A DNA stretch of 64,000 nucleotides, from positions 5,363 through 69,362 of the IMG/VR virus record IMGVR_UViG_3300021425_000027. One strand, written 5' to 3'. Of this stretch, positions 1-64,000 are shown piece after piece. The stretch's first letter is position 1, and every line of letters begins with the position of its first letter. A program made the translations under genes and the position numbers. The notes beneath the pieces were generated by a model. It did no database searches. It saw nothing but the letters and a program-made list of their open reading frames with translations, and was not told the DNA's origin. Origin of the DNA: a virus.

Positions 1-2
1 AA

Positions 3-725
3 GTACCTTTTAAGTTCTTTAAGATCTCGGCAGAGAGTAGAGGAAAGGAACTTATGCTTACACTTTCCGATGATGATTCTAGTGAAAAGCGACATCTCTT
101 AATGACTATGGGAATGAGCGGTCATTTTGCCCATACAAATACAGGACGCGAGAAAAACCATTCTCATCTTATGTTTGTTGAAAAAGATGGAACTACATTA
201 TCATTTGTAGATGTCCGTAGATTCGGTAAGTGGAAATGGGTAGATGATTGGTCACCTAATAGAGGACCAGACCCCACTACTGAATATGATGCCTTTACTG
301 ATAATATTATTCATAACTTAGATAAAGCTGCATTCAATCACCCTATACACACAGTACTGATGAACCAGTCTTACTTTAACGGTATAGGAAATTATCTTAG
401 GGCTGAAATACTTTATCGTCTTCCGCACATTAATCCTTTTGAATCTGCGAGGAGTGTACTCACAAGAGAGCCGGATATTTTTATTCTCTGTAGGGATATT
501 CCACTACAGGCATATGCATTAGGTGGTGGGCAACTAAAGGATTGGGAAAGTCCGTTTGGTACAGACCCTGAACCGCTACGAAAGTTTATGAGATGCTACG
601 GTAATCCTAATATGTCAAAGAGAAAAGATAAGAATGGGAGAATGTTTTGGTATGATTCTAAATGGGATGAAGATGCTTTATGGGATCATTATAGCGGTCT
701 TCCAAATCCTATTGCTTACATGTAA
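3..725 (+). CDS. Fpg/Nei-family DNA glycosylase, NEIL1-like (5' truncated by the window edge)
   Basis: The frame is open from position 3 (VPFKFFKISAESRGKELML). It carries SFVDVRRFGKW, the H2TH motif NQSYFNGIGNYLRAEILYR and a zincless finger (RCYG...KDKNGRMFWY). Confidence 0.9.
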   Translation, partial: VPFKFFKISAESRGKELMLTLSDDDSSEKRHLLMTMGMSGHFAHTNTGREKNHSHLMFVEKDGTTLSFVDVRRFGKWKWVDDWSPNRGPDPTTEYDAFTDNIIHNLDKAAFNHPIHTVLMNQSYFNGIGNYLRAEILYRLPHINPFESARSVLTREPDIFILCRDIPLQAYALGGGQLKDWESPFGTDPEPLRKFMRCYGNPNMSKRKDKNGRMFWYDSKWDEDALWDHYSGLPNPIAYM

Positions 726-750
726 ACAAACACACATATTAGCTATATAA
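724..750 (+). promoter_or_regulatory. Class B phage promoter AAAC-N17-ATATAA
   Basis: One of 10 copies of AAAC-N16/17-RTATAA found upstream of replication and metabolism genes. Confidence 0.55.
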
Positions 751-765
751 AAATAAAATCAAAAT

Positions 766-1260
766 ATGGCTAATATTGATAATCAATGTAAAGATCTCGA
801 AGTAAGAGATTACTTTTCAGAGAATGGTTATGATCATTCTAAAAATTCACTAGAAGATCTTTATTCACTTCAAGCAAAAACGCAATCTATGTATTTCGAA
901 AAGCAAGGCAGAAAGCCCTTTTCAGAATTTAATATAGGTGATGTTGTAGATTTTCTCATGGTAACTAATCATGCAATAATTGATGAATTACATGAGATGA
1001 TGGATGCTGTTGGTGGGATTGAAGATGGGGAAGGTAATGCTGCATGGAAACCTTGGAAATCTGCAAATTCTGAAATTAGAAAACAAAAATTATCAGATTT
1101 AACACCAGGTGATCTTAAAGAATTGAAAATGGAATGGATTGATATAATGCATTTTGTATTTAATGCAGGTTTGGCCATTGGTGTTACTCCACAAGAATTC
1201 TATAACTATTATCTTTCAAAGAATGAAGAGAATTGGAATAGACAAGAAAATAATTATTAA
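766..1260 (+). CDS. All-alpha dimeric dUTPase/dCTPase (T4 gp56-like)
   Basis: Motifs DELHEM, AAWKPWK, EWIDIMHF and YLSKNEENWNRQENNY. Confidence 0.85.
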   Translation: MANIDNQCKDLEVRDYFSENGYDHSKNSLEDLYSLQAKTQSMYFEKQGRKPFSEFNIGDVVDFLMVTNHAIIDELHEMMDAVGGIEDGEGNAAWKPWKSANSEIRKQKLSDLTPGDLKELKMEWIDIMHFVFNAGLAIGVTPQEFYNYYLSKNEENWNRQENNY

Positions 1261-1283
1261 ACATTACATTTAAAAAATAAAAT

Positions 1284-2693
1284 ATGCTATTAGATATCAC
1301 ACAAGAAGATCGCACTCTATGGGTTTCTTATTTTAATCTAGAAGGTAAAACTAGGTTTAAGACATATGACCTCACTGCCGATGATATGTTTAACTGGGAG
1401 GTTTGCGATGAAGGGGATACTAAAGCAGATCCTAAGATGAAAAACTGGGATGGCCGACCGGTAAAGAAAGTTAAGTCTAGGTGGTTAAATAAGTATAGAA
1501 TTATTGAGTACATGGATAACTTATCTAAGTCTGATAGGGAATTCATCTTTGGTTATCATTTTCCAAGAACATATTTTATTGATATTGAGGTTGAGGTAAC
1601 TGATTCATTTCCTGAACCAAGTAAAGCACCAAATCCTATAACTACAATATGTATTGTTACGCCTGAAAAACAGTGTATTGTTTTGGCAACTAAAGATTTA
1701 GATAATCAAACTCAATCAAAGATTCAGAATCAAATAGATGAACATTTTAAAGATATTGATGATGACTTTTCATTCACCTTTAAGTGTTTTAAAACCGAAT
1801 ATGATATGATGTCTACATTTATGATGTCATTCGTTCAAAAATTTCCAATGATGACAGGTTGGAATTATGTAAAATTTGATTGGCAATACATTATTAACCG
1901 ATGTAAAAAGTTAGGAATTGACATAGGATCTGCTTCACCTTTAGGTAGAACTTTTGGCAGAGATGAATTCCCTTGTCATGTAGGAGTAATGGATTATTTA
2001 GATATTTATGCAAAATGGGATAGGACTGTAGATATTAAAGAAGACTTTAAGCTTGATACAGTAGGTGAAGCTGTTGTAGGAATTAAGAAAGTTAAGTATG
2101 AAGGTACTATTCAAGATATGTATGAAAAGGACTATCCTAAGTACGTGTTTTATAATGTAATTGATACTGCATTAGTTTATCTTATTCATCAGAAAATTAA
2201 GACTATGGATATTGCATTAACTATTGCACATATGACTCAGATTAGTATATTTAAAGCAGCATCACCTGTTGCAATTACCGAAGCTTTACTTGCAAGAGAA
2301 TTTTTAACAAGAGATCTTGTAATGGCAAAAGACCCAAAGGCACCTCCAACAAAACGAGAACAGTTTGAAGGAGCCTTCGTAAAGGAACCTATTACTGGTA
2401 TGCATAACGCAGTTGCTGCATTTGATTTTGCATCTCTTTATCCTTCAATTATGAGACAATTAAATGTTTCACCAGAAAGCTTTAAGAAAAAAGTATCACC
2501 TGAAAAAAGAGAAGCAGAAAAAGGAATTAATAATATTGTATCTGTTACCGGTGCTGTATATGACACAGAAAGGTCGATTCTAAAGGATGTTCTTAGCAGA
2601 CTGTACTCACAAAGAAGAGAGTATAAGAAAAAGTCTTTTGAACTTCAACAAAAAGCATATGAAATGGAGAAGAGTCTAAAAGGATCTGAATAA
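1284..2693 (+). CDS. Family B DNA polymerase, N-terminal subunit (3'-5' exonuclease plus palm motif A); gp43A-like
   Basis: ExoI FIDIE, ExoII GWNYVKFDW, ExoIII YNVID, then GAFVKEP and DFASLYPSIM. The ORF ends in the first fingers helix and lacks motifs B and C. Confidence 0.92.
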   Translation: MLLDITQEDRTLWVSYFNLEGKTRFKTYDLTADDMFNWEVCDEGDTKADPKMKNWDGRPVKKVKSRWLNKYRIIEYMDNLSKSDREFIFGYHFPRTYFIDIEVEVTDSFPEPSKAPNPITTICIVTPEKQCIVLATKDLDNQTQSKIQNQIDEHFKDIDDDFSFTFKCFKTEYDMMSTFMMSFVQKFPMMTGWNYVKFDWQYIINRCKKLGIDIGSASPLGRTFGRDEFPCHVGVMDYLDIYAKWDRTVDIKEDFKLDTVGEAVVGIKKVKYEGTIQDMYEKDYPKYVFYNVIDTALVYLIHQKIKTMDIALTIAHMTQISIFKAASPVAITEALLAREFLTRDLVMAKDPKAPPTKREQFEGAFVKEPITGMHNAVAAFDFASLYPSIMRQLNVSPESFKKKVSPEKREAEKGINNIVSVTGAVYDTERSILKDVLSRLYSQRREYKKKSFELQQKAYEMEKSLKGSE

Positions 2694-2763
2694 ATAAAAA
2701 ACAATCAATTAAAGTAAATGTGCAGCTTAGGTTGCATATTTAGTCAATAAAACAAAAACATAA

Positions 2764-3759
2764 ATGAGCAAATTATTCACAGAACGCATTCACTACAAGC
2801 CTTTTGAATATCCAGAATATTATTTGGATGGTTGGCTACCACAAGCACAAGCTTTTTGGTTACATACTGAAATTTCAATGCAAAGTGATGTTAAAGATTG
2901 GAATGAAAATCTAAACCCATCTGAAAAGAATTTGGTAGGTAATATACTTTTAGGCTTTGCGCAAACTGAATGTGCAGTATCTGATTATTGGACAGGAATG
3001 GTAACCCGATGGTTTCCTAAGCATGAAATTCGCCAAATGGCTATGATGTTTGGGTCTCAAGAAACTATCCACGCTGTTGCATATTCTTATCTTAACGAAA
3101 CATTAGGGCTTGAAGACTTTGAGGGTTTTTTGCATGAGCCTTCAACTGCGGATAGATTTGAATTCTTAATGCAAACTACTGCAGACTATACACACGAAGA
3201 CTTATCAAAAGATCCAACCGCACGAAAGGAAGTTGCCAGATCTTTGGCTATATTTTCTGCTTTTGCTGAAGGTGTAGCATTATACTCTTCTTTTGCTGTT
3301 CTTTATTCTTTTCAAATGAGAAACTTATTAAAAGGTATTGGGCAGCAAATGAAATGGTCAGTTAGAGATGAATCTCTTCACTCTAAAATGGGCTGTAGGT
3401 TATTTAATCATATGTGTGATGAATACCCAGATCTTAAAGATTCTGTAAAGAATGAAGTCGAAGAAGCTGCTACTTTAATGGTTGAAATGGAACATAAATA
3501 TATTGATAAAATATTTGAAAGTGGTAATTTGGAAAATTTGAAAAAGGAAGATCTTAAAGAATTTATTAAGAAGCGTGCTAATGAAAAATTACAAGAATTA
3601 GGATATTCCTCTATTTTTGATTATAATGAAGAGTCTGCGAGCAATCTCGATTGGTTCTATCACTTAACTGGTGGTCATACACATACTGACTTTTTTGCAA
3701 TTAGACCTACTGATTATGCAAAAGCAGGAGAAGGTGATGACTGGGATGATATTTGGTAA
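2764..3759 (+). CDS. nrdB: Class I ribonucleotide reductase beta subunit
   Basis: QETIHAVAY, FAEGVALYSSF, RDESLH and the C-terminal DFFAIRPTDYAK. Confidence 0.95.
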   Translation: MSKLFTERIHYKPFEYPEYYLDGWLPQAQAFWLHTEISMQSDVKDWNENLNPSEKNLVGNILLGFAQTECAVSDYWTGMVTRWFPKHEIRQMAMMFGSQETIHAVAYSYLNETLGLEDFEGFLHEPSTADRFEFLMQTTADYTHEDLSKDPTARKEVARSLAIFSAFAEGVALYSSFAVLYSFQMRNLLKGIGQQMKWSVRDESLHSKMGCRLFNHMCDEYPDLKDSVKNEVEEAATLMVEMEHKYIDKIFESGNLENLKKEDLKEFIKKRANEKLQELGYSSIFDYNEESASNLDWFYHLTGGHTHTDFFAIRPTDYAKAGEGDDWDDIW

Positions 3760-3769
3760 AGATTATTAA

Positions 3770-4438
3770 ATGAATAGGTTTTTAGAAATAGGAAATAAAT
3801 ACAAGACAGATAAAGTTTCTCTTCATAATTATCATGAAATATATCCTCGGTATATTGAAAAATATTATAATTTAGAAGGAGGGATAATAGAGGTTGGGCT
3901 TTTAGGAGGTTCATCTCTTAAACTATGGTTAGAACTTTTTCCAAACATGCATATTTATGGATTGGATATTAATCCTAGCGAAAGTATAAAAAAACATGAA
4001 AGGTATACTATTATAAAAGCCGATCAAAGCTTACAATCAGATTTAGATAATTCACTTAATAAAATAGAAGAACCTATTTGGTTTATTAATGATGACGGGT
4101 CTCATATTCCTGAACATCAACTATTGACGTTCAATACTCTATTTCCAAAATTAGAAAATGGAGGAGTTTATATTATTGAAGACATTGAAACATCTTATTG
4201 GACAAAGGATGGTTTATATGGGTATGATACAAGATATGGTTTAGGTCACCCAAAAAGTATAATTGAAATATTTAAAAAATCGATTGATGGTATTAATCAT
4301 AGGTATTTATTAAATCCTGATTTTGGAGTTGTAAAACACCAAAAACAATTTCATAGTATTACATTTGCACAAAATTGTATAATAATTGTAAAACAGGCTG
4401 AAAATAATAAGCCTTATGCATATAAATCACGTTTATAA
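3770..4438 (+). CDS. Class I SAM-dependent methyltransferase (sugar O-methyltransferase, MycE/TylE-like)
   Basis: TDK...HNY, EVGLLGGSSL, YGLDI, DQS, INDDGSH and GGVYIIEDIETSY. Confidence 0.75.
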   Translation: MNRFLEIGNKYKTDKVSLHNYHEIYPRYIEKYYNLEGGIIEVGLLGGSSLKLWLELFPNMHIYGLDINPSESIKKHERYTIIKADQSLQSDLDNSLNKIEEPIWFINDDGSHIPEHQLLTFNTLFPKLENGGVYIIEDIETSYWTKDGLYGYDTRYGLGHPKSIIEIFKKSIDGINHRYLLNPDFGVVKHQKQFHSITFAQNCIIIVKQAENNKPYAYKSRL

Positions 4439-4451
4439 ACTAAAACATAAA

Positions 4452-6227
4452 ATGACAGCAAACCAAATAGAAAAAGAATTAGGTTGGGAACGCGGTGTTG
4501 ATTATCCAGAATGGGGTCATACTGATGTTTATCTCAATACAATATCAAAAGGGTATTGTTTACCTGGAGAAACACCAAGAGATGCTTATTGGAGAGTATC
4601 TACTACAGTAGCAAATAGACTTAGAAAACCAGAAATGGCTGATAAGTTTTTTAATTATATTTGGAAAGGGTGGCTTAATTTAGCATCACCTGTGCTAAGT
4701 AATACCGGTACTGAGAGAGGTTTGCCTATAAGTTGCTTTGGTATAGATGTTGCTGATTCGATTAATGATATTGGTAGTAAGAACCTAGAATTAATGATGT
4801 TAGCTAAACATGGTGGTGGTGTTGGTATTTGTCATAATCAAATTCGACCTGCTGGTGCAAACATAACAGATAATGGAACTAGTGACGGCGTAGTACCTTT
4901 CATAAAAATTAATGATTCAACTATACTTGCAACAAACCAAGGTGCAGTTAGGCGAGGTGCTGCCAGTACAAACTTAAACATTGAGCACAATGACTTTTGG
5001 GAATGGTTAGAAATCAGAGAACCTAAAGGTGACATTAATCGTCAATGTCTAAATATGAATCAATGCGTTGTTATATCTGATAAATTTATGCGGAGAGTCA
5101 TGGAAGGTGATGATGATGCTAGAAAAAGATATTCTGCAGTTCAGAGAAAAAGAAGACAGACTGGCCAGCCTTATATTATGTATAGAGGTAATGTTAATAA
5201 ACAAAATCCTGATGCATACAAGAAGAACGGCCTAAAGGTGTTTATGACTAATATCTGTTCTGAGATTACATTACATAGTGATGAAAATCATTCATTCGTT
5301 TGTTGCTTAAGTTCTCTTAATCTCTCTAAGTACGATGAGTGGAAAAATACTAATCTTATATACGATTCAACATGGTTTTTAGATGGCGTGCTTGAAGAAT
5401 TTATACAAAAATCAAAAAATAGAAAAGGGTTTGAGAATTCTATTAGAACTGCAGAAAAAGGTAGAGCATTAGGCCTAGGCGTTTTAGGATGGCATACTTA
5501 CTTACAACAGCGAGGAATCGCATTTGAAGGTTTAGAAGCCCAGTATGAAACTAGAAATATCTTTTCACAAATTAAAATTGAAAGTGAAAGAGCAAGCCGT
5601 GATTTAGCAGAAGCATACGGGGAGCCTTTATGGTGTAAAGATACTGGGTTTAGGAATACTCACTTAAGAGCAGTTGCACCTACAGTATCTAATTCTAAAT
5701 TAGCAGGAGGGATATCTGCAGGTATTGAACCTGTACCTGCAAACATTTGGACTGATCAATCGGCTAAAGGTACATTTATTAGAAAGAACAAAGTACTAGA
5801 AGGTTACCTTGATAAGATTGGTCATAACAATAAAAAGGTATGGGATAAGATTATGGCAGATGGAGGATCTGTACAAGGTCTTAAATTCTTAGATGAATGG
5901 TGTTTCAGTAGAGGTATTTTAATTAAATGTAAAGATAATGGCATAGATGAAATTGCCGTTCCATTTAAAGATGTATTTAAAACATTTAAAGAAATTAACC
6001 AATTAGATTTAGTAAGACAAGCTGGTATTAGACAACAATATATTGATCAGGGTGTATCTTTAAATCTTGCATTTCCTAAAGAAGCATCTCCTAAGTGGAT
6101 TAATCAGATTCATCTAGAGGCATGGAAACAAGGTATTAAAACTCTTTACTACATGAGAACTGAATCTGTGTTAAGAGGTGACATTGCCCAAAAGGCAATG
6201 GAAGACTGTATTAGTTGCGATGGATAA
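4452..6227 (+). CDS. nrdA: Class I ribonucleotide reductase alpha subunit (no N-terminal ATP cone)
   Basis: ASPVLSN, PISCF, TNICSEI, VCCLSSLNL, APTVSNS, KTLYY and a terminal CISCDG. The ATG at 4452 is preferred because it follows the upstream stop. Confidence 0.95.
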   Translation: MTANQIEKELGWERGVDYPEWGHTDVYLNTISKGYCLPGETPRDAYWRVSTTVANRLRKPEMADKFFNYIWKGWLNLASPVLSNTGTERGLPISCFGIDVADSINDIGSKNLELMMLAKHGGGVGICHNQIRPAGANITDNGTSDGVVPFIKINDSTILATNQGAVRRGAASTNLNIEHNDFWEWLEIREPKGDINRQCLNMNQCVVISDKFMRRVMEGDDDARKRYSAVQRKRRQTGQPYIMYRGNVNKQNPDAYKKNGLKVFMTNICSEITLHSDENHSFVCCLSSLNLSKYDEWKNTNLIYDSTWFLDGVLEEFIQKSKNRKGFENSIRTAEKGRALGLGVLGWHTYLQQRGIAFEGLEAQYETRNIFSQIKIESERASRDLAEAYGEPLWCKDTGFRNTHLRAVAPTVSNSKLAGGISAGIEPVPANIWTDQSAKGTFIRKNKVLEGYLDKIGHNNKKVWDKIMADGGSVQGLKFLDEWCFSRGILIKCKDNGIDEIAVPFKDVFKTFKEINQLDLVRQAGIRQQYIDQGVSLNLAFPKEASPKWINQIHLEAWKQGIKTLYYMRTESVLRGDIAQKAMEDCISCDG

Positions 6228-6240
6228 TGTTTCTTTAATG

Positions 6241-6266
6241 AAACAAAGGTAATATTTTATGTATAA
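6241..6266 (+). promoter_or_regulatory. Class B phage promoter AAAC-N16-GTATAA
   Basis: Matches the repeated bipartite motif and lies 13 nt before the kdsA start. Confidence 0.55.
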
Positions 6267-6279
6267 TTAATAATACATT

Positions 6280-7026
6280 ATGAGAGACTATACTTACATA
6301 CTTGGTCCTTGTAGTATTGAAAACGAGGATAACTTTTTAGAAGTAGCCAAAGCATTAAATGCATCTATGGGAGATAAGAACTGGTATCTAAAAGGATCTT
6401 TTGATAAGGCAAACAGAACTTCTATACATTCTGATAGAGGTCCTGGTTTAGAAGAAGGTATGGAAATCATGAGAATCGTTAAGCATTATTATCCTAATAT
6501 TAAAATCGTAACAGATATTCATGAACCTAGTCAGGCACTACCTTTATCAGAAGTAGTGGATGTTATTCAAATTCCTGCCTTCTTATGTAGACAAACTGAT
6601 CTTTTAGTTGAATGTGCAAAAAACTTTAATGTTATTAATATTAAAAAGGGTCAATGGTTATCCGCTGAAGCAATGGAACATGCGGTTACTAAAATAAAAG
6701 AAGTGGATCCTAATTGCGAAGTATGGGTAACTGAAAGAGGGTCTCAATTTGGCTACGATAGATTAATTGTAGATTTTAGAGGTGTAGATGTAATGAAAGA
6801 ATTTGCAGATAAAGTTATTTTAGACTGTACCCATTCAACACAAATGGCAGGAGATGGTATAACCGGAGGAAGTCGTAAGTTAGCAAAACAATATGCTAAG
6901 GTTGCTAAGATTTTTGAATATGATGGGGTATTTATTGAAACTCACCCAGATCCTGATAATGCTATTTCAGACTCTGGTAGCCAAGTAGAATTAGATTGGT
7001 TAGTAGCTCAAATAAATAATATATGA
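6280..7026 (+). CDS. kdsA: KDO-8-phosphate synthase
   Basis: GPCSIE, KGSFDKANRTS, QIPAFLCRQTDL, NIKKGQ, DCTHS and FIETHPDP...SD. Confidence 0.93.
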   Translation: MRDYTYILGPCSIENEDNFLEVAKALNASMGDKNWYLKGSFDKANRTSIHSDRGPGLEEGMEIMRIVKHYYPNIKIVTDIHEPSQALPLSEVVDVIQIPAFLCRQTDLLVECAKNFNVINIKKGQWLSAEAMEHAVTKIKEVDPNCEVWVTERGSQFGYDRLIVDFRGVDVMKEFADKVILDCTHSTQMAGDGITGGSRKLAKQYAKVAKIFEYDGVFIETHPDPDNAISDSGSQVELDWLVAQINNI

Positions 7027-8084
7027 ATCTAGACTACAATAAATTACTTAATCGTAATCCTATTTCTACCGATCTTAATTCGATTAAAGAATACATAAAA
7101 GGTAAAAGAATTTTAGTTACTGGTGGTGCCGGTTCAATCGGGAGTGAAATTGTACGTCAGCTTGTAAAATTTGGTGCATCTACCGTTACTGTTTATGATA
7201 ATGCAGAAGCTTCAATGTTTCACTTGGAGCAGGAAATCAGCAGATTATTTCCCAACTCTCATATTAAATATGTAATAGGAGATGTAAGAGATAAGTATAG
7301 GTTAGAAGAAGTTTTTGATTCTTTTAAACCAAATATTGTTTTTCATGCAGCTGCTTATAAACATGTTCCTATGATGGAAGCAAATCCTATTGAAGCAATT
7401 AAAACTAATGTATTAGGTACTATGAATGTTTCTAATACAGCTTATATGAATGAAGTTGAAAAGTTTGTAATGGTATCAACCGATAAAGCAGTTAATCCTA
7501 CAAATGTAATGGGTGCAACTAAAAGAATAGCAGAATTATATACTCAGTTCTTAGAAACAAAATCTGCAACTAAATTTATTGTTACAAGATTTGGAAATGT
7601 ATTAGGATCTGAAGGTTCAGTAATTCCAACATTTATAAAACAAATTGAAAGAGGAGGGCCTATAAGTGTTACCCACAAAGAGGTAATTAGATACTTTATG
7701 ACTATACCCGAAGCATGCCAATTAGTATTACAAGCAGGTGTATTAGGTAAAGGTGGAGAGGTATTTCTTTTTGATATGGGAGAACCTGTTAGTATTACTG
7801 ATTTGGCTAAAAAATTAATAAAGCATTTTAATAGTGATGCTAAAATTAAATACATAGGATTAAGACCAGGTGAAAAATTATATGAAGAGCTATTATGTAA
7901 TGGTGAAAATATGATACCTACAGAAGATCATAATATTATGAAGTTAAATCATGAAGATTATGATTTTAAAACTTTAATACCTAAAATAGAAAAATTATCT
8001 AAAATAAGGTCAAATGATTTCTATAAGATACTTTTATTAATGAAAAGTATTGTTCCGGAATTTAAAAGAGAAAGTAATGATTAA
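7023..8084 (+). CDS. UDP-GlcNAc 4,6-dehydratase (PglF/CapD catalytic domain only)
   Basis: TGGAGSIGSE, HAAAYKHVP, STDKAVNPTNVMGATKR, RFGNVLGS and GLRPGEKLYEEL. Confidence 0.9.
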   Translation: MNLDYNKLLNRNPISTDLNSIKEYIKGKRILVTGGAGSIGSEIVRQLVKFGASTVTVYDNAEASMFHLEQEISRLFPNSHIKYVIGDVRDKYRLEEVFDSFKPNIVFHAAAYKHVPMMEANPIEAIKTNVLGTMNVSNTAYMNEVEKFVMVSTDKAVNPTNVMGATKRIAELYTQFLETKSATKFIVTRFGNVLGSEGSVIPTFIKQIERGGPISVTHKEVIRYFMTIPEACQLVLQAGVLGKGGEVFLFDMGEPVSITDLAKKLIKHFNSDAKIKYIGLRPGEKLYEELLCNGENMIPTEDHNIMKLNHEDYDFKTLIPKIEKLSKIRSNDFYKILLLMKSIVPEFKRESND

Positions 8085-8625
8085 CATTTATGGTAAAGGT
8101 GGTCATGCTAAAGTAGTTGCATCAGCATTAATTAGCACTATTGATTATGGTATTAAATTTTTTAATGATGATGATTATGATCCTAATCGCTTAGGTACTT
8201 GGTTAATAGCTATTGGTAATAATTATGATAGGAAAAGAATCGCAAATAAATTAGCAGGTCATGAATTCGGAATTATAATAGCAGACAATGCAAATTGTGA
8301 TTTAAATATTAATCCAGGTGAAGGAACACAAATATTACAAAGTGCCACAGTACAAGTAGGAACTAAAATAGGTAAGCATTGTATAATTAATACAGCTGCT
8401 TCTATTGATCATGATTGTATTTTATCTGATTTTAGTTTTATAGGTCCTAATGTAACTTTATGCGGAGGTGTTGAAATTGGAGAATGTAGCTTTATTGGTG
8501 CAGGATCGGTAATTTTACCTTACATAAAAATTGGAAAAAATTGTATGATAGGCGCAGGATCAGTAGTAACAAAAGATATACCTAATAATACAACTGCATA
8601 CGGAAATCCCGCCAAAATAAAATAA
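8077..8625 (+). CDS. Sugar N-acetyltransferase, PglD/NeuD-like (hexapeptide repeats)
   Basis: YGKGGHAKVV, AIGNN..R, IINT...DHDC, left-handed beta-helix repeats and GNPAK. Confidence 0.88.
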   Translation: MINIYGKGGHAKVVASALISTIDYGIKFFNDDDYDPNRLGTWLIAIGNNYDRKRIANKLAGHEFGIIIADNANCDLNINPGEGTQILQSATVQVGTKIGKHCIINTAASIDHDCILSDFSFIGPNVTLCGGVEIGECSFIGAGSVILPYIKIGKNCMIGAGSVVTKDIPNNTTAYGNPAKIK

Positions 8626-8626
8626 C

Positions 8627-9751
8627 ATGAAAAAGATTTACTTATCACCGCCTCATATGTCAGGTAAGGAATTAGAATACATTAAAGAAGTATTTGATCA
8701 AAATTGGATAGCACCGGTAGGTCCTCATCTGAATAAATTTGAAGACATGATAAAAGAATACACTGGAGCTAAACACGCTGTGGCAGTTACTTCAGGTACT
8801 GCAGGTATTCATTTAGCTTTAAGGTCATTAGGTGTTAGCGATGGAGATTTTGTTTTATGTTCATCTCTTACGTTTATTGGAACAGTAAATCCTATTATTT
8901 ATTGTGGAGCAGAACCTATATTTATAGACTCTGAAGAAGGTACTTGGAACATGGACCCAGTATTATTAGAAACTGCAATTCTTAATTCAACTGCAATCGG
9001 TAAAAAACCTAAAGCAATTATACCTGTACATATTTTTGGCGTACCTTGTAACATGGAGGCAATTAAAAAATTATCTGATGAATATGACATACCTATTATT
9101 GAAGACGCCGCAGAGAGCCTGGGCTCTACAACAAATGATAAACATACTGGAACCTTTGGCAATATTGGGGTTTATTCTTTTAATGGAAATAAATTACTTT
9201 CTACTTCAGGTGGTGGGGTAATAGTAACCGATAATAAAGAAAAGGCTGATAAGATGAGATTTTTATCAACTCAAGCAAAAGACCCAATGCCTTTTTATCA
9301 TCATACTGAAATAGGATATAACTATAGAATGAGTAATGTTCTTGCTGCAATAGGCATAGGTCAAATGGAGGTAATTGAAGATCGTATTAATAGAACACGA
9401 GAAGTAAATGAAACCTACAGAAAGGAATTAGGAGATTACTTTTATTCCTTCCAAGAAGAAGGGTCTTCTGACAGATCAAATTGCTGGTTAACTTGTGCAC
9501 TTTTAAAACCTGAACATCGCCCAGAAGATCTTATTGAACATTTAGCAAAAGATAATATTGAAGCAAGAAGACTTTGGAAGCCTATGCATCAACAACCAGT
9601 CTTAACACAGTACAGGAAATATATAAATGGAAACAGCGCTTTATTATTCTTACAAGGTATATGTTTGCCATCGGGGTCTGATTTAACTGATGATGATCTT
9701 AAAAGAATAATTAAGTCAATAAAAACATTTTTTGATAATGATAAGCTTTGA
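8627..9751 (+). CDS. PLP-dependent sugar aminotransferase, PglE/DegT family
   Basis: IYLSPPHM, SGTAGIHLAL, EDAAESLG, SFNGNKLLSTSGGG, GYNYRMSN and CLPSG. Confidence 0.92.
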   Translation: MKKIYLSPPHMSGKELEYIKEVFDQNWIAPVGPHLNKFEDMIKEYTGAKHAVAVTSGTAGIHLALRSLGVSDGDFVLCSSLTFIGTVNPIIYCGAEPIFIDSEEGTWNMDPVLLETAILNSTAIGKKPKAIIPVHIFGVPCNMEAIKKLSDEYDIPIIEDAAESLGSTTNDKHTGTFGNIGVYSFNGNKLLSTSGGGVIVTDNKEKADKMRFLSTQAKDPMPFYHHTEIGYNYRMSNVLAAIGIGQMEVIEDRINRTREVNETYRKELGDYFYSFQEEGSSDRSNCWLTCALLKPEHRPEDLIEHLAKDNIEARRLWKPMHQQPVLTQYRKYINGNSALLFLQGICLPSGSDLTDDDLKRIIKSIKTFFDNDKL

Positions 9752-10634
9752 TGAATATAACTTATTAGAATCATATATAGACTCTCCTAACTTTGAAATC
9801 TTATTAGAGAAGAATCTTACCAATGATATTGATAAAAAGATTAAGTTTGGAATAGTAATGCCTACTCATAAAATTTCTGATGGTGGTGCGCAGACCGGTA
9901 GACAAAAGTTTATGGATACTCCATCTTTACTTAGAGACTCATTAGGATCAATTAAGAATCAGAAATATGATAACTATGTAGTTTACTTAGTAGGTGATAA
10001 GTATGATGGTGATGAAGAAATTAAGGCTGTGATGGATGAAGTAATTCCTAAAGGAAAACTTAAATATCATAACCTATCTACACCAGGAGAAAGAAACAAA
10101 GGTTTTACCAAACAGCAATTTAGATATACTGCAGGATGCGGTGCTATGAATAAAGGCCTTCAGATGGCAAAGAATGATGGATGCGATTACATTGTAAGAA
10201 TTGACCATGATGATAAATGGAGCCCAGATCACTTGGAGCTTTTGGCAAAGGCATACACACAATATCCTGAATTGGCTTATGTATTTACAAGAAGCCGTAA
10301 AAAGGTAGATGCAACAAATAGTTCAAAAAAGTTTATGTATCAACCGAGAGAAGAAAGACATACTACAACAATAGAGCCTAACAATTTAGGTTATACTCAT
10401 GGTGATGTTAGTCATTCTGCGGTTTCATGGAGGCCAAGTATGTGCGGTGATTTAAGATATAGAGATGCTTCACAACAAGCAAACACTGCACCTAAAATAC
10501 CTTTATCAAAAACAAATGCAGCTGATGTTGATATGTTTAATAGAATGATGAAAGCAATTAAAGATAAAGGTCATAAGTATATGTACATACCTAGATTAAC
10601 TAGTTTCTATAGAAACAGAAAAGGTAAATTCTAA
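9738..10634 (+). CDS. GT-A (GT2-like) glycosyltransferase with an N-terminal extension
   Basis: IVMPT, AMNKGL and RIDHDDKW..DHL (DxD motif). The N-terminus reads MISFDEYNLLE. Confidence 0.8.
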   Translation: MISFDEYNLLESYIDSPNFEILLEKNLTNDIDKKIKFGIVMPTHKISDGGAQTGRQKFMDTPSLLRDSLGSIKNQKYDNYVVYLVGDKYDGDEEIKAVMDEVIPKGKLKYHNLSTPGERNKGFTKQQFRYTAGCGAMNKGLQMAKNDGCDYIVRIDHDDKWSPDHLELLAKAYTQYPELAYVFTRSRKKVDATNSSKKFMYQPREERHTTTIEPNNLGYTHGDVSHSAVSWRPSMCGDLRYRDASQQANTAPKIPLSKTNAADVDMFNRMMKAIKDKGHKYMYIPRLTSFYRNRKGKF

Positions 10635-10636
10635 TG

Positions 10637-10646
10637 AATATATAAA
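10637..10646 (+). promoter_or_regulatory. Late-type promoter AATATATAAA
   Basis: Same motif as upstream of the portal, protease, sheath and tube genes. Confidence 0.55.
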
Positions 10647-10668
10647 AAAACAATAAAAATTAACTATT

Positions 10669-10845
10669 ATGGAAAAATTCGAAGAAATCAAAGCTCTCAT
10701 GGAAGCAGTAGGAGAAGACGTTGAAAAATTCTACGTCAAAGGAAATAAAGCAGCTGCTGTTAGAATTCGTAAGTCTATGCAAGAAGTAAAAAATCTTGCA
10801 CAAGAACTAAGATTACATGTTCAAGAGACTAAGAATAATATGTAA
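10669..10845 (+). CDS. Small basic Hc1 / histone H1-like protein (58 aa), absent from the ORF track
   Basis: Translated by hand: MEKFEEIKALMEAVGEDVEKFYVKGNKAAAVRIRKSMQEVKNLAQELRLHVQETKNNM. The KFY.KGNKAA..R.RK pattern is typical of Bacteroidetes Hc1-family proteins. Confidence 0.8.
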   Translation: MEKFEEIKALMEAVGEDVEKFYVKGNKAAAVRIRKSMQEVKNLAQELRLHVQETKNNM

Positions 10846-10870
10846 AAATACCACACGTCCCAGACACCTT

Positions 10871-10910
10871 AAAAGGGCTACTATTTTAAATAGTGGTCCT
10901 TTTTTGTTTT
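10871..10910 (+). terminator. Rho-independent terminator
   Basis: aaaagggctactattt / aaatagtggtcctttt stem followed by a T tract. Confidence 0.7.
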
Positions 10911-10929
10911 TAAAAGTCCTATTTACTTG

Positions 10930-10955
10930 AAACCTTTTTAAAAACTTCTATATAA
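10930..10955 (+). promoter_or_regulatory. Class B phage promoter AAAC-N16-ATATAA
   Basis: Exact 16-nt spacer; it heads the HAD-to-epimerase operon. Confidence 0.6.
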
Positions 10956-10976
10956 TAATAAATCAGTTTGGTTTAT

Positions 10977-11528
10977 ATGGAAAGGTGCTTAATATTAGAT
11001 TTTGATGATACATTAGTTTCTACTATAGATACTCATGCAGATTCTTGGAGGCGAGCATTGGAAAGAGTCTTAAATAGAGAAATTCCAATAGAAACTATTA
11101 TGTCCGATATTAACTATGGAATGGATGTTCTATTGCAAAAATATCAATTATCCGAAAGGGAATCTCAATTGGCTCAGAAATATAAAAGACAAATTTTTTC
11201 CAAGAACCTTCATAAAACAAATGTTAATCAATTACTCCTATGGATAATTGAAAACTCAAAATTTGAAAAGGTTATAATTGCATCTAATTCATCTAGAGAA
11301 AATGTGGATAGAATTATGACTTATCATAACATTAGCCCAAATCTATTTGATCTTATTGTAACCAGAGATGATGTTAAAAATAAGAAGCCTCATTCTGATA
11401 TGGCAGATCTTATCTATAAAACATTTCCTGAATATACCTCTACTGATTTTCTTATGGTTGGTGATTCTGAAGTAGATTCAACATTCGCACTTAAAAATAA
11501 TATGAAATGCATTCTGGTAAAGTTTTAA
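10977..11528 (+). CDS. HAD-superfamily phosphatase
   Basis: DFDDTLV, ASNS, KKPHSD and VGDSEVD. Confidence 0.88.
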   Translation: MERCLILDFDDTLVSTIDTHADSWRRALERVLNREIPIETIMSDINYGMDVLLQKYQLSERESQLAQKYKRQIFSKNLHKTNVNQLLLWIIENSKFEKVIIASNSSRENVDRIMTYHNISPNLFDLIVTRDDVKNKKPHSDMADLIYKTFPEYTSTDFLMVGDSEVDSTFALKNNMKCILVKF

Positions 11529-12253
11529 TAGGAAATAGTGGAGATCGTGTTTACCTTCATGATGATAAAGTAGTTAAGGAGGCTGGTGTTTATCCTATTA
11601 AATTTAAACAGCAAATGGATTGGTTAACAAATTGTACTCATCCGAACTTTATTAAGATAAGACCTTTATCTGATACTTCATTTGAAATGGACAAGTACCC
11701 AACATGGTATGATAAAATTTGCAGTCAGCCTTTAATTAAGTCAATTGATCAATTAGATAAACTGATTCATATTGTAAATGACTTTGATGGTTATGGTGCT
11801 GATGTTGATACGAGATCCTATTTAGATAAATTGGAAGGAAGAACAGGCTATAAGTATGATGGTAAATTTGATGCAGTTTCAAAGTGGGGATTTGTTCACG
11901 GTGATCTTACTGTAAGTAACATCTTATATGATAAAGATTTCGTATTTATTGATCCTAGAGGAACAGAGGAACAGAATTACTATGATCATGGTAAACTGAT
12001 GCAATCATTTACTATGAAATATGAGTCCCATATATACAATGAGAGGAATCGTAAATACATTAAGTTTTGTAGAGAAGCCGAAAAGATTATGTATGAATGG
12101 TATGATGAATATCAACTTAAGTTCTTTTTGGCTGTTCACTTACTAGGAGCGGTTCCATTTTTTGAACTAAATGAAAGATATGAATTGGCAGGTATGTTCC
12201 TTAAGAAAGGCCACGAGCTATTTGATGAATTAGAAATTAAGTATACGAAATGA
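11507..12253 (+). CDS. APH/choline-kinase-like small-molecule (sugar?) kinase
   Basis: GNSG loop, VVK, HGDLTVSNIL, FIDPRG and YDHGKLMQS. Confidence 0.8.
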   Translation: MHSGKVLIGNSGDRVYLHDDKVVKEAGVYPIKFKQQMDWLTNCTHPNFIKIRPLSDTSFEMDKYPTWYDKICSQPLIKSIDQLDKLIHIVNDFDGYGADVDTRSYLDKLEGRTGYKYDGKFDAVSKWGFVHGDLTVSNILYDKDFVFIDPRGTEEQNYYDHGKLMQSFTMKYESHIYNERNRKYIKFCREAEKIMYEWYDEYQLKFFLAVHLLGAVPFFELNERYELAGMFLKKGHELFDELEIKYTK

Positions 12254-12897
12254 AAAAAATAGAAAACTTTAGGTATCATTACTCAAACTGCGAGTCACAA
12301 GTTAAAGAAATTAGTTCTTTATTAGAAGGTAGTGATATTTTAGATATAGGATCAAATGTAGGATTCTTTTCCGAGGCTGTTGTAAAAAATGTTAGGTATA
12401 AATCTATTCATTTATTTGAACCTAGTAAAGAGTATTATAATTATAGTAAATCTAACGTTTCATTACAAAATTCTAAAAATATATTTTTTAATAATTACGG
12501 TTTAAGTAATACCAGTTCACAAAGTATATTGTATAAATCCCCTACTGATAATATAGGCTGGAACACTTTCTATAAAAAAGATCCAAACCAAAAAGAAGAG
12601 TTTTTTAGCAAAATGATTAAAGAAACTTGTACACTTAAAAAATTAGATGATTATAAAATCAAAAATATTGACTTTATAAAAATTGATGTTGAGGGTTTAG
12701 AGCACAAGGTATTAGAAGGCGGATTAAAAATAATAAAGAAATTTAAACCTTATATTTTGGTTGAGGTAGGTTGGGGAACCTCTCACCCTGATTGGGAAGA
12801 CTGTCTTAAAGTATACAATCAATTATTTGATATGGGATATGAGAGAGTAGATTTTAAATCATATACACAAGATATTTTATTTAAACCAAAAAGATAA
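12250..12897 (+). CDS. FkbM-family methyltransferase
   Basis: LDIGSNVG, FEP, IDFIKIDVEGLE and ILVE. Confidence 0.88.
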   Translation: MKKIENFRYHYSNCESQVKEISSLLEGSDILDIGSNVGFFSEAVVKNVRYKSIHLFEPSKEYYNYSKSNVSLQNSKNIFFNNYGLSNTSSQSILYKSPTDNIGWNTFYKKDPNQKEEFFSKMIKETCTLKKLDDYKIKNIDFIKIDVEGLEHKVLEGGLKIIKKFKPYILVEVGWGTSHPDWEDCLKVYNQLFDMGYERVDFKSYTQDILFKPKR

Positions 12898-12899
12898 AA

Positions 12900-13607
12900 A
12901 TGAGTAGAGTAAGAAAGGCAATTATTTTGGCGGCTGGTAAGTCAACAAGATATGGATCAAATAAACTTATAGATCCAATTTTAGGAAAATCAACAATTCA
13001 GTACTGCATTGAATTTTGTATTGAGAATGGAATAGAAGATGCATATGTTACTATAAGCAAATCTGACTTCTTCTTTAAAAACAGAAATACAAAACTGTCT
13101 CATCCTATTATTGAAAGTTTATCTAAGTATAAGGAAAAGATAAACATTTATTATGAATTCCAAAAGGATGATGAGTATGGTCCCGGTGCTGCTATTAAAG
13201 CATGGGAAGGTAAATTCTATGAACCTTTCTTATGTCTCTTTGGTGATAATTACTACCAAGGTAATATTGGTTTAGAATACCATGATCCGAATAATACTGT
13301 TGTTACTTATAAAGATTATGAAACCAGAGCAAGAAATTTACAACTTGCTACTATCCTAGAAGATGTGGTTATTGAAAAACCTCATGGTGTAGTAAACGGA
13401 AGATACTTCTGTGGATATATGATATTTGCAAAAGAAGCATTTGATAACTTAAGCAGTATTAAATTATCAAATAGAAATGAATACGAAATTACTCATCTTA
13501 TAAACTCGATGGATAATTTAAAATTTGAAGAATTAGATATATGTTGGTACGATCTAACATATGAACAAGATAAACAGGTAATAGAAGACATTATTCAAAA
13601 TTGTTAA
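12900..13607 (+). CDS. Sugar-phosphate nucleotidyltransferase (RmlA-like)
   Basis: AIILAAGKSTRY...K, LFGDN, IEKP and SNRNEYEITH. Confidence 0.88.
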   Translation: MSRVRKAIILAAGKSTRYGSNKLIDPILGKSTIQYCIEFCIENGIEDAYVTISKSDFFFKNRNTKLSHPIIESLSKYKEKINIYYEFQKDDEYGPGAAIKAWEGKFYEPFLCLFGDNYYQGNIGLEYHDPNNTVVTYKDYETRARNLQLATILEDVVIEKPHGVVNGRYFCGYMIFAKEAFDNLSSIKLSNRNEYEITHLINSMDNLKFEELDICWYDLTYEQDKQVIEDIIQNC

Positions 13608-13608
13608 T

Positions 13609-14874
13609 ATGAAAGAGAATGTAAAAAAGATTGGCTTTTTTAAATTAGGTAAAGCCATTAAGTTTAATGAAAACAGTTGGAGCGCAATTGGTGGAGATTG
13701 TGAACCTAAGCAATTAATTTGTTCAATTGCAAATAGAAATCCTAATATTGAATATTGGTTATTAAGCCCTAATGATTTAGGAAAGTTTAGAGCAAAACAA
13801 AAACCAAAAGTAAATTCTTTATTTGGTCCTCCGCAAACGGATGAACCTACTGTGCCTAATAATATTAAGGAATTTCACTCTACTATGAAGGAGAGAAAAT
13901 CAACCGAGGAGAGCGTTGAAATAATTAAAGGTTTAGATTTAGATTACATTTTCTTTTACACTGGCCCTACTAGCACTGTAAACATCCCAGAGTATATTAA
14001 TAAGAAAGATGGTACAGGGCAAGTTAAATCGTTAGACTTCTTTAAGTATTATGCAGCTCCAATTATCAAAGCAATGAATGAATTGGAAAAGAAAGTTCCT
14101 ATTGTTGGATTACTTGTAGATAACCGATACATTCTTGCTTGTAAGGATTGGGGAATTAATAATAGACCTACATATTACTTAGCACAGAATACTTTTACTA
14201 AAGAAGAAGAATATTTTTGCAATCCTCCATTAAGGGATACTGCAAAGATAACTTCAACATATGAATATTCTGGCATTGAAACAGTATTCCTTTTGGATAA
14301 GAAAAGATATAACACCGATGAGTTGTTTGAAATGAAAAAAACAAATTCATTTATGATGTTACAGAACCAAGGAAAGGGATCAGGTGGTATGGATCGCTGG
14401 GATCCAGTAAAAGAATATATTGTTGATCAAAATATTGAAACTGATATCTATGGTAAATGGGATGATGAGATTAAAGAAAAATATCCTGATTGGTTTAAAG
14501 GTGAAACTAGAATTGAAACAATGACCGATGAACTTTTAAGTACTAAATATACCTTTTGCGTTCCTATTAAAGAAGGTATGGTCACTTCTAAATATGCAGA
14601 AATGCTACACTATGGTATAATACCTTTCTTACACCCGTCATACGATACTGACTTTAATGTGTTCCCTGAAGGTCACTTTATCAGATGTAAATCACCAGAA
14701 GATCTTAAAAATAAAATTGAATTCTTAAATGCAAACCCGGAGCATTATAAGAAATTATTTTACAACCTCCAAGAAAAGTATCTTAAAGATTCTTATTACA
14801 CCGGAGAGCATGTAGATAACAAAATCTGGGAAGCCTATGAACGTGTAACAAAAACTGAAACTATAAATGTATAA
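13609..14874 (+). CDS. GT-B glycosyltransferase resembling T4 DNA beta-glucosyltransferase
   Basis: Colinear matches to T4 BGT recalled from memory: KIGFFKLG/KIAIINMG, LLVDNR/LFTDIR, NNRP/KNRP, YEYSGIE/FEYFPIE, DIYGK/EFFGN, VTSKYAEM/ITLRVWET and YDT/FDT. Confidence 0.65.
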   Translation: MKENVKKIGFFKLGKAIKFNENSWSAIGGDCEPKQLICSIANRNPNIEYWLLSPNDLGKFRAKQKPKVNSLFGPPQTDEPTVPNNIKEFHSTMKERKSTEESVEIIKGLDLDYIFFYTGPTSTVNIPEYINKKDGTGQVKSLDFFKYYAAPIIKAMNELEKKVPIVGLLVDNRYILACKDWGINNRPTYYLAQNTFTKEEEYFCNPPLRDTAKITSTYEYSGIETVFLLDKKRYNTDELFEMKKTNSFMMLQNQGKGSGGMDRWDPVKEYIVDQNIETDIYGKWDDEIKEKYPDWFKGETRIETMTDELLSTKYTFCVPIKEGMVTSKYAEMLHYGIIPFLHPSYDTDFNVFPEGHFIRCKSPEDLKNKIEFLNANPEHYKKLFYNLQEKYLKDSYYTGEHVDNKIWEAYERVTKTETINV

Positions 14875-15889
14875 TTCTGAAACTAAAATCCTAGTCACTG
14901 GTGGAGCTGGGTTCGTTGGTACAAATTTTATCAATGATTTATTAAATAGAGGTCATAATCCTAAATGTATTGCTGTTATTGACAATATGGAACACGGTAC
15001 TTACATACCTAAGGTACATGATCAAATAGAAAATTTTCATAAAGTAGATATTAGAAACCAATATGTAGAAAATATCATAGAAGAATTTAAACCTGATTAT
15101 GTATATCATTTTGCAGGTTTAGTTTCAATTTATGACTGTAATGAAGATCCATATGAAGCAGTTGATAATAATATCTTAGGTAGCATTAATGTAATGAACG
15201 GTTGTGTAAAGGCTGAGGTAAAGAGAATCATCTTCAGTGAAACTTCTGCCGTTTATGAAAATGAAATTATGCCTGATGACGGATTTAATGAAACACAGTC
15301 GGATCCTACTACTGTATATTCTACGACTAAGGCATGTCTTGCATTATTAGCAGAATCTTACCAGAGGACTAAAGGATTAAATTATACTGCTTTAAGATAT
15401 TTTAATGTAGCTGGTCCTTTACAAGACTATAATAGAACTATCCCTCCAGTGTTCGCAGGATTTATTTTAAGAATTAAAGGTGGTCATAATCCTATTGTAT
15501 TCGGTGACTATATGAAAGCCAGAGATTACATTGATGTATCAGATGTTAATGCTTTCCATATTCTTTGTATGGAAAATGAAAATACTGCAAACCAAACATT
15601 TAACTTAGGTACAGGTAAGATGACCAACTTAATGGAACTCAAAAATATGATAGGTGATATTATGGGTGTTGGTGAAGTACCATTTGATCACTATGATCCA
15701 ATTGCAGGTGAAGCTTTAAATATCAGAGGAGATATCTCTAAAGCAAAATCTATGGGATGGGAGCCTAAGAAAGATATAAGAGATACCATCAAGGAAACTA
15801 TTGTTTATCTTGAAAATGAAATAGCTGAAGGTACAATTGATCCTTTAACATTCATGGAAGATTTAGAAATTGAAAAAGTAAAAATCTAA
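14867..15889 (+). CDS. NAD-dependent nucleotide-sugar epimerase/dehydratase
   Basis: TGGAGFVG, HFAG, YSTTK (YxxxK), LRYFNVAGP, ARDYIDVSD and FNLGTG. Confidence 0.9.
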   Translation: MYNSETKILVTGGAGFVGTNFINDLLNRGHNPKCIAVIDNMEHGTYIPKVHDQIENFHKVDIRNQYVENIIEEFKPDYVYHFAGLVSIYDCNEDPYEAVDNNILGSINVMNGCVKAEVKRIIFSETSAVYENEIMPDDGFNETQSDPTTVYSTTKACLALLAESYQRTKGLNYTALRYFNVAGPLQDYNRTIPPVFAGFILRIKGGHNPIVFGDYMKARDYIDVSDVNAFHILCMENENTANQTFNLGTGKMTNLMELKNMIGDIMGVGEVPFDHYDPIAGEALNIRGDISKAKSMGWEPKKDIRDTIKETIVYLENEIAEGTIDPLTFMEDLEIEKVKI

Positions 15890-15962
15890 TTAAATAACAG
15901 AATTTACAACAGGAGGTTATTCTGAGTTTAAAGAATCTTATTATAATAAAAAAACATAAATT

Positions 15963-17225
15963 ATGAGTAAAGAATTAAAATGGGGTACTATAATTCCACT
16001 GATTGGTGGTAGTGCTATAGGATGTAAAAAATCTGCAGGTAACGAGCCTGCATTTCATTTAAGTTATGATGCATTTGCTGCTAATGAAAGTCATATTGAA
16101 AAATATTGGCCAGATGTACCAATGTATCGCCTAGATCATGAAGAGGTTGAAATACCTCAACAAACTTTTGATGGGGTTGATTATGTAAATTCAGTATGTC
16201 CCTGTGCTGGTCTTTCACAATTAAATTCTGCAAAAGGAACTGCTGCATCAAGAGGTTCAGGTGCTACTCAAAATAAATGGATGTATGATTCGTCAGAATA
16301 TATTTTGGAACATGTAAAACCTAAAGTTCTTTGGGGTGAAAATGCGCCAGGCCTTTTTACTAAAATGGGTGAAGGCGTAGTTAATAGACTAAGGGAAATT
16401 GGTGAAAAACATGGGTATAGTTTTTCTCTCATTAAAACAAATACTGAATTACATGGAATACCTCAGCGGAGAATGAGAACGTTTTATTTCTTTTGGAATA
16501 CTCCTACTGTACCAATGTTAAGTTGGAAATTTAGAGAGAAGAAAAAGCTTATTGATTACTTAAATGAAATTCCTGAAGATGCTACCCAACAGGATATGTT
16601 TATGGTTGAAGGAAAGGTCAGTGATCACTTTAAGCCTTATGAATATGTTTTAGAAAAAGAAGGTATGACGCATGCTGAATTTGCAGCTGAATTTAAAAAA
16701 GGTACTATTGCACAATATTTGGAAAGTAATGATTTAATTGATGATTGCATTAAATGGCTAGAAAAGAATTATCCTAAAACAGGATTTTCAAATAAAAAAT
16801 CTACAAAGACTTTTATTGATATGTTAGAACACCAGAAATATAAAACAAGCCAAGGTTTAGGTTATTGGGATGCTTCTCCACATTTCTTTCATGATTCTTT
16901 TTCTGCTCTTATAGGTAGAAATATGTTTAATGGTGTTCACCCCGTTGAAAACAGATATCTAAATGTAAGAGAAATGTTACACTTAATGGGATTACCTTTA
17001 GATTTTGAAATTGAATCTTCTCGCCAAGTTAATCACATTGCGCAAAATGTACCTGTTACAACTGCTATGGATATGGCAGACGAAGTAAAGAAATTTTGTA
17101 ATGGTGAAGCTAAGATGACAAATTACACATTCTTAAAGCAAGATAATACTAATCATAAAGTAATTCAAGCCGAGGAGATTGGAGCAGAACCTAAGAAAAA
17201 ATACAAAGTAAAAAGTATAATTTAA
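15963..17225 (+). CDS. DNA cytosine-C5 methyltransferase-like protein with an atypical SAM-binding motif I
   Basis: Motif IV CPCAGLS, VI GENAP, VIII GIPQRRMR, IX RYLNVREMLHLMGLP and X IAQNVP. Motif I reads IIPLIGG instead of FxGxGG. Confidence 0.82.
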   Translation: MSKELKWGTIIPLIGGSAIGCKKSAGNEPAFHLSYDAFAANESHIEKYWPDVPMYRLDHEEVEIPQQTFDGVDYVNSVCPCAGLSQLNSAKGTAASRGSGATQNKWMYDSSEYILEHVKPKVLWGENAPGLFTKMGEGVVNRLREIGEKHGYSFSLIKTNTELHGIPQRRMRTFYFFWNTPTVPMLSWKFREKKKLIDYLNEIPEDATQQDMFMVEGKVSDHFKPYEYVLEKEGMTHAEFAAEFKKGTIAQYLESNDLIDDCIKWLEKNYPKTGFSNKKSTKTFIDMLEHQKYKTSQGLGYWDASPHFFHDSFSALIGRNMFNGVHPVENRYLNVREMLHLMGLPLDFEIESSRQVNHIAQNVPVTTAMDMADEVKKFCNGEAKMTNYTFLKQDNTNHKVIQAEEIGAEPKKKYKVKSII

Positions 17226-17227
17226 TT

Positions 17228-18232
17228 ATGAAAGATAATGCAGTTGCAATAGGAATATCAAGCCTAGAGTTTACTAATATCTTATGTAGTTATTATCCTA
17301 AAGGGATTAAAGAAAAATTTGACATTTATCTGTTTGTGGATGATACTAAAATAGACTTAGATAAACTTAAAAATATTTTTAATGAACATAATTTACAGAT
17401 TTTTAAAGATGCTAAAATAATTATCTTAAATGATCTTTATCAATATTACATAAAGAAACATGGTTATGAAGGGCTTTCTAAAGAGTTTTTATTAAAGCAT
17501 GGTTGTTTGTTTAAGATCTTAATGCCAATTTATCTTAAAGAAAAATTTGGAGTTAAAAGAACATATGTTTCAGATGACGACGTGTTTATTCTAAATGACT
17601 TAAGTTATATGTGGGATGAGTATAAAGAATTTGGAATAAAGAAGGAAAATTTATTTTACATTAGAAATAAAAATAAGTATGATGTAATGAATGCCTTTAA
17701 TGAAATTTTTGAATCTGATTTTACTTTAGATCAAATGAATAGTCTTTCTATAAATGCAGGTAATATTATTTATGCAGAAGATCCTAAACTAGAGTATTAT
17801 TTTGAAAGGTTTGTAAAACACCCGTTTATACATCATATGTTTTTTGATTTTAGCGGGTACACAAGCTGGACAGTAGAACAGAGATTCCACCATTTTAATA
17901 TGCATAGGTATTTATCAGAGGGTAGGGAAGTTAAATTTTTACAGAGTAAAGATTTAAGATTAATGCAAAATCTTGATAAAGATATGAAAGCAGGCACCCC
18001 ACCTGAAAAATATCTTAAGGTAGTTATGCCTTCTATAATTCATTATGCAATAGGTACAAAAAAGCCTTTATGGCTTAGAGATTTTTTGCCTGGTTTAAAA
18101 TGGAGGTTTGGGTTTACATACAAACCTAAATATGAATTAAAAGATATCTTATATAATAAATCATGGTTTCCTCCATCATTTAAGAGCGTACAGAAAAAAG
18201 GAAAAGAATATTCAATAAAATCAGTATTTTAA
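17228..18232 (+). CDS. Putative GT-A (GT8-like) glycosyltransferase
   Basis: YVSDDDVFIL (DxD), INAGNII, EQ and IIHYA...KP. Confidence 0.6.
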   Translation: MKDNAVAIGISSLEFTNILCSYYPKGIKEKFDIYLFVDDTKIDLDKLKNIFNEHNLQIFKDAKIIILNDLYQYYIKKHGYEGLSKEFLLKHGCLFKILMPIYLKEKFGVKRTYVSDDDVFILNDLSYMWDEYKEFGIKKENLFYIRNKNKYDVMNAFNEIFESDFTLDQMNSLSINAGNIIYAEDPKLEYYFERFVKHPFIHHMFFDFSGYTSWTVEQRFHHFNMHRYLSEGREVKFLQSKDLRLMQNLDKDMKAGTPPEKYLKVVMPSIIHYAIGTKKPLWLRDFLPGLKWRFGFTYKPKYELKDILYNKSWFPPSFKSVQKKGKEYSIKSVF

Positions 18233-18233
18233 A

Positions 18234-18704
18234 ATGAAGACATTAAAAACAATTACAACAGCAACATTTAAGATGGATGTCGGTGACATCACATTCAGAC
18301 TGTTTGACGAAACGCCAATACAAACCACAACCTTTATTATGCATGCAAAATCCGGTAACTTTAAAGGGATGGACTTTTTTAGAGTAGAGCCTGGTTTTAT
18401 TATACAATCTGGTCCTAAGGAAGGTACAGCAGGTGGCTCTATGTGGGATGAAATTGAGCCCCCTAGGAGAATTAAAGATAACAACACACATTTCTTTGGT
18501 ATATTAAGTGCGGCTAATGCAGGTAGTCCAAATTCTTCTATAGGTGGATATTTTATATGCGTAGGTGGGAGACACAATGTTAGCTTTTTGGATAAAAAAT
18601 ATACATCGTTTGGTCACATTATGAGTGGGTGGGAGTATATAGAAAAAATAGAAAAGGGTGATATTGTTAATGATGTCATTATTAATACATATACATTAAA
18701 CTAA
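18234..18704 (+). CDS. Cyclophilin-type peptidyl-prolyl isomerase
   Basis: FFRVEPGFIIQSGP, GILSAANAG.PNS, LDKKYTSFGH and IEKGD. Confidence 0.88.
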   Translation: MKTLKTITTATFKMDVGDITFRLFDETPIQTTTFIMHAKSGNFKGMDFFRVEPGFIIQSGPKEGTAGGSMWDEIEPPRRIKDNNTHFFGILSAANAGSPNSSIGGYFICVGGRHNVSFLDKKYTSFGHIMSGWEYIEKIEKGDIVNDVIINTYTLN

Positions 18705-18723
18705 GTAACTAATATCAATATAA
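18698..18723 (+). promoter_or_regulatory. Class B phage promoter AAAC-N16-ATATAA
   Basis: Exact 16-nt spacer upstream of the putative clamp gene. Confidence 0.6.
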
Positions 18724-18745
18724 TAATAAACAAATTAATTTCACA

Positions 18746-19495
18746 ATGGAAACAACTATTAACAAAATTGACGGTTATGAATTAAGTTCATTCGTTCGCA
18801 AGCTATTACCAATTGACAAATTTATTTTTATGAAAATTTCAAAGGAAGGTACGGTATCTTCTGTTTATTTTCCTGAAAGAGATGCTGTTAAATTAGTCAA
18901 CACACCAACGACTGATATGTTTGATGCTGATATTGAAAACCCAGTTAAAGTAAGCTTTTATAACGGTACTAAAGTTATCGATGCATTAAGCCATTTTAAT
19001 GGAGATGTAAAGGGTCGCATTAAATATACAGAATATGAAGGTGAATACATGGCAAGTGATTTTATTTTAGAAAACGATGATCTTCAAATTAACCTTGCTT
19101 GTACTGATCCATCTCTTTCGTTCATGGAGATGAGCAAGGAAGAAACTGATAGAGCCTTTAATACAAATGAAAAAATGTTTGAATTTGATCTATTAACAAC
19201 GCATGTAGATAAAATGAAATCATTATTTAATTTGGATAAAGATGAGGATATCTTTACTTTGTACATTGGAGAAAAGGGCATTAATATTAAAGGTACATCA
19301 TATGATGCTACACTGTGCCACAGTTATGATTCTAATGTTGATGCTGGAGAAAAGGTTATAATTTACAAAAAATACATTAATCTTTTAGATAAAGAAAATT
19401 ACAAAGTAAGTGTATGTGGAAACAAGGTTGTATTCAAATCATTGGATACTAACACCCATCTTACCGTAGCAGTTGCAATTACTGATGAAGACTAA
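18746..19495 (+). CDS. Putative DNA sliding clamp (gp45/PCNA-like)
   Basis: Acidic 249-aa protein with a two-domain beta/alpha pattern, directly upstream of the polymerase C-terminal gene. Clamp-loader genes are present elsewhere in the window. Confidence 0.55.
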   Translation: METTINKIDGYELSSFVRKLLPIDKFIFMKISKEGTVSSVYFPERDAVKLVNTPTTDMFDADIENPVKVSFYNGTKVIDALSHFNGDVKGRIKYTEYEGEYMASDFILENDDLQINLACTDPSLSFMEMSKEETDRAFNTNEKMFEFDLLTTHVDKMKSLFNLDKDEDIFTLYIGEKGINIKGTSYDATLCHSYDSNVDAGEKVIIYKKYINLLDKENYKVSVCGNKVVFKSLDTNTHLTVAVAITDED

Positions 19496-19498
19496 TTA

Positions 19499-19528
19499 AT
19501 AGGGGCGCTTCGGCGCCCTTATACTTTT
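19499..19528 (+). terminator. GC-rich cUUCGg hairpin (terminator or regulatory stem)
   Basis: ataggggcgc-ttcg-gcgcccttat followed by actttt. Confidence 0.7.
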
Positions 19529-19554
19529 AATAAATCTAATACACAGAAATAATA

Positions 19555-20673
19555 ATGACAGAAGAATTACAAAACGTAAAAGAAGAGGCTTCAAAATATT
19601 ACAATTATGAGCAAGCCGTTAAGTTAATGCTTAACTCTATTTACGGTGCATTTGGTAATCCTTACTTTTATTTCTTTAATGTTGATATAGCAGAAACTAT
19701 TACTCTTCAAGGTAAAGATGCAATCTTATACACTGAGCAATTAATTAATAAGTACTTTAAGGAATTTTGGCATAAGGATTTGCCTGCTCATGCTGCTATG
19801 GGCATTACTGTAACTGGTAAAATTGAAAAACCTGTAGGTATTTACATTGATACAGATTCTGTTTATGTTAAATTTGATGAGGTAATTCAAAAGGCCGAAG
19901 GCTGGGATGGTGATGAAAAGGAATTTATACTTAAGCTCTACAAGGTTAGGCTAAATGATTACATTGAAAAGATTTTACAAAAATATGCTGATGATAATAA
20001 TGCAGAAAACTTCTTATCATTTGAGTTAGAAAGTATTGCTAAAAATGCAATATGGTTAGCCAAGAAAAAGTATATGCAAAATATTGTTTGGAAAGATCCA
20101 GATATTCATTATGACGACCTTTCTAAAATTAGTTCAAAAGGCTTTGAAATTATTCAATCATCAACTCCTATTTTTGCTAGAGAAAAACTCAAAGAATTGC
20201 TAACTTACATTTTTTCTGTTAAAGAATTAGATATGGGCGCCTTTGCATCTTTACTTAAAGATGTTAAAAGACAATTTAGATTAGCAAACGTTGACCAGAT
20301 AAGCTTTTCACGAAAGGTAAATAATTATCAAAAATATATTGTTAATGATTATGATGCATTTGAAATTGCATCAAAATGCCCAATTGGAGTAAGATCTGCA
20401 GGTTATCATAATTATCTTTTAAATAATTCAGGTCTTAAAGGAAAGTACCAACCATTAGGAAATGGTGAAAAATGTAAAATGTATTTTTCTGAAGACAAAT
20501 CATGTGATGTATTTGCATATGCACCTGGAGATTATCCGTATGAGTTTGCACCGAAAATAGATTATGATAGACAATTTGAAAAAACTATATTGGATCCAAT
20601 AAACCGGGTCGTGACAGCAATGGGATTTAAATCATTTAATAGAAATTTGATTTACACCACAAGCTTATTTTAA
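19555..20673 (+). CDS. Family B DNA polymerase, C-terminal subunit (motifs B and C, thumb); gp43B-like
   Basis: KLMLNSIYGAFGN, AETITLQG, YIDTDS, AKKKY, KGFE...SSTP and IDYDRQFEK. Ends in a clamp-binding-like TTSLF. Confidence 0.92.
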   Translation: MTEELQNVKEEASKYYNYEQAVKLMLNSIYGAFGNPYFYFFNVDIAETITLQGKDAILYTEQLINKYFKEFWHKDLPAHAAMGITVTGKIEKPVGIYIDTDSVYVKFDEVIQKAEGWDGDEKEFILKLYKVRLNDYIEKILQKYADDNNAENFLSFELESIAKNAIWLAKKKYMQNIVWKDPDIHYDDLSKISSKGFEIIQSSTPIFAREKLKELLTYIFSVKELDMGAFASLLKDVKRQFRLANVDQISFSRKVNNYQKYIVNDYDAFEIASKCPIGVRSAGYHNYLLNNSGLKGKYQPLGNGEKCKMYFSEDKSCDVFAYAPGDYPYEFAPKIDYDRQFEKTILDPINRVVTAMGFKSFNRNLIYTTSLF

Positions 20674-20688
20674 AAATAAAAAACATTT

Positions 20689-21852
20689 ATGAAAAACACT
20701 AATTTTAGAATTCACGTATTAGGACTTCCTCATACAATTACAAATGAAGATTTTGTTGCTTGTGCATATACGCAGAAGGCATGGAAATTTTGTAAAATGA
20801 TGGCGGGTAGAGGGCATCATATAATTCACTATGGTCATGAGGAATCAGATACTATGGCCGATGAAAATGTTACTGTCATAACAAACGAGGTTTGGGATAG
20901 GGTATACGGAACTCATGATTATAAAAGTAAATGGTTTACTTATGATGTAAATGACGAAGCTTATCAAACCTTTTACAAAAATGCTATTGAAGAAATTGGG
21001 AAGAGGAAACAGCCTAATGATATTATTTTACCTTTTTGGGGGAGTGGTGTAAGACCTATCTGTGATGCTCATAATGACTTACTGATTATTGAGCCAGGTA
21101 TAGGATATGCAGGTGGTCATTGGGCACCCTTTAAAATATTTGAATCTTATGCAATTTATCATGCATATTGCGGCTTACATAATGTAGGTACGTGTGCACA
21201 GAAGAACTATGATATAGTAATACCTAATTATTTTGATTTAGATCAATTCGAATATAAGGAAGAAAAGGAAGACTACTTTTTATTCTTAGGTAGAGTTTAT
21301 GTAGGAAAGGGTATTCATATAGCAATACAAGCATGTGAAGCGGCTGGTGTTAAATTAAAGGTTGCTGGTCAACTTGACCCTTCGTATGAAAACTATGAAT
21401 GGCCAGAACATGTTGAATTTGTAGGATATGCTGGCGTTGAGGAAAGAAAGGAATTAATGAAAAATGCAAAAGGTTCATTTCTTGCTTCACAATATTTAGA
21501 ACCTTTTGGCGGTGTTCAAATAGAAAATCTATTAGCAGGGACTCCAACTATTTCTTCTGATTGGGGAGCATTTACCGAAAATAACATTGAAGGCGTTACA
21601 GGATATCGGTGTAGAACATTTGAAGATTATGTGAGAGCAATTAATAATATTCAAAACGGTAAGATATCATCAAAGGATTGTAGAAAGCATGGTGAGAAAT
21701 TTTCATTAGAGGCAATTGCACCTATGTATGAAGACTTCTTTAGAAAAGTATCAGACATTACTAAGGGTGAAGGCTGGTATGAAATATGGGATGAGTCATT
21801 ATATTCTGAAGATTATCTTAATAGTAAAAAAAAACTAGCACCAAAGAAGTAA
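20689..21852 (+). CDS. GT4 (GT-B) glycosyltransferase
   Basis: FLFLGRV..GKG, EPFGGVQIE...GTP and GAFTENNIEGVTGYRC. Confidence 0.88.
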   Translation: MKNTNFRIHVLGLPHTITNEDFVACAYTQKAWKFCKMMAGRGHHIIHYGHEESDTMADENVTVITNEVWDRVYGTHDYKSKWFTYDVNDEAYQTFYKNAIEEIGKRKQPNDIILPFWGSGVRPICDAHNDLLIIEPGIGYAGGHWAPFKIFESYAIYHAYCGLHNVGTCAQKNYDIVIPNYFDLDQFEYKEEKEDYFLFLGRVYVGKGIHIAIQACEAAGVKLKVAGQLDPSYENYEWPEHVEFVGYAGVEERKELMKNAKGSFLASQYLEPFGGVQIENLLAGTPTISSDWGAFTENNIEGVTGYRCRTFEDYVRAINNIQNGKISSKDCRKHGEKFSLEAIAPMYEDFFRKVSDITKGEGWYEIWDESLYSEDYLNSKKKLAPKK

Positions 21853-22769
21853 ATAAAAAACCTAAGGTTGCCTTTTGGACAGAAGGTGGCTGGGCATTAG
21901 GTCTTATTTATAAATCTTTACAAAAACTACTTTCTCATAAATTTAATATAGATTTTTATGATTGGGGTAAGCCTGGAGATAATATAGAATTTTTTACTAA
22001 TGAAAAGTGGAAAGATTACGATATTATAGCAGGAAACTCTGCTCTTAATTGGATGGCAGAAGAAGCCGGTTGGATGAAGTCAACTCCACAAGAATTTTTA
22101 AATAAAATGGCTATAACAATATGGGCCAAGCCAAATCCTGATGACCCGCATTTTAATGTTAAATTAAAATACTATGATGGGCCAATTTTTTCTTCACCTA
22201 CACCTGAAATTGCAGAAAAGGTAAAATGCGATTTCGGTATAGATACAGATATTGTTAAGACTGGTAAAATACCAAGCATGTTTAAACCTATTAAAGAAGT
22301 TAAAAATATTAAAACTTTAGGTATGAATGGGCGGCCGTTTACTAATCCGCACTGGGATGCAGTTAAAAGACCAGAGCTTCTTAATGAAATTGCAGAACTT
22401 TCGGATTGTAAAACTGAATTTATTTGTAATAGTAAAGAAACTGGAAGTAGAATATACAAGGACATCGATATGTATGTCTGTACATCTGTGCATGATGCAG
22501 GGCCTGCTGGTATAGTAGAATGTGCATTTGGAAAAATCCCAGTTATCTCTACTCCAACTGGGTATGGTAATGTGATTAAGTCAATTAAAACTTTTGAAAC
22601 GGCAGAAGAAGCTGCTGCCATTATTAAGGAATTAAATAGTTCACCTGATCTTTTAGAAAAATATGTTAACGAGGTTTATGAAGAAGTTCTTAGAGAATAC
22701 GACATAACAAAAAATGCAATAGAGTATTGGATTCCTTTCTTTGAGAAAAGGTTAAATTTAAACAAATAA
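21828..22769 (+). CDS. Second GT-B glycosyltransferase domain, probably reached by frameshift from the upstream gene
   Basis: The -1 frame is open from the A9 run (21826-21834) with KVAFWTEGGWALGLIY and has no ATG until 22053. It contains DMYVCTS..DAGP..IVE...GKIPVISTPTG. Confidence 0.65.
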   Translation, partial: KKTSTKEVNKKPKVAFWTEGGWALGLIYKSLQKLLSHKFNIDFYDWGKPGDNIEFFTNEKWKDYDIIAGNSALNWMAEEAGWMKSTPQEFLNKMAITIWAKPNPDDPHFNVKLKYYDGPIFSSPTPEIAEKVKCDFGIDTDIVKTGKIPSMFKPIKEVKNIKTLGMNGRPFTNPHWDAVKRPELLNEIAELSDCKTEFICNSKETGSRIYKDIDMYVCTSVHDAGPAGIVECAFGKIPVISTPTGYGNVIKSIKTFETAEEAAAIIKELNSSPDLLEKYVNEVYEEVLREYDITKNAIEYWIPFFEKRLNLNK

Positions 22770-22793
22770 ACAAACCTCATATCATCTATATAA
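22768..22793 (+). promoter_or_regulatory. Class B phage promoter AAAC-N16-ATATAA
   Basis: Exact 16-nt spacer upstream of uvsX. Confidence 0.6.
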
Positions 22794-22812
22794 TAATAAA
22801 ATAAAACTTAAT

Positions 22813-24009
22813 ATGGCAAAAGAATTTTCATTCGCAGATTTAAACAAAGAAATGTCAAAACACTCTACATACGGAGAGACATTAGACAAATCTACTATTT
22901 CAGAAATAGATCATTATATTCCAACAGGAAATTTTCATCTTAATGCATGCTTAACAGGTTCTCTGTTTGGTGGTTACCCTAACAACAGAGCAGTTGCATT
23001 AGCAGGCCCTTCCGGTACTGGTAAAACTTATCTTATTCTTAATGCAATTAAACAGGCGCAAGCACAAGGCTACAGTATCGTATTTTATGATTCAGAAAAT
23101 GCTGTAGATAAAACATTAGTTGAAAAGTTTGGTATTGATCCAACAAAATTCCGCTATGAGCCATGTAATACTGTTCAAGAATTTAGAACTTCGGTAACTG
23201 CAATTACTGATGTACTAATTGAACAGAAGGCAAAAGGTATTACTTTACCTAAAATTATGGTAGTTTTAGATTCTGCAGGTAATTTAGCAACACAGAAAGA
23301 AATCGATGATGCTAAAACTGGAAGTAGTAAAGCTGATATGACAAGAGCTAAATTGCTAAAATCTACATTCAGAATTATTATGACACAATTTGGTATCTGC
23401 AAAATACCTTTCTTATTTACTAACCATACCTACCAAACGCAAGATTTGTTTTCAAGACAAGTTGGTGGGGGTGGAACTGGCCCTGAATATGCTGCATCCA
23501 TTATCCTATTTTTAGGTAAAGCAAAACTTAAAGAAGGTATTGAACAAACCGGTATTATTGTAACTGCAAAACCTAATAAAAACAGATTTGCAAAACCAAC
23601 AAATATTAAATTTCATATTTCCTTTAATAAAGGTATGAATCCTTACATCGGATTAGAAGAATATATTAGTTGGGATACATGTGGTATCGAAAGAGGAAGG
23701 TTTATTAATGCAAATGCATATAACAAATTAACTGATCCTGGTAAGGCTGAATGCAGAGAACATACTTATGAAAAAGAAGGTAAAGAAGTAACAGTGTATT
23801 TCCAACCTGCTGCAACTGCTCGTAAAATTTGTGTAGCTCATCTTAATGATACAGTAGATCTTAATCAACTATTTACTCCTACTGTTATGACTGATAGTGT
23901 ACTTAAGAAGTTGGAACCTATTGTTTCTGCTAAATTTAAGTACGGTGAAGAAATTGATGTTGAAGATTTAACTGAAATGCTAGAAGGTGATGCTGAAGAA
24001 AAATCTTAA
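22813..24009 (+). CDS. uvsX: RecA/UvsX recombinase
   Basis: AGPSGTGKT, YDSE, VVLDSAGNL, ADMTRA, TNHTY and GGGGTGPEYAAS. Confidence 0.93.
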   Translation: MAKEFSFADLNKEMSKHSTYGETLDKSTISEIDHYIPTGNFHLNACLTGSLFGGYPNNRAVALAGPSGTGKTYLILNAIKQAQAQGYSIVFYDSENAVDKTLVEKFGIDPTKFRYEPCNTVQEFRTSVTAITDVLIEQKAKGITLPKIMVVLDSAGNLATQKEIDDAKTGSSKADMTRAKLLKSTFRIIMTQFGICKIPFLFTNHTYQTQDLFSRQVGGGGTGPEYAASIILFLGKAKLKEGIEQTGIIVTAKPNKNRFAKPTNIKFHISFNKGMNPYIGLEEYISWDTCGIERGRFINANAYNKLTDPGKAECREHTYEKEGKEVTVYFQPAATARKICVAHLNDTVDLNQLFTPTVMTDSVLKKLEPIVSAKFKYGEEIDVEDLTEMLEGDAEEKS

Positions 24010-24289
24010 TACCGCAAAACTTAAAGTAAAGCACGTACTAGGAAATCATACATCATTACCAAACTATCCTGATGCTGAGGATATTACTTATGAGCTAATT
24101 CGTGATTATTGTGGTAAAGTAGCAAAAGAGATTAAATTTACTAATGTTTCTTTACAAAAAAAGTACAGCCTTTCGGATGAGAAGACTAATGAAATAATTA
24201 TGCAGCTCAGAAATAGTAAAGTAATTAAAGTATCATTATCTAATTCTGCTTACACTACTTACGAAGTTATTAAAAACCCTTACGAATAA
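23990..24289 (+). CDS. Hypothetical protein (possible winged helix)
   Basis: ORF coupled to uvsX with a helix-turn-helix plus beta-hairpin-like C-terminus. Confidence 0.55.
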   Translation: MLKKNLNTAKLKVKHVLGNHTSLPNYPDAEDITYELIRDYCGKVAKEIKFTNVSLQKKYSLSDEKTNEIIMQLRNSKVIKVSLSNSAYTTYEVIKNPYE

Positions 24290-24313
24290 ACTATTAAGGT
24301 TTATTCCATATAA
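24288..24313 (+). promoter_or_regulatory. Class B phage promoter AAAC-N16-ATATAA
   Basis: Exact 16-nt spacer upstream of the helicase gene. Confidence 0.6.
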
Positions 24314-24324
24314 AAATAAACAAT

Positions 24325-25608
24325 ATGAAATCCAGTACAGATCACGAAAAGATATTTTTTAATTATTTTCTAAAGAAGCCACATTATCTAAAAAGTACTG
24401 GCCCTGGTTTTTTCTCTAACAGTGATTTAGATCATATAGCTAAGTTATCTAAAAAGTTTTATACAGATTTTGGTGAAAGCCCATCAAGAGAGCAAATGAA
24501 AGCTCTTATCAAGGATGATCCTAATGAAATACCAGAAAACATTGTATCAAGTATTTATGATATTAACATAAATGAATATGATCAAGACTGGTTAAAGAGA
24601 ACAGGTGAAGCTTGGGTAAAGTGGAAACATTTTGATAAGCAATTAATTAGAACCATTGAATATGTAAAAACACAAGACGTTTCGCCTGAAAATGTTGAAG
24701 ATGTTGTTACACGTGCTATTGGTATGATCTCTACCGACGGTTCTCTTAATTTTGATACTGATATAGGTTTGGACTTTTTTAAACCAGAAGATCATATACA
24801 GAGAACTTCAAAAAAGATAGAAACTGGGTGGACGTTTATTGATAATGTTTCAGGTGGAGGTTATGATACTAAATCTCTTATTGTTTATGCAGGTGAACAA
24901 AACATTGGTAAATCAATATGGTTAGCAAACGATGCGGCTAACTTTGTTAGGATGGGTCATAATGTTGTTTTTATTACCGCAGAGATGTCAGCACAAAAGG
25001 TTCTTAAAAGAATAGGTTCAAACTTATTAAGCATCCCAATGCCGCAATATGACGAGAAGACTGGTAATAGGGATTTTATGAAAAGAAAATTAGAAAGGAT
25101 ATCTCGAGGCCTATTACCACCAGGTAAGCTTTTTGTAAAAGAAATGCCAACTTCACAAGGTACTGTTTTAGATATAGAAGCTTATTTAAAGGATTTGGAA
25201 GAAGCCCAAGATCATAAAGTAAATGTATTAGTTGTTGATTACATTAACATTCTTGCAAATTACAGGAATCCTAATACGGAAAATACTTATATGAAAATTA
25301 AGCAGATTGCCGAAGATCTTCGTGCGTTAGCGGTTAAGAGAGATATGTTGGTTATTTCAGCAACTCAAATTAATCGTGGTGCGTGGGATGCAACTGAAGT
25401 AAGAATGGAAAACATTGCAGAATCTGCAGGTCTTGCGCATACAGCAGATGTTATGTATGCTCTTATTCAAGATTCAATGATGCATGCAAATCGTGAATAT
25501 TGGTTAAAGGTATTAAAAATTAGAGATGGGCAAGGTAAAGGTACTCGATGTAGGTTTAATATTGATTATGAACACATGAGACTTACTGAAACTGATGACA
25601 TAAATTAA
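24325..25608 (+). CDS. Replicative DnaB-like helicase (gp41-like)
   Basis: AGEQNIGKS, FITAEMS, VVDYIN, IAEDLRALA, SATQINR, IAESAGL..TAD and LKIR. Confidence 0.93.
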   Translation: MKSSTDHEKIFFNYFLKKPHYLKSTGPGFFSNSDLDHIAKLSKKFYTDFGESPSREQMKALIKDDPNEIPENIVSSIYDININEYDQDWLKRTGEAWVKWKHFDKQLIRTIEYVKTQDVSPENVEDVVTRAIGMISTDGSLNFDTDIGLDFFKPEDHIQRTSKKIETGWTFIDNVSGGGYDTKSLIVYAGEQNIGKSIWLANDAANFVRMGHNVVFITAEMSAQKVLKRIGSNLLSIPMPQYDEKTGNRDFMKRKLERISRGLLPPGKLFVKEMPTSQGTVLDIEAYLKDLEEAQDHKVNVLVVDYINILANYRNPNTENTYMKIKQIAEDLRALAVKRDMLVISATQINRGAWDATEVRMENIAESAGLAHTADVMYALIQDSMMHANREYWLKVLKIRDGQGKGTRCRFNIDYEHMRLTETDDIN

Positions 25609-25628
25609 AAATAGAAAAACAAAATATT

Positions 25629-26126
25629 ATGTGGGGTAAAAAGAAAAAACCAAAATTAGATGAGAATGGTAATGAAATCAAACCAACATTAGCAGACAAA
25701 GATAAAATCTTTAATAATACCTATGGTGAGCAAGATATAACTGAAAATAAAGTTAACTTTACAGTCTCTTCTTCATATTTGGATAACATGGATCCAGATG
25801 ATAAAATGCATTATGAGCTTTTAATTAAAAAAATTGATCAGATTATTAAAGGCAGTGAGTATGAACATTTAAATGAAGCAACGCCTGATGGTGTTATTAA
25901 AAAATTAAACAAGGTACAAATTAATCGGGTTTACTCTCATATTATAGAAAAGATAGGTGATGGGTATACAAGGGTAGATTTATTTAGTGTTATATCAGAT
26001 TATTTTGATGTATTCCCTAATAAGTTTTACAATTCACTTTCTAATAAATTTAAGGATGAACTTATTAAAGAGTTGGATGATAAGTATAATATCCTAGAAA
26101 AAAGAAAAATCAGAAAATTATTTTAA
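25629..26126 (+). CDS. Hypothetical protein (C-terminus weakly reminiscent of late coactivator gp33)
   Basis: Clean ORF. The C-terminal FYNSLSNKFKDELIKEL...NIL...KLF helix pattern is only suggestive. Confidence 0.5.
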   Translation: MWGKKKKPKLDENGNEIKPTLADKDKIFNNTYGEQDITENKVNFTVSSSYLDNMDPDDKMHYELLIKKIDQIIKGSEYEHLNEATPDGVIKKLNKVQINRVYSHIIEKIGDGYTRVDLFSVISDYFDVFPNKFYNSLSNKFKDELIKELDDKYNILEKRKIRKLF

Positions 26127-26127
26127 C

Positions 26128-27213
26128 ATGGCAAGAATTTGGATGGTTAGCGATTCTCACTTAGGGTGTAGATCAAATTCTGTTTTATGGCTTAATATTA
26201 TTGAAGATTATTTCTTTAACTTTTTTATCCCTTTAGTTAAAAAGGAATATAAAGAAGGTGATGTTCTTTATCATTTAGGAGACGTTTTTGATAATCGCCA
26301 AAGTATTAATCTAGCGGCGCAAGATTTAGGTATTAGAGTTTTTGAAGAGCTTTCTAAAATATTTCCGGATATTCATATTATTGTAGGTAATCATGATATT
26401 ATGAGAAAGAACTCTAATGACATCGCATCTGTAGATTGTCTCAAGTATATTCCTAATGTTACTGTACATAAAGAACCTAAGATTTTGCAATATGGTGATA
26501 CTAAATGTTTACTTATGCCATGGCGCAGAGATCATAAACATGAAAAGGAAACATTAGATTCAATAAATGAAAATATTGATTATATGTTTTGTCATACCGA
26601 AACTAGAGGTGTCCAAACAAGCCCAAGTACAAAACATTTACACGAAGGAGGTAATGATGTATCAACGTTTAAAAGATTTAAGAGGGTTTACTCTGGTCAC
26701 ATTCACTATAGACAAGATAAACAAAATTTTGTTTTGGTTGGTAATCCATACCAAATGACAAGATCTGATAGAGGTAATCAGAAAGGTATATACTTACTAG
26801 ATTTAGAAAATGGAAAGCATCAATTCTTTATGAATAAAAGGAGTCCTGAATTTATAAGGTATTATATTAATGATATCTTAGAGATGCGTATGGAGGATAT
26901 AAAGAAAGAAATAAAGGATAATTTTGTAGATGTATTCATCCCTTCAAATATACTAGGAAAGTATAATATTAATATGTTCATGGATTATTTGGATGGGATT
27001 GCCAGAAAATTAGAACCTAGAATTTATGATGAAGAAAATCCTTATGATAGAGAAGATGGAGAAATGTCTGATTTTAATGGAGAACTTAATCTAATGAACA
27101 TAGCAGCTGAATATATTAATTCTTTGGATTATGAAGAAGACTTAAAGGACAGACTTAAGACTTCTGTTCAAGAACTATATAAAAGAACCTTATCCCCGAA
27201 TCATGAAGATTAG
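26128..27213 (+). CDS. Mre11/SbcD-like recombination nuclease (gp47)
   Basis: SDSHLG, LGDVFDNR, VGNHD and SGHIH. Confidence 0.92.
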   Translation: MARIWMVSDSHLGCRSNSVLWLNIIEDYFFNFFIPLVKKEYKEGDVLYHLGDVFDNRQSINLAAQDLGIRVFEELSKIFPDIHIIVGNHDIMRKNSNDIASVDCLKYIPNVTVHKEPKILQYGDTKCLLMPWRRDHKHEKETLDSINENIDYMFCHTETRGVQTSPSTKHLHEGGNDVSTFKRFKRVYSGHIHYRQDKQNFVLVGNPYQMTRSDRGNQKGIYLLDLENGKHQFFMNKRSPEFIRYYINDILEMRMEDIKKEIKDNFVDVFIPSNILGKYNINMFMDYLDGIARKLEPRIYDEENPYDREDGEMSDFNGELNLMNIAAEYINSLDYEEDLKDRLKTSVQELYKRTLSPNHED

Positions 27214-28873
27214 AAAATTAGAGTTTAAGAACTTTGCAAGCTACGGAAATCGTACCCAAGTAATAGAATTCGATAAAGACAAAAGTGATCTTTATTTAGT
27301 TCTAGGTGGAAACGGGGCAGGCAAAAGCACGTTAGCAAAAGTTATAACCTATCTATGTTATGGAAAGGTCGAAGGGGCAAATCTTAAGGATTTACCTAAT
27401 AGAGTAAATGGCGCTCTTTGGGGTAAAATTTGGATGGAGTCTAAAAATAATTCTATTGAAATTGAAAGAGGTATTAATCCAGGCATATTTAATGTAAAAA
27501 TTAATGGCTCCGAATATGATGTTGCAGGTAAGAGTAATTTACAGGATTTTTTAGAAACTGAGATATATGAAATACCTTATCATGTATTTAAGAATGTAAT
27601 TATTTTATCAGTTAATGACTTTAAGTCATTTATAACTATGTCGCCTTACGACAAGAAAAGAATTATTGATAAGATCTTTGGTTTTTCTATTATCAATGAA
27701 ATGGCTGAATCTGTTAAAGAAAAGAGGAGATCTATAATTGAGGAAATTAAAACATATGAAGATGAAATACGTACTCTTAATGAATCTATAGAATCGGTTA
27801 TTGAAAAAATTCAACAGTTTGAAAAGGTAAGTAAATCTAAAGATGCTGAAAAGATTAAGTTACTTAAAGAGAAATTGGTAGTATTAAACGAAAATAGAAA
27901 AAAGCTAAAAGACTTAACAGCAACAACAAAAATAAATCTTGAAAAATTAGACGAGGATTCTAGGAAAAAGAATAACCAAAAATCTTCGCTGAATAATAAG
28001 ATTAATACAGTTAAGAAGGAGTTGAAGCTTTATGAAAATAATGCATGCCCTACATGTACAGCCCCTCTTAACTCCGATTTTCATTTAGATATTAAAAAAG
28101 AAAAGGAAGAAAAATTAGATTCTTTATTTACTGAATGGAATCAAATAAAGGCAGATGCTGAAAAGTCTGAAGCTGATTTGGCAGACTTAAGACAAAAGGG
28201 TAGAAAGATTCATGTTAAGGTAGGGCAATTGGAAACTCAAATGGAAGCCATTAAAGATAAGCTGATTGAGATATCCGAAAAGGATGAATCAGATTCGTCT
28301 ACTAATTTAAAACAGTTAGTTAAAGATTTTAAATCACGAAAAGATGAAAAGTCTTCAGGTAAACTAAAAAGTGAAGGTCAAGATTATTATTTAACTATCT
28401 TAGAAAATATTATGGGTGAAGATGGTATAAAGAATTTGGCAGTAAGATCTATTCTTCCATCTTTTAATAATCATATTTTGTTAATGGGTCGTGAAATGGG
28501 TATTCCTTTTGGTATTAGATTTAATGAAAAGTTTTATTGCACTCTTCATCACCTAGGAACCGAGATCAGTCCTAAGACATTATCTACAGGTGAAAAGAAA
28601 AAAGTAGACTTTGTTATTATCATGGCATTAATGAAAATGATTAAAGTTAGGTTCCCATCTCTTAATATTTTATTCTTGGATGAAATCTTCTCTTCTATTG
28701 ACTCGGATGGTGTACATCATATAATTAATATACTCCACAATACAATACAAGATATAGGCCTTAATACCTTTGTTATCAATCATACAGTATTACCAAGTGA
28801 ATATTTTGACAAAAAGATTGAAATTACCAAAGACGCAGGCTTTAGCGAATTTAAAATTGAAACCATTGGATAA
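27203..28873 (+). CDS. Rad50/SbcC-like ATPase (gp46)
   Basis: KNFASYGN, GGNGAGKST, a coiled coil with a CPTC hook, LSTGE and FLDEIF. Confidence 0.93.
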   Translation: MKIRKLEFKNFASYGNRTQVIEFDKDKSDLYLVLGGNGAGKSTLAKVITYLCYGKVEGANLKDLPNRVNGALWGKIWMESKNNSIEIERGINPGIFNVKINGSEYDVAGKSNLQDFLETEIYEIPYHVFKNVIILSVNDFKSFITMSPYDKKRIIDKIFGFSIINEMAESVKEKRRSIIEEIKTYEDEIRTLNESIESVIEKIQQFEKVSKSKDAEKIKLLKEKLVVLNENRKKLKDLTATTKINLEKLDEDSRKKNNQKSSLNNKINTVKKELKLYENNACPTCTAPLNSDFHLDIKKEKEEKLDSLFTEWNQIKADAEKSEADLADLRQKGRKIHVKVGQLETQMEAIKDKLIEISEKDESDSSTNLKQLVKDFKSRKDEKSSGKLKSEGQDYYLTILENIMGEDGIKNLAVRSILPSFNNHILLMGREMGIPFGIRFNEKFYCTLHHLGTEISPKTLSTGEKKKVDFVIIMALMKMIKVRFPSLNILFLDEIFSSIDSDGVHHIINILHNTIQDIGLNTFVINHTVLPSEYFDKKIEITKDAGFSEFKIETIG

Positions 28874-28878
28874 ATAAA
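28869..28878 (+). promoter_or_regulatory. Late-type promoter GATAAATAAA
   Basis: Variant of the RATAWATAA motif at the start of the structural block. Confidence 0.45.
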
Positions 28879-28897
28879 CTATAAATAAATTCAATGG

Positions 28898-29887
28898 ATG
28901 AGTGCCTATAATCAAGAATACAATAAAGATAATACAATATTAAGATACTTAGTAGTATCTATGTTAGCTGAACTAAGTAATAAAGTTTATTACTATAATC
29001 AAACCGATGAAAGTACTCTTACTAAGATTGAGGTACCTTTTTTCTATTCTATTTCTGGAAATGAGAGATTTCTTTTAGATAATTTTATGTTTGATGCCGA
29101 GGCTGCTGGTAAAGCCATCGGCGATTATGAAGTGGTGCCTCGTGGTATATTGCAAATGAATTCTATGTCAATTGATTCAAATGCTCAAACTAACAAGTTT
29201 ACCAGAGCAGAATTTGTAAGAGAGTGGGAAGGTGTTTTAAAAACATTTTCTTTGGAAACAAATTTTCTTCCTATAACAATGGGATTCAGTGTAACACTTA
29301 TTTGTTCAAACAATTTAGAAATGTTAAAAATTACTGAAGCTGTTATGAGCAAGCTTTATAAAGGAACTCTTTTTAGTTGCGATTTAGGAATGATGCGAGT
29401 CCAGGCAAGCATGTCAGTACCAGAAGATTACTCACAGGATAGGTTATTTGAATGGGGTCTTAATGATAAAAAAGAATTCCAGGTTACTTTTGATATGGAA
29501 TTAAATTCTTTTATGCCTGTTTTTGAAAGTGGCATATTACTTCCTGAAATAGATTTTATAACTAAAGAAGCAATAAAGAATAACCCGGATGCAAATGGCG
29601 TTGGACAATTTAGATGTGGTGCCGATGGTACTATAGGAATATACTTTGGTGGTGTATTCCAAAAATTTGTATTTACCGATGAAAATATTATTAAGGCGCC
29701 TGATCAATCGTTACAAAGCAATTTATCATATACAGATCCTAACAGTAAACAAACCGGTGGACCTTATGATGTTAGGGAAATAGATTCTTCTGAAAAAGAA
29801 AAAGAAAGTGAATCAAGTAAAAGCTACAGAAATGCTAATGCTAGAATTAATCCAGATAATTCAGGATTAGGTTCAGTAGATAATTAA
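28898..29887 (+). CDS. Tail terminator / sheath stabiliser (gp15-like)
   Basis: Gp15-like layout: ILRYLVV...L, IEVPFFYS, VPRG and LPITMGFSVTL....LEMLKI.E. Confidence 0.55.
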   Translation: MSAYNQEYNKDNTILRYLVVSMLAELSNKVYYYNQTDESTLTKIEVPFFYSISGNERFLLDNFMFDAEAAGKAIGDYEVVPRGILQMNSMSIDSNAQTNKFTRAEFVREWEGVLKTFSLETNFLPITMGFSVTLICSNNLEMLKITEAVMSKLYKGTLFSCDLGMMRVQASMSVPEDYSQDRLFEWGLNDKKEFQVTFDMELNSFMPVFESGILLPEIDFITKEAIKNNPDANGVGQFRCGADGTIGIYFGGVFQKFVFTDENIIKAPDQSLQSNLSYTDPNSKQTGGPYDVREIDSSEKEKESESSKSYRNANARINPDNSGLGSVDN

Positions 29888-29900
29888 CTCTAAGATCTTG

Positions 29901-29910
29901 AATATATAAA
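29901..29910 (+). promoter_or_regulatory. Late-type promoter AATATATAAA
   Basis: Repeated motif upstream of structural genes. Confidence 0.6.
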
Positions 29911-29929
29911 ACAAATCAAATTCTATAAT

Positions 29930-31903
29930 ATGGAAAAAGTTATTAAAGAAGGGCAAACACAGGTATATGTTGATGGTGCAATAGAGCGCCAAGCTGGGGT
30001 TAATACTGATGCACCTTACCTTAATGCACCTAATCAACAGTTAATTGATATTGTTGGTGTTTTATTTTCGCAAAGCGGAAAGACTAAATTAGATGGCAAA
30101 AATGGTAAAGTAGTTGAAAGCGGTCCAATGACCGATTCACAAGTATTAGCAGTATTAGTTGGTATGGGCATACCTCAACAATTAGGTATGAGTGCTATTA
30201 ATGCCTTTAAAGGAAATCAAACTGAAATCACAGAAAACAATAATAAACAAAAAAATCATAACAAAATGAAATTTACACTTGCCGAACTGCATGAAAATGT
30301 TATGAGGAGTATTGAAGCATTAACAAAAATGGACTCTGATAAATCTAGAGTTTCTTATACTGCTAAAAATGCCCTTAACATTTTAGAAGAATCTCTCAAG
30401 GCATTTCCTATGAGATTCAAAAATGAAGAAACTGAAGTAATCAGCGAAGAAATTGAAAACAGTGTTAACCCTATGCTTAAGTTTAGCATTGCAAAACAAC
30501 TCCATAGAGACTTAGCTTCTTCTGATTGGTTAAATCCTATTAAAGAATTAAGAACATACATTGCAGGTTCTTATGTTGATACTAAATGGTCATTCAGAAT
30601 ATCTGAGGCAATTGAAAGAACAAAAACCCAAAGAGGTAAGCTGTATGAAGGTTTAGTAAATGATTTGGAAGGTTTGTTAAGCGAATCTTCTGATTCTATT
30701 AAAGGTAAGTTTTCGGCAATTGCCGCTAAAAATCCATGGTCATTAGATTGTAAGGCAATTCTTAATGAAATGAAAAATGAAGAAAACAAAGCTACTTCAA
30801 ATGGAAGTGGAAATATTTCTACAGTTCTTTCACCAGTATTGGAATCAGAGAATGGTTTAACCTTTCACCTTCATGGAAAAAATTATAACTTTGATGGAAA
30901 AACAATCACTGAAGCTGAAGTTAAAGATTCAAGATTCTTTGATGTATTGGAAGGTTTAGGAATGTTTAAAAACATGAACGGTACATTAGTTACTTTCGGT
31001 GAAGGTAATAACAAAACATTAGAATACAACTTATCTGAAGGTACTTTAAAATTAGGAGAAACTGATTTAACAAATGTAAGTATTATTGAACTGAAAGAAT
31101 CTTTAATGGCTCTTAATTTCTTTGGTTATAGAAACCAGTGGAAAATTGATAATGTATGTAAGTTCTTTGAATCTGTTGATCTTCTCGCTGAAATGGATAA
31201 TTTTACAAATATTACCTCAACTGAATTTACAAATTTATTCTTAACCATGATTGGTGTACAGGAAGGTATCTATGTAAACAAGGTTAATTCTGCTATGCGT
31301 GTTAATGAAATGGTATTTGTACCTTCTGCAACTGAAGCTGTTAAATTAGTAAAGGAATTCATTAATTATGATGCTTCTCCGATTTTATCAGAAAGATTAA
31401 TTGCTGAAAATGATGAAGCCGCTAAGATTGAAAAAACAAGATCTGATATTTCTGATAGAATAACATTCTTGGAAGAAAAGAAAGCTAAAGTTAAAGAAGC
31501 TATTAATAAGCTTGGTGAAACTGAAGAACTTACTGAAGCCATGAATTTATTAGAAGAAGAAATTTCTAAGTTTGAAAAATCTTTACAAGAAACTTATGAC
31601 AGAGTTGTATTAGGTGGAAATAAAGGTGATAAATCTAAAACTCACGATGGAGAAGATTATGAGGATGAAGATGAAAAGGACGAATCAGTAACAGAAAAAA
31701 AAAGTCGTAACGATTATTTAAACGACGGTTTTGTAGAAGCTGAAATCAATAAAAATGGAAATGGTCTTAAAAAAGGTCAAGAAGTTATGGTAAGCGCTGA
31801 GGACTATACTGCTATGGGTGATAACGACCAATTGGAATGTATTAATCCTAAAACTGGAAAAAGTACAATTTGCCCTAAGAGCCAACTTAACGTTAAAATC
31901 TAA
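29930..31903 (+). CDS. Large acidic virion/prohead-associated protein of unknown function
   Basis: Late promoter, a coiled coil and many (I/L/V)-x-E sites resembling gp21 cleavage sites. Confidence 0.6.
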   Translation: MEKVIKEGQTQVYVDGAIERQAGVNTDAPYLNAPNQQLIDIVGVLFSQSGKTKLDGKNGKVVESGPMTDSQVLAVLVGMGIPQQLGMSAINAFKGNQTEITENNNKQKNHNKMKFTLAELHENVMRSIEALTKMDSDKSRVSYTAKNALNILEESLKAFPMRFKNEETEVISEEIENSVNPMLKFSIAKQLHRDLASSDWLNPIKELRTYIAGSYVDTKWSFRISEAIERTKTQRGKLYEGLVNDLEGLLSESSDSIKGKFSAIAAKNPWSLDCKAILNEMKNEENKATSNGSGNISTVLSPVLESENGLTFHLHGKNYNFDGKTITEAEVKDSRFFDVLEGLGMFKNMNGTLVTFGEGNNKTLEYNLSEGTLKLGETDLTNVSIIELKESLMALNFFGYRNQWKIDNVCKFFESVDLLAEMDNFTNITSTEFTNLFLTMIGVQEGIYVNKVNSAMRVNEMVFVPSATEAVKLVKEFINYDASPILSERLIAENDEAAKIEKTRSDISDRITFLEEKKAKVKEAINKLGETEELTEAMNLLEEEISKFEKSLQETYDRVVLGGNKGDKSKTHDGEDYEDEDEKDESVTEKKSRNDYLNDGFVEAEINKNGNGLKKGQEVMVSAEDYTAMGDNDQLECINPKTGKSTICPKSQLNVKI

Positions 31904-31921
31904 AAACACCTCACTAAATAG

Positions 31922-31958
31922 AAAAGCCGGTAGTAATTATAAACTATCGGCTTTTTTT
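31922..31958 (+). terminator. Rho-independent terminator overlapping a class B promoter (31941-31966)
   Basis: aaaagccggtagt / actatcggctttttt. AAAC-N16-ATATAA begins within the hairpin. Confidence 0.7.
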
Positions 31959-31982
31959 GTATATAATAAATAAATATATTGC

Positions 31983-32348
31983 ATGGCAAGAAAGAGAAAT
32001 TATCTAAATAATAGGGATCTATTAGAAGAAATAAAGAAATCTAAAGAATTAGATGAATTAACACCAAAGGCATTAGAATTTTTAATGCTACTAGCAGATA
32101 AATGTTCTAGAAAATTATCATACGCAAACCCGGATGATAGAAATGATTGTATAGCATATGCCTATATGGATCTTTATAGATATTGGAGAAATTTTAATCC
32201 AGAAAAAAGCACAAATGCTTTTGCTTATTTTACTGAAATAGCAAAAAGAGGTTTTGCAAAAGGGTGGAATAAACTCCATCCTAAAAAATATTCAGGAACT
32301 GTTTCTATAAATGGTAGTGCAGACAGTGACGGAATATACACAATATAA
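31983..32348 (+). CDS. Late transcription sigma factor (gp55-like)
   Basis: NYLNNRDLL, FLMLLADKCS..LSY and NFNPEKSTNAFAYFTEI. Confidence 0.85.
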   Translation: MARKRNYLNNRDLLEEIKKSKELDELTPKALEFLMLLADKCSRKLSYANPDDRNDCIAYAYMDLYRYWRNFNPEKSTNAFAYFTEIAKRGFAKGWNKLHPKKYSGTVSINGSADSDGIYTI

Positions 32349-32349
32349 A

Positions 32350-32826
32350 ATGAGTATTAAAAAGGTAAAACCAACTTTTAAGTCCGGGTTTAAGCAAGGT
32401 TATTATAAACCTCATAATCCTAAAAAGTATATTGGCCCTGGGCCAATCATATATAGAAGTAGCTGGGAAAGAAAGTTTTGCCATTGGTGTGATCATAATG
32501 AGGAAGTGATTAATTGGATATCTGAACCTTTTTCAATAAAGTATTTCAATATGCTTGATAAAAAGTTTCATAATTATTACCCTGACTTTTATGTTAAAAT
32601 GGATAAAGATGGTATATTAGAAGAATATGTTGTTGAAATAAAACCTAAAGCACAATTACAAAAGCCTAAACCGCCTAAAAGAAAAACTGCAAAAGCTCTG
32701 AAAAATTTTCAGCATGGTTATGAGACCTATGTTAGAAACCTATGTAAAACCGAGGCATTGAATAAAATGGCAAAACAGAGAAATTTTAAAGTAATGCTTT
32801 TAACCGAAGACTCTAAATTATTTTAA
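32350..32826 (+). CDS. Head completion nuclease (gp4-like, TnsA fold)
   Basis: GYYKPHNPKKY.G, IYRSSWE..FC.WCD, W.SEP, YYPDF and EIKP..Q. Confidence 0.88.
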   Translation: MSIKKVKPTFKSGFKQGYYKPHNPKKYIGPGPIIYRSSWERKFCHWCDHNEEVINWISEPFSIKYFNMLDKKFHNYYPDFYVKMDKDGILEEYVVEIKPKAQLQKPKPPKRKTAKALKNFQHGYETYVRNLCKTEALNKMAKQRNFKVMLLTEDSKLF

Positions 32827-33401
32827 TGGCAATAGTAGGATCATTTAAAGAAGACTTAGATATTTACCTTGCAGATGGCAAAGGAAGAAGTGGTGCATCT
32901 AAACAATCCGACGCGGATTTAAAAATCATAGGTAGCAAAGCTAAAGGAGAATTAGAAAATGGTAAAATGTATTCTTTTGAATATTTTACTCCTGATGAAA
33001 CTTTTTATGATACATATCCAATCGTATTAGGTTTAGGGAAAAGTATTGATAATCATCAATTGGGCCTTAACTTACATTACATTCCTTATGAGGCTAGGAT
33101 ACCTTTTCTTTCCGATGTTTTTAGATCTTTTCAAAATATCATATTAAAACAAATTAATCGTTCACCAGGTAATCCTATACAACAATCAAGATTATCTGAA
33201 TTTACTTATGATAATTTAAAAAAATCTTTAGGTAGAAAATATAACATAACTTATGCTGTTCGTCAATATAGAATAGATAGAATTAGAAAACCAAGAATGC
33301 TAGGATATGAAGATTGGTATATAGGTGCTGTCAATAATCAAAATCATTTCTTTGGCGGTAACATAAACGAAGCACAAGCATTATATTACAAGAATATATA
33401 A
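32826..33401 (+). CDS. DNA end protector (gp2-like)
   Basis: GKMYSFEY, YDTYPIVL, GLNLHYIP...R and AVRQY. Confidence 0.75.
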   Translation: MAIVGSFKEDLDIYLADGKGRSGASKQSDADLKIIGSKAKGELENGKMYSFEYFTPDETFYDTYPIVLGLGKSIDNHQLGLNLHYIPYEARIPFLSDVFRSFQNIILKQINRSPGNPIQQSRLSEFTYDNLKKSLGRKYNITYAVRQYRIDRIRKPRMLGYEDWYIGAVNNQNHFFGGNINEAQALYYKNI

Positions 33402-33402
33402 A
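33393..33402 (+). promoter_or_regulatory. Late-type promoter AATATATAAA
   Basis: Upstream of the portal gene. Confidence 0.6.
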
Positions 33403-33421
33403 CAATAAAAGATAAAACAAT

Positions 33422-35071
33422 ATGGCAGGTTTTACTGATAGAAGAGGACCCTTAAGTACAGGTAATCCAGTTAGAAAAATTTTAAAGGATCTTTCTAATT
33501 TAGGAATGGCATATGATGATATGATCATTCGTAATTCTCGTGCAGTTGGTTTTACTGAAAATCAAATGGGTTATACGTTTAACCCAATGGGCTCTGATTC
33601 TGATGATATGTACAGCGCATTTGCTGCATTATCTTTAACGGATACCACGATGAAAAAGAACATCTCTATTTTTGATAGAGATTATGAAAGAAAGAGAGAC
33701 CAGCTTAGGGAATATGCAGTACAAGATGAAATAGAAGATATCTTAGATGTAATTACCGATGAAGCAATTGTATTTGATGAAAGTAACTACATGGCATATT
33801 CTGACTTTCACGGTCACATAGCATCATCAATAGAAGATGAAATAGGTGATGTATACAATAATTTATACAATTACTTTGGGTTTAATGATTCTATCTCCCC
33901 TTGGAATTATTTCAGAAAATGGTTAGTAGATGGATTCTTGGCATTTGAAATAGTATATAATGATAAACAAACGGAGATTATTGGGTTTAAAGAATTGGAC
34001 CCTATTTCCTTAATGCCTGGTATTGACACTGACACTGGAAAAAAGCAATGGGTTCAATATAAAGGCCAAGGTGCTAAGGAAAGAAAATTATGGGATTCAC
34101 AAATTATATACCTTTCCTATTCTTCGATTAATTCACCAATGAGAATATCATATGTTGAAAGATTAATAAGATCATTTAACCTTTTAAGAATCATGGAGAC
34201 TACCAGAATTATTTGGGCCGTTTCTAATGCTTCATTTAAAACCCAGTTTATTATACCTGTTGGCGGTAAATCCAAAACTAGAGCAAAGCAATCTCTTGCA
34301 CAGTTAATGAATTCATATAGAGAGGTTGTCGATTTTAATCAAGAAAGTGGTGAAATTGTAACTAACGGAAAACCAATGATGCCATTCAATAAAGAATACT
34401 GGTTACCTTCAAAGGATGGAGAAAGTCCTGAAATTAGTACAATTGGTGGAGATGGACCTGATCTAGGTGATACTGAATCTTTAAAGTATTTTGCTGATAG
34501 ATTAAAAATGGCTTCTAAAATTCCTTTCTCAAGATTTGATAAAGAAGGTGGAAATACTTATGATATGGATGCTAGTGGAATGTTAAGAGATGAGATTAAA
34601 TTTTCTAAATTCATTGACCGTCTTAGATCTATATTTCAGGAAATACTTGTTAAACCAATGTATCTTCAAATGTGCCTTAACCACCCGGAACTAAAAAATG
34701 ACGTTTCTTTTAAATCTGGATTAGGACTTAATTTTGTTAAGGATAATGTATTTGAGGAAATGAAAGAAATGGAATTACAAACAAAGCGTGTAGATTTTAT
34801 TGGTAACCTTAAAACTCAATTGAGTACGATGACCGCAGAAATGGAGGAAATTCCATACTTCGATTTAGGATTCCTTGTTAAGAGATACGGTGGCTTTACT
34901 CGAGAAGATTTAAAGGCTAATGCCAGAGCTAAAGAAAGAGCCGATTTAGAGAAAGAAGGTTATAAAGAAGAGGATGTTGAAAAGATCCTTTTAGGCGCCG
35001 ATAAGGCAGATTTTAAACCTGAAAAGAAAGATGATGGGATAGATGAAGATCCCTTAGCAGGATTCGGTTAA
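33422..35071 (+). CDS. Portal protein (gp20-like)
   Basis: EIEDILDVITDEAIV, FRKWLVDG, FNLLRIME, YWLP...G..EISTIGG, KIPFSR and RDEIKFSKFIDRLR. Confidence 0.93.
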   Translation: MAGFTDRRGPLSTGNPVRKILKDLSNLGMAYDDMIIRNSRAVGFTENQMGYTFNPMGSDSDDMYSAFAALSLTDTTMKKNISIFDRDYERKRDQLREYAVQDEIEDILDVITDEAIVFDESNYMAYSDFHGHIASSIEDEIGDVYNNLYNYFGFNDSISPWNYFRKWLVDGFLAFEIVYNDKQTEIIGFKELDPISLMPGIDTDTGKKQWVQYKGQGAKERKLWDSQIIYLSYSSINSPMRISYVERLIRSFNLLRIMETTRIIWAVSNASFKTQFIIPVGGKSKTRAKQSLAQLMNSYREVVDFNQESGEIVTNGKPMMPFNKEYWLPSKDGESPEISTIGGDGPDLGDTESLKYFADRLKMASKIPFSRFDKEGGNTYDMDASGMLRDEIKFSKFIDRLRSIFQEILVKPMYLQMCLNHPELKNDVSFKSGLGLNFVKDNVFEEMKEMELQTKRVDFIGNLKTQLSTMTAEMEEIPYFDLGFLVKRYGGFTREDLKANARAKERADLEKEGYKEEDVEKILLGADKADFKPEKKDDGIDEDPLAGFG

Positions 35072-35089
35072 AAAGTTTACAAAGATTGT

Positions 35090-35099
35090 AATATATAAA
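35090..35099 (+). promoter_or_regulatory. Late-type promoter AATATATAAA
   Basis: Upstream of the protease/scaffold-major capsid operon. Confidence 0.6.
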
Positions 35100-35117
35100 T
35101 CAAATAACTAATAGAAA

Positions 35118-36926
35118 ATGTCAGGAAAAAGATTATTGATTCTTGAAAGACAGAAATCAAACCTAGATATAACCACTGGAGACGACGGTTCAGTTGTGTT
35201 AGAAGGTGTATTCACTGAGTTTGATGTTCGTAACAAGAATAACAGAATTTATGAGGAGAAGGAAGTAATGCCTCATATCAATGAATTGCAAGAAAAAGTT
35301 AAGACCAATAAACTTTTAGGTGAATTAGATCATCCTAAAGATTTTGATGTTAGTTTGGCTAACGTCTCCCACGTTGTTGAATCTTTAGATTATGATAAAG
35401 ATAAGAAGCAGGTTATTGGTAAGATTAGATTATTAAATACGTCTAAAGGTAAAGAGGCCCAGGCTCTGATTAAAGATGGCATTCCATTGCATATTTCAAG
35501 TAGAGCTGCCGGTACAGTAGATGAGAACGGTAAAGTTAAAATCAAAAAGTTTTTCACTTATGACTTGGTTGCAGATCCTGGCTTTGAAAATGCCGAGTTA
35601 TCAAGAGTAAACGAATCTTTTGGTTTAAGTGACGATGACGGTATATTAATCTATGAAATGGAAGAAAATGAAGAAACTAAAAATAACACCAATAATAAAA
35701 AAGATTTAACGATGGAAAATAATAATTTCGTAACTGTTGAAGATTTTCAAAAATATACTGAATATGTATCTGGAGTTCTAAGTAATGTTAAAGAATCTAC
35801 TAATTCTAACAATGATGAGGTAATCGAAAAACTTATTAAGTATTCTGAGCATATTGCAGAAAAGGTAAATCAGGTTACTGATTATGCTGAATATTTATCA
35901 GAAAATCTAGATAAAAACATTTCATACTCTGATTACTTAGCAGAGAATGTAAATTCAATTAAAGACTATGCGTCTTACTTAGCTGAAGAACTTGATGGAA
36001 GTATTCAATATGCTGAGCATGTAGCTGAAATGGCTGACAAGGGAATTCAATATTCTAACTATGTTGCTGAAAACGTAGAAAAGAGTATTGAATATTCTGA
36101 ATATGTTGCCGAGAAAGTTGATCAAAACATTGCTTATTCTGAGTACCTTGGAGAAAATGTAGATAAGAGTATTAAGTACGCTGAATACATTGCAGAAAAT
36201 GTAAATTCTGTTGAAGGCGAATCCATTAATGAAGGAATGTACAACGAAGGTAAAATGCCATCAATGAAAGAAATGCAAGAAATGGTCGATGAAGGAATGA
36301 AATTCGAACAAATTTGCGAAAAGTATCCAGACTGTGATAAGAACAGAATGAAGGAAATGTTTGAAGCTTGTGGTAAAAAACATGAAGCTAAGAGTTCTGA
36401 GGACTATAAAGAATCTATAGAGGAAAAATTAAATAAGCTTATTTCTGCTGCCGAGACTAAAAATGTATCTGAAATGCATTTTATGAATTTCCTAGGAGAA
36501 TCGAAAAAGAACGAATTTAATTCTTTGTCTGAAGATAAGCAAGCTATGATTGTAGAATCAATGAATGCTCAACCTATTATGTCAACAGTCCAGGCTGAAA
36601 ACATTTGGGAATCTAATTTTATTGAAAAGAAAAGAAAATTAAATGTAGTTTCAGATATGCCTGAAAAGTTCCGTGCAAAATGGGATAACTTATCTGAGGC
36701 TCGCCAAGCCCAAATTATCGCGGAATCTAAATTCCACCCTGTAAATAATCAATACGGAATTAATAACTTCTGGTCAACACGAGATCTTAGAGATACTCAG
36801 ATTGTAACAGAATCAATTAATGAAAGTAAAACTGCTGCTGAGTCTGCAACTAAGAAGGAGCCATTAGTAAATGAATCTTTTGCTGCCGATCTTATCAGTA
36901 AGGTTAAATTTAATCTAGGGAAATAA
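35118..36926 (+). CDS. Prohead protease (gp21-like) fused to a scaffold/core domain
   Basis: LEGVF, NKNNRIY, LGELDHP, VSH, ISSRAAG and YDLVADPGF in the first ~170 aa, followed by an acidic repetitive scaffold. Confidence 0.9.
   Translation: MSGKRLLILERQKSNLDITTGDDGSVVLEGVFTEFDVRNKNNRIYEEKEVMPHINELQEKVKTNKLLGELDHPKDFDVSLANVSHVVESLDYDKDKKQVIGKIRLLNTSKGKEAQALIKDGIPLHISSRAAGTVDENGKVKIKKFFTYDLVADPGFENAELSRVNESFGLSDDDGILIYEMEENEETKNNTNNKKDLTMENNNFVTVEDFQKYTEYVSGVLSNVKESTNSNNDEVIEKLIKYSEHIAEKVNQVTDYAEYLSENLDKNISYSDYLAENVNSIKDYASYLAEELDGSIQYAEHVAEMADKGIQYSNYVAENVEKSIEYSEYVAEKVDQNIAYSEYLGENVDKSIKYAEYIAENVNSVEGESINEGMYNEGKMPSMKEMQEMVDEGMKFEQICEKYPDCDKNRMKEMFEACGKKHEAKSSEDYKESIEEKLNKLISAAETKNVSEMHFMNFLGESKKNEFNSLSEDKQAMIVESMNAQPIMSTVQAENIWESNFIEKKRKLNVVSDMPEKFRAKWDNLSEARQAQIIAESKFHPVNNQYGINNFWSTRDLRDTQIVTESINESKTAAESATKKEPLVNESFAADLISKVKFNLGK
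35841..36218 (+). repeat. Nine tandem 42-nt (14-aa) repeats, consensus Y(S/A)EY(L/V/I)AE(N/K)(V/L)DKxIx
   Basis: YSEHIAEKVNQVTD, YAEYLSENLDKNIS, YSDYLAENVNSIKD and so on to YAEYIAENVNSVEG. Confidence 0.85.
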
Positions 36927-37005
36927 AAAGAAATTCAATCTTATAGTTAAGAAGAAAAGGACTAAAGATAGATTATATAAAAAGTGCAAAAAAATAAAAA
37001 CAAAA

Positions 37006-38760
37006 ATGTACGCAAATCAATTAATTAACGAGTCCGAGGTTCAAAAGACCTGGGGACCTATCATTGAGGAGGCTACTGGTATCACTGAAAAGGCCAAGTT
37101 ATCTTGGATGTCTAAGTACTGCCATTACCATAACCTTAATGAAAGTGTATACAATACTGTACACTTAAATCCTAACATGAATGTTCAAGGTATGAACGCA
37201 GTGGAATTCCCAAGCGATCCTACTACTATGAACAACTTCAACAACGGAATGACATCTGGTTCAGGTGATAGACCATTCTCTTTGTTGCCACTTGCTATGC
37301 AGGTTGCTGCTCAGACTGTAGGTTTAGACTTAGTTCCTGTTGTACCAATGCAAGGCCCTATGGGAGTTCTTACTTACTTAGACTTTGTATATGGTGGAGG
37401 TAGAGTAACAGATGCTGGTGGTAAAGTTACCGATTCTGCTCCTTTATTAATCAAAGCTCCTTTAACTATGGCTTCTGGTTCTACTGCTTTGGCTGTGAAT
37501 GATCTCGTTTACGCTGCCTCAGCTGCTCAGACTGGTACTGCCGGTGCATCTTACGAATTAACTTTCGTTGGTAAGTCTAGAATTGACGGTTACTCAATCT
37601 TCCGTGTAAGAGGTAACGGTACTGCAGATCCTACCACGGCTGGTTCTTTCGCACAAGGTGAAGAAGGTTATGAAGCTATTTATGAAGCTGTTGCAAATGG
37701 TGTAGATTTCTATGATGCTGCTCAAGCTCAAGCTGGTGATGTCGTAGGTACCTTTGATGGTTCTGCTGAGTATGTTAAAGCTTTAGAAGATCACATTCCA
37801 GGTTTCTCTGGTAATGCTTTTGAAGATAACAACCCTCTTAACGCTGCTCCAACCTTTACTAATGAATCTATTGATGGAACTGATCCTTACCAAAGAGGTG
37901 TAGGTGAAGCCACTCCGGATAACATTATGGGATTAAGCTTGTTTAACAAGTCAGTTGCTGCTAAGACTTACCAAGTTGCTGCTGCTGTGACCAGAGAGCA
38001 AGTTCAAGATCTCAAGCAATTCGGAATTGATGCAGTTGCTCAAGTAGAAGCTGTATTGGTTAATGAGTTAACTCAGTCAATCAATAAATACATCTTGGAT
38101 AGAATCTTCAGAAATGGAGCTCAAAATTCAAATAATGTAAACGCTGTTGATGGATTGAACTTATCTATTTACTTAGGTAATGCTGCTGACGCTGCTACTG
38201 CTACTGTAAACTTAGGTCCAGGTAATGGAACTAACACTAACGTAACTTATACATTGAATAAGACGTTGGTAGGAACAGGTGGAGAAACTCAAGGATCATT
38301 ACAACGTAGATTGTATACTAAGATTCTTGCTGCTTCTAACTTGATCGCAACAAGAGGTCGTAGAGGTCCTGCTACCTTCGCAGTATGTTCTGGAGAAATT
38401 GCTACGGCACTTCAGGATATCGCAGGTTTCGTACCTTACCCACTATCAAATACAATCAACCAAGCTGGTGGATCTTTATATCCAATCGGTGCTTTGGCTG
38501 GTGTAACTATTTATGTTGATCCAAACATGGCTTGGACTGACTATAGAGTTGCTGTAGGTAGAAAAGGTGATGGTAATTCTCCTGGTTTGGTATTCATGCC
38601 TTACTTAATGGCTGAATCTGTTGAAACAATCGCAGAAGGAACTATGGCTCCTAAAATCGCGGTTAAATCTAGATTCACTTTAGTAGACGCTGGATTCCAC
38701 CCAGAAACTATGTACTACACTGTAGGATTTGCATTCGGTTCTTCTGTATCGATCATCTAA
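37006..38760 (+). CDS. Major capsid protein (gp23-like)
   Basis: DLVPVVPMQGPMG, VAAKT..V....TREQVQDLK..GIDA, L.NELTQSINK, G...MPY and PKIAVKSR, with strong high-expression codon bias. Confidence 0.92.
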   Translation: MYANQLINESEVQKTWGPIIEEATGITEKAKLSWMSKYCHYHNLNESVYNTVHLNPNMNVQGMNAVEFPSDPTTMNNFNNGMTSGSGDRPFSLLPLAMQVAAQTVGLDLVPVVPMQGPMGVLTYLDFVYGGGRVTDAGGKVTDSAPLLIKAPLTMASGSTALAVNDLVYAASAAQTGTAGASYELTFVGKSRIDGYSIFRVRGNGTADPTTAGSFAQGEEGYEAIYEAVANGVDFYDAAQAQAGDVVGTFDGSAEYVKALEDHIPGFSGNAFEDNNPLNAAPTFTNESIDGTDPYQRGVGEATPDNIMGLSLFNKSVAAKTYQVAAAVTREQVQDLKQFGIDAVAQVEAVLVNELTQSINKYILDRIFRNGAQNSNNVNAVDGLNLSIYLGNAADAATATVNLGPGNGTNTNVTYTLNKTLVGTGGETQGSLQRRLYTKILAASNLIATRGRRGPATFAVCSGEIATALQDIAGFVPYPLSNTINQAGGSLYPIGALAGVTIYVDPNMAWTDYRVAVGRKGDGNSPGLVFMPYLMAESVETIAEGTMAPKIAVKSRFTLVDAGFHPETMYYTVGFAFGSSVSII

Positions 38761-38782
38761 TTCTAATTAGGTATATAACTTT

Positions 38783-38820
38783 AAGAAAGGTTCGCCGAAA
38801 GGCGGACCTTTTTTGTTTTT
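38783..38820 (+). terminator. Rho-independent terminator after the major capsid gene
   Basis: aaaggttcgcc-gaaa-ggcggacctttttt (GNRA loop). Confidence 0.85.
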
Positions 38821-38854
38821 AAGTATCTTAATATATAAAAAAATAAAATTAGAT

Positions 38855-39970
38855 ATGAAGAGTCTACTATCTTATAATGAGTTTGTTAATGAAACTAAAA
38901 ATGTCAAGGAAGGAATTACTGATATTAAAGGTATTATGAGTAATCCTATTAAGTATAAAAAGATTAAGAATAACGCAAAGAAATATCAGAAAAGCAAGGT
39001 TCAGATAGCATTAAATAATTTAGATTACGAAAAGAAGAAAGCTGCAGGTAAAGGTGAAGGTAAGGGTGAAGTTCTTAAAGCTGCAAATGCCGCAAAGAAC
39101 GCAGCACTTAAAGACCAAGCGTCTGCTATATCTCAAAGGATGAAAGATCTTGCTACAACAGATCCACTTAAAAAGGTAGTTACATTAGCTACAACAAAAT
39201 CTAATTTGGCTGCTGCTGAAACTGCTCTTAAGGCAGCTGATGCCGAGGAGACAAAGCAACTTAAGATTAAAATTAAAAAATTATCAAGTAAAGCCGCAGA
39301 TGCCCAGCAAGCGCTCAAAGATTACGAAGCTGATTCAAAAAAGGATGAACCTAGTAATAATACTTCAGATAAAACAGAAGACGATTCACTATCAAAGGCT
39401 AATGATAAAACTGCAGAGGATTCCAAGAAAACCGCTGAGGAAGCTGTTGAAAAGGCAAAGGCTGCATATGATGCAGTAAAAGATGGTGAAGATGAAAAGG
39501 CCAAACTACAAGCAGAAATTAAATTTAAACAAGCCCAACAGAAAAAGGCTAAGCTAGATGATAACAATGAACTGGTTCAAGGATTAGGTGATGACATTGG
39601 AGAAATCATGAAAAAGATAACTGCACTCGATTCAGGCAGTAAGACCGAGACAGGTAAAGATGATCCTGGTGCAAAATTAGAAGCTGATATTAAAGCTTAT
39701 AATGATAACATAGAAGCCGAAAGAACCACGATGAATAAAGCTACTAAAGATTTAGATCAGGCTAAAAGAGATCTAAAGACTGGTAGAGGTTCTGAGGAAC
39801 AAGTCCAGAAACTACAAAAAGCAATCGAAGACAGTAAAGAAGACATTGCTGAACTTAAGAAAAAGGAAGCTGATGCTAAAAAGAAATTAGCTGCATTAGT
39901 ACCAGAATCATTTACACCACTTGAAGAATCTGTTTCTGAAAAGTTTAGAAGGTTAATGAAGAATGTATAA
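38855..39970 (+). CDS. Lys/Ala/Asp-rich coiled-coil protein, probable internal head protein
   Basis: Late promoter at 38830-38839. The N-terminus MKSLLSYNEFVNE resembles the T4 capsid-targeting sequence MKTYQEFIAE. Confidence 0.6.
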   Translation: MKSLLSYNEFVNETKNVKEGITDIKGIMSNPIKYKKIKNNAKKYQKSKVQIALNNLDYEKKKAAGKGEGKGEVLKAANAAKNAALKDQASAISQRMKDLATTDPLKKVVTLATTKSNLAAAETALKAADAEETKQLKIKIKKLSSKAADAQQALKDYEADSKKDEPSNNTSDKTEDDSLSKANDKTAEDSKKTAEEAVEKAKAAYDAVKDGEDEKAKLQAEIKFKQAQQKKAKLDDNNELVQGLGDDIGEIMKKITALDSGSKTETGKDDPGAKLEADIKAYNDNIEAERTTMNKATKDLDQAKRDLKTGRGSEEQVQKLQKAIEDSKEDIAELKKKEADAKKKLAALVPESFTPLEESVSEKFRRLMKNV

Positions 39971-40454
39971 AGTTCGTCGGATAAACTTTGGATGGTATAA
40001 AAGGAGGCATGGTATTCTATTGGAGAATCTGCCTCCTTTAAAGCAAAAACTTTTACTAGAAAATAATCATATGAAATGGTTAGATTCTGATGTAGATGCT
40101 TTTGAGATTATATTTAAGGTTGAGGATATGAATGAGCATGAAAAGAATCCTAACCGTATACTTTGGAATCCTTTTAGAGAAACTTTTACAAATATCAAAG
40201 AATTAGAAAAAGACTCGGATTTAGTAGATTGGAATTGTGGTATTTGTAAGGCCGAGATTAAATCAAGAATGGATTCAAAAAAGGTTGAAAACTTTGTGTG
40301 TAATAAATGCTCAGATGCTCATAACTCACGGAATAAAAGAGTTGATCAACGTGTAATAGATTCGTCCATTAAATTTACTAAGCACTGCAAATCTCTGTTA
40401 AAAGGTGAACAAAGAGAATTCCTTACTTACATACGAAGATCATCTAAAGGATAA
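39963..40454 (+). CDS. Hypothetical protein with a CxxC...CxxC zinc ribbon
   Basis: CGIC and CNKC, 17 residues apart. Confidence 0.6.
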   Translation: MYKVRRINFGWYKRRHGILLENLPPLKQKLLLENNHMKWLDSDVDAFEIIFKVEDMNEHEKNPNRILWNPFRETFTNIKELEKDSDLVDWNCGICKAEIKSRMDSKKVENFVCNKCSDAHNSRNKRVDQRVIDSSIKFTKHCKSLLKGEQREFLTYIRRSSKG

Positions 40455-41228
40455 AGCTTCTTCTATTGTTATTTTCTTGAATGCATTTAATTTACTCGTA
40501 GGGCATGCATTAAATATTTGAATATCTTTACCTCTTAATTCAGATTTAAGAATTTCAAATCCAGGTAAAAATTGACTCTTATAAATATTTTCACCTGTTG
40601 CATTTGTAGGGTACCCATCATGGAAATGACTAGCCTTTCCATCATTTCCCATGTCATATCCTAATAGCACTATTCTTTTTGCACCTAAATGAATTGCTAA
40701 ATTAATAGCTGCATAACCACTATTATTTCCATGTGCTAATGTATCGGGCGATTCTTCTAGTCCAAATTTTTTACCTCTCCTTAAAAGGTGAACGTCATTA
40801 GTATAATTTTTTGGTCTAATAGTAAACTTTAAGCCTTTATAATTTGTAATTTCTTTTTCTAACCATGTCCAAACTCTACCATCTGTCCAATACATAGCAT
40901 CTGCTTCTGGCCAAAAGCTTACGGCTTTATTAATTGCAATAGATTTTTTACCTCTTAGTTTATTCCAATCAAAACCTCTAAGGGATGGCCCCCCACCTAT
41001 GAGATAAACCGTTTGGCCTTTCCATATAGGATTAATTTTTTTAAATACTTTAGGTGTAATGTAAGGAGCCGGTTTAACTCTATCACCTTTCATCTTGGCT
41101 GGTAAAATTAGTTTCTTAACTGTGTTCTTTTTAATCTCACCTCTAGAAATTTTCGAAGGATTATTTGAAGACTTGTCATTAGGTAACAAGACCGACACAG
41201 TTTTTCTAATTTTTCTTACTCTTCTCAT
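40440..41228 (-). CDS. MAF/DUF115-like (GT42/sialyltransferase-like fold) protein
   Basis: VYLIGGGPSL, IAINK, NNSGYAAINLAIHLGAKRIVLLGYDM...HF and IFNA...SKL..F. The only credible minus-strand gene in the window. Confidence 0.75.
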   Translation of the reverse strand: MRRVRKIRKTVSVLLPNDKSSNNPSKISRGEIKKNTVKKLILPAKMKGDRVKPAPYITPKVFKKINPIWKGQTVYLIGGGPSLRGFDWNKLRGKKSIAINKAVSFWPEADAMYWTDGRVWTWLEKEITNYKGLKFTIRPKNYTNDVHLLRRGKKFGLEESPDTLAHGNNSGYAAINLAIHLGAKRIVLLGYDMGNDGKASHFHDGYPTNATGENIYKSQFLPGFEILKSELRGKDIQIFNACPTSKLNAFKKITIEEALSFR

Positions 41229-41255
41229 TGCAGATTTTTTTATTTATTTGGTTTG

Positions 41256-41281
41256 AAACTTTATCCTTTTTTTACATATAA
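41256..41281 (+). promoter_or_regulatory. Class B phage promoter AAAC-N16-ATATAA
   Basis: Exact 16-nt spacer upstream of the clamp loader. Confidence 0.6.
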
Positions 41282-41301
41282 AAATAAATCTATCTTATTT
41301 T

Positions 41302-42264
41302 ATGAAAAATATGCAAAACATACTTTTGACAGAAAAGTACAGGCCCCAATCTTTAGATGATTTGATAACACCAAAAAGAGTTGGGGATAAATTAAGTAAA
41401 GGCGTTTATCAACATCTATTATTACATGGCAGCCCAGGGACAGGTAAAACATCTGCTGCTAAGGCATTAGTAAAGCATTTTAATCATCCATATCTTTACA
41501 TTAATGCATCTACTGATACCTCAGTTGATATTGTTAGAAATAGAATTACAGATTTTTGCGCTAATCGTTCAATAATGGACGAACCTGGTAAAATGAAAGT
41601 TATCATCCTAGATGAGATTGATGGTGTATCTGATCAATTCTTTAAAGCTCTTAGGGCTACTATGGATCAATTTAATGTTAATGCAAGGTTCGTGGCAACC
41701 TGTAATTATATTAATAAAGTACCAGATCCAATACAATCAAGATTTGAAATGATTGATTTTGATTTTTCCAAAGAAGAAGAAACCGAAATAATGAAAAGCT
41801 ACATTATGAGAGTTTTTCAAATCTGTAAAGAAGAAGGCATAGGTATAGATAAGCACGCTGCGGTAGAGCTTGTAAAAAGAAAATTTCCTGATTTAAGAAA
41901 TATGTTAAATCAACTACAAGGTTTTAAATCGCAAGGATTAGAAACAATAACCGTTGATGACATTAAAAAGTTTAGTTCAGTATATAGAGATATTTATGAT
42001 TTGGTAATAGACGGTGAAGATCCCGTTAAAAATTATCAATATATGTTATCTAATTATGCCAATAGGACAGATGATGTTCTTTCTTCATTAGGTGCTGAAT
42101 TTATAGATTTTATAAAGCAAGATAGACAATCATATACTCAATTTATTCCGCAGATAATTGTAACAGTAGCAAAATACCAATCTCAACGCCAACTGGTGAT
42201 TGATCCTGCTGTTTCAATGCTTGCATGTATATATGAATTACAAACAATAGTTAACGGAGCATGA
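41302..42264 (+). CDS. Clamp loader AAA+ subunit (gp44/RFC-like)
   Basis: EKYRP, GSPGTGKT, INAS, ILDEID, TCNY...IQSR and FPDLR. Confidence 0.93.
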   Translation: MKNMQNILLTEKYRPQSLDDLITPKRVGDKLSKGVYQHLLLHGSPGTGKTSAAKALVKHFNHPYLYINASTDTSVDIVRNRITDFCANRSIMDEPGKMKVIILDEIDGVSDQFFKALRATMDQFNVNARFVATCNYINKVPDPIQSRFEMIDFDFSKEEETEIMKSYIMRVFQICKEEGIGIDKHAAVELVKRKFPDLRNMLNQLQGFKSQGLETITVDDIKKFSSVYRDIYDLVIDGEDPVKNYQYMLSNYANRTDDVLSSLGAEFIDFIKQDRQSYTQFIPQIIVTVAKYQSQRQLVIDPAVSMLACIYELQTIVNGA

Positions 42265-42422
42265 CACAAGAATTTTTAAGAAAATTAATTAAACTCTTTC
42301 CTAATAATTATTCACTAGGAGAGGCTGTTAGAAGATATCAGACATATAAGGATAATAATCCTAATGTAAATTCAATTGCGCTAGAAAAAGAGTTCTTGGA
42401 TAACTTTCAAAATAAAGCATGA
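42261..42422 (+). CDS. Small hypothetical protein (53 aa), absent from the ORF track
   Basis: MTQEFLRKLIKLFPNNYSLGEAVRRY...; ATGA overlap with the gp44 stop fills the gap. Confidence 0.55.
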   Translation: MTQEFLRKLIKLFPNNYSLGEAVRRYQTYKDNNPNVNSIALEKEFLDNFQNKA

Positions 42423-42435
42423 TTTGTTATATTTA
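42405..42435 (+). promoter_or_regulatory. Class A (Bacteroidetes sigma-A-like) promoter TTTC-N19-TATATTTA
   Basis: One of three copies with identical spacing; resembles the Bacteroidetes consensus TTTG-N19-21-TAnnTTTG. Confidence 0.6.
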
Positions 42436-42451
42436 AATAAAATAACACAAT

Positions 42452-43678
42452 ATGAAAAAGACAGGTAGACATACATTTGTTATAGACGGTAATTACTTCT
42501 TATTTAGAACACTTTATGTAATTCCTAGTAGATCTAAAAAGGCAGGCCTATTAGGAACAGAAGAAGATGTTCAAGCATTCGTTAAAAAATTGGCAACTGA
42601 CTTTGCATACCAAATCAGATTATTTGAAGGTCTTATTGATAAAGTTGTTTGGACAGTTGATTCAAGATCATGGAGAAAGGATTTTTACCCAGACGCAGAA
42701 TATAAAGGTAATCGTAAACAAAATGATGCTCTTAACTGGGAAAACTTTTCAAAGGCTACTGCTGACTTTATATCAATCATATCAAAGCAAGGTGTTATTA
42801 TTTCTAAAGTTGACGGGGCAGAAGGAGACGATCTTATGTATGCATGGAATACTGAATCTCTCGCTAATGATAAATCAGTCATTATGTTTACTGGTGATAG
42901 AGATTTAGTTCAATTAGTAAATAAGAGTACAAATAATAATACTCATACAATTCTATTTTCACCAGCTCATAAAAAATTATACACATACCAAGGATTTTCT
43001 GAATGGATGGATTCTCAATCTGAAGAAGAACAGTCCGATGATATATTTGATGTACTAAAAACTTCTGTGTCACCAGAAAATCAAGCCAAGAAATTACTTA
43101 AGACTCTAGTTTCAAAGAAAAAGGCTTCTATTATAGAAGTAGACCCTGAGGACTTCCGTTTCCGCAAAGTACTTACTGGTGATGCAGGTGATAATGTTCC
43201 ACCTGCATATTATTATAAGAAAGGAAATAGACGATACGGTATCAGTGAGAAAAAGGCAACTGCTATTATTGCTGAGTTCAAAGAAAAGCATGGCTATCTA
43301 TCTCACATGTATCTTTACAACGATGAGTACGTTACCGACTTGGCAAATATGACTATACGAGTTATGAATGCAAAACATATGAGCAGAGAACAGATCATTT
43401 CTAATATTAAATCTAATGTTAATCTTATGGTTCTTGCTGCTGAATCTATCCCAGAAGGTATTTTAGATGAAATGTTTAAATCCGTTGAATCTAAAATGAA
43501 TGTAAAAGGTTTGCAATTAAAAACAATTGCAACAATGAAATCTTTGTTAGAGGGAACTGAATATGCTAAAGAAACTGACAGTTCATTTAAATCTTCATTT
43601 TTTAAAGATGACGATTCTAGTGAAGAGGATGATATGTCCTTTATCAAAGGAACTAAATCTCAAGATAAAATATTCTAA
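42452..43678 (+). CDS. 5'-3' exonuclease / T4 RNase H-like flap nuclease
   Basis: VIDGN, DSRSWRK, YKGNRK, EGDD, TGDRDLVQL and LTGDAGDNVP. Confidence 0.9.
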   Translation: MKKTGRHTFVIDGNYFLFRTLYVIPSRSKKAGLLGTEEDVQAFVKKLATDFAYQIRLFEGLIDKVVWTVDSRSWRKDFYPDAEYKGNRKQNDALNWENFSKATADFISIISKQGVIISKVDGAEGDDLMYAWNTESLANDKSVIMFTGDRDLVQLVNKSTNNNTHTILFSPAHKKLYTYQGFSEWMDSQSEEEQSDDIFDVLKTSVSPENQAKKLLKTLVSKKKASIIEVDPEDFRFRKVLTGDAGDNVPPAYYYKKGNRRYGISEKKATAIIAEFKEKHGYLSHMYLYNDEYVTDLANMTIRVMNAKHMSREQIISNIKSNVNLMVLAAESIPEGILDEMFKSVESKMNVKGLQLKTIATMKSLLEGTEYAKETDSSFKSSFFKDDDSSEEDDMSFIKGTKSQDKIF

Positions 43679-43681
43679 AAT

Positions 43682-44617
43682 ATGAAAATATGTAAAATAC
43701 TTTGGTCAACTAATAGGTTAGAATATTTAATACCTACACTTCAGACATCTGATCAATTTATAGATTGGGGTGATCATGAAGTGGATGGTATATTTATTGA
43801 TGATATGCCAACCGATAGGAGCGATGAAACTCTTAAATTTTTGGCAGAATCTTATGGGTATAATTACGTAAAATTGCATGAAAAAAATCAAGGTCTAGCC
43901 CATTCATGGGAAGAGTCTATTGACATATTAAATAGCATTGAAAAAGATTATGATTTTATATGGCACCAAGAAGATGATCTAATTATTAATGATCATATTA
44001 AGATAGATGATCTTATAAAATATTTAAATGAAAATGATTGGTGTTTACAAGTAGACTTGGCATATCAACTTGATTGGTATGAGTGCTTTGGGCATCGTAA
44101 AATTACAGATTTACCTTTAGATAAATGGAATGACTTTTATTCAATATCAGCAAATTACTTTGGTGATTGTACGTTTGATACCTCATTTTCATTAACTAAA
44201 GCTAGTCATTATTTAAATGCAGTTAAGGCATGGAAGGAAGGATCTATACCTGAATTGGTAGATCTGGGTAATGAGAACACTACAGTTATAAGAGATAAGA
44301 TATTTTGTGAAGGGTCTTTATGGGCTGTAATTGATGTTTACAATAACATTTATAATAATGGAAGTAAAAATGAAAAACATTGGGCTGTTTCATTTTATAG
44401 TAAGGATAAAAAGAATTACATAGAGCATGTTGGAGAATGGTCTTGGGGACAAAGAATGCCACCAGAAACGGTTAATGAGAAGATTAATGCATTAGAAAAA
44501 AATCCGGATATTTGGAGTAATGGGGATAAGTATCAAATAGAAAAAATGAAGGAGATGATGGATGATCCTAATAAAAAAATATCATCTCGTACTTGGGAAA
44601 GATTGGACAATTCTTAA
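43682..44617 (+). CDS. Putative GT-A glycosyltransferase
   Basis: STNRLEYL..TL, FIDD, NQGL, FIWHQEDD and IEHVG. Confidence 0.7.
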   Translation: MKICKILWSTNRLEYLIPTLQTSDQFIDWGDHEVDGIFIDDMPTDRSDETLKFLAESYGYNYVKLHEKNQGLAHSWEESIDILNSIEKDYDFIWHQEDDLIINDHIKIDDLIKYLNENDWCLQVDLAYQLDWYECFGHRKITDLPLDKWNDFYSISANYFGDCTFDTSFSLTKASHYLNAVKAWKEGSIPELVDLGNENTTVIRDKIFCEGSLWAVIDVYNNIYNNGSKNEKHWAVSFYSKDKKNYIEHVGEWSWGQRMPPETVNEKINALEKNPDIWSNGDKYQIEKMKEMMDDPNKKISSRTWERLDNS

Positions 44618-44643
44618 AACAATTTAAACAGTTACTCATATAA
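44617..44643 (+). promoter_or_regulatory. Class B phage promoter AAAC-N17-ATATAA
   Basis: Repeated bipartite motif. Confidence 0.5.
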
Positions 44644-44658
44644 ATATAAAATAGGTTA

Positions 44659-45075
44659 ATGAAATTATTTGATTACATAAAGGTTTTATTTGGTAAGGAT
44701 GTGAATTGGGATAAGTTATCTAATTATGATAAATCTAAAAATTCATTTATGACTAATAGATTTATGAGTATTAAGTTTCCAGTACAAGCTAATTTATTTA
44801 ATACTCTCAAAATTGATCCGGTTGGCCAAGCAGAAGCATGGCGATTAGTTTCCTCTAAATTTAATAGGGTACCTGGATTTATCTATACCAAAGTTAAGAA
44901 GTCCCCAAAGCAAAAGGCAAAAGAATGGAATCCCAACCCTAAGGCAAAAGAATTATATATGAAGCTTAACGAAATTGGAGAAAGGGAATATAGGGAAGCT
45001 TTAAAATATAACCCATCATTAATTCAGTCCTCGATAGATATATTAGAAAAACAGATGGGAAGTGATGCTAATTGA
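44659..45075 (+). CDS. Clamp loader small subunit (gp62-like)
   Basis: MKLFDYI...FMTNRFMS pattern, size, and proximity to gp44. Confidence 0.6.
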   Translation: MKLFDYIKVLFGKDVNWDKLSNYDKSKNSFMTNRFMSIKFPVQANLFNTLKIDPVGQAEAWRLVSSKFNRVPGFIYTKVKKSPKQKAKEWNPNPKAKELYMKLNEIGEREYREALKYNPSLIQSSIDILEKQMGSDAN

Positions 45076-45736
45076 TAATACCTTTGAGTTAGGAATACCA
45101 ACTCATATTTCTTTTGTCCTGTTTAAGTATGATTACTTTGATAGTATAATCATTAGTAGAGTAAAAAAAGAGTGTAAGAATTTCAACCTATCAAAAGATG
45201 GTAATGAATATACTGTTAAAGTATCTTCTTTTCTTAATGCCATAAAAACAAGTAAGCGGTTACGTACTGAAATAGAAAAAACTGAAAACTCTGGTTTTTT
45301 ACCAAACCCATCTCTTAAGCCTAATTCTATTTACTTTTTGTGGTCAATTTTTAAAAGATTGGAAAACATTCAATTTTTAACTTTTACTGTAAATAGTGAT
45401 AAAAAATATACTCGTCTCATTAAGAATGGCAATGGTGCGTACGTTCTTAGTTTTCATTTTAACATCGTTGAAGGTATTTTTGATTTAACTCATCTTCTCT
45501 CTAGGGAAGAATTGGATGAATTCAATAAAACGCTTATTGACTTTAAGATTCTAAAAAATAAATATCTTGAAAGAAAGCCTTACTTTTATATGAAAGCCAC
45601 GGCTATAATAGATATTTTATCTTCTATGGAAATTCAAGGAAAACTAGATATGCTTAGTATAATAGATCACATTGACCCTAAGTTAGAAGAAGACGATCCA
45701 ACTTTAATTGTAAAAACCGACTATACTCCGTATTAA
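45062..45736 (+). CDS. Hypothetical protein
   Basis: 224-aa ORF coupled to its neighbours; no motif recognised. Confidence 0.6.
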   Translation: MMLIDNTFELGIPTHISFVLFKYDYFDSIIISRVKKECKNFNLSKDGNEYTVKVSSFLNAIKTSKRLRTEIEKTENSGFLPNPSLKPNSIYFLWSIFKRLENIQFLTFTVNSDKKYTRLIKNGNGAYVLSFHFNIVEGIFDLTHLLSREELDEFNKTLIDFKILKNKYLERKPYFYMKATAIIDILSSMEIQGKLDMLSIIDHIDPKLEEDDPTLIVKTDYTPY

Positions 45737-46257
45737 TGATAAAGAGAGAGGTTTATACATTTAATGGAATTTCTGAATTACCTAATATTTCATGGCACAT
45801 TTTCTTTAGTAAATCGGTAATAGGAAAGGATTACGAGATTTTATGGAATACTGATACCAAGGAATTGATGATGTCCAATACTGAATTTGAATGGGATACT
45901 AATAAATTTTTCTTTGATTCCATTTTTAGTGGGTGTAAAATTTTATCAATAGGATACGGTATAGGTTTTATCAATAATATAGTTAGAAAAAGAAATGCCC
46001 ATTTAACCGTAATTGAAAAGGATCAGCGTGTTATTGATTTAGAGAAAGATAACATTGATGACATTAGAATTATAATTGGAGATGGGCACACCCTTAATTA
46101 TAATGATTTGTTTACTACTGAAAAATTTGATATAGTATATTGGGATCCTTCTGGTGGTAATGAAAATTTAGCCATACCTTTTGATCAACTGGAACTTATT
46201 TTAAAGCCTGAAGGAAAGCTCATACTCTGGACAAATGGTGGGTCATTAGAAAAATAG
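45736..46257 (+). CDS. Class I SAM-dependent methyltransferase (spermidine-synthase-like fold)
   Basis: ILSIGYGIG, VIEKD..VI, IIIGDG, KFDIVYWD and LKPEG. Confidence 0.7.
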   Translation: MIKREVYTFNGISELPNISWHIFFSKSVIGKDYEILWNTDTKELMMSNTEFEWDTNKFFFDSIFSGCKILSIGYGIGFINNIVRKRNAHLTVIEKDQRVIDLEKDNIDDIRIIIGDGHTLNYNDLFTTEKFDIVYWDPSGGNENLAIPFDQLELILKPEGKLILWTNGGSLEK

Positions 46258-46283
46258 AATATATAAACAAATAATGTTTGTAT

Positions 46284-46538
46284 ATGAAAAAGATAATTAA
46301 CTGGGTTAGTGGCCTTCTTAAAGATGAAAAGGGTACACCTTCATCCAAGAGATTTATTGGAATAGTTGCAGGTCTATCTTTATGTATAGCTTTATTCATC
46401 AATCTTTATACAGAGCAACCAGTAGAGCCTACTATAGTTAATGCTGTCGCTGCAATATGTGTTGGCGGATTAGGTTTAGCATCAGCAGATAAAATCTGGG
46501 CAAAAAGAGCTAAGGGTGATCATCAAATAAATTCATAA
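46284..46538 (+). CDS. Small two-transmembrane protein, holin-like
   Basis: PSSKRF followed by two hydrophobic helices; late promoter at 46258-46267. Confidence 0.55.
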   Translation: MKKIINWVSGLLKDEKGTPSSKRFIGIVAGLSLCIALFINLYTEQPVEPTIVNAVAAICVGGLGLASADKIWAKRAKGDHQINS

Positions 46539-46541
46539 TTA

Positions 46542-48497
46542 ATGGCGGTTAACGGAACTACGACAAATGCTAATGGCGATGCTATATTAATTAGCTTACA
46601 AGAACCTTATAAAAATGTAGTTGAAGTATTAGGATATACTGATGTTACTAAAGGGGAAAATACTAGTGTTTATTTTAATAAGCAATTTAGGTGGGGAACG
46701 GATGGTGTTACATATTCAGATTATATAACTCTTAGTAATGCGAATCTAGAAGCTTTATTGTTAGATCCAAATAAACCGTTTTGGGTACAGTATAGGTATG
46801 AACAAGTGGGCGATGGCACATTAGAATTTGAATCCATAGCATTAGAATTGGTAACAGATGGTGGGGTTATATGTAGAGTTCCACAAGTAGAGTGTGGGGC
46901 TGAAGGCTGCGTAGGGGTCCCAAATTTAGTTGTTGATTGTTGCGGAGAATCTTGGAATCCTTATGATTTGAGTAGAGCATCTGCTATGTATGATCAACTG
47001 TCAGCTGTCACTTCTAATCTTTTTGGTTTTTGTGTAGATTACTTTAAGACAAAAGCTGACCAAAGAAGTAGAGATGTTATTCTTAAAGAGTATTCATTAT
47101 TTAATGTAATTTCCGACGCAGAAGTAAAAATTCTTATTCCAGATAATGAATTACCTACTAGGGAGATTCAGTTTAATCCTATGATGATGGATTTTCCTGT
47201 TCAATTTGAAGTACATATTGTAAAATCTGCATTTGAGGCAGTCTTTGGTGTAGGCGCTAAACCAGAAATGAGAGACTATTTATATTTTAAACAGTATATG
47301 AATAGAATGTATGAAGTTGATGCTATAGCCGAAGCTGATGACTTTCTTTATAGCGGTTCTTATTGGAGAGTAAGTCTTGTACCGTATCAGCAAAGAACTG
47401 CTGTTGGTTTTGACAATACTATAGAAGGTAAGAATGCTGAAGCTGATACCAAATCATTAGTTTCTGATTTAAGTAAATTTAAAGAAGAAAGAGAAGACGA
47501 ATTTAGAGATGTTAGAAAACCTAATCAATATAATACAATAGGAAGTCTATGTAATGATTATGTAAGAAGAGTATTAGATAAGAGATTAATTATTAAAGAA
47601 GAGAATGTTTATAATGAATGGACTATTATATCAAAATACCATTACAAATTAAATTCTATGAAAACTAGAGAAGAGGCTATAGAATATAGATATGATGATG
47701 GGTGGTCTAAAGAAGAAGATAGGGCATTTACTTTTTGGGCAAGACCTCAGTATAAATCACCTATAGGAACTAATGTATTAATTCTTTCTATTGTAAATAA
47801 AGCTGGTAAAGTTCAATTTAATACTTCAAGTTTACCTGAGTTTGGTCAAGCCTTAAATGTAGGAGACTGGGTTTCCATAAGTGGTACGAAATCCTATAAT
47901 GGGATATCAAAGATAATTGAAATAAATAATAATTCTATTACTATAGATGAAGTATATGTTGATGACATAACAATAGGCACGCCTAAATTCAATAAAGAAA
48001 CTAGTAATAACTTTATGGTTTATGAAAATTCTTTATTGCCTTCTACTCAGTTCGTGTCCTTGACATATACTCCAAATTGGTTTATTATGAAAGTTGGTGA
48101 TGTGTATCACAAATGGAAATTAACCCAATCTCTAATTAAAGATAATTGGTATGCATTTGTTATCAATCTTAATGCTACATCAAAGCAGTTAAGTCTATAT
48201 GTATATAGCACACCTGAAACATCAGGTTCAATTAATCCTAATTTTACATCTAAATTAACTAGAATATTTTATGAACCTAAAACCTACACGCCTATTACTA
48301 TTGCAGATGATCTAAGTTGGAAGATTCTAGGTAGTCAGACAGATTTAACTAATATTAGAATTTGGAAAAAGCCTATAGAAGAAGAATTGCAAAGTTTAAT
48401 ACTTAGTCAATATGTAGTTAAGGATACTCATTTAACTTTATTATTAGATAACGCATCTCCTGAACTGTTATTACAGACAGTTTCGGATGCCCGTTAA
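46542..48497 (+). CDS. Virion structural protein: neck (gp14-like) domain plus beta-rich (LamG-like) domains
   Basis: FEVHIVKSAFEAVFG...P..RDYLYF....RMYEV is a gp14-like core. The C-terminus has AFTFWARP, WYAFVIN and LTNIRIWK. Confidence 0.55.
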   Translation: MAVNGTTTNANGDAILISLQEPYKNVVEVLGYTDVTKGENTSVYFNKQFRWGTDGVTYSDYITLSNANLEALLLDPNKPFWVQYRYEQVGDGTLEFESIALELVTDGGVICRVPQVECGAEGCVGVPNLVVDCCGESWNPYDLSRASAMYDQLSAVTSNLFGFCVDYFKTKADQRSRDVILKEYSLFNVISDAEVKILIPDNELPTREIQFNPMMMDFPVQFEVHIVKSAFEAVFGVGAKPEMRDYLYFKQYMNRMYEVDAIAEADDFLYSGSYWRVSLVPYQQRTAVGFDNTIEGKNAEADTKSLVSDLSKFKEEREDEFRDVRKPNQYNTIGSLCNDYVRRVLDKRLIIKEENVYNEWTIISKYHYKLNSMKTREEAIEYRYDDGWSKEEDRAFTFWARPQYKSPIGTNVLILSIVNKAGKVQFNTSSLPEFGQALNVGDWVSISGTKSYNGISKIIEINNNSITIDEVYVDDITIGTPKFNKETSNNFMVYENSLLPSTQFVSLTYTPNWFIMKVGDVYHKWKLTQSLIKDNWYAFVINLNATSKQLSLYVYSTPETSGSINPNFTSKLTRIFYEPKTYTPITIADDLSWKILGSQTDLTNIRIWKKPIEEELQSLILSQYVVKDTHLTLLLDNASPELLLQTVSDAR

Positions 48498-48527
48498 CTT
48501 GGAATATATAATACAAATTTAGTATTA

Positions 48528-49142
48528 ATGGAAGAAAATTCAAAAGATCGCTTTAGGGATAGTATCGGAGACTTACTTAATGATTTACCGGATGAGGTGC
48601 CAGGTTTAGATGATACTCCGCAATTACCTAAAGTTAACCCAAGAATAGAAGGTACGCAGGAAGTTGCTTTAACTAAGGCAAAGGGAAAGGCTAAAAAAGT
48701 AATGAGTAGCTTGCTTAAATTTTATTTAAGTGAAGAAATTATTGCAGAACATGAATACATTCAAGCAAAAGCATCATTAGATGAATATGCACTAGGGATG
48801 CTAATTAGACAAATGGAGAATAGCGAAATTGCTATTTCTACATTGATGGATACTATTAATGAAGGGGATGTTTCCCCTCGTATGTTTGAAGTACTTAGTG
48901 ATTTACAAAGAACTTTGTTAGATATTATTAAAAGTCAAACAATGTATATGGTAGCCATAGAGGAAAATGCTAAAAAGACTTCACGAGACATTGATGTTTA
49001 TCATGGCAGTCCAGAAGGAGATTCAAGAAATAAATCTACAGGTCTAAAATCTAGAGGTACTAAAGATTTAATGAGAGCATTACAGGAAACAATTAATGAA
49101 GAAGATATACAAGATGTCGAAGAAGATGAAGATGAAGAATGA
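48528..49142 (+). CDS. Terminase small subunit (gp16-like)
   Basis: SPRMFEVL..L and G.TKDL..AL motifs; upstream of the large terminase; late promoter at 48503-48512. Confidence 0.65.
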   Translation: MEENSKDRFRDSIGDLLNDLPDEVPGLDDTPQLPKVNPRIEGTQEVALTKAKGKAKKVMSSLLKFYLSEEIIAEHEYIQAKASLDEYALGMLIRQMENSEIAISTLMDTINEGDVSPRMFEVLSDLQRTLLDIIKSQTMYMVAIEENAKKTSRDIDVYHGSPEGDSRNKSTGLKSRGTKDLMRALQETINEEDIQDVEEDEDEE

Positions 49143-49398
49143 TTACATTCTAACTGAAGAAATACCACAAGAAACTAAAACTAAGAGTGGGTTGTGGATC
49201 CCTGAAGAAAAGTATAATCGTAAAGCATTAGTGATAGAAGCACCAGAAGGTTTAGAAGTTAAAAAGGGGGATAAGATAATAAAAACAATAGGCAAAGGAA
49301 CGGAGTATACCTTTAATGATAAGAAATATGAAATCTTACATATAAACCACGTTTTAGCCGTAATAACAGAAGATGCCACAGAAACCTCAAGCACCTAG
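49126..49398 (+). CDS. groES: Co-chaperonin GroES-like (gp31 analogue)
   Basis: DYIL, ETKTKSGLWIP, VKKGDKI, GTE and ILHINHVLAVI. Confidence 0.75.
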   Translation: MKMKNDYILTEEIPQETKTKSGLWIPEEKYNRKALVIEAPEGLEVKKGDKIIKTIGKGTEYTFNDKKYEILHINHVLAVITEDATETSST

Positions 49399-51190
49399 TG
49401 CAGGATTTGAATTTACTATAGGTAAAGCCCAACAGTCTTTTTCATGGACTAGTGAAAAGGTAGAACAGCTTATGCTTGCTCTTGAGGAAGGTTATAAGCC
49501 GAAGTCAACTCCATTTTATGAAGGTAATCCTAATTTAAGAAAGGGGAATATTGTATATCAGTATACCTCACACGAATTAAAGGAAATCAAAAAATGCGCA
49601 ACTGATATAGTATATTTTGCAAATACCTATTGTACTGTAATGACTGATCACGGTTTACAGACAATTGAATTAAGACCTTATCAGGAGGATATGTTAAGGC
49701 AATTTCAAGCAGAGAGATTTAATATTTGTTTGGCAAGTAGGCAGGTTGGTAAAACAATATGTTCTTCAATTTTTATTGCATGGTATGTTCTTTTTAACTT
49801 TGATAAGAATGCATTAGTACTTTCAAACAAAGGTGCAACTACAAGAGAGATTATTGATAAAGGAAAAACTATCTTGGAGCATTTACCTTTCTTTCTAAAA
49901 CCAGGCGTTCTTAAATGGGATGTATTTAATTCTAAATTTGATAATGGCTGTAGAATAATTGGTCAAACTACAACTAAGAAAGCGGCAATTGGTTTTACTA
50001 TTCACTTATTGTTCATGGATGAGTTTGCTCACATACCCCAAAACTTTGTAGAAACCTTTTATGAAAACGTATATCCTACAGTATCTGCTTCTTCAAACTC
50101 AAAGGTTATTATTACTAGTACACCTAATGGGTTCAATAAGTTTTATGACATCTATTCGGCTGCCGAATCTGGTTTAAGTGAATATACCCCATTTAGGGTT
50201 GATTGGTGGGATGTCCCTGGTAGAGATGAAGCATGGATGCGACAAGAAGTTGCTAATTTAGGAAGTGAGGAAGCATTTAATAGACAATATGGAAATCAAT
50301 TTATTGCAAGCTCATCTCTTTTGCTAGGCGCGGACAGTCTTAAAAAATTAACCGAAAATCAAATTGAATTTGTTCACCGTGAAATGGTAGAATTTGAAGA
50401 TGAAGACGTTAACTATGACGGTTTACTTTGGGATCCAAACTTTAATTTAGAAGAGTGTGAAGAAGACACTAACTATTGGTGTTTTTCGGTTGATATTGCT
50501 GAAGGTACTGGTGGTGATTATTCTATTATTAATATCTTTAAAGTAGAAATCATGGATGAGAAGGATTGGTCAAAAGTATCATCACCTGGTAGTTTTATTG
50601 ATTTTTATAGAATTAGACAAGTTGGTAGATTTAGAAGTAATGAGCATACTATTGAAGAATTTGCAAAGTCTCTTTACATTTTAGCATATGATATTTTCAA
50701 CTCGGAAAATGTAAAACTAATCATAGAATGGAATTTATTTGGTGGTGAATTAATAAAAAGGTTAGAAACCGTATTTCCACAAAGAAATGATTTTGATGAA
50801 GAGGCTGTTGTAAAATTTAAACACCGTATAGATGCAAGGACAAAACAATTTGGATTAAAAGTTAAAAAAGATAATAAGCCAATATTCTGTCAAAATTTTA
50901 AAAAGTACATAGCACAGAATAAGATAATAATAAAGGATAAGAATACTGTATATGAAGCTTCAACTTTTGGTAAAATGCCAAACGGTTCATATGCAGGGCA
51001 GTTAGGACATGATGATTTAATAATGACATGTATTAATAGTTCTGAATTCTTTTTTACATTAGATTTTTCTGATTTTGCTGAAGAGATTCATGATGAGATA
51101 GATCAAATTATTCAAGATAAGATTGATGTTATCTTAGAGCGAGACGCAAAGGGAGGACAACTGAATTTTGATATCTACGACCTGGTATAA
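49373..51190 (+). CDS. Terminase large subunit (gp17-like)
   Basis: LRPYQ, ASRQVGKT, FMDEFAH, ITSTPNG.N.FY, VDIAEGTGGDYS and HDDLIM. Confidence 0.95.
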   Translation: MPQKPQAPSAGFEFTIGKAQQSFSWTSEKVEQLMLALEEGYKPKSTPFYEGNPNLRKGNIVYQYTSHELKEIKKCATDIVYFANTYCTVMTDHGLQTIELRPYQEDMLRQFQAERFNICLASRQVGKTICSSIFIAWYVLFNFDKNALVLSNKGATTREIIDKGKTILEHLPFFLKPGVLKWDVFNSKFDNGCRIIGQTTTKKAAIGFTIHLLFMDEFAHIPQNFVETFYENVYPTVSASSNSKVIITSTPNGFNKFYDIYSAAESGLSEYTPFRVDWWDVPGRDEAWMRQEVANLGSEEAFNRQYGNQFIASSSLLLGADSLKKLTENQIEFVHREMVEFEDEDVNYDGLLWDPNFNLEECEEDTNYWCFSVDIAEGTGGDYSIINIFKVEIMDEKDWSKVSSPGSFIDFYRIRQVGRFRSNEHTIEEFAKSLYILAYDIFNSENVKLIIEWNLFGGELIKRLETVFPQRNDFDEEAVVKFKHRIDARTKQFGLKVKKDNKPIFCQNFKKYIAQNKIIIKDKNTVYEASTFGKMPNGSYAGQLGHDDLIMTCINSSEFFFTLDFSDFAEEIHDEIDQIIQDKIDVILERDAKGGQLNFDIYDLV

Positions 51191-51207
51191 AAAGTTATAG
51201 GTTGGTG

Positions 51208-51217
51208 GATATATAAA
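51208..51217 (+). promoter_or_regulatory. Late-type promoter GATATATAAA
   Basis: Upstream of the tail sheath gene. Confidence 0.6.
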
Positions 51218-51244
51218 AAAAGCAAATAAAAAAAATAATATAAG

Positions 51245-54200
51245 ATGGCACTAGATCCAAAAATCGCTTCGATTAAAGCTGCAGGAACTTATAGATTTGA
51301 ATTTGACAAGTCTCAAGTTGTTAGTATTCCTGCTAATCAGACCAGATTAATTGTCGGTTTCTCTAAAACAGGACCTTTTAATACTCCGGTATTTATTCCT
51401 GACACCGCATTCTTTAAACAAGTTTACGGCGATATTGATAGAAACTTAGAAAGAAAGGATTCATTTTTCCACAGAAGCTGTTTAGCTGCATTGGAAAGAG
51501 GACCTATTCTTGCTCTTAATCTTCTTAACTTAGATTCTACTGATCAAGTAGAATACATTAAATTTGGTACTTCTGCAACCCCAGAGGCTCAGGCTAATGG
51601 TGGTGCAATGGGAGAATACCAAAAATTTTATAATAGAGATAAATTCTTCTATCCAGATTCTGATGCATTCCTAGATAATGTAAATGCAAACAGAACAACA
51701 TTAAGTTCTACCACAACTAATGATTTATTAGACATGGTAAACTTAGGACAAAATCCTTTATCAGTTATTGTAAGAAAGGCATCAGCTGCAAATTCAACAG
51801 GATTCAATGTAACAGTTGAAGAATGGTATGGAGCTGCTAATGTACCAGGTTTCTTGGATAAGAATAGTTTAGTATCAGACTTCTTGGTTGATATCTTTGT
51901 AATTGGTGGAAACTTCGGTGGAGACTTTAATTCTGCAACACCTTACGAAAGATTTGCAGCAGATCCAATATTCCAAACATACTTTGATAAAACACAAGGT
52001 TTAAAGAGAAGAGTATTTGATTCTGATGCAACTGATACTAAGATTGCAGAATTCTTTAATGAGTCTGAGGTTGATCTGATTGCAACTTACACTGCTTCTC
52101 TTATTCCTGATTTTGTAGATTTAATTGGTAATAACCTTTTCGTAGAAAAAGTTGTTAATGCAGATACTGCGTCTACTGGATTATTTGTTACAGTTAATGA
52201 GGATCTCTTTAGCGGAGACTTTTTAATTGACGGTGTTGCTGGTGGTCTTGATCTCATTGGTCATAATTTAGAATATACTCAAGCAACTTCTTTACAGGAT
52301 GATGTAAACTTCTTATCTTACAGCGGTGCTGTTGTATCCGACGTAAATTATGCAAGAGCCGCCACTGTCCCTAATACAGTTACACAAGGTACAGAATTAA
52401 TTTCCGTTACGACTGTTTCTAGTGGAGATATTCAAATTCAAATACAAGGAACTGCAGGTGATTCATTCTTTGATGCATTTGCTAATATGACTGCAAATAG
52501 TTCAGCTGTTGTAGGTACTTATATTTTTGATTCTGTTATTTCAAAATATGTTCCTGTAATATCTCACCAAGTTGTTGGAAATACAGTTACATTATTACTT
52601 TCTTCTGTTGGTGGAGTTACTGATACTGACTTCCCTACAACTGCTGCAACCTACACTTATATAAACGAAGGTGACTTTGGGTTTGTTACTGATGAATTAC
52701 CTTTAGCTAATTCAACCGCAGGAATTATAGGTTCTTATGGATCTACCTTATATAGCCAATTCTCAAACGGTACTCTTACTGATGGGGATGAAGCTGTATA
52801 TGAAGTAGGTGGGATTCAATATACTTCTTACTTAGTATTTAATGCTGTAGATTACGGATCTATTCATGTAGGAACACCAACATCAGCTGTTAATACTGTT
52901 GCAATATCTGACCCGGCATATAACTTGCCATCTGTTCAGATAATTCCTTACCAGGAAGATGCATTTAACACTTTGACTCCACATAATGAGTTTACTTTAG
53001 ATGGTACAGGATTCTTCTTAAACTCTGATGCCGTAGCATACGGGGCGAATATTTTAGGTATTCAAACTCTGAAAGGTGCAAATAACCTTTCTATTGATAT
53101 CTTGGCTGATTCATTAACTGAAACTGCTCTTAAGCCTAACCAAGTATTAATTGATGCTGCTAATCCTGATGCTGCTGATGTGGTTGTAGGTAACTACTTA
53201 GTACACTTTGAAGGTTCTGTTTCAGAACCACATTCAAGATTAACTAGAATTAATGTTGTACAGGGTGGTTTAACCAATTCAGAATATAGTACTATACCTG
53301 CAGGTAAAACTGCATTATTAGTTACTTGCCAAAGTGAAATTTCAATTTCTACTGCTGGTGGTATTAAAAAGGTTGAATTATATTACCCAATAGATTCATG
53401 GATTGATTACCTGAATATATTTACTTTAGATGGATTTAAGTTAGATAATACAAAGCACGTACCTAATGGAACTAACGAAAGACAGAATGCCATATTAAAC
53501 GGTACTCTTAACGGAACAAATTTATTTAAAGCATTAACTGATAGAGAAACTATTAACTTCAGATATTTAGTTGATACTTTTGGAAACGGTATTGAAAGTG
53601 GATCTAAATCCATTTATACTACATTATGTTCTACACGCAAAAACGCATTTGCACTGATTAATGCGCCTTCTGCTAAGGACTTTAAAAATAGTACCGATCC
53701 TTCGTTCTTAGATTTAACTGGATCTCTTTCTTCTAGATTTATTTCTACTGGAGGTGATCTTTCTAAGAACCCAACAGTTAGATTCTCGTTACCTTCACCA
53801 ACCGAAGGTGCAAGTTGGGGAGCATTCTATTACCCATTCATTACCGTTAGGGATTTAGGTAAGAACATCAATGTTGTACCTGCCCCTTATGTTTCTAATA
53901 ACTTTATTGCAAAGTATGAAAATGCTTTACCATGGTCATTAGTTGCAGGTGTTCGTAGAGGTGTTGTAGGAGGAACTGGTGTTGTAGGACTAGAGCTGAA
54001 TCTTGGAAAAGAGGACAGAGAATACTTAGAGCCATTTGGATTAAATCCAATTGTATTCCAAAGTGGAACTGGTCCAACAATCTTTGCTAACAAAACGGCA
54101 CAACAGGTTACTAAATCTGCATTAAGCTCAATCAATGTTAGAGAAGTTGTAATTTACATCCAAGATGGTATAGAAGCAATTTTGAAAAACTATCTGTTTG

Positions 54201-54451
54201 AATTTAATACAGCCCAGACTAGATTGGAAATTAAAACGCTTGCTGATAACTTCTTATCAACGGTTCAAAATGATGATGGTGTTTACGATTTTAAAAACGT
54301 AATGGATGAAACCAATAACACACCAGAAGTTATTGATCAAAATGTAGGTATCTTAGATACATACATTGAGCCAGTGAGAGGAATGGAAATTCTCGTACAG
54401 AGAACTACAATTCTTAAAACAGGTGCTATTAGCTCAGGAAACTTCCAATAA
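51245..54451 (+). CDS. Contractile tail sheath protein (gp18-like) with large insertions
   Basis: AGTYRFEFDKS, VGFSKTGPFNTP, PW...AG.RRG, LNPI, NKT, SALSSINVRE, FEFNT..TR, DETNNTPEVID and IEPVRGME. Confidence 0.93.
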   Translation: MALDPKIASIKAAGTYRFEFDKSQVVSIPANQTRLIVGFSKTGPFNTPVFIPDTAFFKQVYGDIDRNLERKDSFFHRSCLAALERGPILALNLLNLDSTDQVEYIKFGTSATPEAQANGGAMGEYQKFYNRDKFFYPDSDAFLDNVNANRTTLSSTTTNDLLDMVNLGQNPLSVIVRKASAANSTGFNVTVEEWYGAANVPGFLDKNSLVSDFLVDIFVIGGNFGGDFNSATPYERFAADPIFQTYFDKTQGLKRRVFDSDATDTKIAEFFNESEVDLIATYTASLIPDFVDLIGNNLFVEKVVNADTASTGLFVTVNEDLFSGDFLIDGVAGGLDLIGHNLEYTQATSLQDDVNFLSYSGAVVSDVNYARAATVPNTVTQGTELISVTTVSSGDIQIQIQGTAGDSFFDAFANMTANSSAVVGTYIFDSVISKYVPVISHQVVGNTVTLLLSSVGGVTDTDFPTTAATYTYINEGDFGFVTDELPLANSTAGIIGSYGSTLYSQFSNGTLTDGDEAVYEVGGIQYTSYLVFNAVDYGSIHVGTPTSAVNTVAISDPAYNLPSVQIIPYQEDAFNTLTPHNEFTLDGTGFFLNSDAVAYGANILGIQTLKGANNLSIDILADSLTETALKPNQVLIDAANPDAADVVVGNYLVHFEGSVSEPHSRLTRINVVQGGLTNSEYSTIPAGKTALLVTCQSEISISTAGGIKKVELYYPIDSWIDYLNIFTLDGFKLDNTKHVPNGTNERQNAILNGTLNGTNLFKALTDRETINFRYLVDTFGNGIESGSKSIYTTLCSTRKNAFALINAPSAKDFKNSTDPSFLDLTGSLSSRFISTGGDLSKNPTVRFSLPSPTEGASWGAFYYPFITVRDLGKNINVVPAPYVSNNFIAKYENALPWSLVAGVRRGVVGGTGVVGLELNLGKEDREYLEPFGLNPIVFQSGTGPTIFANKTAQQVTKSALSSINVREVVIYIQDGIEAILKNYLFEFNTAQTRLEIKTLADNFLSTVQNDDGVYDFKNVMDETNNTPEVIDQNVGILDTYIEPVRGMEILVQRTTILKTGAISSGNFQ

Positions 54452-54466
54452 GAAAAACTGAAAGAG

Positions 54467-54476
54467 AATATATAAA
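54467..54476 (+). promoter_or_regulatory. Late-type promoter AATATATAAA
   Basis: Upstream of the tail tube gene. Confidence 0.6.
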
Positions 54477-54490
54477 AAAAATAAAATAAT

Positions 54491-55054
54491 ATGCCACTAC
54501 CACATTATACCCAATCAAGGGCCAGTAGCCAAAGGTACGAACCTATTCAGCCTAACCTATTTGAGGTGACTGTATTTTCACCGCTAGGGGATGATACGGG
54601 TTTAATCTTGGAACAAGTTAAAACTATCGGAGGATTAAATAATCTTAACCCTTCAGTAGATGCAGTAGGTCAGAAATATAAATTTGCTGATCGTTCATTT
54701 GCAGGTATGCCAGGACAGACATTCTTGGATCTTACCATTAATTTCAGCTTAAACTTAAACGAAGCAAATGAAAACTATATTTACAATACATTCCGTAATT
54801 GGTATAAATTAACTTATGATCCATTAACTGGTGAAATGGGATTGAAGAAGGATTATGTTGGAAGTATGATTATCGTACAATATAACAGAGCAGGTGATAT
54901 TTTCAGAAAGATTACTTGTAAAGATGTATTCCCAACAGGACAACCTGATTTTGTAGATGAATTAAATTATGAAACTCCAGATCCTAGTGATTTAACAATG
55001 ACTTATCGTTGTGATCACTGGGTTGAAGAAAATGTTGGAGCTACAAATCTTTAA
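54491..55054 (+). CDS. Tail tube protein (gp19-like)
   Basis: Follows the sheath gene; NLFEV, R.FAG, FRNW, GLKKDY, QYNRAG, VFP and T.RCDHW. Confidence 0.85.
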   Translation: MPLPHYTQSRASSQRYEPIQPNLFEVTVFSPLGDDTGLILEQVKTIGGLNNLNPSVDAVGQKYKFADRSFAGMPGQTFLDLTINFSLNLNEANENYIYNTFRNWYKLTYDPLTGEMGLKKDYVGSMIIVQYNRAGDIFRKITCKDVFPTGQPDFVDELNYETPDPSDLTMTYRCDHWVEENVGATNL

Positions 55055-55071
55055 TATCTAAATTTAACTTT

Positions 55072-55099
55072 AAAAACTGGCCTTATGGCCAGTTTTTTT
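55072..55099 (+). terminator. Rho-independent terminator
   Basis: aaaaactggcc-ttat-ggccagttttttt. Confidence 0.85.
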
Positions 55100-55141
55100 G
55101 TCATCACTCTAATATATAATATAAATTATATAATCTAAATT

Positions 55142-55609
55142 ATGACTATCTTTAAAGTAGAAAATACAACAGATGGAAAAGTCTATGTAGGTTACTCAAT
55201 TAATGACAATCCTAATAATTTAGGATCAGGTAAATACATTAAAAGAGCAGTTAAAGATTTTGGAGTAAGATCCTTTATTAAAACTACATTAGAAGAATTT
55301 GAGCAAGATGAATCATTAGGGCATATAATGGAGAGAGTTGAACATTGGATTAAAAAATTCAAAGCAGACAATCCAAAATATGGTTATAATGAAAGCGTTC
55401 AAGAAATGATTCCACAGAAAAAAAGACTTACTAAAAAATTACAAGTTCTTTTAACGCCTGAGGATGAAGATAATTTAAATGCTATTATCATTAGAAAATC
55501 AATGGAATCAAAAACAAAACCAATTGCTGTTTCACGATATGTTAGACAGCTAATAGTAAAACATATCGTAGAAGAAACAACTACAGAAAAACAATTAACA
55601 AAAAATTAA
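55142..55609 (+). CDS. Degenerate GIY-YIG (Seg-like) domain fused to a ribbon-helix-helix-like domain
   Basis: TIFKVEN...KVYVG, LGSG..IKRAVK.FG and GYN. The C-terminus has KKLQVLLT.E...VSRYVRQLI. Confidence 0.65.
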   Translation: MTIFKVENTTDGKVYVGYSINDNPNNLGSGKYIKRAVKDFGVRSFIKTTLEEFEQDESLGHIMERVEHWIKKFKADNPKYGYNESVQEMIPQKKRLTKKLQVLLTPEDEDNLNAIIIRKSMESKTKPIAVSRYVRQLIVKHIVEETTTEKQLTKN

Positions 55610-55616
55610 GTAAATT

Positions 55617-56621
55617 ATGAGCAGTCACGAGGACAATATTAAAAAAGAATTTGAAGCAGCAGAAGGTATTCAAGATGCAGAGGCTACTGTTAAGAGTAAT
55701 GATGATAGTGTAATAACCGAACTTGGTAAAGTAGATACTAGCAGAGGTATGGGTATTACATCACCAGATGATCCTGAAATTAAAAGAATTCAATCATTGG
55801 CAGGATATATTAAATTAGACCTAACACAATTTCCATCAAAGGGTCGTTTTTATAGAGAAGATTTTGAAATCCATATTAGAGCAGCGAGAGTTGGTGAGGT
55901 TAGGGATTTTTCAACAGTAGATGAAGAAAATATCTTAGACGTGGATGAGAAGTTAAATTCTATGTTAGTTAATTGTACTAAGATAATGTATGGAACACAG
56001 AGGGGTTCTTATCGTGATATTTTAGAAGAAGATAGAATATACTTAATTTTGGCTATCAGAGAATTAACGTTTAAAAATGGTGAAAATAAATTAATGATGC
56101 CGGTTGGTAAAAAGAAATGTTCAAGCCCAACATGTAAGTCTCAAGAATCTGTTGAACTTACAACGTCTAATTTACAATTTCACCAAGAAGATGAATTGTT
56201 AGAAAAATACTATGATTATCAAAATAAGTGTTATACAGTCCCTACTAAAAAACATGGGGAGTTAACAATAGCCCCACCTACTATCGGTGTCATGAGAGCT
56301 ATTACTGATTGGATACGAAAACGCGAAGAGGAAAATAAATCTTGGGATAAGTCATCCTTAACAGTATTACCTTATGTACAAAGAGAATGGAGAGGATTTA
56401 ATTCTAATGAAATCTTTTCTAAAATAACTGAATTTCAAGGTTGGGATTCGAGTAAATATTCAATTATTTATAGACTTGTAGAAAAAGCTAAAATTGGAGT
56501 CAAGCCAGAATTTGTCTATCCATGTGAAAGTTGTGATGCGGAGGTCACAGTCCCGCTTTCCTTTCCCGGCGGCGTCAAGGCTCTCTTTATTATTCAGGAT
56601 ATCACTTCTGAACTTCTTTAA
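55617..56621 (+). CDS. Baseplate hub / tail assembly chaperone (gp26/gp51-like)
   Basis: FPSKG.FY, IRA, DRIYLILAIRELT, CxxxxC and CESC; located just before the tape measure gene. Confidence 0.7.
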   Translation: MSSHEDNIKKEFEAAEGIQDAEATVKSNDDSVITELGKVDTSRGMGITSPDDPEIKRIQSLAGYIKLDLTQFPSKGRFYREDFEIHIRAARVGEVRDFSTVDEENILDVDEKLNSMLVNCTKIMYGTQRGSYRDILEEDRIYLILAIRELTFKNGENKLMMPVGKKKCSSPTCKSQESVELTTSNLQFHQEDELLEKYYDYQNKCYTVPTKKHGELTIAPPTIGVMRAITDWIRKREEENKSWDKSSLTVLPYVQREWRGFNSNEIFSKITEFQGWDSSKYSIIYRLVEKAKIGVKPEFVYPCESCDAEVTVPLSFPGGVKALFIIQDITSELL

Positions 56622-56868
56622 GGTTAGAGTTTTATTATTAGAAAAGTTGCATCTCCAGCCATCTGAGTTGGATTTGCTACCTTTCTATGAATATGAGTAT
56701 ACTTTGGAAATGTTTAACGACATAATAAAGGAGCGCAATGATCAAGAAGGGCAAGCATCTACTTCTGCTGAGGAAAAATATAATGTTAGTGGCATGAAAA
56801 AACAAATGAAAAACATGTCTTCATTTAAAACACCATCAATGCCTAAAATAAGCCTGCCTAAGTTCTAA
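56563..56868 (+). CDS. +1-frame extension of the tail assembly chaperone (G/GT-like)
   Basis: The overlapping frame ISLLNFFK...LHLQPSELDLLPFYEYE has no ATG before 56710. Candidate shift sites are TCC TTT CCC and CTT TAA. Confidence 0.6.
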   Translation, partial: FPAASRLSLLFRISLLNFFKVRVLLLEKLHLQPSELDLLPFYEYEYTLEMFNDIIKERNDQEGQASTSAEEKYNVSGMKKQMKNMSSFKTPSMPKISLPKF

Positions 56869-56878
56869 TAAATATACT

Positions 56879-59800
56879 ATGGCAGCTATAACTCTTAAAG
56901 ACTTAATGGGTCCTCTATCAAAGATGGAGGCTTATGCAAATGAAACAAATGAAAGCATCAAAAAAATTGAAGAATTCATTATTCATGGCATGGGATCAAG
57001 AGGTAGTAATCCAGGCGATGCTTTAAATCAGCAAATACTCCAAACTAATGTTCAACAGTTAGCGGCCGTACAAGAGACTAATAATATTTTAAGAAATCTT
57101 CTTGCAGTAACTATCGGAGAAGCCGAACAAACTAAAAGTTTCACATTCCAGCGATTAAGAGATAGGGCTTTTGACCGATTGGCAGGGAGTAAAGATTCTA
57201 AAAACTTAGATAAAATTGCTGCTGCTCTTGCTGATAATAATAATAATAAAAAATCTAAAGTAAAAACCGGTAAAGTTAAAGGTGATGGTGCACAGGCGTT
57301 AAAAGATTTAGGTATGGGTGCCTTACTTACAGGTAAAGCTATGCTCATATGGTCAATAGTTCCTAAAAAGGCTGTTGATAAATTTTTAGATTTTGTTGTT
57401 AAGTCTTTTGAAAAGTTTGAACAATTTAATGTTAAGAAGGTTCAGAGAGGTATAGATGCATTAGATTTAATGGGCGATGCAATTATTAAATTTTCTGTGG
57501 CCTTAGCGGTATCAACACCTTTAATACTAGTGGGACTTATAGGTTTACCTATTCTCATTCCAACGCTCTTTTTTATGGGAGGGATTTTTTCTATATTAGG
57601 TAGTAAAAAGTTTTCACAAAGAGTTAAGAGAGGGGCTAAATCCGTTGATATAATGGGTGATGCTATACTTTCGTTTGGTTTAGGACTTGCTGCATTTGCT
57701 TTAGCATCAGCAATTGTATTAGCCCAACCTCTGTTACTTGTTAGCATGGTCGGTTCTCTATTACTTATAGGTGGAGCCGTTGCACTATTAGGTAATAAGA
57801 AAATGTCTAAGGAACTTAGAGAAGGGGCAGGTACATTAAGTATTTTAGGATTAGGTATTGCAGTATTTGGATTAGGATATGCTGTATTTGCTTCTTCGTT
57901 TCCATCTAATGTAGGTCTTGGTACTATTCTGCTACAAGGTGCAGCTATTCTTGCTGTGGGCGTATCATCAGCATTAGTCGGTAAATTTGGGTATACAAAT
58001 ATTTTACAAGGTGCGTTGGCATTAGCTGTCAATGGTTTAGGATTACTTGTATTTAATATGGGTTATGTACCATTTGCTGATGCTACAAAGGGGATGTCAC
58101 TAGGGGATATTCTAATACAGAGTGGAGTCTTAGTAGCAGTCGGTGGTGTAATGGCATTAGCTGGGCTTGCTGTTGCTGGTTCAATGGGTGCGGTTTTATT
58201 AGGCCCTGTTTTATTTGGTGCTGCAGGTGGTGCATTATTGCTTTTAGCACCAGGTCTTAAAGCAATGAAGGATCTTAAATATACAGAAAAAGATTCTAAA
58301 GAACTTGCAACTACATTAGGTGCTGTTGCTATGGCATTCTCTGGTGTTAACCCTGACTCCGGTGTGTTTGGGATGATTGGTGGATTGTTTACTCGGGTTG
58401 TGCAGAGTGGCGGTGGACTTATTGCAGCCCAAATGTATGCTACTGCCGGTTCAGCATTGCAGGAATTATCTAAAGGATTATCTGCATTTAAGGATGTAGG
58501 ATTTACTGAAGAAGATTCAAAAGAACTTGCAATAGCTTTAGGTGCAGTCAGTGGTGCATTCGCACAAGCCGGTGGAGAACCAGCCAGCCCTGGTGGTTTG
58601 TTTGGAGCAGTCTTTGGAAATACATTTAGCCCTAACGCCACTGAAAGAGGTATTGATTCTGTAATGGATTCAGGTAAAGCTCTAAATTCAATAGTTGAAG
58701 GTCTTGCTTCATTCTTAGATCTTAAGAAAAAATATAAATTAGACGGAGATGCATTTAAAGATGGCGGCTATCTTAATACTTCTATAACCGAAACATTAGG
58801 TTTCTTAAATAGTGCTTTTGCTGCGATTGGTAGTAATGAAACTTCAGACTCTGCTTTATTTGGTTTATTCCAATGGGATGAAAATAATGTGGAAAAAGGT
58901 ATTGACGCTGTTAAGGGTTCCGGTAAAGCTCTTAATGATATTGTTGATGGTTTAGGCGGATTCCTTGATTTAAAAAATAAGTACGGTCTAACCTCTGATT
59001 CATTTAAAAGTGATGGCTTTTTGGCTGTAGCTATTAAAGATACTTTAGGTTTTGTTAGTAAAGCATTTGCTACAATTGGTGGTAAAGAAGTGGAAGATGG
59101 ATGGGGTCCATTTAGCTGGGATGAGAATTTGGTTGAAAAGGGGATTAATGCAGTTAAAGGTGCTGGTACAGAATTAACAAATATAGCAACAGGTCTTAAA
59201 ACATTCCAAGACTTAGTGAAGCAAGAAGTAGACTTTGCAAAAGATGGAGACTTAGCTAAAGCCGTGACTAATTCATTAACATTCGTTGGTGATGCATTTG
59301 CTGTAATTGGTGGCAAGGAAGAAAAGGATGGTTGGTTTATGTTTAGTTGGGATGAGAATTTGGTTGAAAAGGGGGTTAATGCAGTTAGAGGAGCTGGTAC
59401 AGAATTAACAAATATAGCAACGGGACTTAAATCTTTCATAGATCTTGTAGATAGTGAAATTGATTTTGAGCCTACCGGTAAACTTGCAAAGGCTATAAAA
59501 AATTCGTTAACTTTAGTTGGTAATGCATTTGCTGTAATTGGTGGTAAAGAAGTGGAAGCTGGTGGTTTGTTAATATCATGGGACCAAAATTTAGTTGAAA
59601 AAGGAATTGATGCAGTTGACGGTGCAGGTACAGCATTGACTGATATTGCAAAAGGTTTACAATCTTTTGCGGATTTAGAAAATCCTGGTGCTATTGCCAA
59701 AAGTATTGATACTTTATTTACATCTATAGGTGATACTTTTGCTAAGTATTATGATGATACCACATTCAGAACTGATTTAGATCATATGCAAGGTTTTATA

Positions 59801-60211
59801 ACAGAATTATCTACTTATGCACAAGATGGTTCATTAGCCAAAGCCGCAACTGATATAGGAGAAATTGCAAACGCTGTTAATACTATAGATATTTACAAAG
59901 CAGAGGCCTTTGCAAATCTATTTAAAGGTGCTGGTGATTTAAGCTCAAATAAACAAGCATATCAACAATTAGCAGAGGCAGTTGAGGAAATTAAAGATTT
60001 ATTAGGTAATCAAGGTTCAGGTATTGGGGATGCAGTAGGAGGAGCTATTGATAAGGCATTTGGTGGCGGATCACAACAAGAAAATACTGGTAATAATGCT
60101 GGCTTAGGAAGAACTTTACAAAAGATAAATTCATCTTTAGGTAGACTTGAATCAACGATGGGAATGTTACCAGCTTCAATTCAATCTATTAAAATAGTCG
60201 TGCCTCAATAA
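56879..60211 (+). CDS. Tape measure protein
   Basis: 1110 aa, Ala/Gly-rich, with a long hydrophobic central region and internal repeats; follows the chaperone genes. Confidence 0.8.
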   Translation: MAAITLKDLMGPLSKMEAYANETNESIKKIEEFIIHGMGSRGSNPGDALNQQILQTNVQQLAAVQETNNILRNLLAVTIGEAEQTKSFTFQRLRDRAFDRLAGSKDSKNLDKIAAALADNNNNKKSKVKTGKVKGDGAQALKDLGMGALLTGKAMLIWSIVPKKAVDKFLDFVVKSFEKFEQFNVKKVQRGIDALDLMGDAIIKFSVALAVSTPLILVGLIGLPILIPTLFFMGGIFSILGSKKFSQRVKRGAKSVDIMGDAILSFGLGLAAFALASAIVLAQPLLLVSMVGSLLLIGGAVALLGNKKMSKELREGAGTLSILGLGIAVFGLGYAVFASSFPSNVGLGTILLQGAAILAVGVSSALVGKFGYTNILQGALALAVNGLGLLVFNMGYVPFADATKGMSLGDILIQSGVLVAVGGVMALAGLAVAGSMGAVLLGPVLFGAAGGALLLLAPGLKAMKDLKYTEKDSKELATTLGAVAMAFSGVNPDSGVFGMIGGLFTRVVQSGGGLIAAQMYATAGSALQELSKGLSAFKDVGFTEEDSKELAIALGAVSGAFAQAGGEPASPGGLFGAVFGNTFSPNATERGIDSVMDSGKALNSIVEGLASFLDLKKKYKLDGDAFKDGGYLNTSITETLGFLNSAFAAIGSNETSDSALFGLFQWDENNVEKGIDAVKGSGKALNDIVDGLGGFLDLKNKYGLTSDSFKSDGFLAVAIKDTLGFVSKAFATIGGKEVEDGWGPFSWDENLVEKGINAVKGAGTELTNIATGLKTFQDLVKQEVDFAKDGDLAKAVTNSLTFVGDAFAVIGGKEEKDGWFMFSWDENLVEKGVNAVRGAGTELTNIATGLKSFIDLVDSEIDFEPTGKLAKAIKNSLTLVGNAFAVIGGKEVEAGGLLISWDQNLVEKGIDAVDGAGTALTDIAKGLQSFADLENPGAIAKSIDTLFTSIGDTFAKYYDDTTFRTDLDHMQGFITELSTYAQDGSLAKAATDIGEIANAVNTIDIYKAEAFANLFKGAGDLSSNKQAYQQLAEAVEEIKDLLGNQGSGIGDAVGGAIDKAFGGGSQQENTGNNAGLGRTLQKINSSLGRLESTMGMLPASIQSIKIVVPQ
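58600..59670 (+). repeat. About five 77-83 aa repeats in the tape measure protein (F.WDENLVEKGI.AV.GAG..L..IA.GL)
   Basis: Near-identical DNA at about 59111 and 59342 (231-nt period). Confidence 0.8.
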
Positions 60212-60228
60212 TATTTTACATTTTCTTA

Positions 60229-60255
60229 AAACTAAGTTAACCTGTTACTATATAA
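60229..60255 (+). promoter_or_regulatory. Class B phage promoter AAAC-N17-ATATAA
   Basis: Repeated motif upstream of the exonuclease gene. Confidence 0.5.
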
Positions 60256-60289
60256 AATTAACAGATAGTTCACGAAAAAGTATAGTATT

Positions 60290-61090
60290 ATGGATAAAGT
60301 AAAAAGTATTGTTTGGTTTGATTTGGAAACCACTGGAGTAAACACAGCAACAGATCGTATCATTGAGATTTGTATGATAAAAACCGATTTTGATGGAAAC
60401 GAAACGGATCGCTTCTACTCACTCGTAAATCCAGGTACAGATGTTGAATGGCGACAAGAGGCGATCGATAAACATGGTATCACACCAGATGTACTTAGTG
60501 ACAAGGATAGGTTTGAATATATTGCAAAAGATGTTGTAGACTTTATAGGTGATTCTGACCTTGGTGGCTATAATGCCCTTTATTTTGATATCCCAATGCT
60601 TACCGAAGAATGTATGAGGGCTGGTATTGTATTTAATCATCGTAACCGAGCTGTTATTGATCCTTTTATTATTTACTCAAAATATGAAAGGAGAGACTTA
60701 AGTACTGCATACACTAAATACACAGGTAAGACCTTAGAGGACGCACACCGTGCAGAAAATGACATTAGAGCTACAATGGAAATATTCCAAGCCCAACGTA
60801 AGCTTTATGATATGCCACAAACAGCCGAAGAAATTGATAAAGAAGTCAATGAGTCTCGGCAATCTCAAGTTGATTTAAGTGGTAAGTTTAAGTTTGCTGA
60901 AATTAATGACAAGAAAGAAATTGTTTTTAATTTTGGTAAGTGGAAGGGAAAACCGTTTCGTGAGGTGTATGAAGCAGATTCACGATACATTGAATGGATG
61001 ATTGATAAAGGGGAGTTTTCAAAAGAAACAAAAATCATTGCTCGTAAGCTTATGGAAAAGATGAGAGCTGAAACCGCATCTCCATTTTAA
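60290..61090 (+). CDS. DEDDh 3'-5' exonuclease (DnaQ/epsilon-like)
   Basis: FDLETTG, HGI, GYN..FD, AHRAEND and the C-terminal FNFGKWKG...YIEW. Confidence 0.9.
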   Translation: MDKVKSIVWFDLETTGVNTATDRIIEICMIKTDFDGNETDRFYSLVNPGTDVEWRQEAIDKHGITPDVLSDKDRFEYIAKDVVDFIGDSDLGGYNALYFDIPMLTEECMRAGIVFNHRNRAVIDPFIIYSKYERRDLSTAYTKYTGKTLEDAHRAENDIRATMEIFQAQRKLYDMPQTAEEIDKEVNESRQSQVDLSGKFKFAEINDKKEIVFNFGKWKGKPFREVYEADSRYIEWMIDKGEFSKETKIIARKLMEKMRAETASPF

Positions 61091-61127
61091 ATTGTTAATA
61101 ACTTTTTGAAAAAAGTCTAGGAAAAAT

Positions 61128-61158
61128 TTTCAATTCCCAACAATTTTGATTATATTTA
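61128..61158 (+). promoter_or_regulatory. Class A promoter TTTC-N19-TATATTTA
   Basis: Heads the small-ORF (early-type) region. Confidence 0.6.
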
Positions 61159-61181
61159 TAATATACAAAATTAAACGGAAT

Positions 61182-61394
61182 ATGGAACACGAAAACGGAT
61201 ACCTTCCTAAAATTGCCTACCACATGGCAACTAATAACCACGCCTCGGTAGACCACTTTACTGAACGTCAAATTGCTCGCTACGGTGAACTTACCTGCGA
61301 GGATATGGTCTTCATCAGTAAGACTGTTCAATCTCTTCAACGCCAATGGGCACAAGAAGAAAAGGAATTTAACTCTCACCTTAACTACATCTAA
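61182..61394 (+). CDS. Hypothetical protein
   Basis: ATG 23 nt after the class A promoter. Confidence 0.6.
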   Translation: MEHENGYLPKIAYHMATNNHASVDHFTERQIARYGELTCEDMVFISKTVQSLQRQWAQEEKEFNSHLNYI

Positions 61395-61396
61395 TC

Positions 61397-61591
61397 ATGG
61401 AAAAAGGAACTATCGTAAAGTATGATGGCGGTTTCTATCGCATTACTCGTGAAACTAAAAACACAGTTAATCTAGGGGCCATTTTTGGTACTCATGTTTA
61501 TCACAAAGGAATTCAAAAGTCCGAGGTTACCGAAGCTCACGATGAGTGGTACCAAGGATGGACTCAGTCAGAAACTTATATGTCAATGTAA
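61397..61591 (+). CDS. Hypothetical protein (small beta-barrel-like)
   Basis: Tightly packed ORF. Confidence 0.6.
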   Translation: MEKGTIVKYDGGFYRITRETKNTVNLGAIFGTHVYHKGIQKSEVTEAHDEWYQGWTQSETYMSM

Positions 61592-61884
61592 TGAAAATAG
61601 ATATCTCAAAACTTAAAGAAGTTGAAAAAGCATTTGGTCAATTTGAAATTGGCCGTATCATGGGAAATGGTAATCATAACTATTTCCGCTTTGGATATTG
61701 GAACGGTGTAGATCTAGGTGTACTTAAAGAAATTATGGGACCTTCAATCGTAGTTGTCGAGGATGACATTTATGATGATGACTGTGGATGGAAGTACTCT
61801 TATACTCTCTATGAAAAATGGGAGTGGGACCAGATCCAAGAAAAACGAAAAGAACAAATGGAAAAGTGGAAATCTGAAAAGTAA
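61591..61884 (+). CDS. Hypothetical protein
   Basis: TAATG coupling with the upstream stop. Confidence 0.6.
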   Translation: MKIDISKLKEVEKAFGQFEIGRIMGNGNHNYFRFGYWNGVDLGVLKEIMGPSIVVVEDDIYDDDCGWKYSYTLYEKWEWDQIQEKRKEQMEKWKSEK

Positions 61885-61886
61885 TC

Positions 61887-61917
61887 TTTCAGATTCTTTT
61901 TGTATGTATTATATTTA
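61887..61917 (+). promoter_or_regulatory. Class A promoter TTTC-N19-TATATTTA
   Basis: Third copy with identical spacing. Confidence 0.6.
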
Positions 61918-61935
61918 ATTTAAATAAAGAAAACA

Positions 61936-62232
61936 ATGAGTAAATACCAAGAACTTTTACAAAATCCTCCAAGGATAAAGGTAGCACCTAATGCAAGAGA
62001 AGTTATTTTTAAGACGGTAAGTTGTATGTGTGACAATGTACATTATCTTAAATTTAAGAAAAATGCTGAAGGCGATTTTAAGATGTCAGGAAATGGCAAT
62101 GCTCTTTCTAATTGGCAAATGAAGCATACACCACATGATATTGAATGGGTTGCGGATGAAGGTAAATGGGGGCAAGTACGAAGAATGATAAACACGGGTA
62201 CTTCAAAAATTGAATCTGTTAAAAGTAGATAA
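61936..62232 (+). CDS. Hypothetical protein
   Basis: ORF directly after the class A promoter. Confidence 0.6.
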   Translation: MSKYQELLQNPPRIKVAPNAREVIFKTVSCMCDNVHYLKFKKNAEGDFKMSGNGNALSNWQMKHTPHDIEWVADEGKWGQVRRMINTGTSKIESVKSR

Positions 62233-62233
62233 A

Positions 62234-62467
62234 ATGGCAATAACAACTAAACCTATGCCAGGCTCTGAAAAGATTCATATTGATTTAAAAGGACCTGATG
62301 GAAATGCATTTGCATTGATTGGCTTGGCACAAAAGCTAGCCAAAGACTTACATTACCAACCAGAAGAAAGAGGTGAACTTACTACTGAAATGATGGGAGG
62401 TGATTATGAAAATCTTTTAATGGTGTTTGATCAACATTTTGGGGAATTTGTAACATTACATAAATAA
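62234..62467 (+). CDS. Small phage hypothetical protein
   Basis: IDLKGPDGNAF.L...M.GDYENL..VFD..FG, a pattern I recall from many phages. Confidence 0.65.
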   Translation: MAITTKPMPGSEKIHIDLKGPDGNAFALIGLAQKLAKDLHYQPEERGELTTEMMGGDYENLLMVFDQHFGEFVTLHK

Positions 62468-62931
62468 TGAAAAGAGTAGAAGATATGAGTACTGTGAATG
62501 GGACTAGTTTCCATGGACAGACTGTGTATGCAACAGTTAATGATCTTACTAAAATTTGCGGAGATCCTTACTGTGGTGATATTGAAGATAAAGTTCAGTA
62601 TGAATGGATTATGGAAACATCAGATGGCATTCCTTTTACAATTTATGACTGGAAAGAATATCGCCAGTATTCAAAAGAAGATGTTATTGAATGGCATATT
62701 GGTGGACATCGTGGATTGGATGCGATTAAAGGCATGAAAGAATTACAAGAATCTCTTTCTTCTAATGAAAGCTCAAGAGAAGACGAACAAATTGAAGCTA
62801 TCCTTGAAGAAGCAAATGCATTTGGTATGAGAGAAGAGGTTAAACTCTGGGCTGAAAAACTTATGTGTTTGGCACCGGACATGGATCCTATTGATGCATA
62901 CACCCACGGCTTTAACGAGTGGATTAAATAA
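62467..62931 (+). CDS. Hypothetical phage protein
   Basis: GTSFHG, GDP, DKVQYEW, FTIYDWK and WHIGG pattern. Confidence 0.65.
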   Translation: MKRVEDMSTVNGTSFHGQTVYATVNDLTKICGDPYCGDIEDKVQYEWIMETSDGIPFTIYDWKEYRQYSKEDVIEWHIGGHRGLDAIKGMKELQESLSSNESSREDEQIEAILEEANAFGMREEVKLWAEKLMCLAPDMDPIDAYTHGFNEWIK

Positions 62932-62939
62932 TATGAACC

Positions 62940-63098
62940 ATGACACCTAAGAAGAAAGATGACAAATTAGACTTCAACGGTGGATGGACTATAGGGGAAG
63001 CCGCTCATCATGTAGGAAAGAAAATGAAGGAGCAGGTCATTAAGGACAAGAGAAAGTATAACCGTAAGAAAAAACATAAAAATAAAGATGAAGATTAG
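62940..63098 (+). CDS. Small basic protein (52 aa) with an ArfA-like C-terminal motif; absent from the ORF track
   Basis: MTPKKKDDKLDFNGGWTIGEAAHHVGKKMKEQVIKDKRKYNRKKKHKNKDED. Confidence 0.5.
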   Translation: MTPKKKDDKLDFNGGWTIGEAAHHVGKKMKEQVIKDKRKYNRKKKHKNKDED

Positions 63099-63237
63099 TT
63101 TAACCTCCGTTTATGCACAGGTTTATGTTTTACCTACTATTAAGTGGACCTATGATAAATACTTATATGGGCATATGAACATTGAACTTTGGTGGTGGAA
63201 ATGGGGAATAGAAATAGCGTATGGAATACAAGAATAG
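63088..63237 (+). CDS. Small hydrophobic, Trp-rich protein (49 aa); absent from the ORF track
   Basis: MKISLTSVYAQVYVLPTIKWTYDKYLYGHMNIELWWWKWGIEIAYGIQE; overlaps both neighbours. Confidence 0.45.
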   Translation: MKISLTSVYAQVYVLPTIKWTYDKYLYGHMNIELWWWKWGIEIAYGIQE

Positions 63238-63685
63238 ATACAACGACATTTACACATTTACTTTAGATGAGGATAAGAATATCCTTTGGGAAGGGGAATT
63301 TAAGTATTATCGTACTGGGTGGCCTAATGTTTATAAGGAAGCCTACCAAGCATACTGCAAAGATGTAGGATCTAAAGGTGAACACCCTATGCACATAGAT
63401 TCATTTAAAGAAGCTGTTCATGAATCGGTTTATGATGATAATGATAGCTATGTAGGATTAGGTCCTATTGCAAAAAAGTATGGATCATTAATCTATTCAG
63501 ATAAAGATACTATTGATATGGTAGATCCTAGCGGAGGTCCTTACATTACTCTTCACCAAAACCTTTCATGGTTAGGAGAAGAATTTAAAGGCCTGTGTGT
63601 AGGTAGTCTTAAACCAATTGAGACGGGTTACAAGATTCATACATACGGAGAGTTTGACCATTTAAGAGAACGAACTGACGATTAA
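63221..63685 (+). CDS. Hypothetical phage protein
   Basis: YKNRY.D..TF and IDMVDPSGGPYI motifs. Confidence 0.65.
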   Translation: MEYKNRYNDIYTFTLDEDKNILWEGEFKYYRTGWPNVYKEAYQAYCKDVGSKGEHPMHIDSFKEAVHESVYDDNDSYVGLGPIAKKYGSLIYSDKDTIDMVDPSGGPYITLHQNLSWLGEEFKGLCVGSLKPIETGYKIHTYGEFDHLRERTDD

Positions 63686-63690
63686 GAGAG

Positions 63691-63822
63691 ATGAGTGATA
63701 AAAATAAAGAAACAGAGTTGCTAAGAGCTTCGTTAATGAAACAAGTTAGCGAACTAACTGATAATGAAATTATATCTTTATATGATAACTTATCTGAATT
63801 CTTTAAAACAAAAGAGAGATGA
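63691..63822 (+). CDS. Small hypothetical protein (43 aa)
   Basis: MSDKNKETELLRASL...KTKER; its stop overlaps the next ATG. Confidence 0.4.
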   Translation: MSDKNKETELLRASLMKQVSELTDNEIISLYDNLSEFFKTKER

Positions 63823-64000
63823 AAGAAGGAACATTAGTATGGATAGTAGCATCAGTAGAAAATGATGCCTTCCAAGCAAACTGCGACAATGATGAGATTG
63901 TAGTAGAGCCACACGGATATAAAGCAATGCCTTTGTATGCAGATAAGCAGTGGGTAAAACCACTTACTCAAGAAGAGATTGAAGAATACAGTAAGAACCT
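63819..64000 (+). CDS. Hypothetical protein (3' truncated by the window edge)
   Basis: MKEGTLVWIVASVEND... is open to the end of the window. Confidence 0.45.
   Translation, partial: MKEGTLVWIVASVENDAFQANCDNDEIVVEPHGYKAMPLYADKQWVKPLTQEEIEEYSKN

What the first reader, a model, noticed from the sequence alone, without database searches (positions are those of the whole stretch)
10930..17225. Candidate new DNA hypermodification pathway: atypical C5-MTase, BGT-like transferase and a dedicated NDP-sugar route, with no hydroxylating enzyme visible
Seen: one promoter heads coupled genes for a HAD phosphatase, an APH-like kinase, an FkbM methyltransferase, a nucleotidyltransferase, a GT-B enzyme and an epimerase, followed after a 73-nt gap by a C5-MTase-like gene. 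The GT-B aligns by eye with T4 beta-glucosyltransferase, including the catalytic D-x-R (LVDNR vs FTDIR). Known: BGT glycosylates 5-hydroxymethylcytosine, which phages make with dCMP hydroxymethylase or with C5-MTase plus TET/JBP; neither hydroxylating enzyme is in these 64 kb. Inference: the phage makes its own non-glucose, possibly O-methylated, NDP-sugar and attaches it to a cytosine derivative, giving an undescribed base for restriction or CRISPR evasion.
Basis: partly seen in the sequence, partly recalled or inferred. Interest (0 to 1): 0.85.

Follow-up and report, generated by a model that had tools for sequence, protein, structure and literature searches.

The report
Phage DNA sugar-tagging gene cluster
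A large marine phage carries genes that most likely make an unusual activated sugar and attach it to modified cytosines in its own DNA, a known kind of anti-restriction trick in a new combination that includes an unexplained DNA methylase.

Summary
The genes are real and as described. The operon runs HAD phosphatase, APH-like kinase, FkbM methyltransferase, nucleotidyltransferase, GT-B, SDR epimerase, a 73-nt gap, then a C5-MTase.

The GT-B's closest solved structure is T4 beta-glucosyltransferase (Z 22.7; hhalign 94%).

The 'missing hydroxylase' is an artefact of a truncated record, which CheckV puts at 25% complete:
- 8 of 9 related records carry a thymidylate-synthase homolog with the T4 gp42 (dCMP hydroxymethylase) signature.
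- In a close relative it lies about 4.5-5 kb past this contig's end.

So the best reading is a T4-style pre-replicative 5hmC pathway plus a phage-made non-glucose NDP-sugar.

This kind is already in print: T4; RB69/DLP3 arabinosyl-5hoC; and a metavirome HAD-APH + cytidylyltransferase + BGT-like GT that gives heptosyl-5hmC.

Two things remain open. The sugar is unknown, and this lineage's activation enzymes are not orthologs of the RB69 type. The C5-MTase is also unexplained: a homolog lies beside the GT-B in 78 of 80 diverse viral loci, with no TET found.

Verdict: new variant of a known kind; moderate interest.

The parts
766..1260 (+).
   Evidence: blastp to T4 gp56: 34.9% over 109 aa, E 8e-25; phrog_173 NTP pyrophosphohydrolase 3e-18; weak dUTPase_2
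10871..10903 (+). terminator-like hairpin closing the Hc1-like gene
   Evidence: 15-pair stem followed by a T run
10927..10956 (+). sigma-70-like promoter heading the operon
   Evidence: TTGAAA-18-TATAAT, 11 of 12, best site in 10600-17400; consensus match only
10968..11528 (+). HAD-IA type phosphatase (likely start ATG 10977): sugar-phosphate phosphatase
   Evidence: HAD_2 3.7e-23; beta-PGM/HAD-IA subfamily hits below cut-offs; not a homolog of RB69 gp51
11507..12253 (+). APH/ELK-fold kinase, probable sugar (anomeric) kinase
   Evidence: AF2 pLDDT 93.1; Foldseek: maltokinase 7e-6, choline kinase, APH(3'), MTR kinase, glucosamine kinase; invariant H131-G-D133...N138, D149 in 31 sequences; weak hits to the kinase halves of the XG4 and Planchet NT-kinase fusions
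12250..12897 (+). FkbM-family methyltransferase, accessory
   Evidence: Methyltransf_21 4.5e-19; TIGR01444 above cut-off; in this position in only 2 of 40 relatives
12900..13607 (+). sugar-1-phosphate nucleotidyltransferase
   Evidence: NTP_transf_3, NTP_transferase; Arch_glmU/RmlA-type hits; PDB 2ggo 6e-7
13609..14874 (+). GT-B glycosyltransferase, T4 BGT-like; proposed DNA 5hmC glycosyltransferase
   Evidence: AF2 pLDDT 93.8; Foldseek ranks 1-5 and 7 are T4 BGT, E 1e-10; VIA Z 22.7; hhalign 94.4%; synteny
14867..15889 (+). SDR NDP-sugar 4-epimerase-like enzyme
   Evidence: Epimerase 1.6e-46; best PDB UDP-glucose 4-epimerase 4zrm 1e-41; GTB-Epi-C5MT is present in 40 of 40 close relatives
15963..17225 (+). 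C5-cytosine DNA methyltransferase-like enzyme, role in the pathway unexplained
   Evidence: DNA_methylase 3e-20; motifs IV, VI, VIII, IX, X align to M.HaeIII; invariant C81, E126, N127, Q168, R170, R172, Q361, N362; a homolog lies beside GT-B homologs in 78 of 80 loci
17228..18232 (+). probable GT-A (GT8-like) glycosyltransferase, possibly a second sugar; a lead only
   Evidence: no Pfam or PHROG hit; Atlas feature hits to Glyco_transf_8 clusters, 0.96; DxD-like SDDD and HYAIGTKKPLW seen by eye (motif names recalled); present in 26 of 40 relatives

Best explanation
This is the DNA-glycosylation part of a T4-style cytosine hypermodification system in a large uncultured marine myovirus.

Proposed steps, all inferred:
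1. A gp56-like dCTPase (766-1260) turns dCTP into dCMP.
2. A thymidylate-synthase homolog of the dCMP-hydroxymethylase type makes 5hm-dCMP. It is not on this truncated contig. In close relatives it lies a few kb past the contig end, next to two kinase-like genes.
3. 5hm-dCMP is phosphorylated and built into phage DNA in place of C.
4. The operon at 10930-15889 supplies the sugar. The APH-like kinase, the HAD phosphatase and the nucleotidyltransferase convert a sugar phosphate to sugar-1-phosphate and then to an NDP-sugar.
5. The SDR enzyme epimerises the NDP-sugar. In this strain the FkbM enzyme may methylate it.
6. The BGT-like GT-B flips out 5hmC in duplex DNA and transfers the sugar to its hydroxymethyl group. 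The GT8-like enzyme downstream may add a second sugar.
7. The C5-MTase is a conserved partner of this GT-B family. The most conservative guess is that it methylates cytosines that escape replacement, giving DNA with both glycosyl-5hmC and 5mC.

What is shown here is the folds, the homologies and the synteny. The acceptor, the sugar and the MTase's substrate are not shown.
For: GT-B:
- Closest solved structures are T4 BGT by two aligners: Foldseek E 1e-10 and VIA Z 22.7 against 20.1 for the next family.
- Profile match to the BGT C-domain at 94.4%, E 9e-8.
- phmmer with T4 BGT directly hits 3 of 80 family loci, best E 1.6e-9.

Synteny of distant homologs:
- Planchet: nucleotide kinase, TS/pyrimidine hydroxymethylase, dUTPase, NT-kinase fusion, GT homolog.
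- XG4: TS-like, NT-APH fusion, GT homolog, second GT, C5-MTase.
- In 80 diverse IMG/VR loci: TS-like in 53, C5-MTase in 78, RB69 gp51-like HAD in 64, NT-kinase fusion in 33. The order is TS-(HAD)-(NTkin)-GTB-C5MT on one strand.
- 50 of 52 TS-like ORFs in those loci carry the T4 gp42 D169/D177 signature. The other 2 are canonical ThyA, and none has the N169 5hoC signature.

This lineage:
- 8 of 9 related records have the TS-like gene.
- Its best PDB relatives are CMP and dCMP hydroxymethylases at 3e-25 and 1e-23, against 4e-11 for ThyA.
- The window is collinear with relative G005 up to window 62931. The gene lies about 5.7 kb further on in G005.
- gp56 homolog in the window.
- Kinase fold, NT, epimerase.
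- The core HAD-Kin-NT-GTB-Epi-C5MT is complete in 34 of 40 close relatives. The other 6 loci are cut at their start.

Precedent:
- RB69/DLP3 route (PMC13326640, sections 25, 27, 28 read).
- Contig 53 heptosyl-5hmC (bioRxiv 10.1101/2023.12.21.572611, passages and sections 8, 9 read).
- In T4 and RB69 the corresponding genes also lie between gp43 and uvsX.
Against: - No TS-like gene is on this record itself. Its presence is inferred from relatives.
- The GT-B fold is generic, and BshA-type GT4 enzymes score only about 2-3 Z units lower.
- D171 = D100 is unverified.
- The operon is flanked by genes typical of surface or protein glycans: KdsA, a PglF/LegC/NeuD-like set and a GT2.
- The GT4 at 20689-21852 has 64%-identical homologs that sit among tail genes in cyanophages.
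- A sialyltransferase-like gene lies by the capsid genes.
- This lineage's HAD and kinase have no homolog in the other 80 cassette loci, so the match to the published sugar routes is by fold and logic, not orthology.
- A dCTPase plus a C5-MTase in one phage is awkward for full replacement of C.
- No gp56-like gene was found in 5 large cassette-bearing records. That search had no positive control.
Confidence: 0.7

Rival explanations
1. The operon makes a sugar for a non-DNA acceptor: virion proteins, or a host surface glycan such as LPS or capsule. The GT-B only shares a fold with BGT, and the C5-MTase is an unrelated orphan methylase that happens to be a neighbour.
For: - Adjacent kdsA (equivalog above cut-off), a PglF/PseB-like dehydratase, a LegC-like aminotransferase, a NeuD/PglD-like acetyltransferase and a GT2.
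- GT4 homologs lie among tail genes in S-CAM7.
- A sialyltransferase-like gene lies next to the capsid genes.
- GT4-type cell-envelope enzymes score Z 18-20.
- Pyle et al. state that about 65% of GT contigs have no nearby base-modification gene (section 9).
Against: - The GT-B family is tied to TS-like dCMP-hydroxymethylase-type genes (53 of 80) and to C5-MTase (78 of 80) across diverse viruses, often with overlapping reading frames.
- BGT is the top hit by two structure methods and by profile.
- The PglF/AcT/AT set is missing in 5 close relatives that keep the core, so it is separable from the core.
Confidence: 0.12
2. A post-replicative route, as in the metavirome C5-MT/TET/GT clusters. The C5-MTase makes 5mC at its sites, an oxygenase not recognised here makes 5hmC, and the GT-B glycosylates it. 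The TS-like gene of relatives would serve another purpose.
For: - C5-MT next to a GT is the hallmark of those clusters (PMC8256090, passages read).
- Contig 53 of Pyle et al. couples HAD-APH, a cytidylyltransferase and a BGT-like GT with C5-MT/5mYOX.
- The C5-MTase keeps all catalytic motifs.
Against: - No Tet_JBP match in the record or in 5 large cassette-bearing records, two rated 100% complete.
- The same search does ring in Mycobacterium phage Cooper: E 4e-8, 28.2 bits, below the curated cut-off.
- TS-like genes of the gp42 type sit in the same operon in most loci.
- A gp56-like dCTPase is in the window.
Confidence: 0.08
3. An RB69/DLP3-type system: arabinose, or another sugar, attached by an ether bond to 5-hydroxycytosine.
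For: - The same enzyme logic: kinase, HAD, NT, GT-B (PMC13326640, section 27).
- In the wider family, the HAD and NT-kinase genes are RB69 gp51/52-53 homologs.
Against: - The diagnostic Asn at ThyA position 169 is absent. All 4 aligned relatives' TS-like proteins have Asp, as do 50 of 52 ORFs in the wider set, while RB69 gp48 shows Asn in the same alignment.
- No arabinose-5-phosphate isomerase homolog in the record or in the 80 loci.
Confidence: 0.04

Closest known systems
T4 5hmC glucosylation system (gp56 dCTPase, gp42 dCMP hydroxymethylase, gp1 kinase, beta- and alpha-glucosyltransferases)
   Same: - A gp56 homolog is in the window.
- Relatives carry a gp42-type TS homolog with the D169/D177 signature.
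- The GT-B's closest solved structure is T4 BGT.
- The location is next to gp43, uvsX and gp41, as in T4.
   Different: - T4 uses host UDP-glucose and encodes no sugar-activation genes, epimerase, FkbM or C5-MTase.
- The GT-B is 421 aa against 351 aa and only about 12-13% identical.
- The TS-like gene lies about 50 kb from the GT in this lineage.
RB69/DLP3/HY126 arabinosyl-5-hydroxycytosine system (Lee et al. NAR 2026, PMC13326640; AfhE/AfhF as cited there)
   Same: A phage-made NDP-sugar via an APH-like kinase, a HAD phosphatase and a nucleotidyltransferase, then GT-B transferases acting on DNA. The cluster lies between gp43 and uvsX. The kinase fold hits overlap: 3ham and 6hwl appear both and in the paper's Table 1.
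   Different: - The TS signature is D169, not N169, so 5hmC is predicted rather than 5hoC.
- The kinase and NT are separate genes, not a fusion.
- The HAD is of another subfamily, with no detectable homology.
- No A5P isomerase.
- Extra epimerase, FkbM and C5-MTase.
- The RB69 GTs are not detectable homologs by blastp.
Metavirome C5-MT/5mYOX/GT gene clusters, especially 'contig 53' (Burke et al. PNAS 2021, PMC8256090; Pyle et al. bioRxiv 10.1101/2023.12.21.572611)
   Same: A C5-MT beside a BGT-like GT-B with HAD, APH-like and nucleotidyltransferase enzymes. That trio plus the GT was reported necessary for mono- and di-heptosyl-5hmC. GT8-like second GTs and epimerase partners are described. ThyS-associated GT-B contigs with methyltransferase, epimerase and APH neighbours were counted by mining (section 9).
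   Different: - No TET/5mYOX.
- 5hmC is predicted to come from a ThyS-type enzyme before replication, which leaves the C5-MT without an obvious substrate.
- HAD and kinase are separate genes.
- I could not see the supplements, so I cannot say whether this very cassette is among their contigs.

Membership tests
T4 beta-glucosyltransferase-like DNA glycosyltransferases (CAZy GT63; family number recalled) | GT-B fold with BGT as nearest structural and sequence relative | tested here: met
   AF2 pLDDT 93.8; Foldseek ranks 1-5 and 7 are BGT; VIA Z 22.7, rmsd 3.6, 317 aligned; hhalign 94.4%, E 9e-8 over the C-domain
T4 beta-glucosyltransferase-like DNA glycosyltransferases (CAZy GT63; family number recalled) | catalytic Asp equivalent to BGT D100 | tested here: inconclusive
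   D171 is invariant and R173 near-invariant in 106 sequences, and both follow a beta-strand, as FTDIR does in BGT. No residue-level superposition was available, and the relaxed hhalign does not pair them.
T4 beta-glucosyltransferase-like DNA glycosyltransferases (CAZy GT63; family number recalled) | acceptor is 5hmC in duplex DNA | not testable with these tools
   Only context: TS-like and C5-MT synteny.
T4-type pre-replicative 5hmC pathway | TS homolog with Asp at ThyA N177 (dCMP specificity) and Asp at 169 | tested here: inconclusive
   Absent from this 69-kb record, which is 25% complete. Present in 8 of 9 related records; the signature is shown. Expected about 4.5-5 kb past the contig end.
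T4-type pre-replicative 5hmC pathway | gp56-type dCTPase | tested here: met
   Window 766-1260 against T4 gp56: 34.9% over 109 aa, E 8e-25. Substrate specificity not testable.
T4-type pre-replicative 5hmC pathway | kinase for 5hm-dCMP | tested here: inconclusive
   Two ORFs with P-loop-like N-termini (seen by eye) precede the TS-like gene in relative G002. No family scan was run on them, and no homolog is in this record.
RB69/DLP3 Afh-type arabinosyl-5hoC system | 5ho-dCMP synthase signature, Asn at ThyA position 169 | tested here: not met
   Relatives' TS-like proteins have Asp; RB69 gp48 has Asn in the same alignment. 0 of 52 ORFs in the wider family have Asn.
RB69/DLP3 Afh-type arabinosyl-5hoC system | bifunctional NT-kinase (AfhE-like) plus small HAD (AfhF-like) plus A5P isomerase | tested here: not met
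   Kinase and NT are separate genes. The HAD is not homologous to RB69 gp51. No A5P isomerase homolog. Folds are analogous.
C5-MT/5mYOX(TET)/GT hypermodification clusters | C5-MT with catalytic motifs | tested here: met
   DNA_methylase 3e-20; motifs IV, VI, VIII, IX, X
C5-MT/5mYOX(TET)/GT hypermodification clusters | TET/JBP-type 5-methylpyrimidine dioxygenase in the cluster | tested here: not met
   No PF12851 match in the record or in 5 large cassette records. The positive control rings in phage Cooper. The record is a fragment, so absence from the genome is not proven.

The most novel reading that the evidence does not exclude
The C5-MTase-like enzyme is an obligatory part of a widespread cassette, ThyS-type hydroxymethylase + BGT-like GT-B + C5-MTase, in phages that already replace C by 5hmC before replication. 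If so, it does not simply methylate cytosine.

It would use its Cys-C6 covalent chemistry on 5hmC or on the glycosylated base, for example substitution at the 5-methylene, or site-specific removal or rewriting of the mark. Alternatively it writes a second, sequence-specific cytosine mark. Together with a phage-made, epimerised and in this strain O-methylated sugar, this would give an undescribed DNA base.

The in-vitro precedent for such chemistry by C5-MTases is recalled, not read here.
Probability: 0.15. Interest if true: 0.85.

Novelty: new variant of a known kind. Interest (0 to 1): 0.55.

Why it matters
Glycosylated cytosines let phages escape restriction enzymes and CRISPR nucleases, and they are a source of DNA-modifying tools.

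This locus belongs to a very abundant marine phage family:
- 196 proteins matched the GT-B at E <= 1e-3; the 120 listed are at least 78% identical.
- 384 cluster representatives matched in the deeper search.
- 282 viral stretches encode a relative.

Its sugar-activation genes differ from the characterised arabinose and heptose routes, so the sugar may be new.

The near-universal pairing of a C5-MTase with a BGT-like transferase, with a gp42-type hydroxymethylase in two thirds of the loci and no TET found, is a concrete and testable puzzle. Either these phages carry two cytosine marks at once, or the 'methylase' does something else.

For annotation, the case shows that a 'missing' enzyme in a viral contig should first be sought in longer relatives.

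Tried and rejected
- blastn of the region against isolated phages found nothing.
- PDB sequence search found nothing for the GT-B at E <= 10. For the kinase it gave only E 0.13 to a Bud32-type kinase.
- blastp of our proteins against the T4 and RB69 GTs, RB69 gp51/52/53/55 and T4 gp42 gave nothing better than E 0.03. tblastn of the same set on the whole record gave no hit at E <= 0.01.
- A positional argument that the GT4 at 20689-21852 is 'the beta-gt' was dropped. Its 64% homologs sit among tail genes in S-CAM7.
- u249 (18746-19495) was considered as a pathway member. It looks like a gp45 clamp instead; this is an Atlas lead only.
- The relaxed hhalign meant to pair D171 with BGT D100 was unreliable.
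- hhalign of the C5-MT family against E. coli Dcm gave only 27% probability. It did suggest that motif I reads PLIGG and that the motif II Glu is not aligned. I draw no conclusion about the cofactor from this.
- Complex prediction of GT-B with C5-MTase (A1 + A3) gave no verdict: score 0.00 against a mark of 0.32. This is evidence neither way.
- The search for gp56-like genes in 5 large cassette records was empty but had no positive control.
- I did not use the look-up of sequencing runs or read laying.
Their contig tables may already list this cassette or its C5-MT association.
- Literature searches for the TS + GT-B + C5-MT cassette found no paper that explains the C5-MT in ThyS-type clusters. 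This covers only the held library.

Full report
WHAT THE RECORD IS.
The window is bases 5363-69362 of a 69,362-bp IMG/VR virus record that CheckV rates 25% complete. GC is about 31% and almost all genes lie on the + strand.

It is a T4-like myovirus by its core genes:
- portal 33422-35071
- prohead protease 35118-36926
- major capsid protein 37006-38760
- clamp loader 41302-42264
- large terminase 49373-51190
- sheath 51245-54451
- tube 54491-55054

Other replication genes are a UvsX/RecA, a DnaB-type helicase and a Rad50-like gene, and an SbcD-like gene. The capsid protein is closest to an uncultured 462-kb phage (55%) and to Lak megaphages (35%). No isolate shares the DNA.

ORF positions, overlaps and the 73-nt gap are as stated. 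Family scans confirm HAD, FkbM, nucleotidyltransferase, SDR epimerase and C5-MTase.

The 'APH-like kinase' has no Pfam hit. Its AlphaFold2 model (pLDDT 93.1) matches maltokinase, choline/ethanolamine kinase, APH(3')/APH(2''), methylthioribose kinase and glucosamine kinase. It keeps an invariant HGD...N...D catalytic set in 31 relatives.

A strong promoter-like site (11 of 12) follows a terminator-like hairpin just upstream. The number of promoter-like sites in this AT-rich region is not above chance.

THE GT-B IS BGT-LIKE.
With a 106-sequence alignment the model has pLDDT 93.8 and pTM 0.91.
- Foldseek against the PDB puts T4 beta-glucosyltransferase at ranks 1-5 and 7 (E 1e-10 to 5e-8). Other GT-B enzymes start at 4e-8.
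- VIA-align gives BGT Z 22.7 (rmsd 3.6, 317 residues). The next are a GT4 at 20.1, BshA at 19.9, T4 alpha-GT at 18.2 and the phage HY126 GT at 16.6.
- The family profile aligns to the BGT C-domain with 94.4% probability.
- In BFVD the second hit is annotated as a DNA beta-glucosyltransferase.

Its equivalence to BGT D100 is unproven.

THE 'MISSING HYDROXYLASE'.
Neither Tet_JBP nor Thymidylat_synt matches the record. The record is a fragment.

I searched nine longer records of the same lineage, with GT-B 81-95% identical. Eight carry a divergent TS homolog of about 80-88 bits. The ninth ends too early.

- This protein's best solved relatives are CMP hydroxymethylase MilA (3e-25) and T4 dCMP hydroxymethylase (1e-23), far ahead of thymidylate synthases at 4e-11.
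- In a MAFFT alignment it has Asp at ThyA positions 169 and 177, like T4 gp42. RB69 gp48 has Asn at 169, the signature that Lee et al. use for 5-hydroxy-dCMP synthases (PMC13326640, section 28).
- Two ORFs with P-loop-like N-termini (seen by eye, no family scan) precede it.
- The window is collinear with relative G005 up to window 62931 = G005 64403. The G005 TS-like ORF starts near 70,100. The gene is therefore expected about 4.5-5 kb beyond the end of this contig.
- The window itself encodes a homolog of T4 gp56 dCTPase at 766-1260 (35% identity, E 8e-25).

So the puzzle that drove the finding dissolves.

SYNTENY ACROSS VIRUSES.
Distant GT-B homologs in isolates sit in base-modification clusters.
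- Enterococcus phage Planchet: nucleotide kinase, TS/pyrimidine hydroxymethylase, dUTPase, an NT-kinase fusion annotated as a GT, then the GT homolog.
- Pseudoalteromonas phage XG4: TS-like, NT-APH fusion, GT homolog, a second GT, C5-MTase. Its MTase is 34% identical to ours (E 4e-71).

A profile search of IMG/VR gave 282 stretches. I scanned the ORFs of the 80 loci kept with phmmer.
- C5-MTase homolog in 78 of 80.
- RB69 gp51-like HAD in 64.
- TS-like in 53.
- NT-kinase fusion in 33.
- Epimerase in 11.
- The usual order is TS-(HAD)-(NT-kinase)-GT-B-C5-MTase on one strand, with the MTase start often inside the GT-B stop.
- Many loci are short, so these counts are lower bounds.
- Of 52 TS-like ORFs of at least 150 aa, 50 have the gp42 signature, 2 are canonical ThyA and none has Asn-169.

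In 40 close relatives, GTB-Epi-C5MT is always present. The full HAD-Kin-NT-GTB-Epi-C5MT core is present in 34; the other 6 are cut at the locus start. Variable parts:
- FkbM lies between kinase and NT in 2 of 40 and elsewhere in 9.
- The GT8-like gene is in 26 of 40.
- The PglF/AcT/AT set is missing in 5 loci that reach kdsA.

WHAT IS KNOWN.
- T4 uses gp56, gp42 and BGT/AGT with host UDP-glucose.
- RB69 and DLP3 make UDP-arabinofuranose with an A5P isomerase, a bifunctional NT-kinase and a HAD phosphatase, and attach it to 5-hydroxycytosine with GT-B enzymes. The cluster lies between gp43 and uvsX (PMC13326640, sections 25, 27, 28).
- Burke et al. (PMC8256090, passages) and Pyle et al. (bioRxiv 10.1101/2023.12.21.572611; abstract, sections 8 and 9, passages) describe C5-MT/TET/GT clusters.
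- In the Pyle preprint, a HAD-APH enzyme, a cytidylyltransferase and a BGT-like GT-B were all needed to make heptosyl-5hmC.
- The same preprint reports a BGT-like GT that adds a Kdo-like sugar, and GT8-like second transferases.
- It also counts ThyS-associated GT-B contigs with methyltransferase, epimerase and APH neighbours.

The present locus is therefore a member of a described kind.

WHAT IS DIFFERENT.
(i) Sugar activation. This lineage's HAD and kinase have no homolog in the other 80 cassette loci, and its NT has one in a single locus. They are separate genes rather than a fusion, and there is no A5P isomerase. The sugar route was replaced non-orthologously and probably gives another sugar. 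The epimerase is closest to UDP-hexose 4-epimerases. An FkbM enzyme is present in this strain. I cannot name the sugar.

(ii) The C5-MTase.
- It keeps motifs IV (PCA), VI (ENA), VIII (QRRxR), IX and X.
- It belongs to a family that also occurs alone in S-TIM5-type cyanophages.
- It is nevertheless tied to this GT-B family almost without exception.
- No TET was found in the record or in five large cassette records, two rated complete. The same search detects the TET/JBP domain of phage Cooper.
- With a dCTPase and a gp42-type enzyme, its substrate is unclear. I favour methylation of unreplaced cytosines, and hold open a non-canonical role.

WHAT WEAKENS THE READING.
- The TS-like gene is inferred from relatives.
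- The GT-B fold is common, and the margin of BGT over cell-envelope GT4s is modest.
- The neighbourhood is full of surface-glycan-type genes: kdsA, a PglF/LegC/NeuD-like set, a GT2, a GT4 whose homologs sit among cyanophage tail genes, and a sialyltransferase-like gene. Some of these sugars may go to proteins. Equally, given Kdo on DNA in the Pyle preprint, some may go to DNA.

VERDICT.
Observation confirmed. Interpretation partly supported. The best explanation is a T4-style 5hmC pathway with a phage-made non-glucose NDP-sugar and a BGT-like DNA glycosyltransferase (confidence 0.7). It is a new variant of a known kind. The conserved C5-MTase partner and the unknown sugar are the points worth an experiment.

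Noticed in passing
window 1284-2693 and 19555-20673: The family B DNA polymerase is split into two genes about 16.9 kb apart: exonuclease plus the start of the polymerase domain, then the rest. RNR genes, the sugar clusters, the C5-MTase, a PPIase and a clamp-like gene lie between them. An earlier scan note (e1-6174929) says the same.
   Followed up: partly
window 6280-10634: A second sugar cluster with its own upstream region: kdsA (equivalog above cut-off), a PglF/PseB-like 4,6-dehydratase, a NeuD/PglD-like acetyltransferase, a LegC-like aminotransferase and a GT2. The dehydratase, acetyltransferase and aminotransferase trio is missing in 5 close relatives. The acceptor is unknown: DNA, virion or host glycan.
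   Followed up: partly
window 10669-10845: A 58-aa protein matching the whole Hc1 histone H1-like family known from Chlamydia (2.8e-22). It sits between the two sugar clusters and is conserved in most close relatives.
   Followed up: no
window 54-725: An Fpg/Nei-type DNA glycosylase with a Neil1-type DNA-binding domain, next to the gp56-like dCTPase.
   Followed up: no
window 18234-18704: A cyclophilin-type peptidyl-prolyl isomerase in a phage (8.3e-25). It is present in only some relatives.
   Followed up: no
window 40440-41228 (- strand): One of the few minus-strand genes. It matches phrog_4603, alpha-2,3-sialyltransferase (4.5e-39), and lies just after the capsid genes. With kdsA nearby it hints at transfer of an ulosonic acid.
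   Followed up: no
window 20689-21852: A GT4 glycosyltransferase (phrog_3408, 1e-168) that is 64% identical to a GT of Synechococcus phages ACG-2014f and S-CAM7. There it lies among baseplate and tail-fibre genes beside a 2OG-Fe(II) oxygenase.
   Followed up: partly
L047 2313-3314 (relative G002): A 333-aa ORF that overlaps the end of the TS-like gene and looks ATP-grasp-like by eye. It was not scanned against families. Relatives G001 and G002 also carry a canonical ThyA besides the TS-like gene.
   Followed up: no
L041 7359-8990 (Enterococcus phage Planchet, PLANC_62): The gene annotated 'glycosyltransferase' matches our nucleotidyltransferase at its N-terminus and our kinase at residues 402-459. 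It looks like an AfhE-like NT-kinase fusion rather than a GT.
   Followed up: partly
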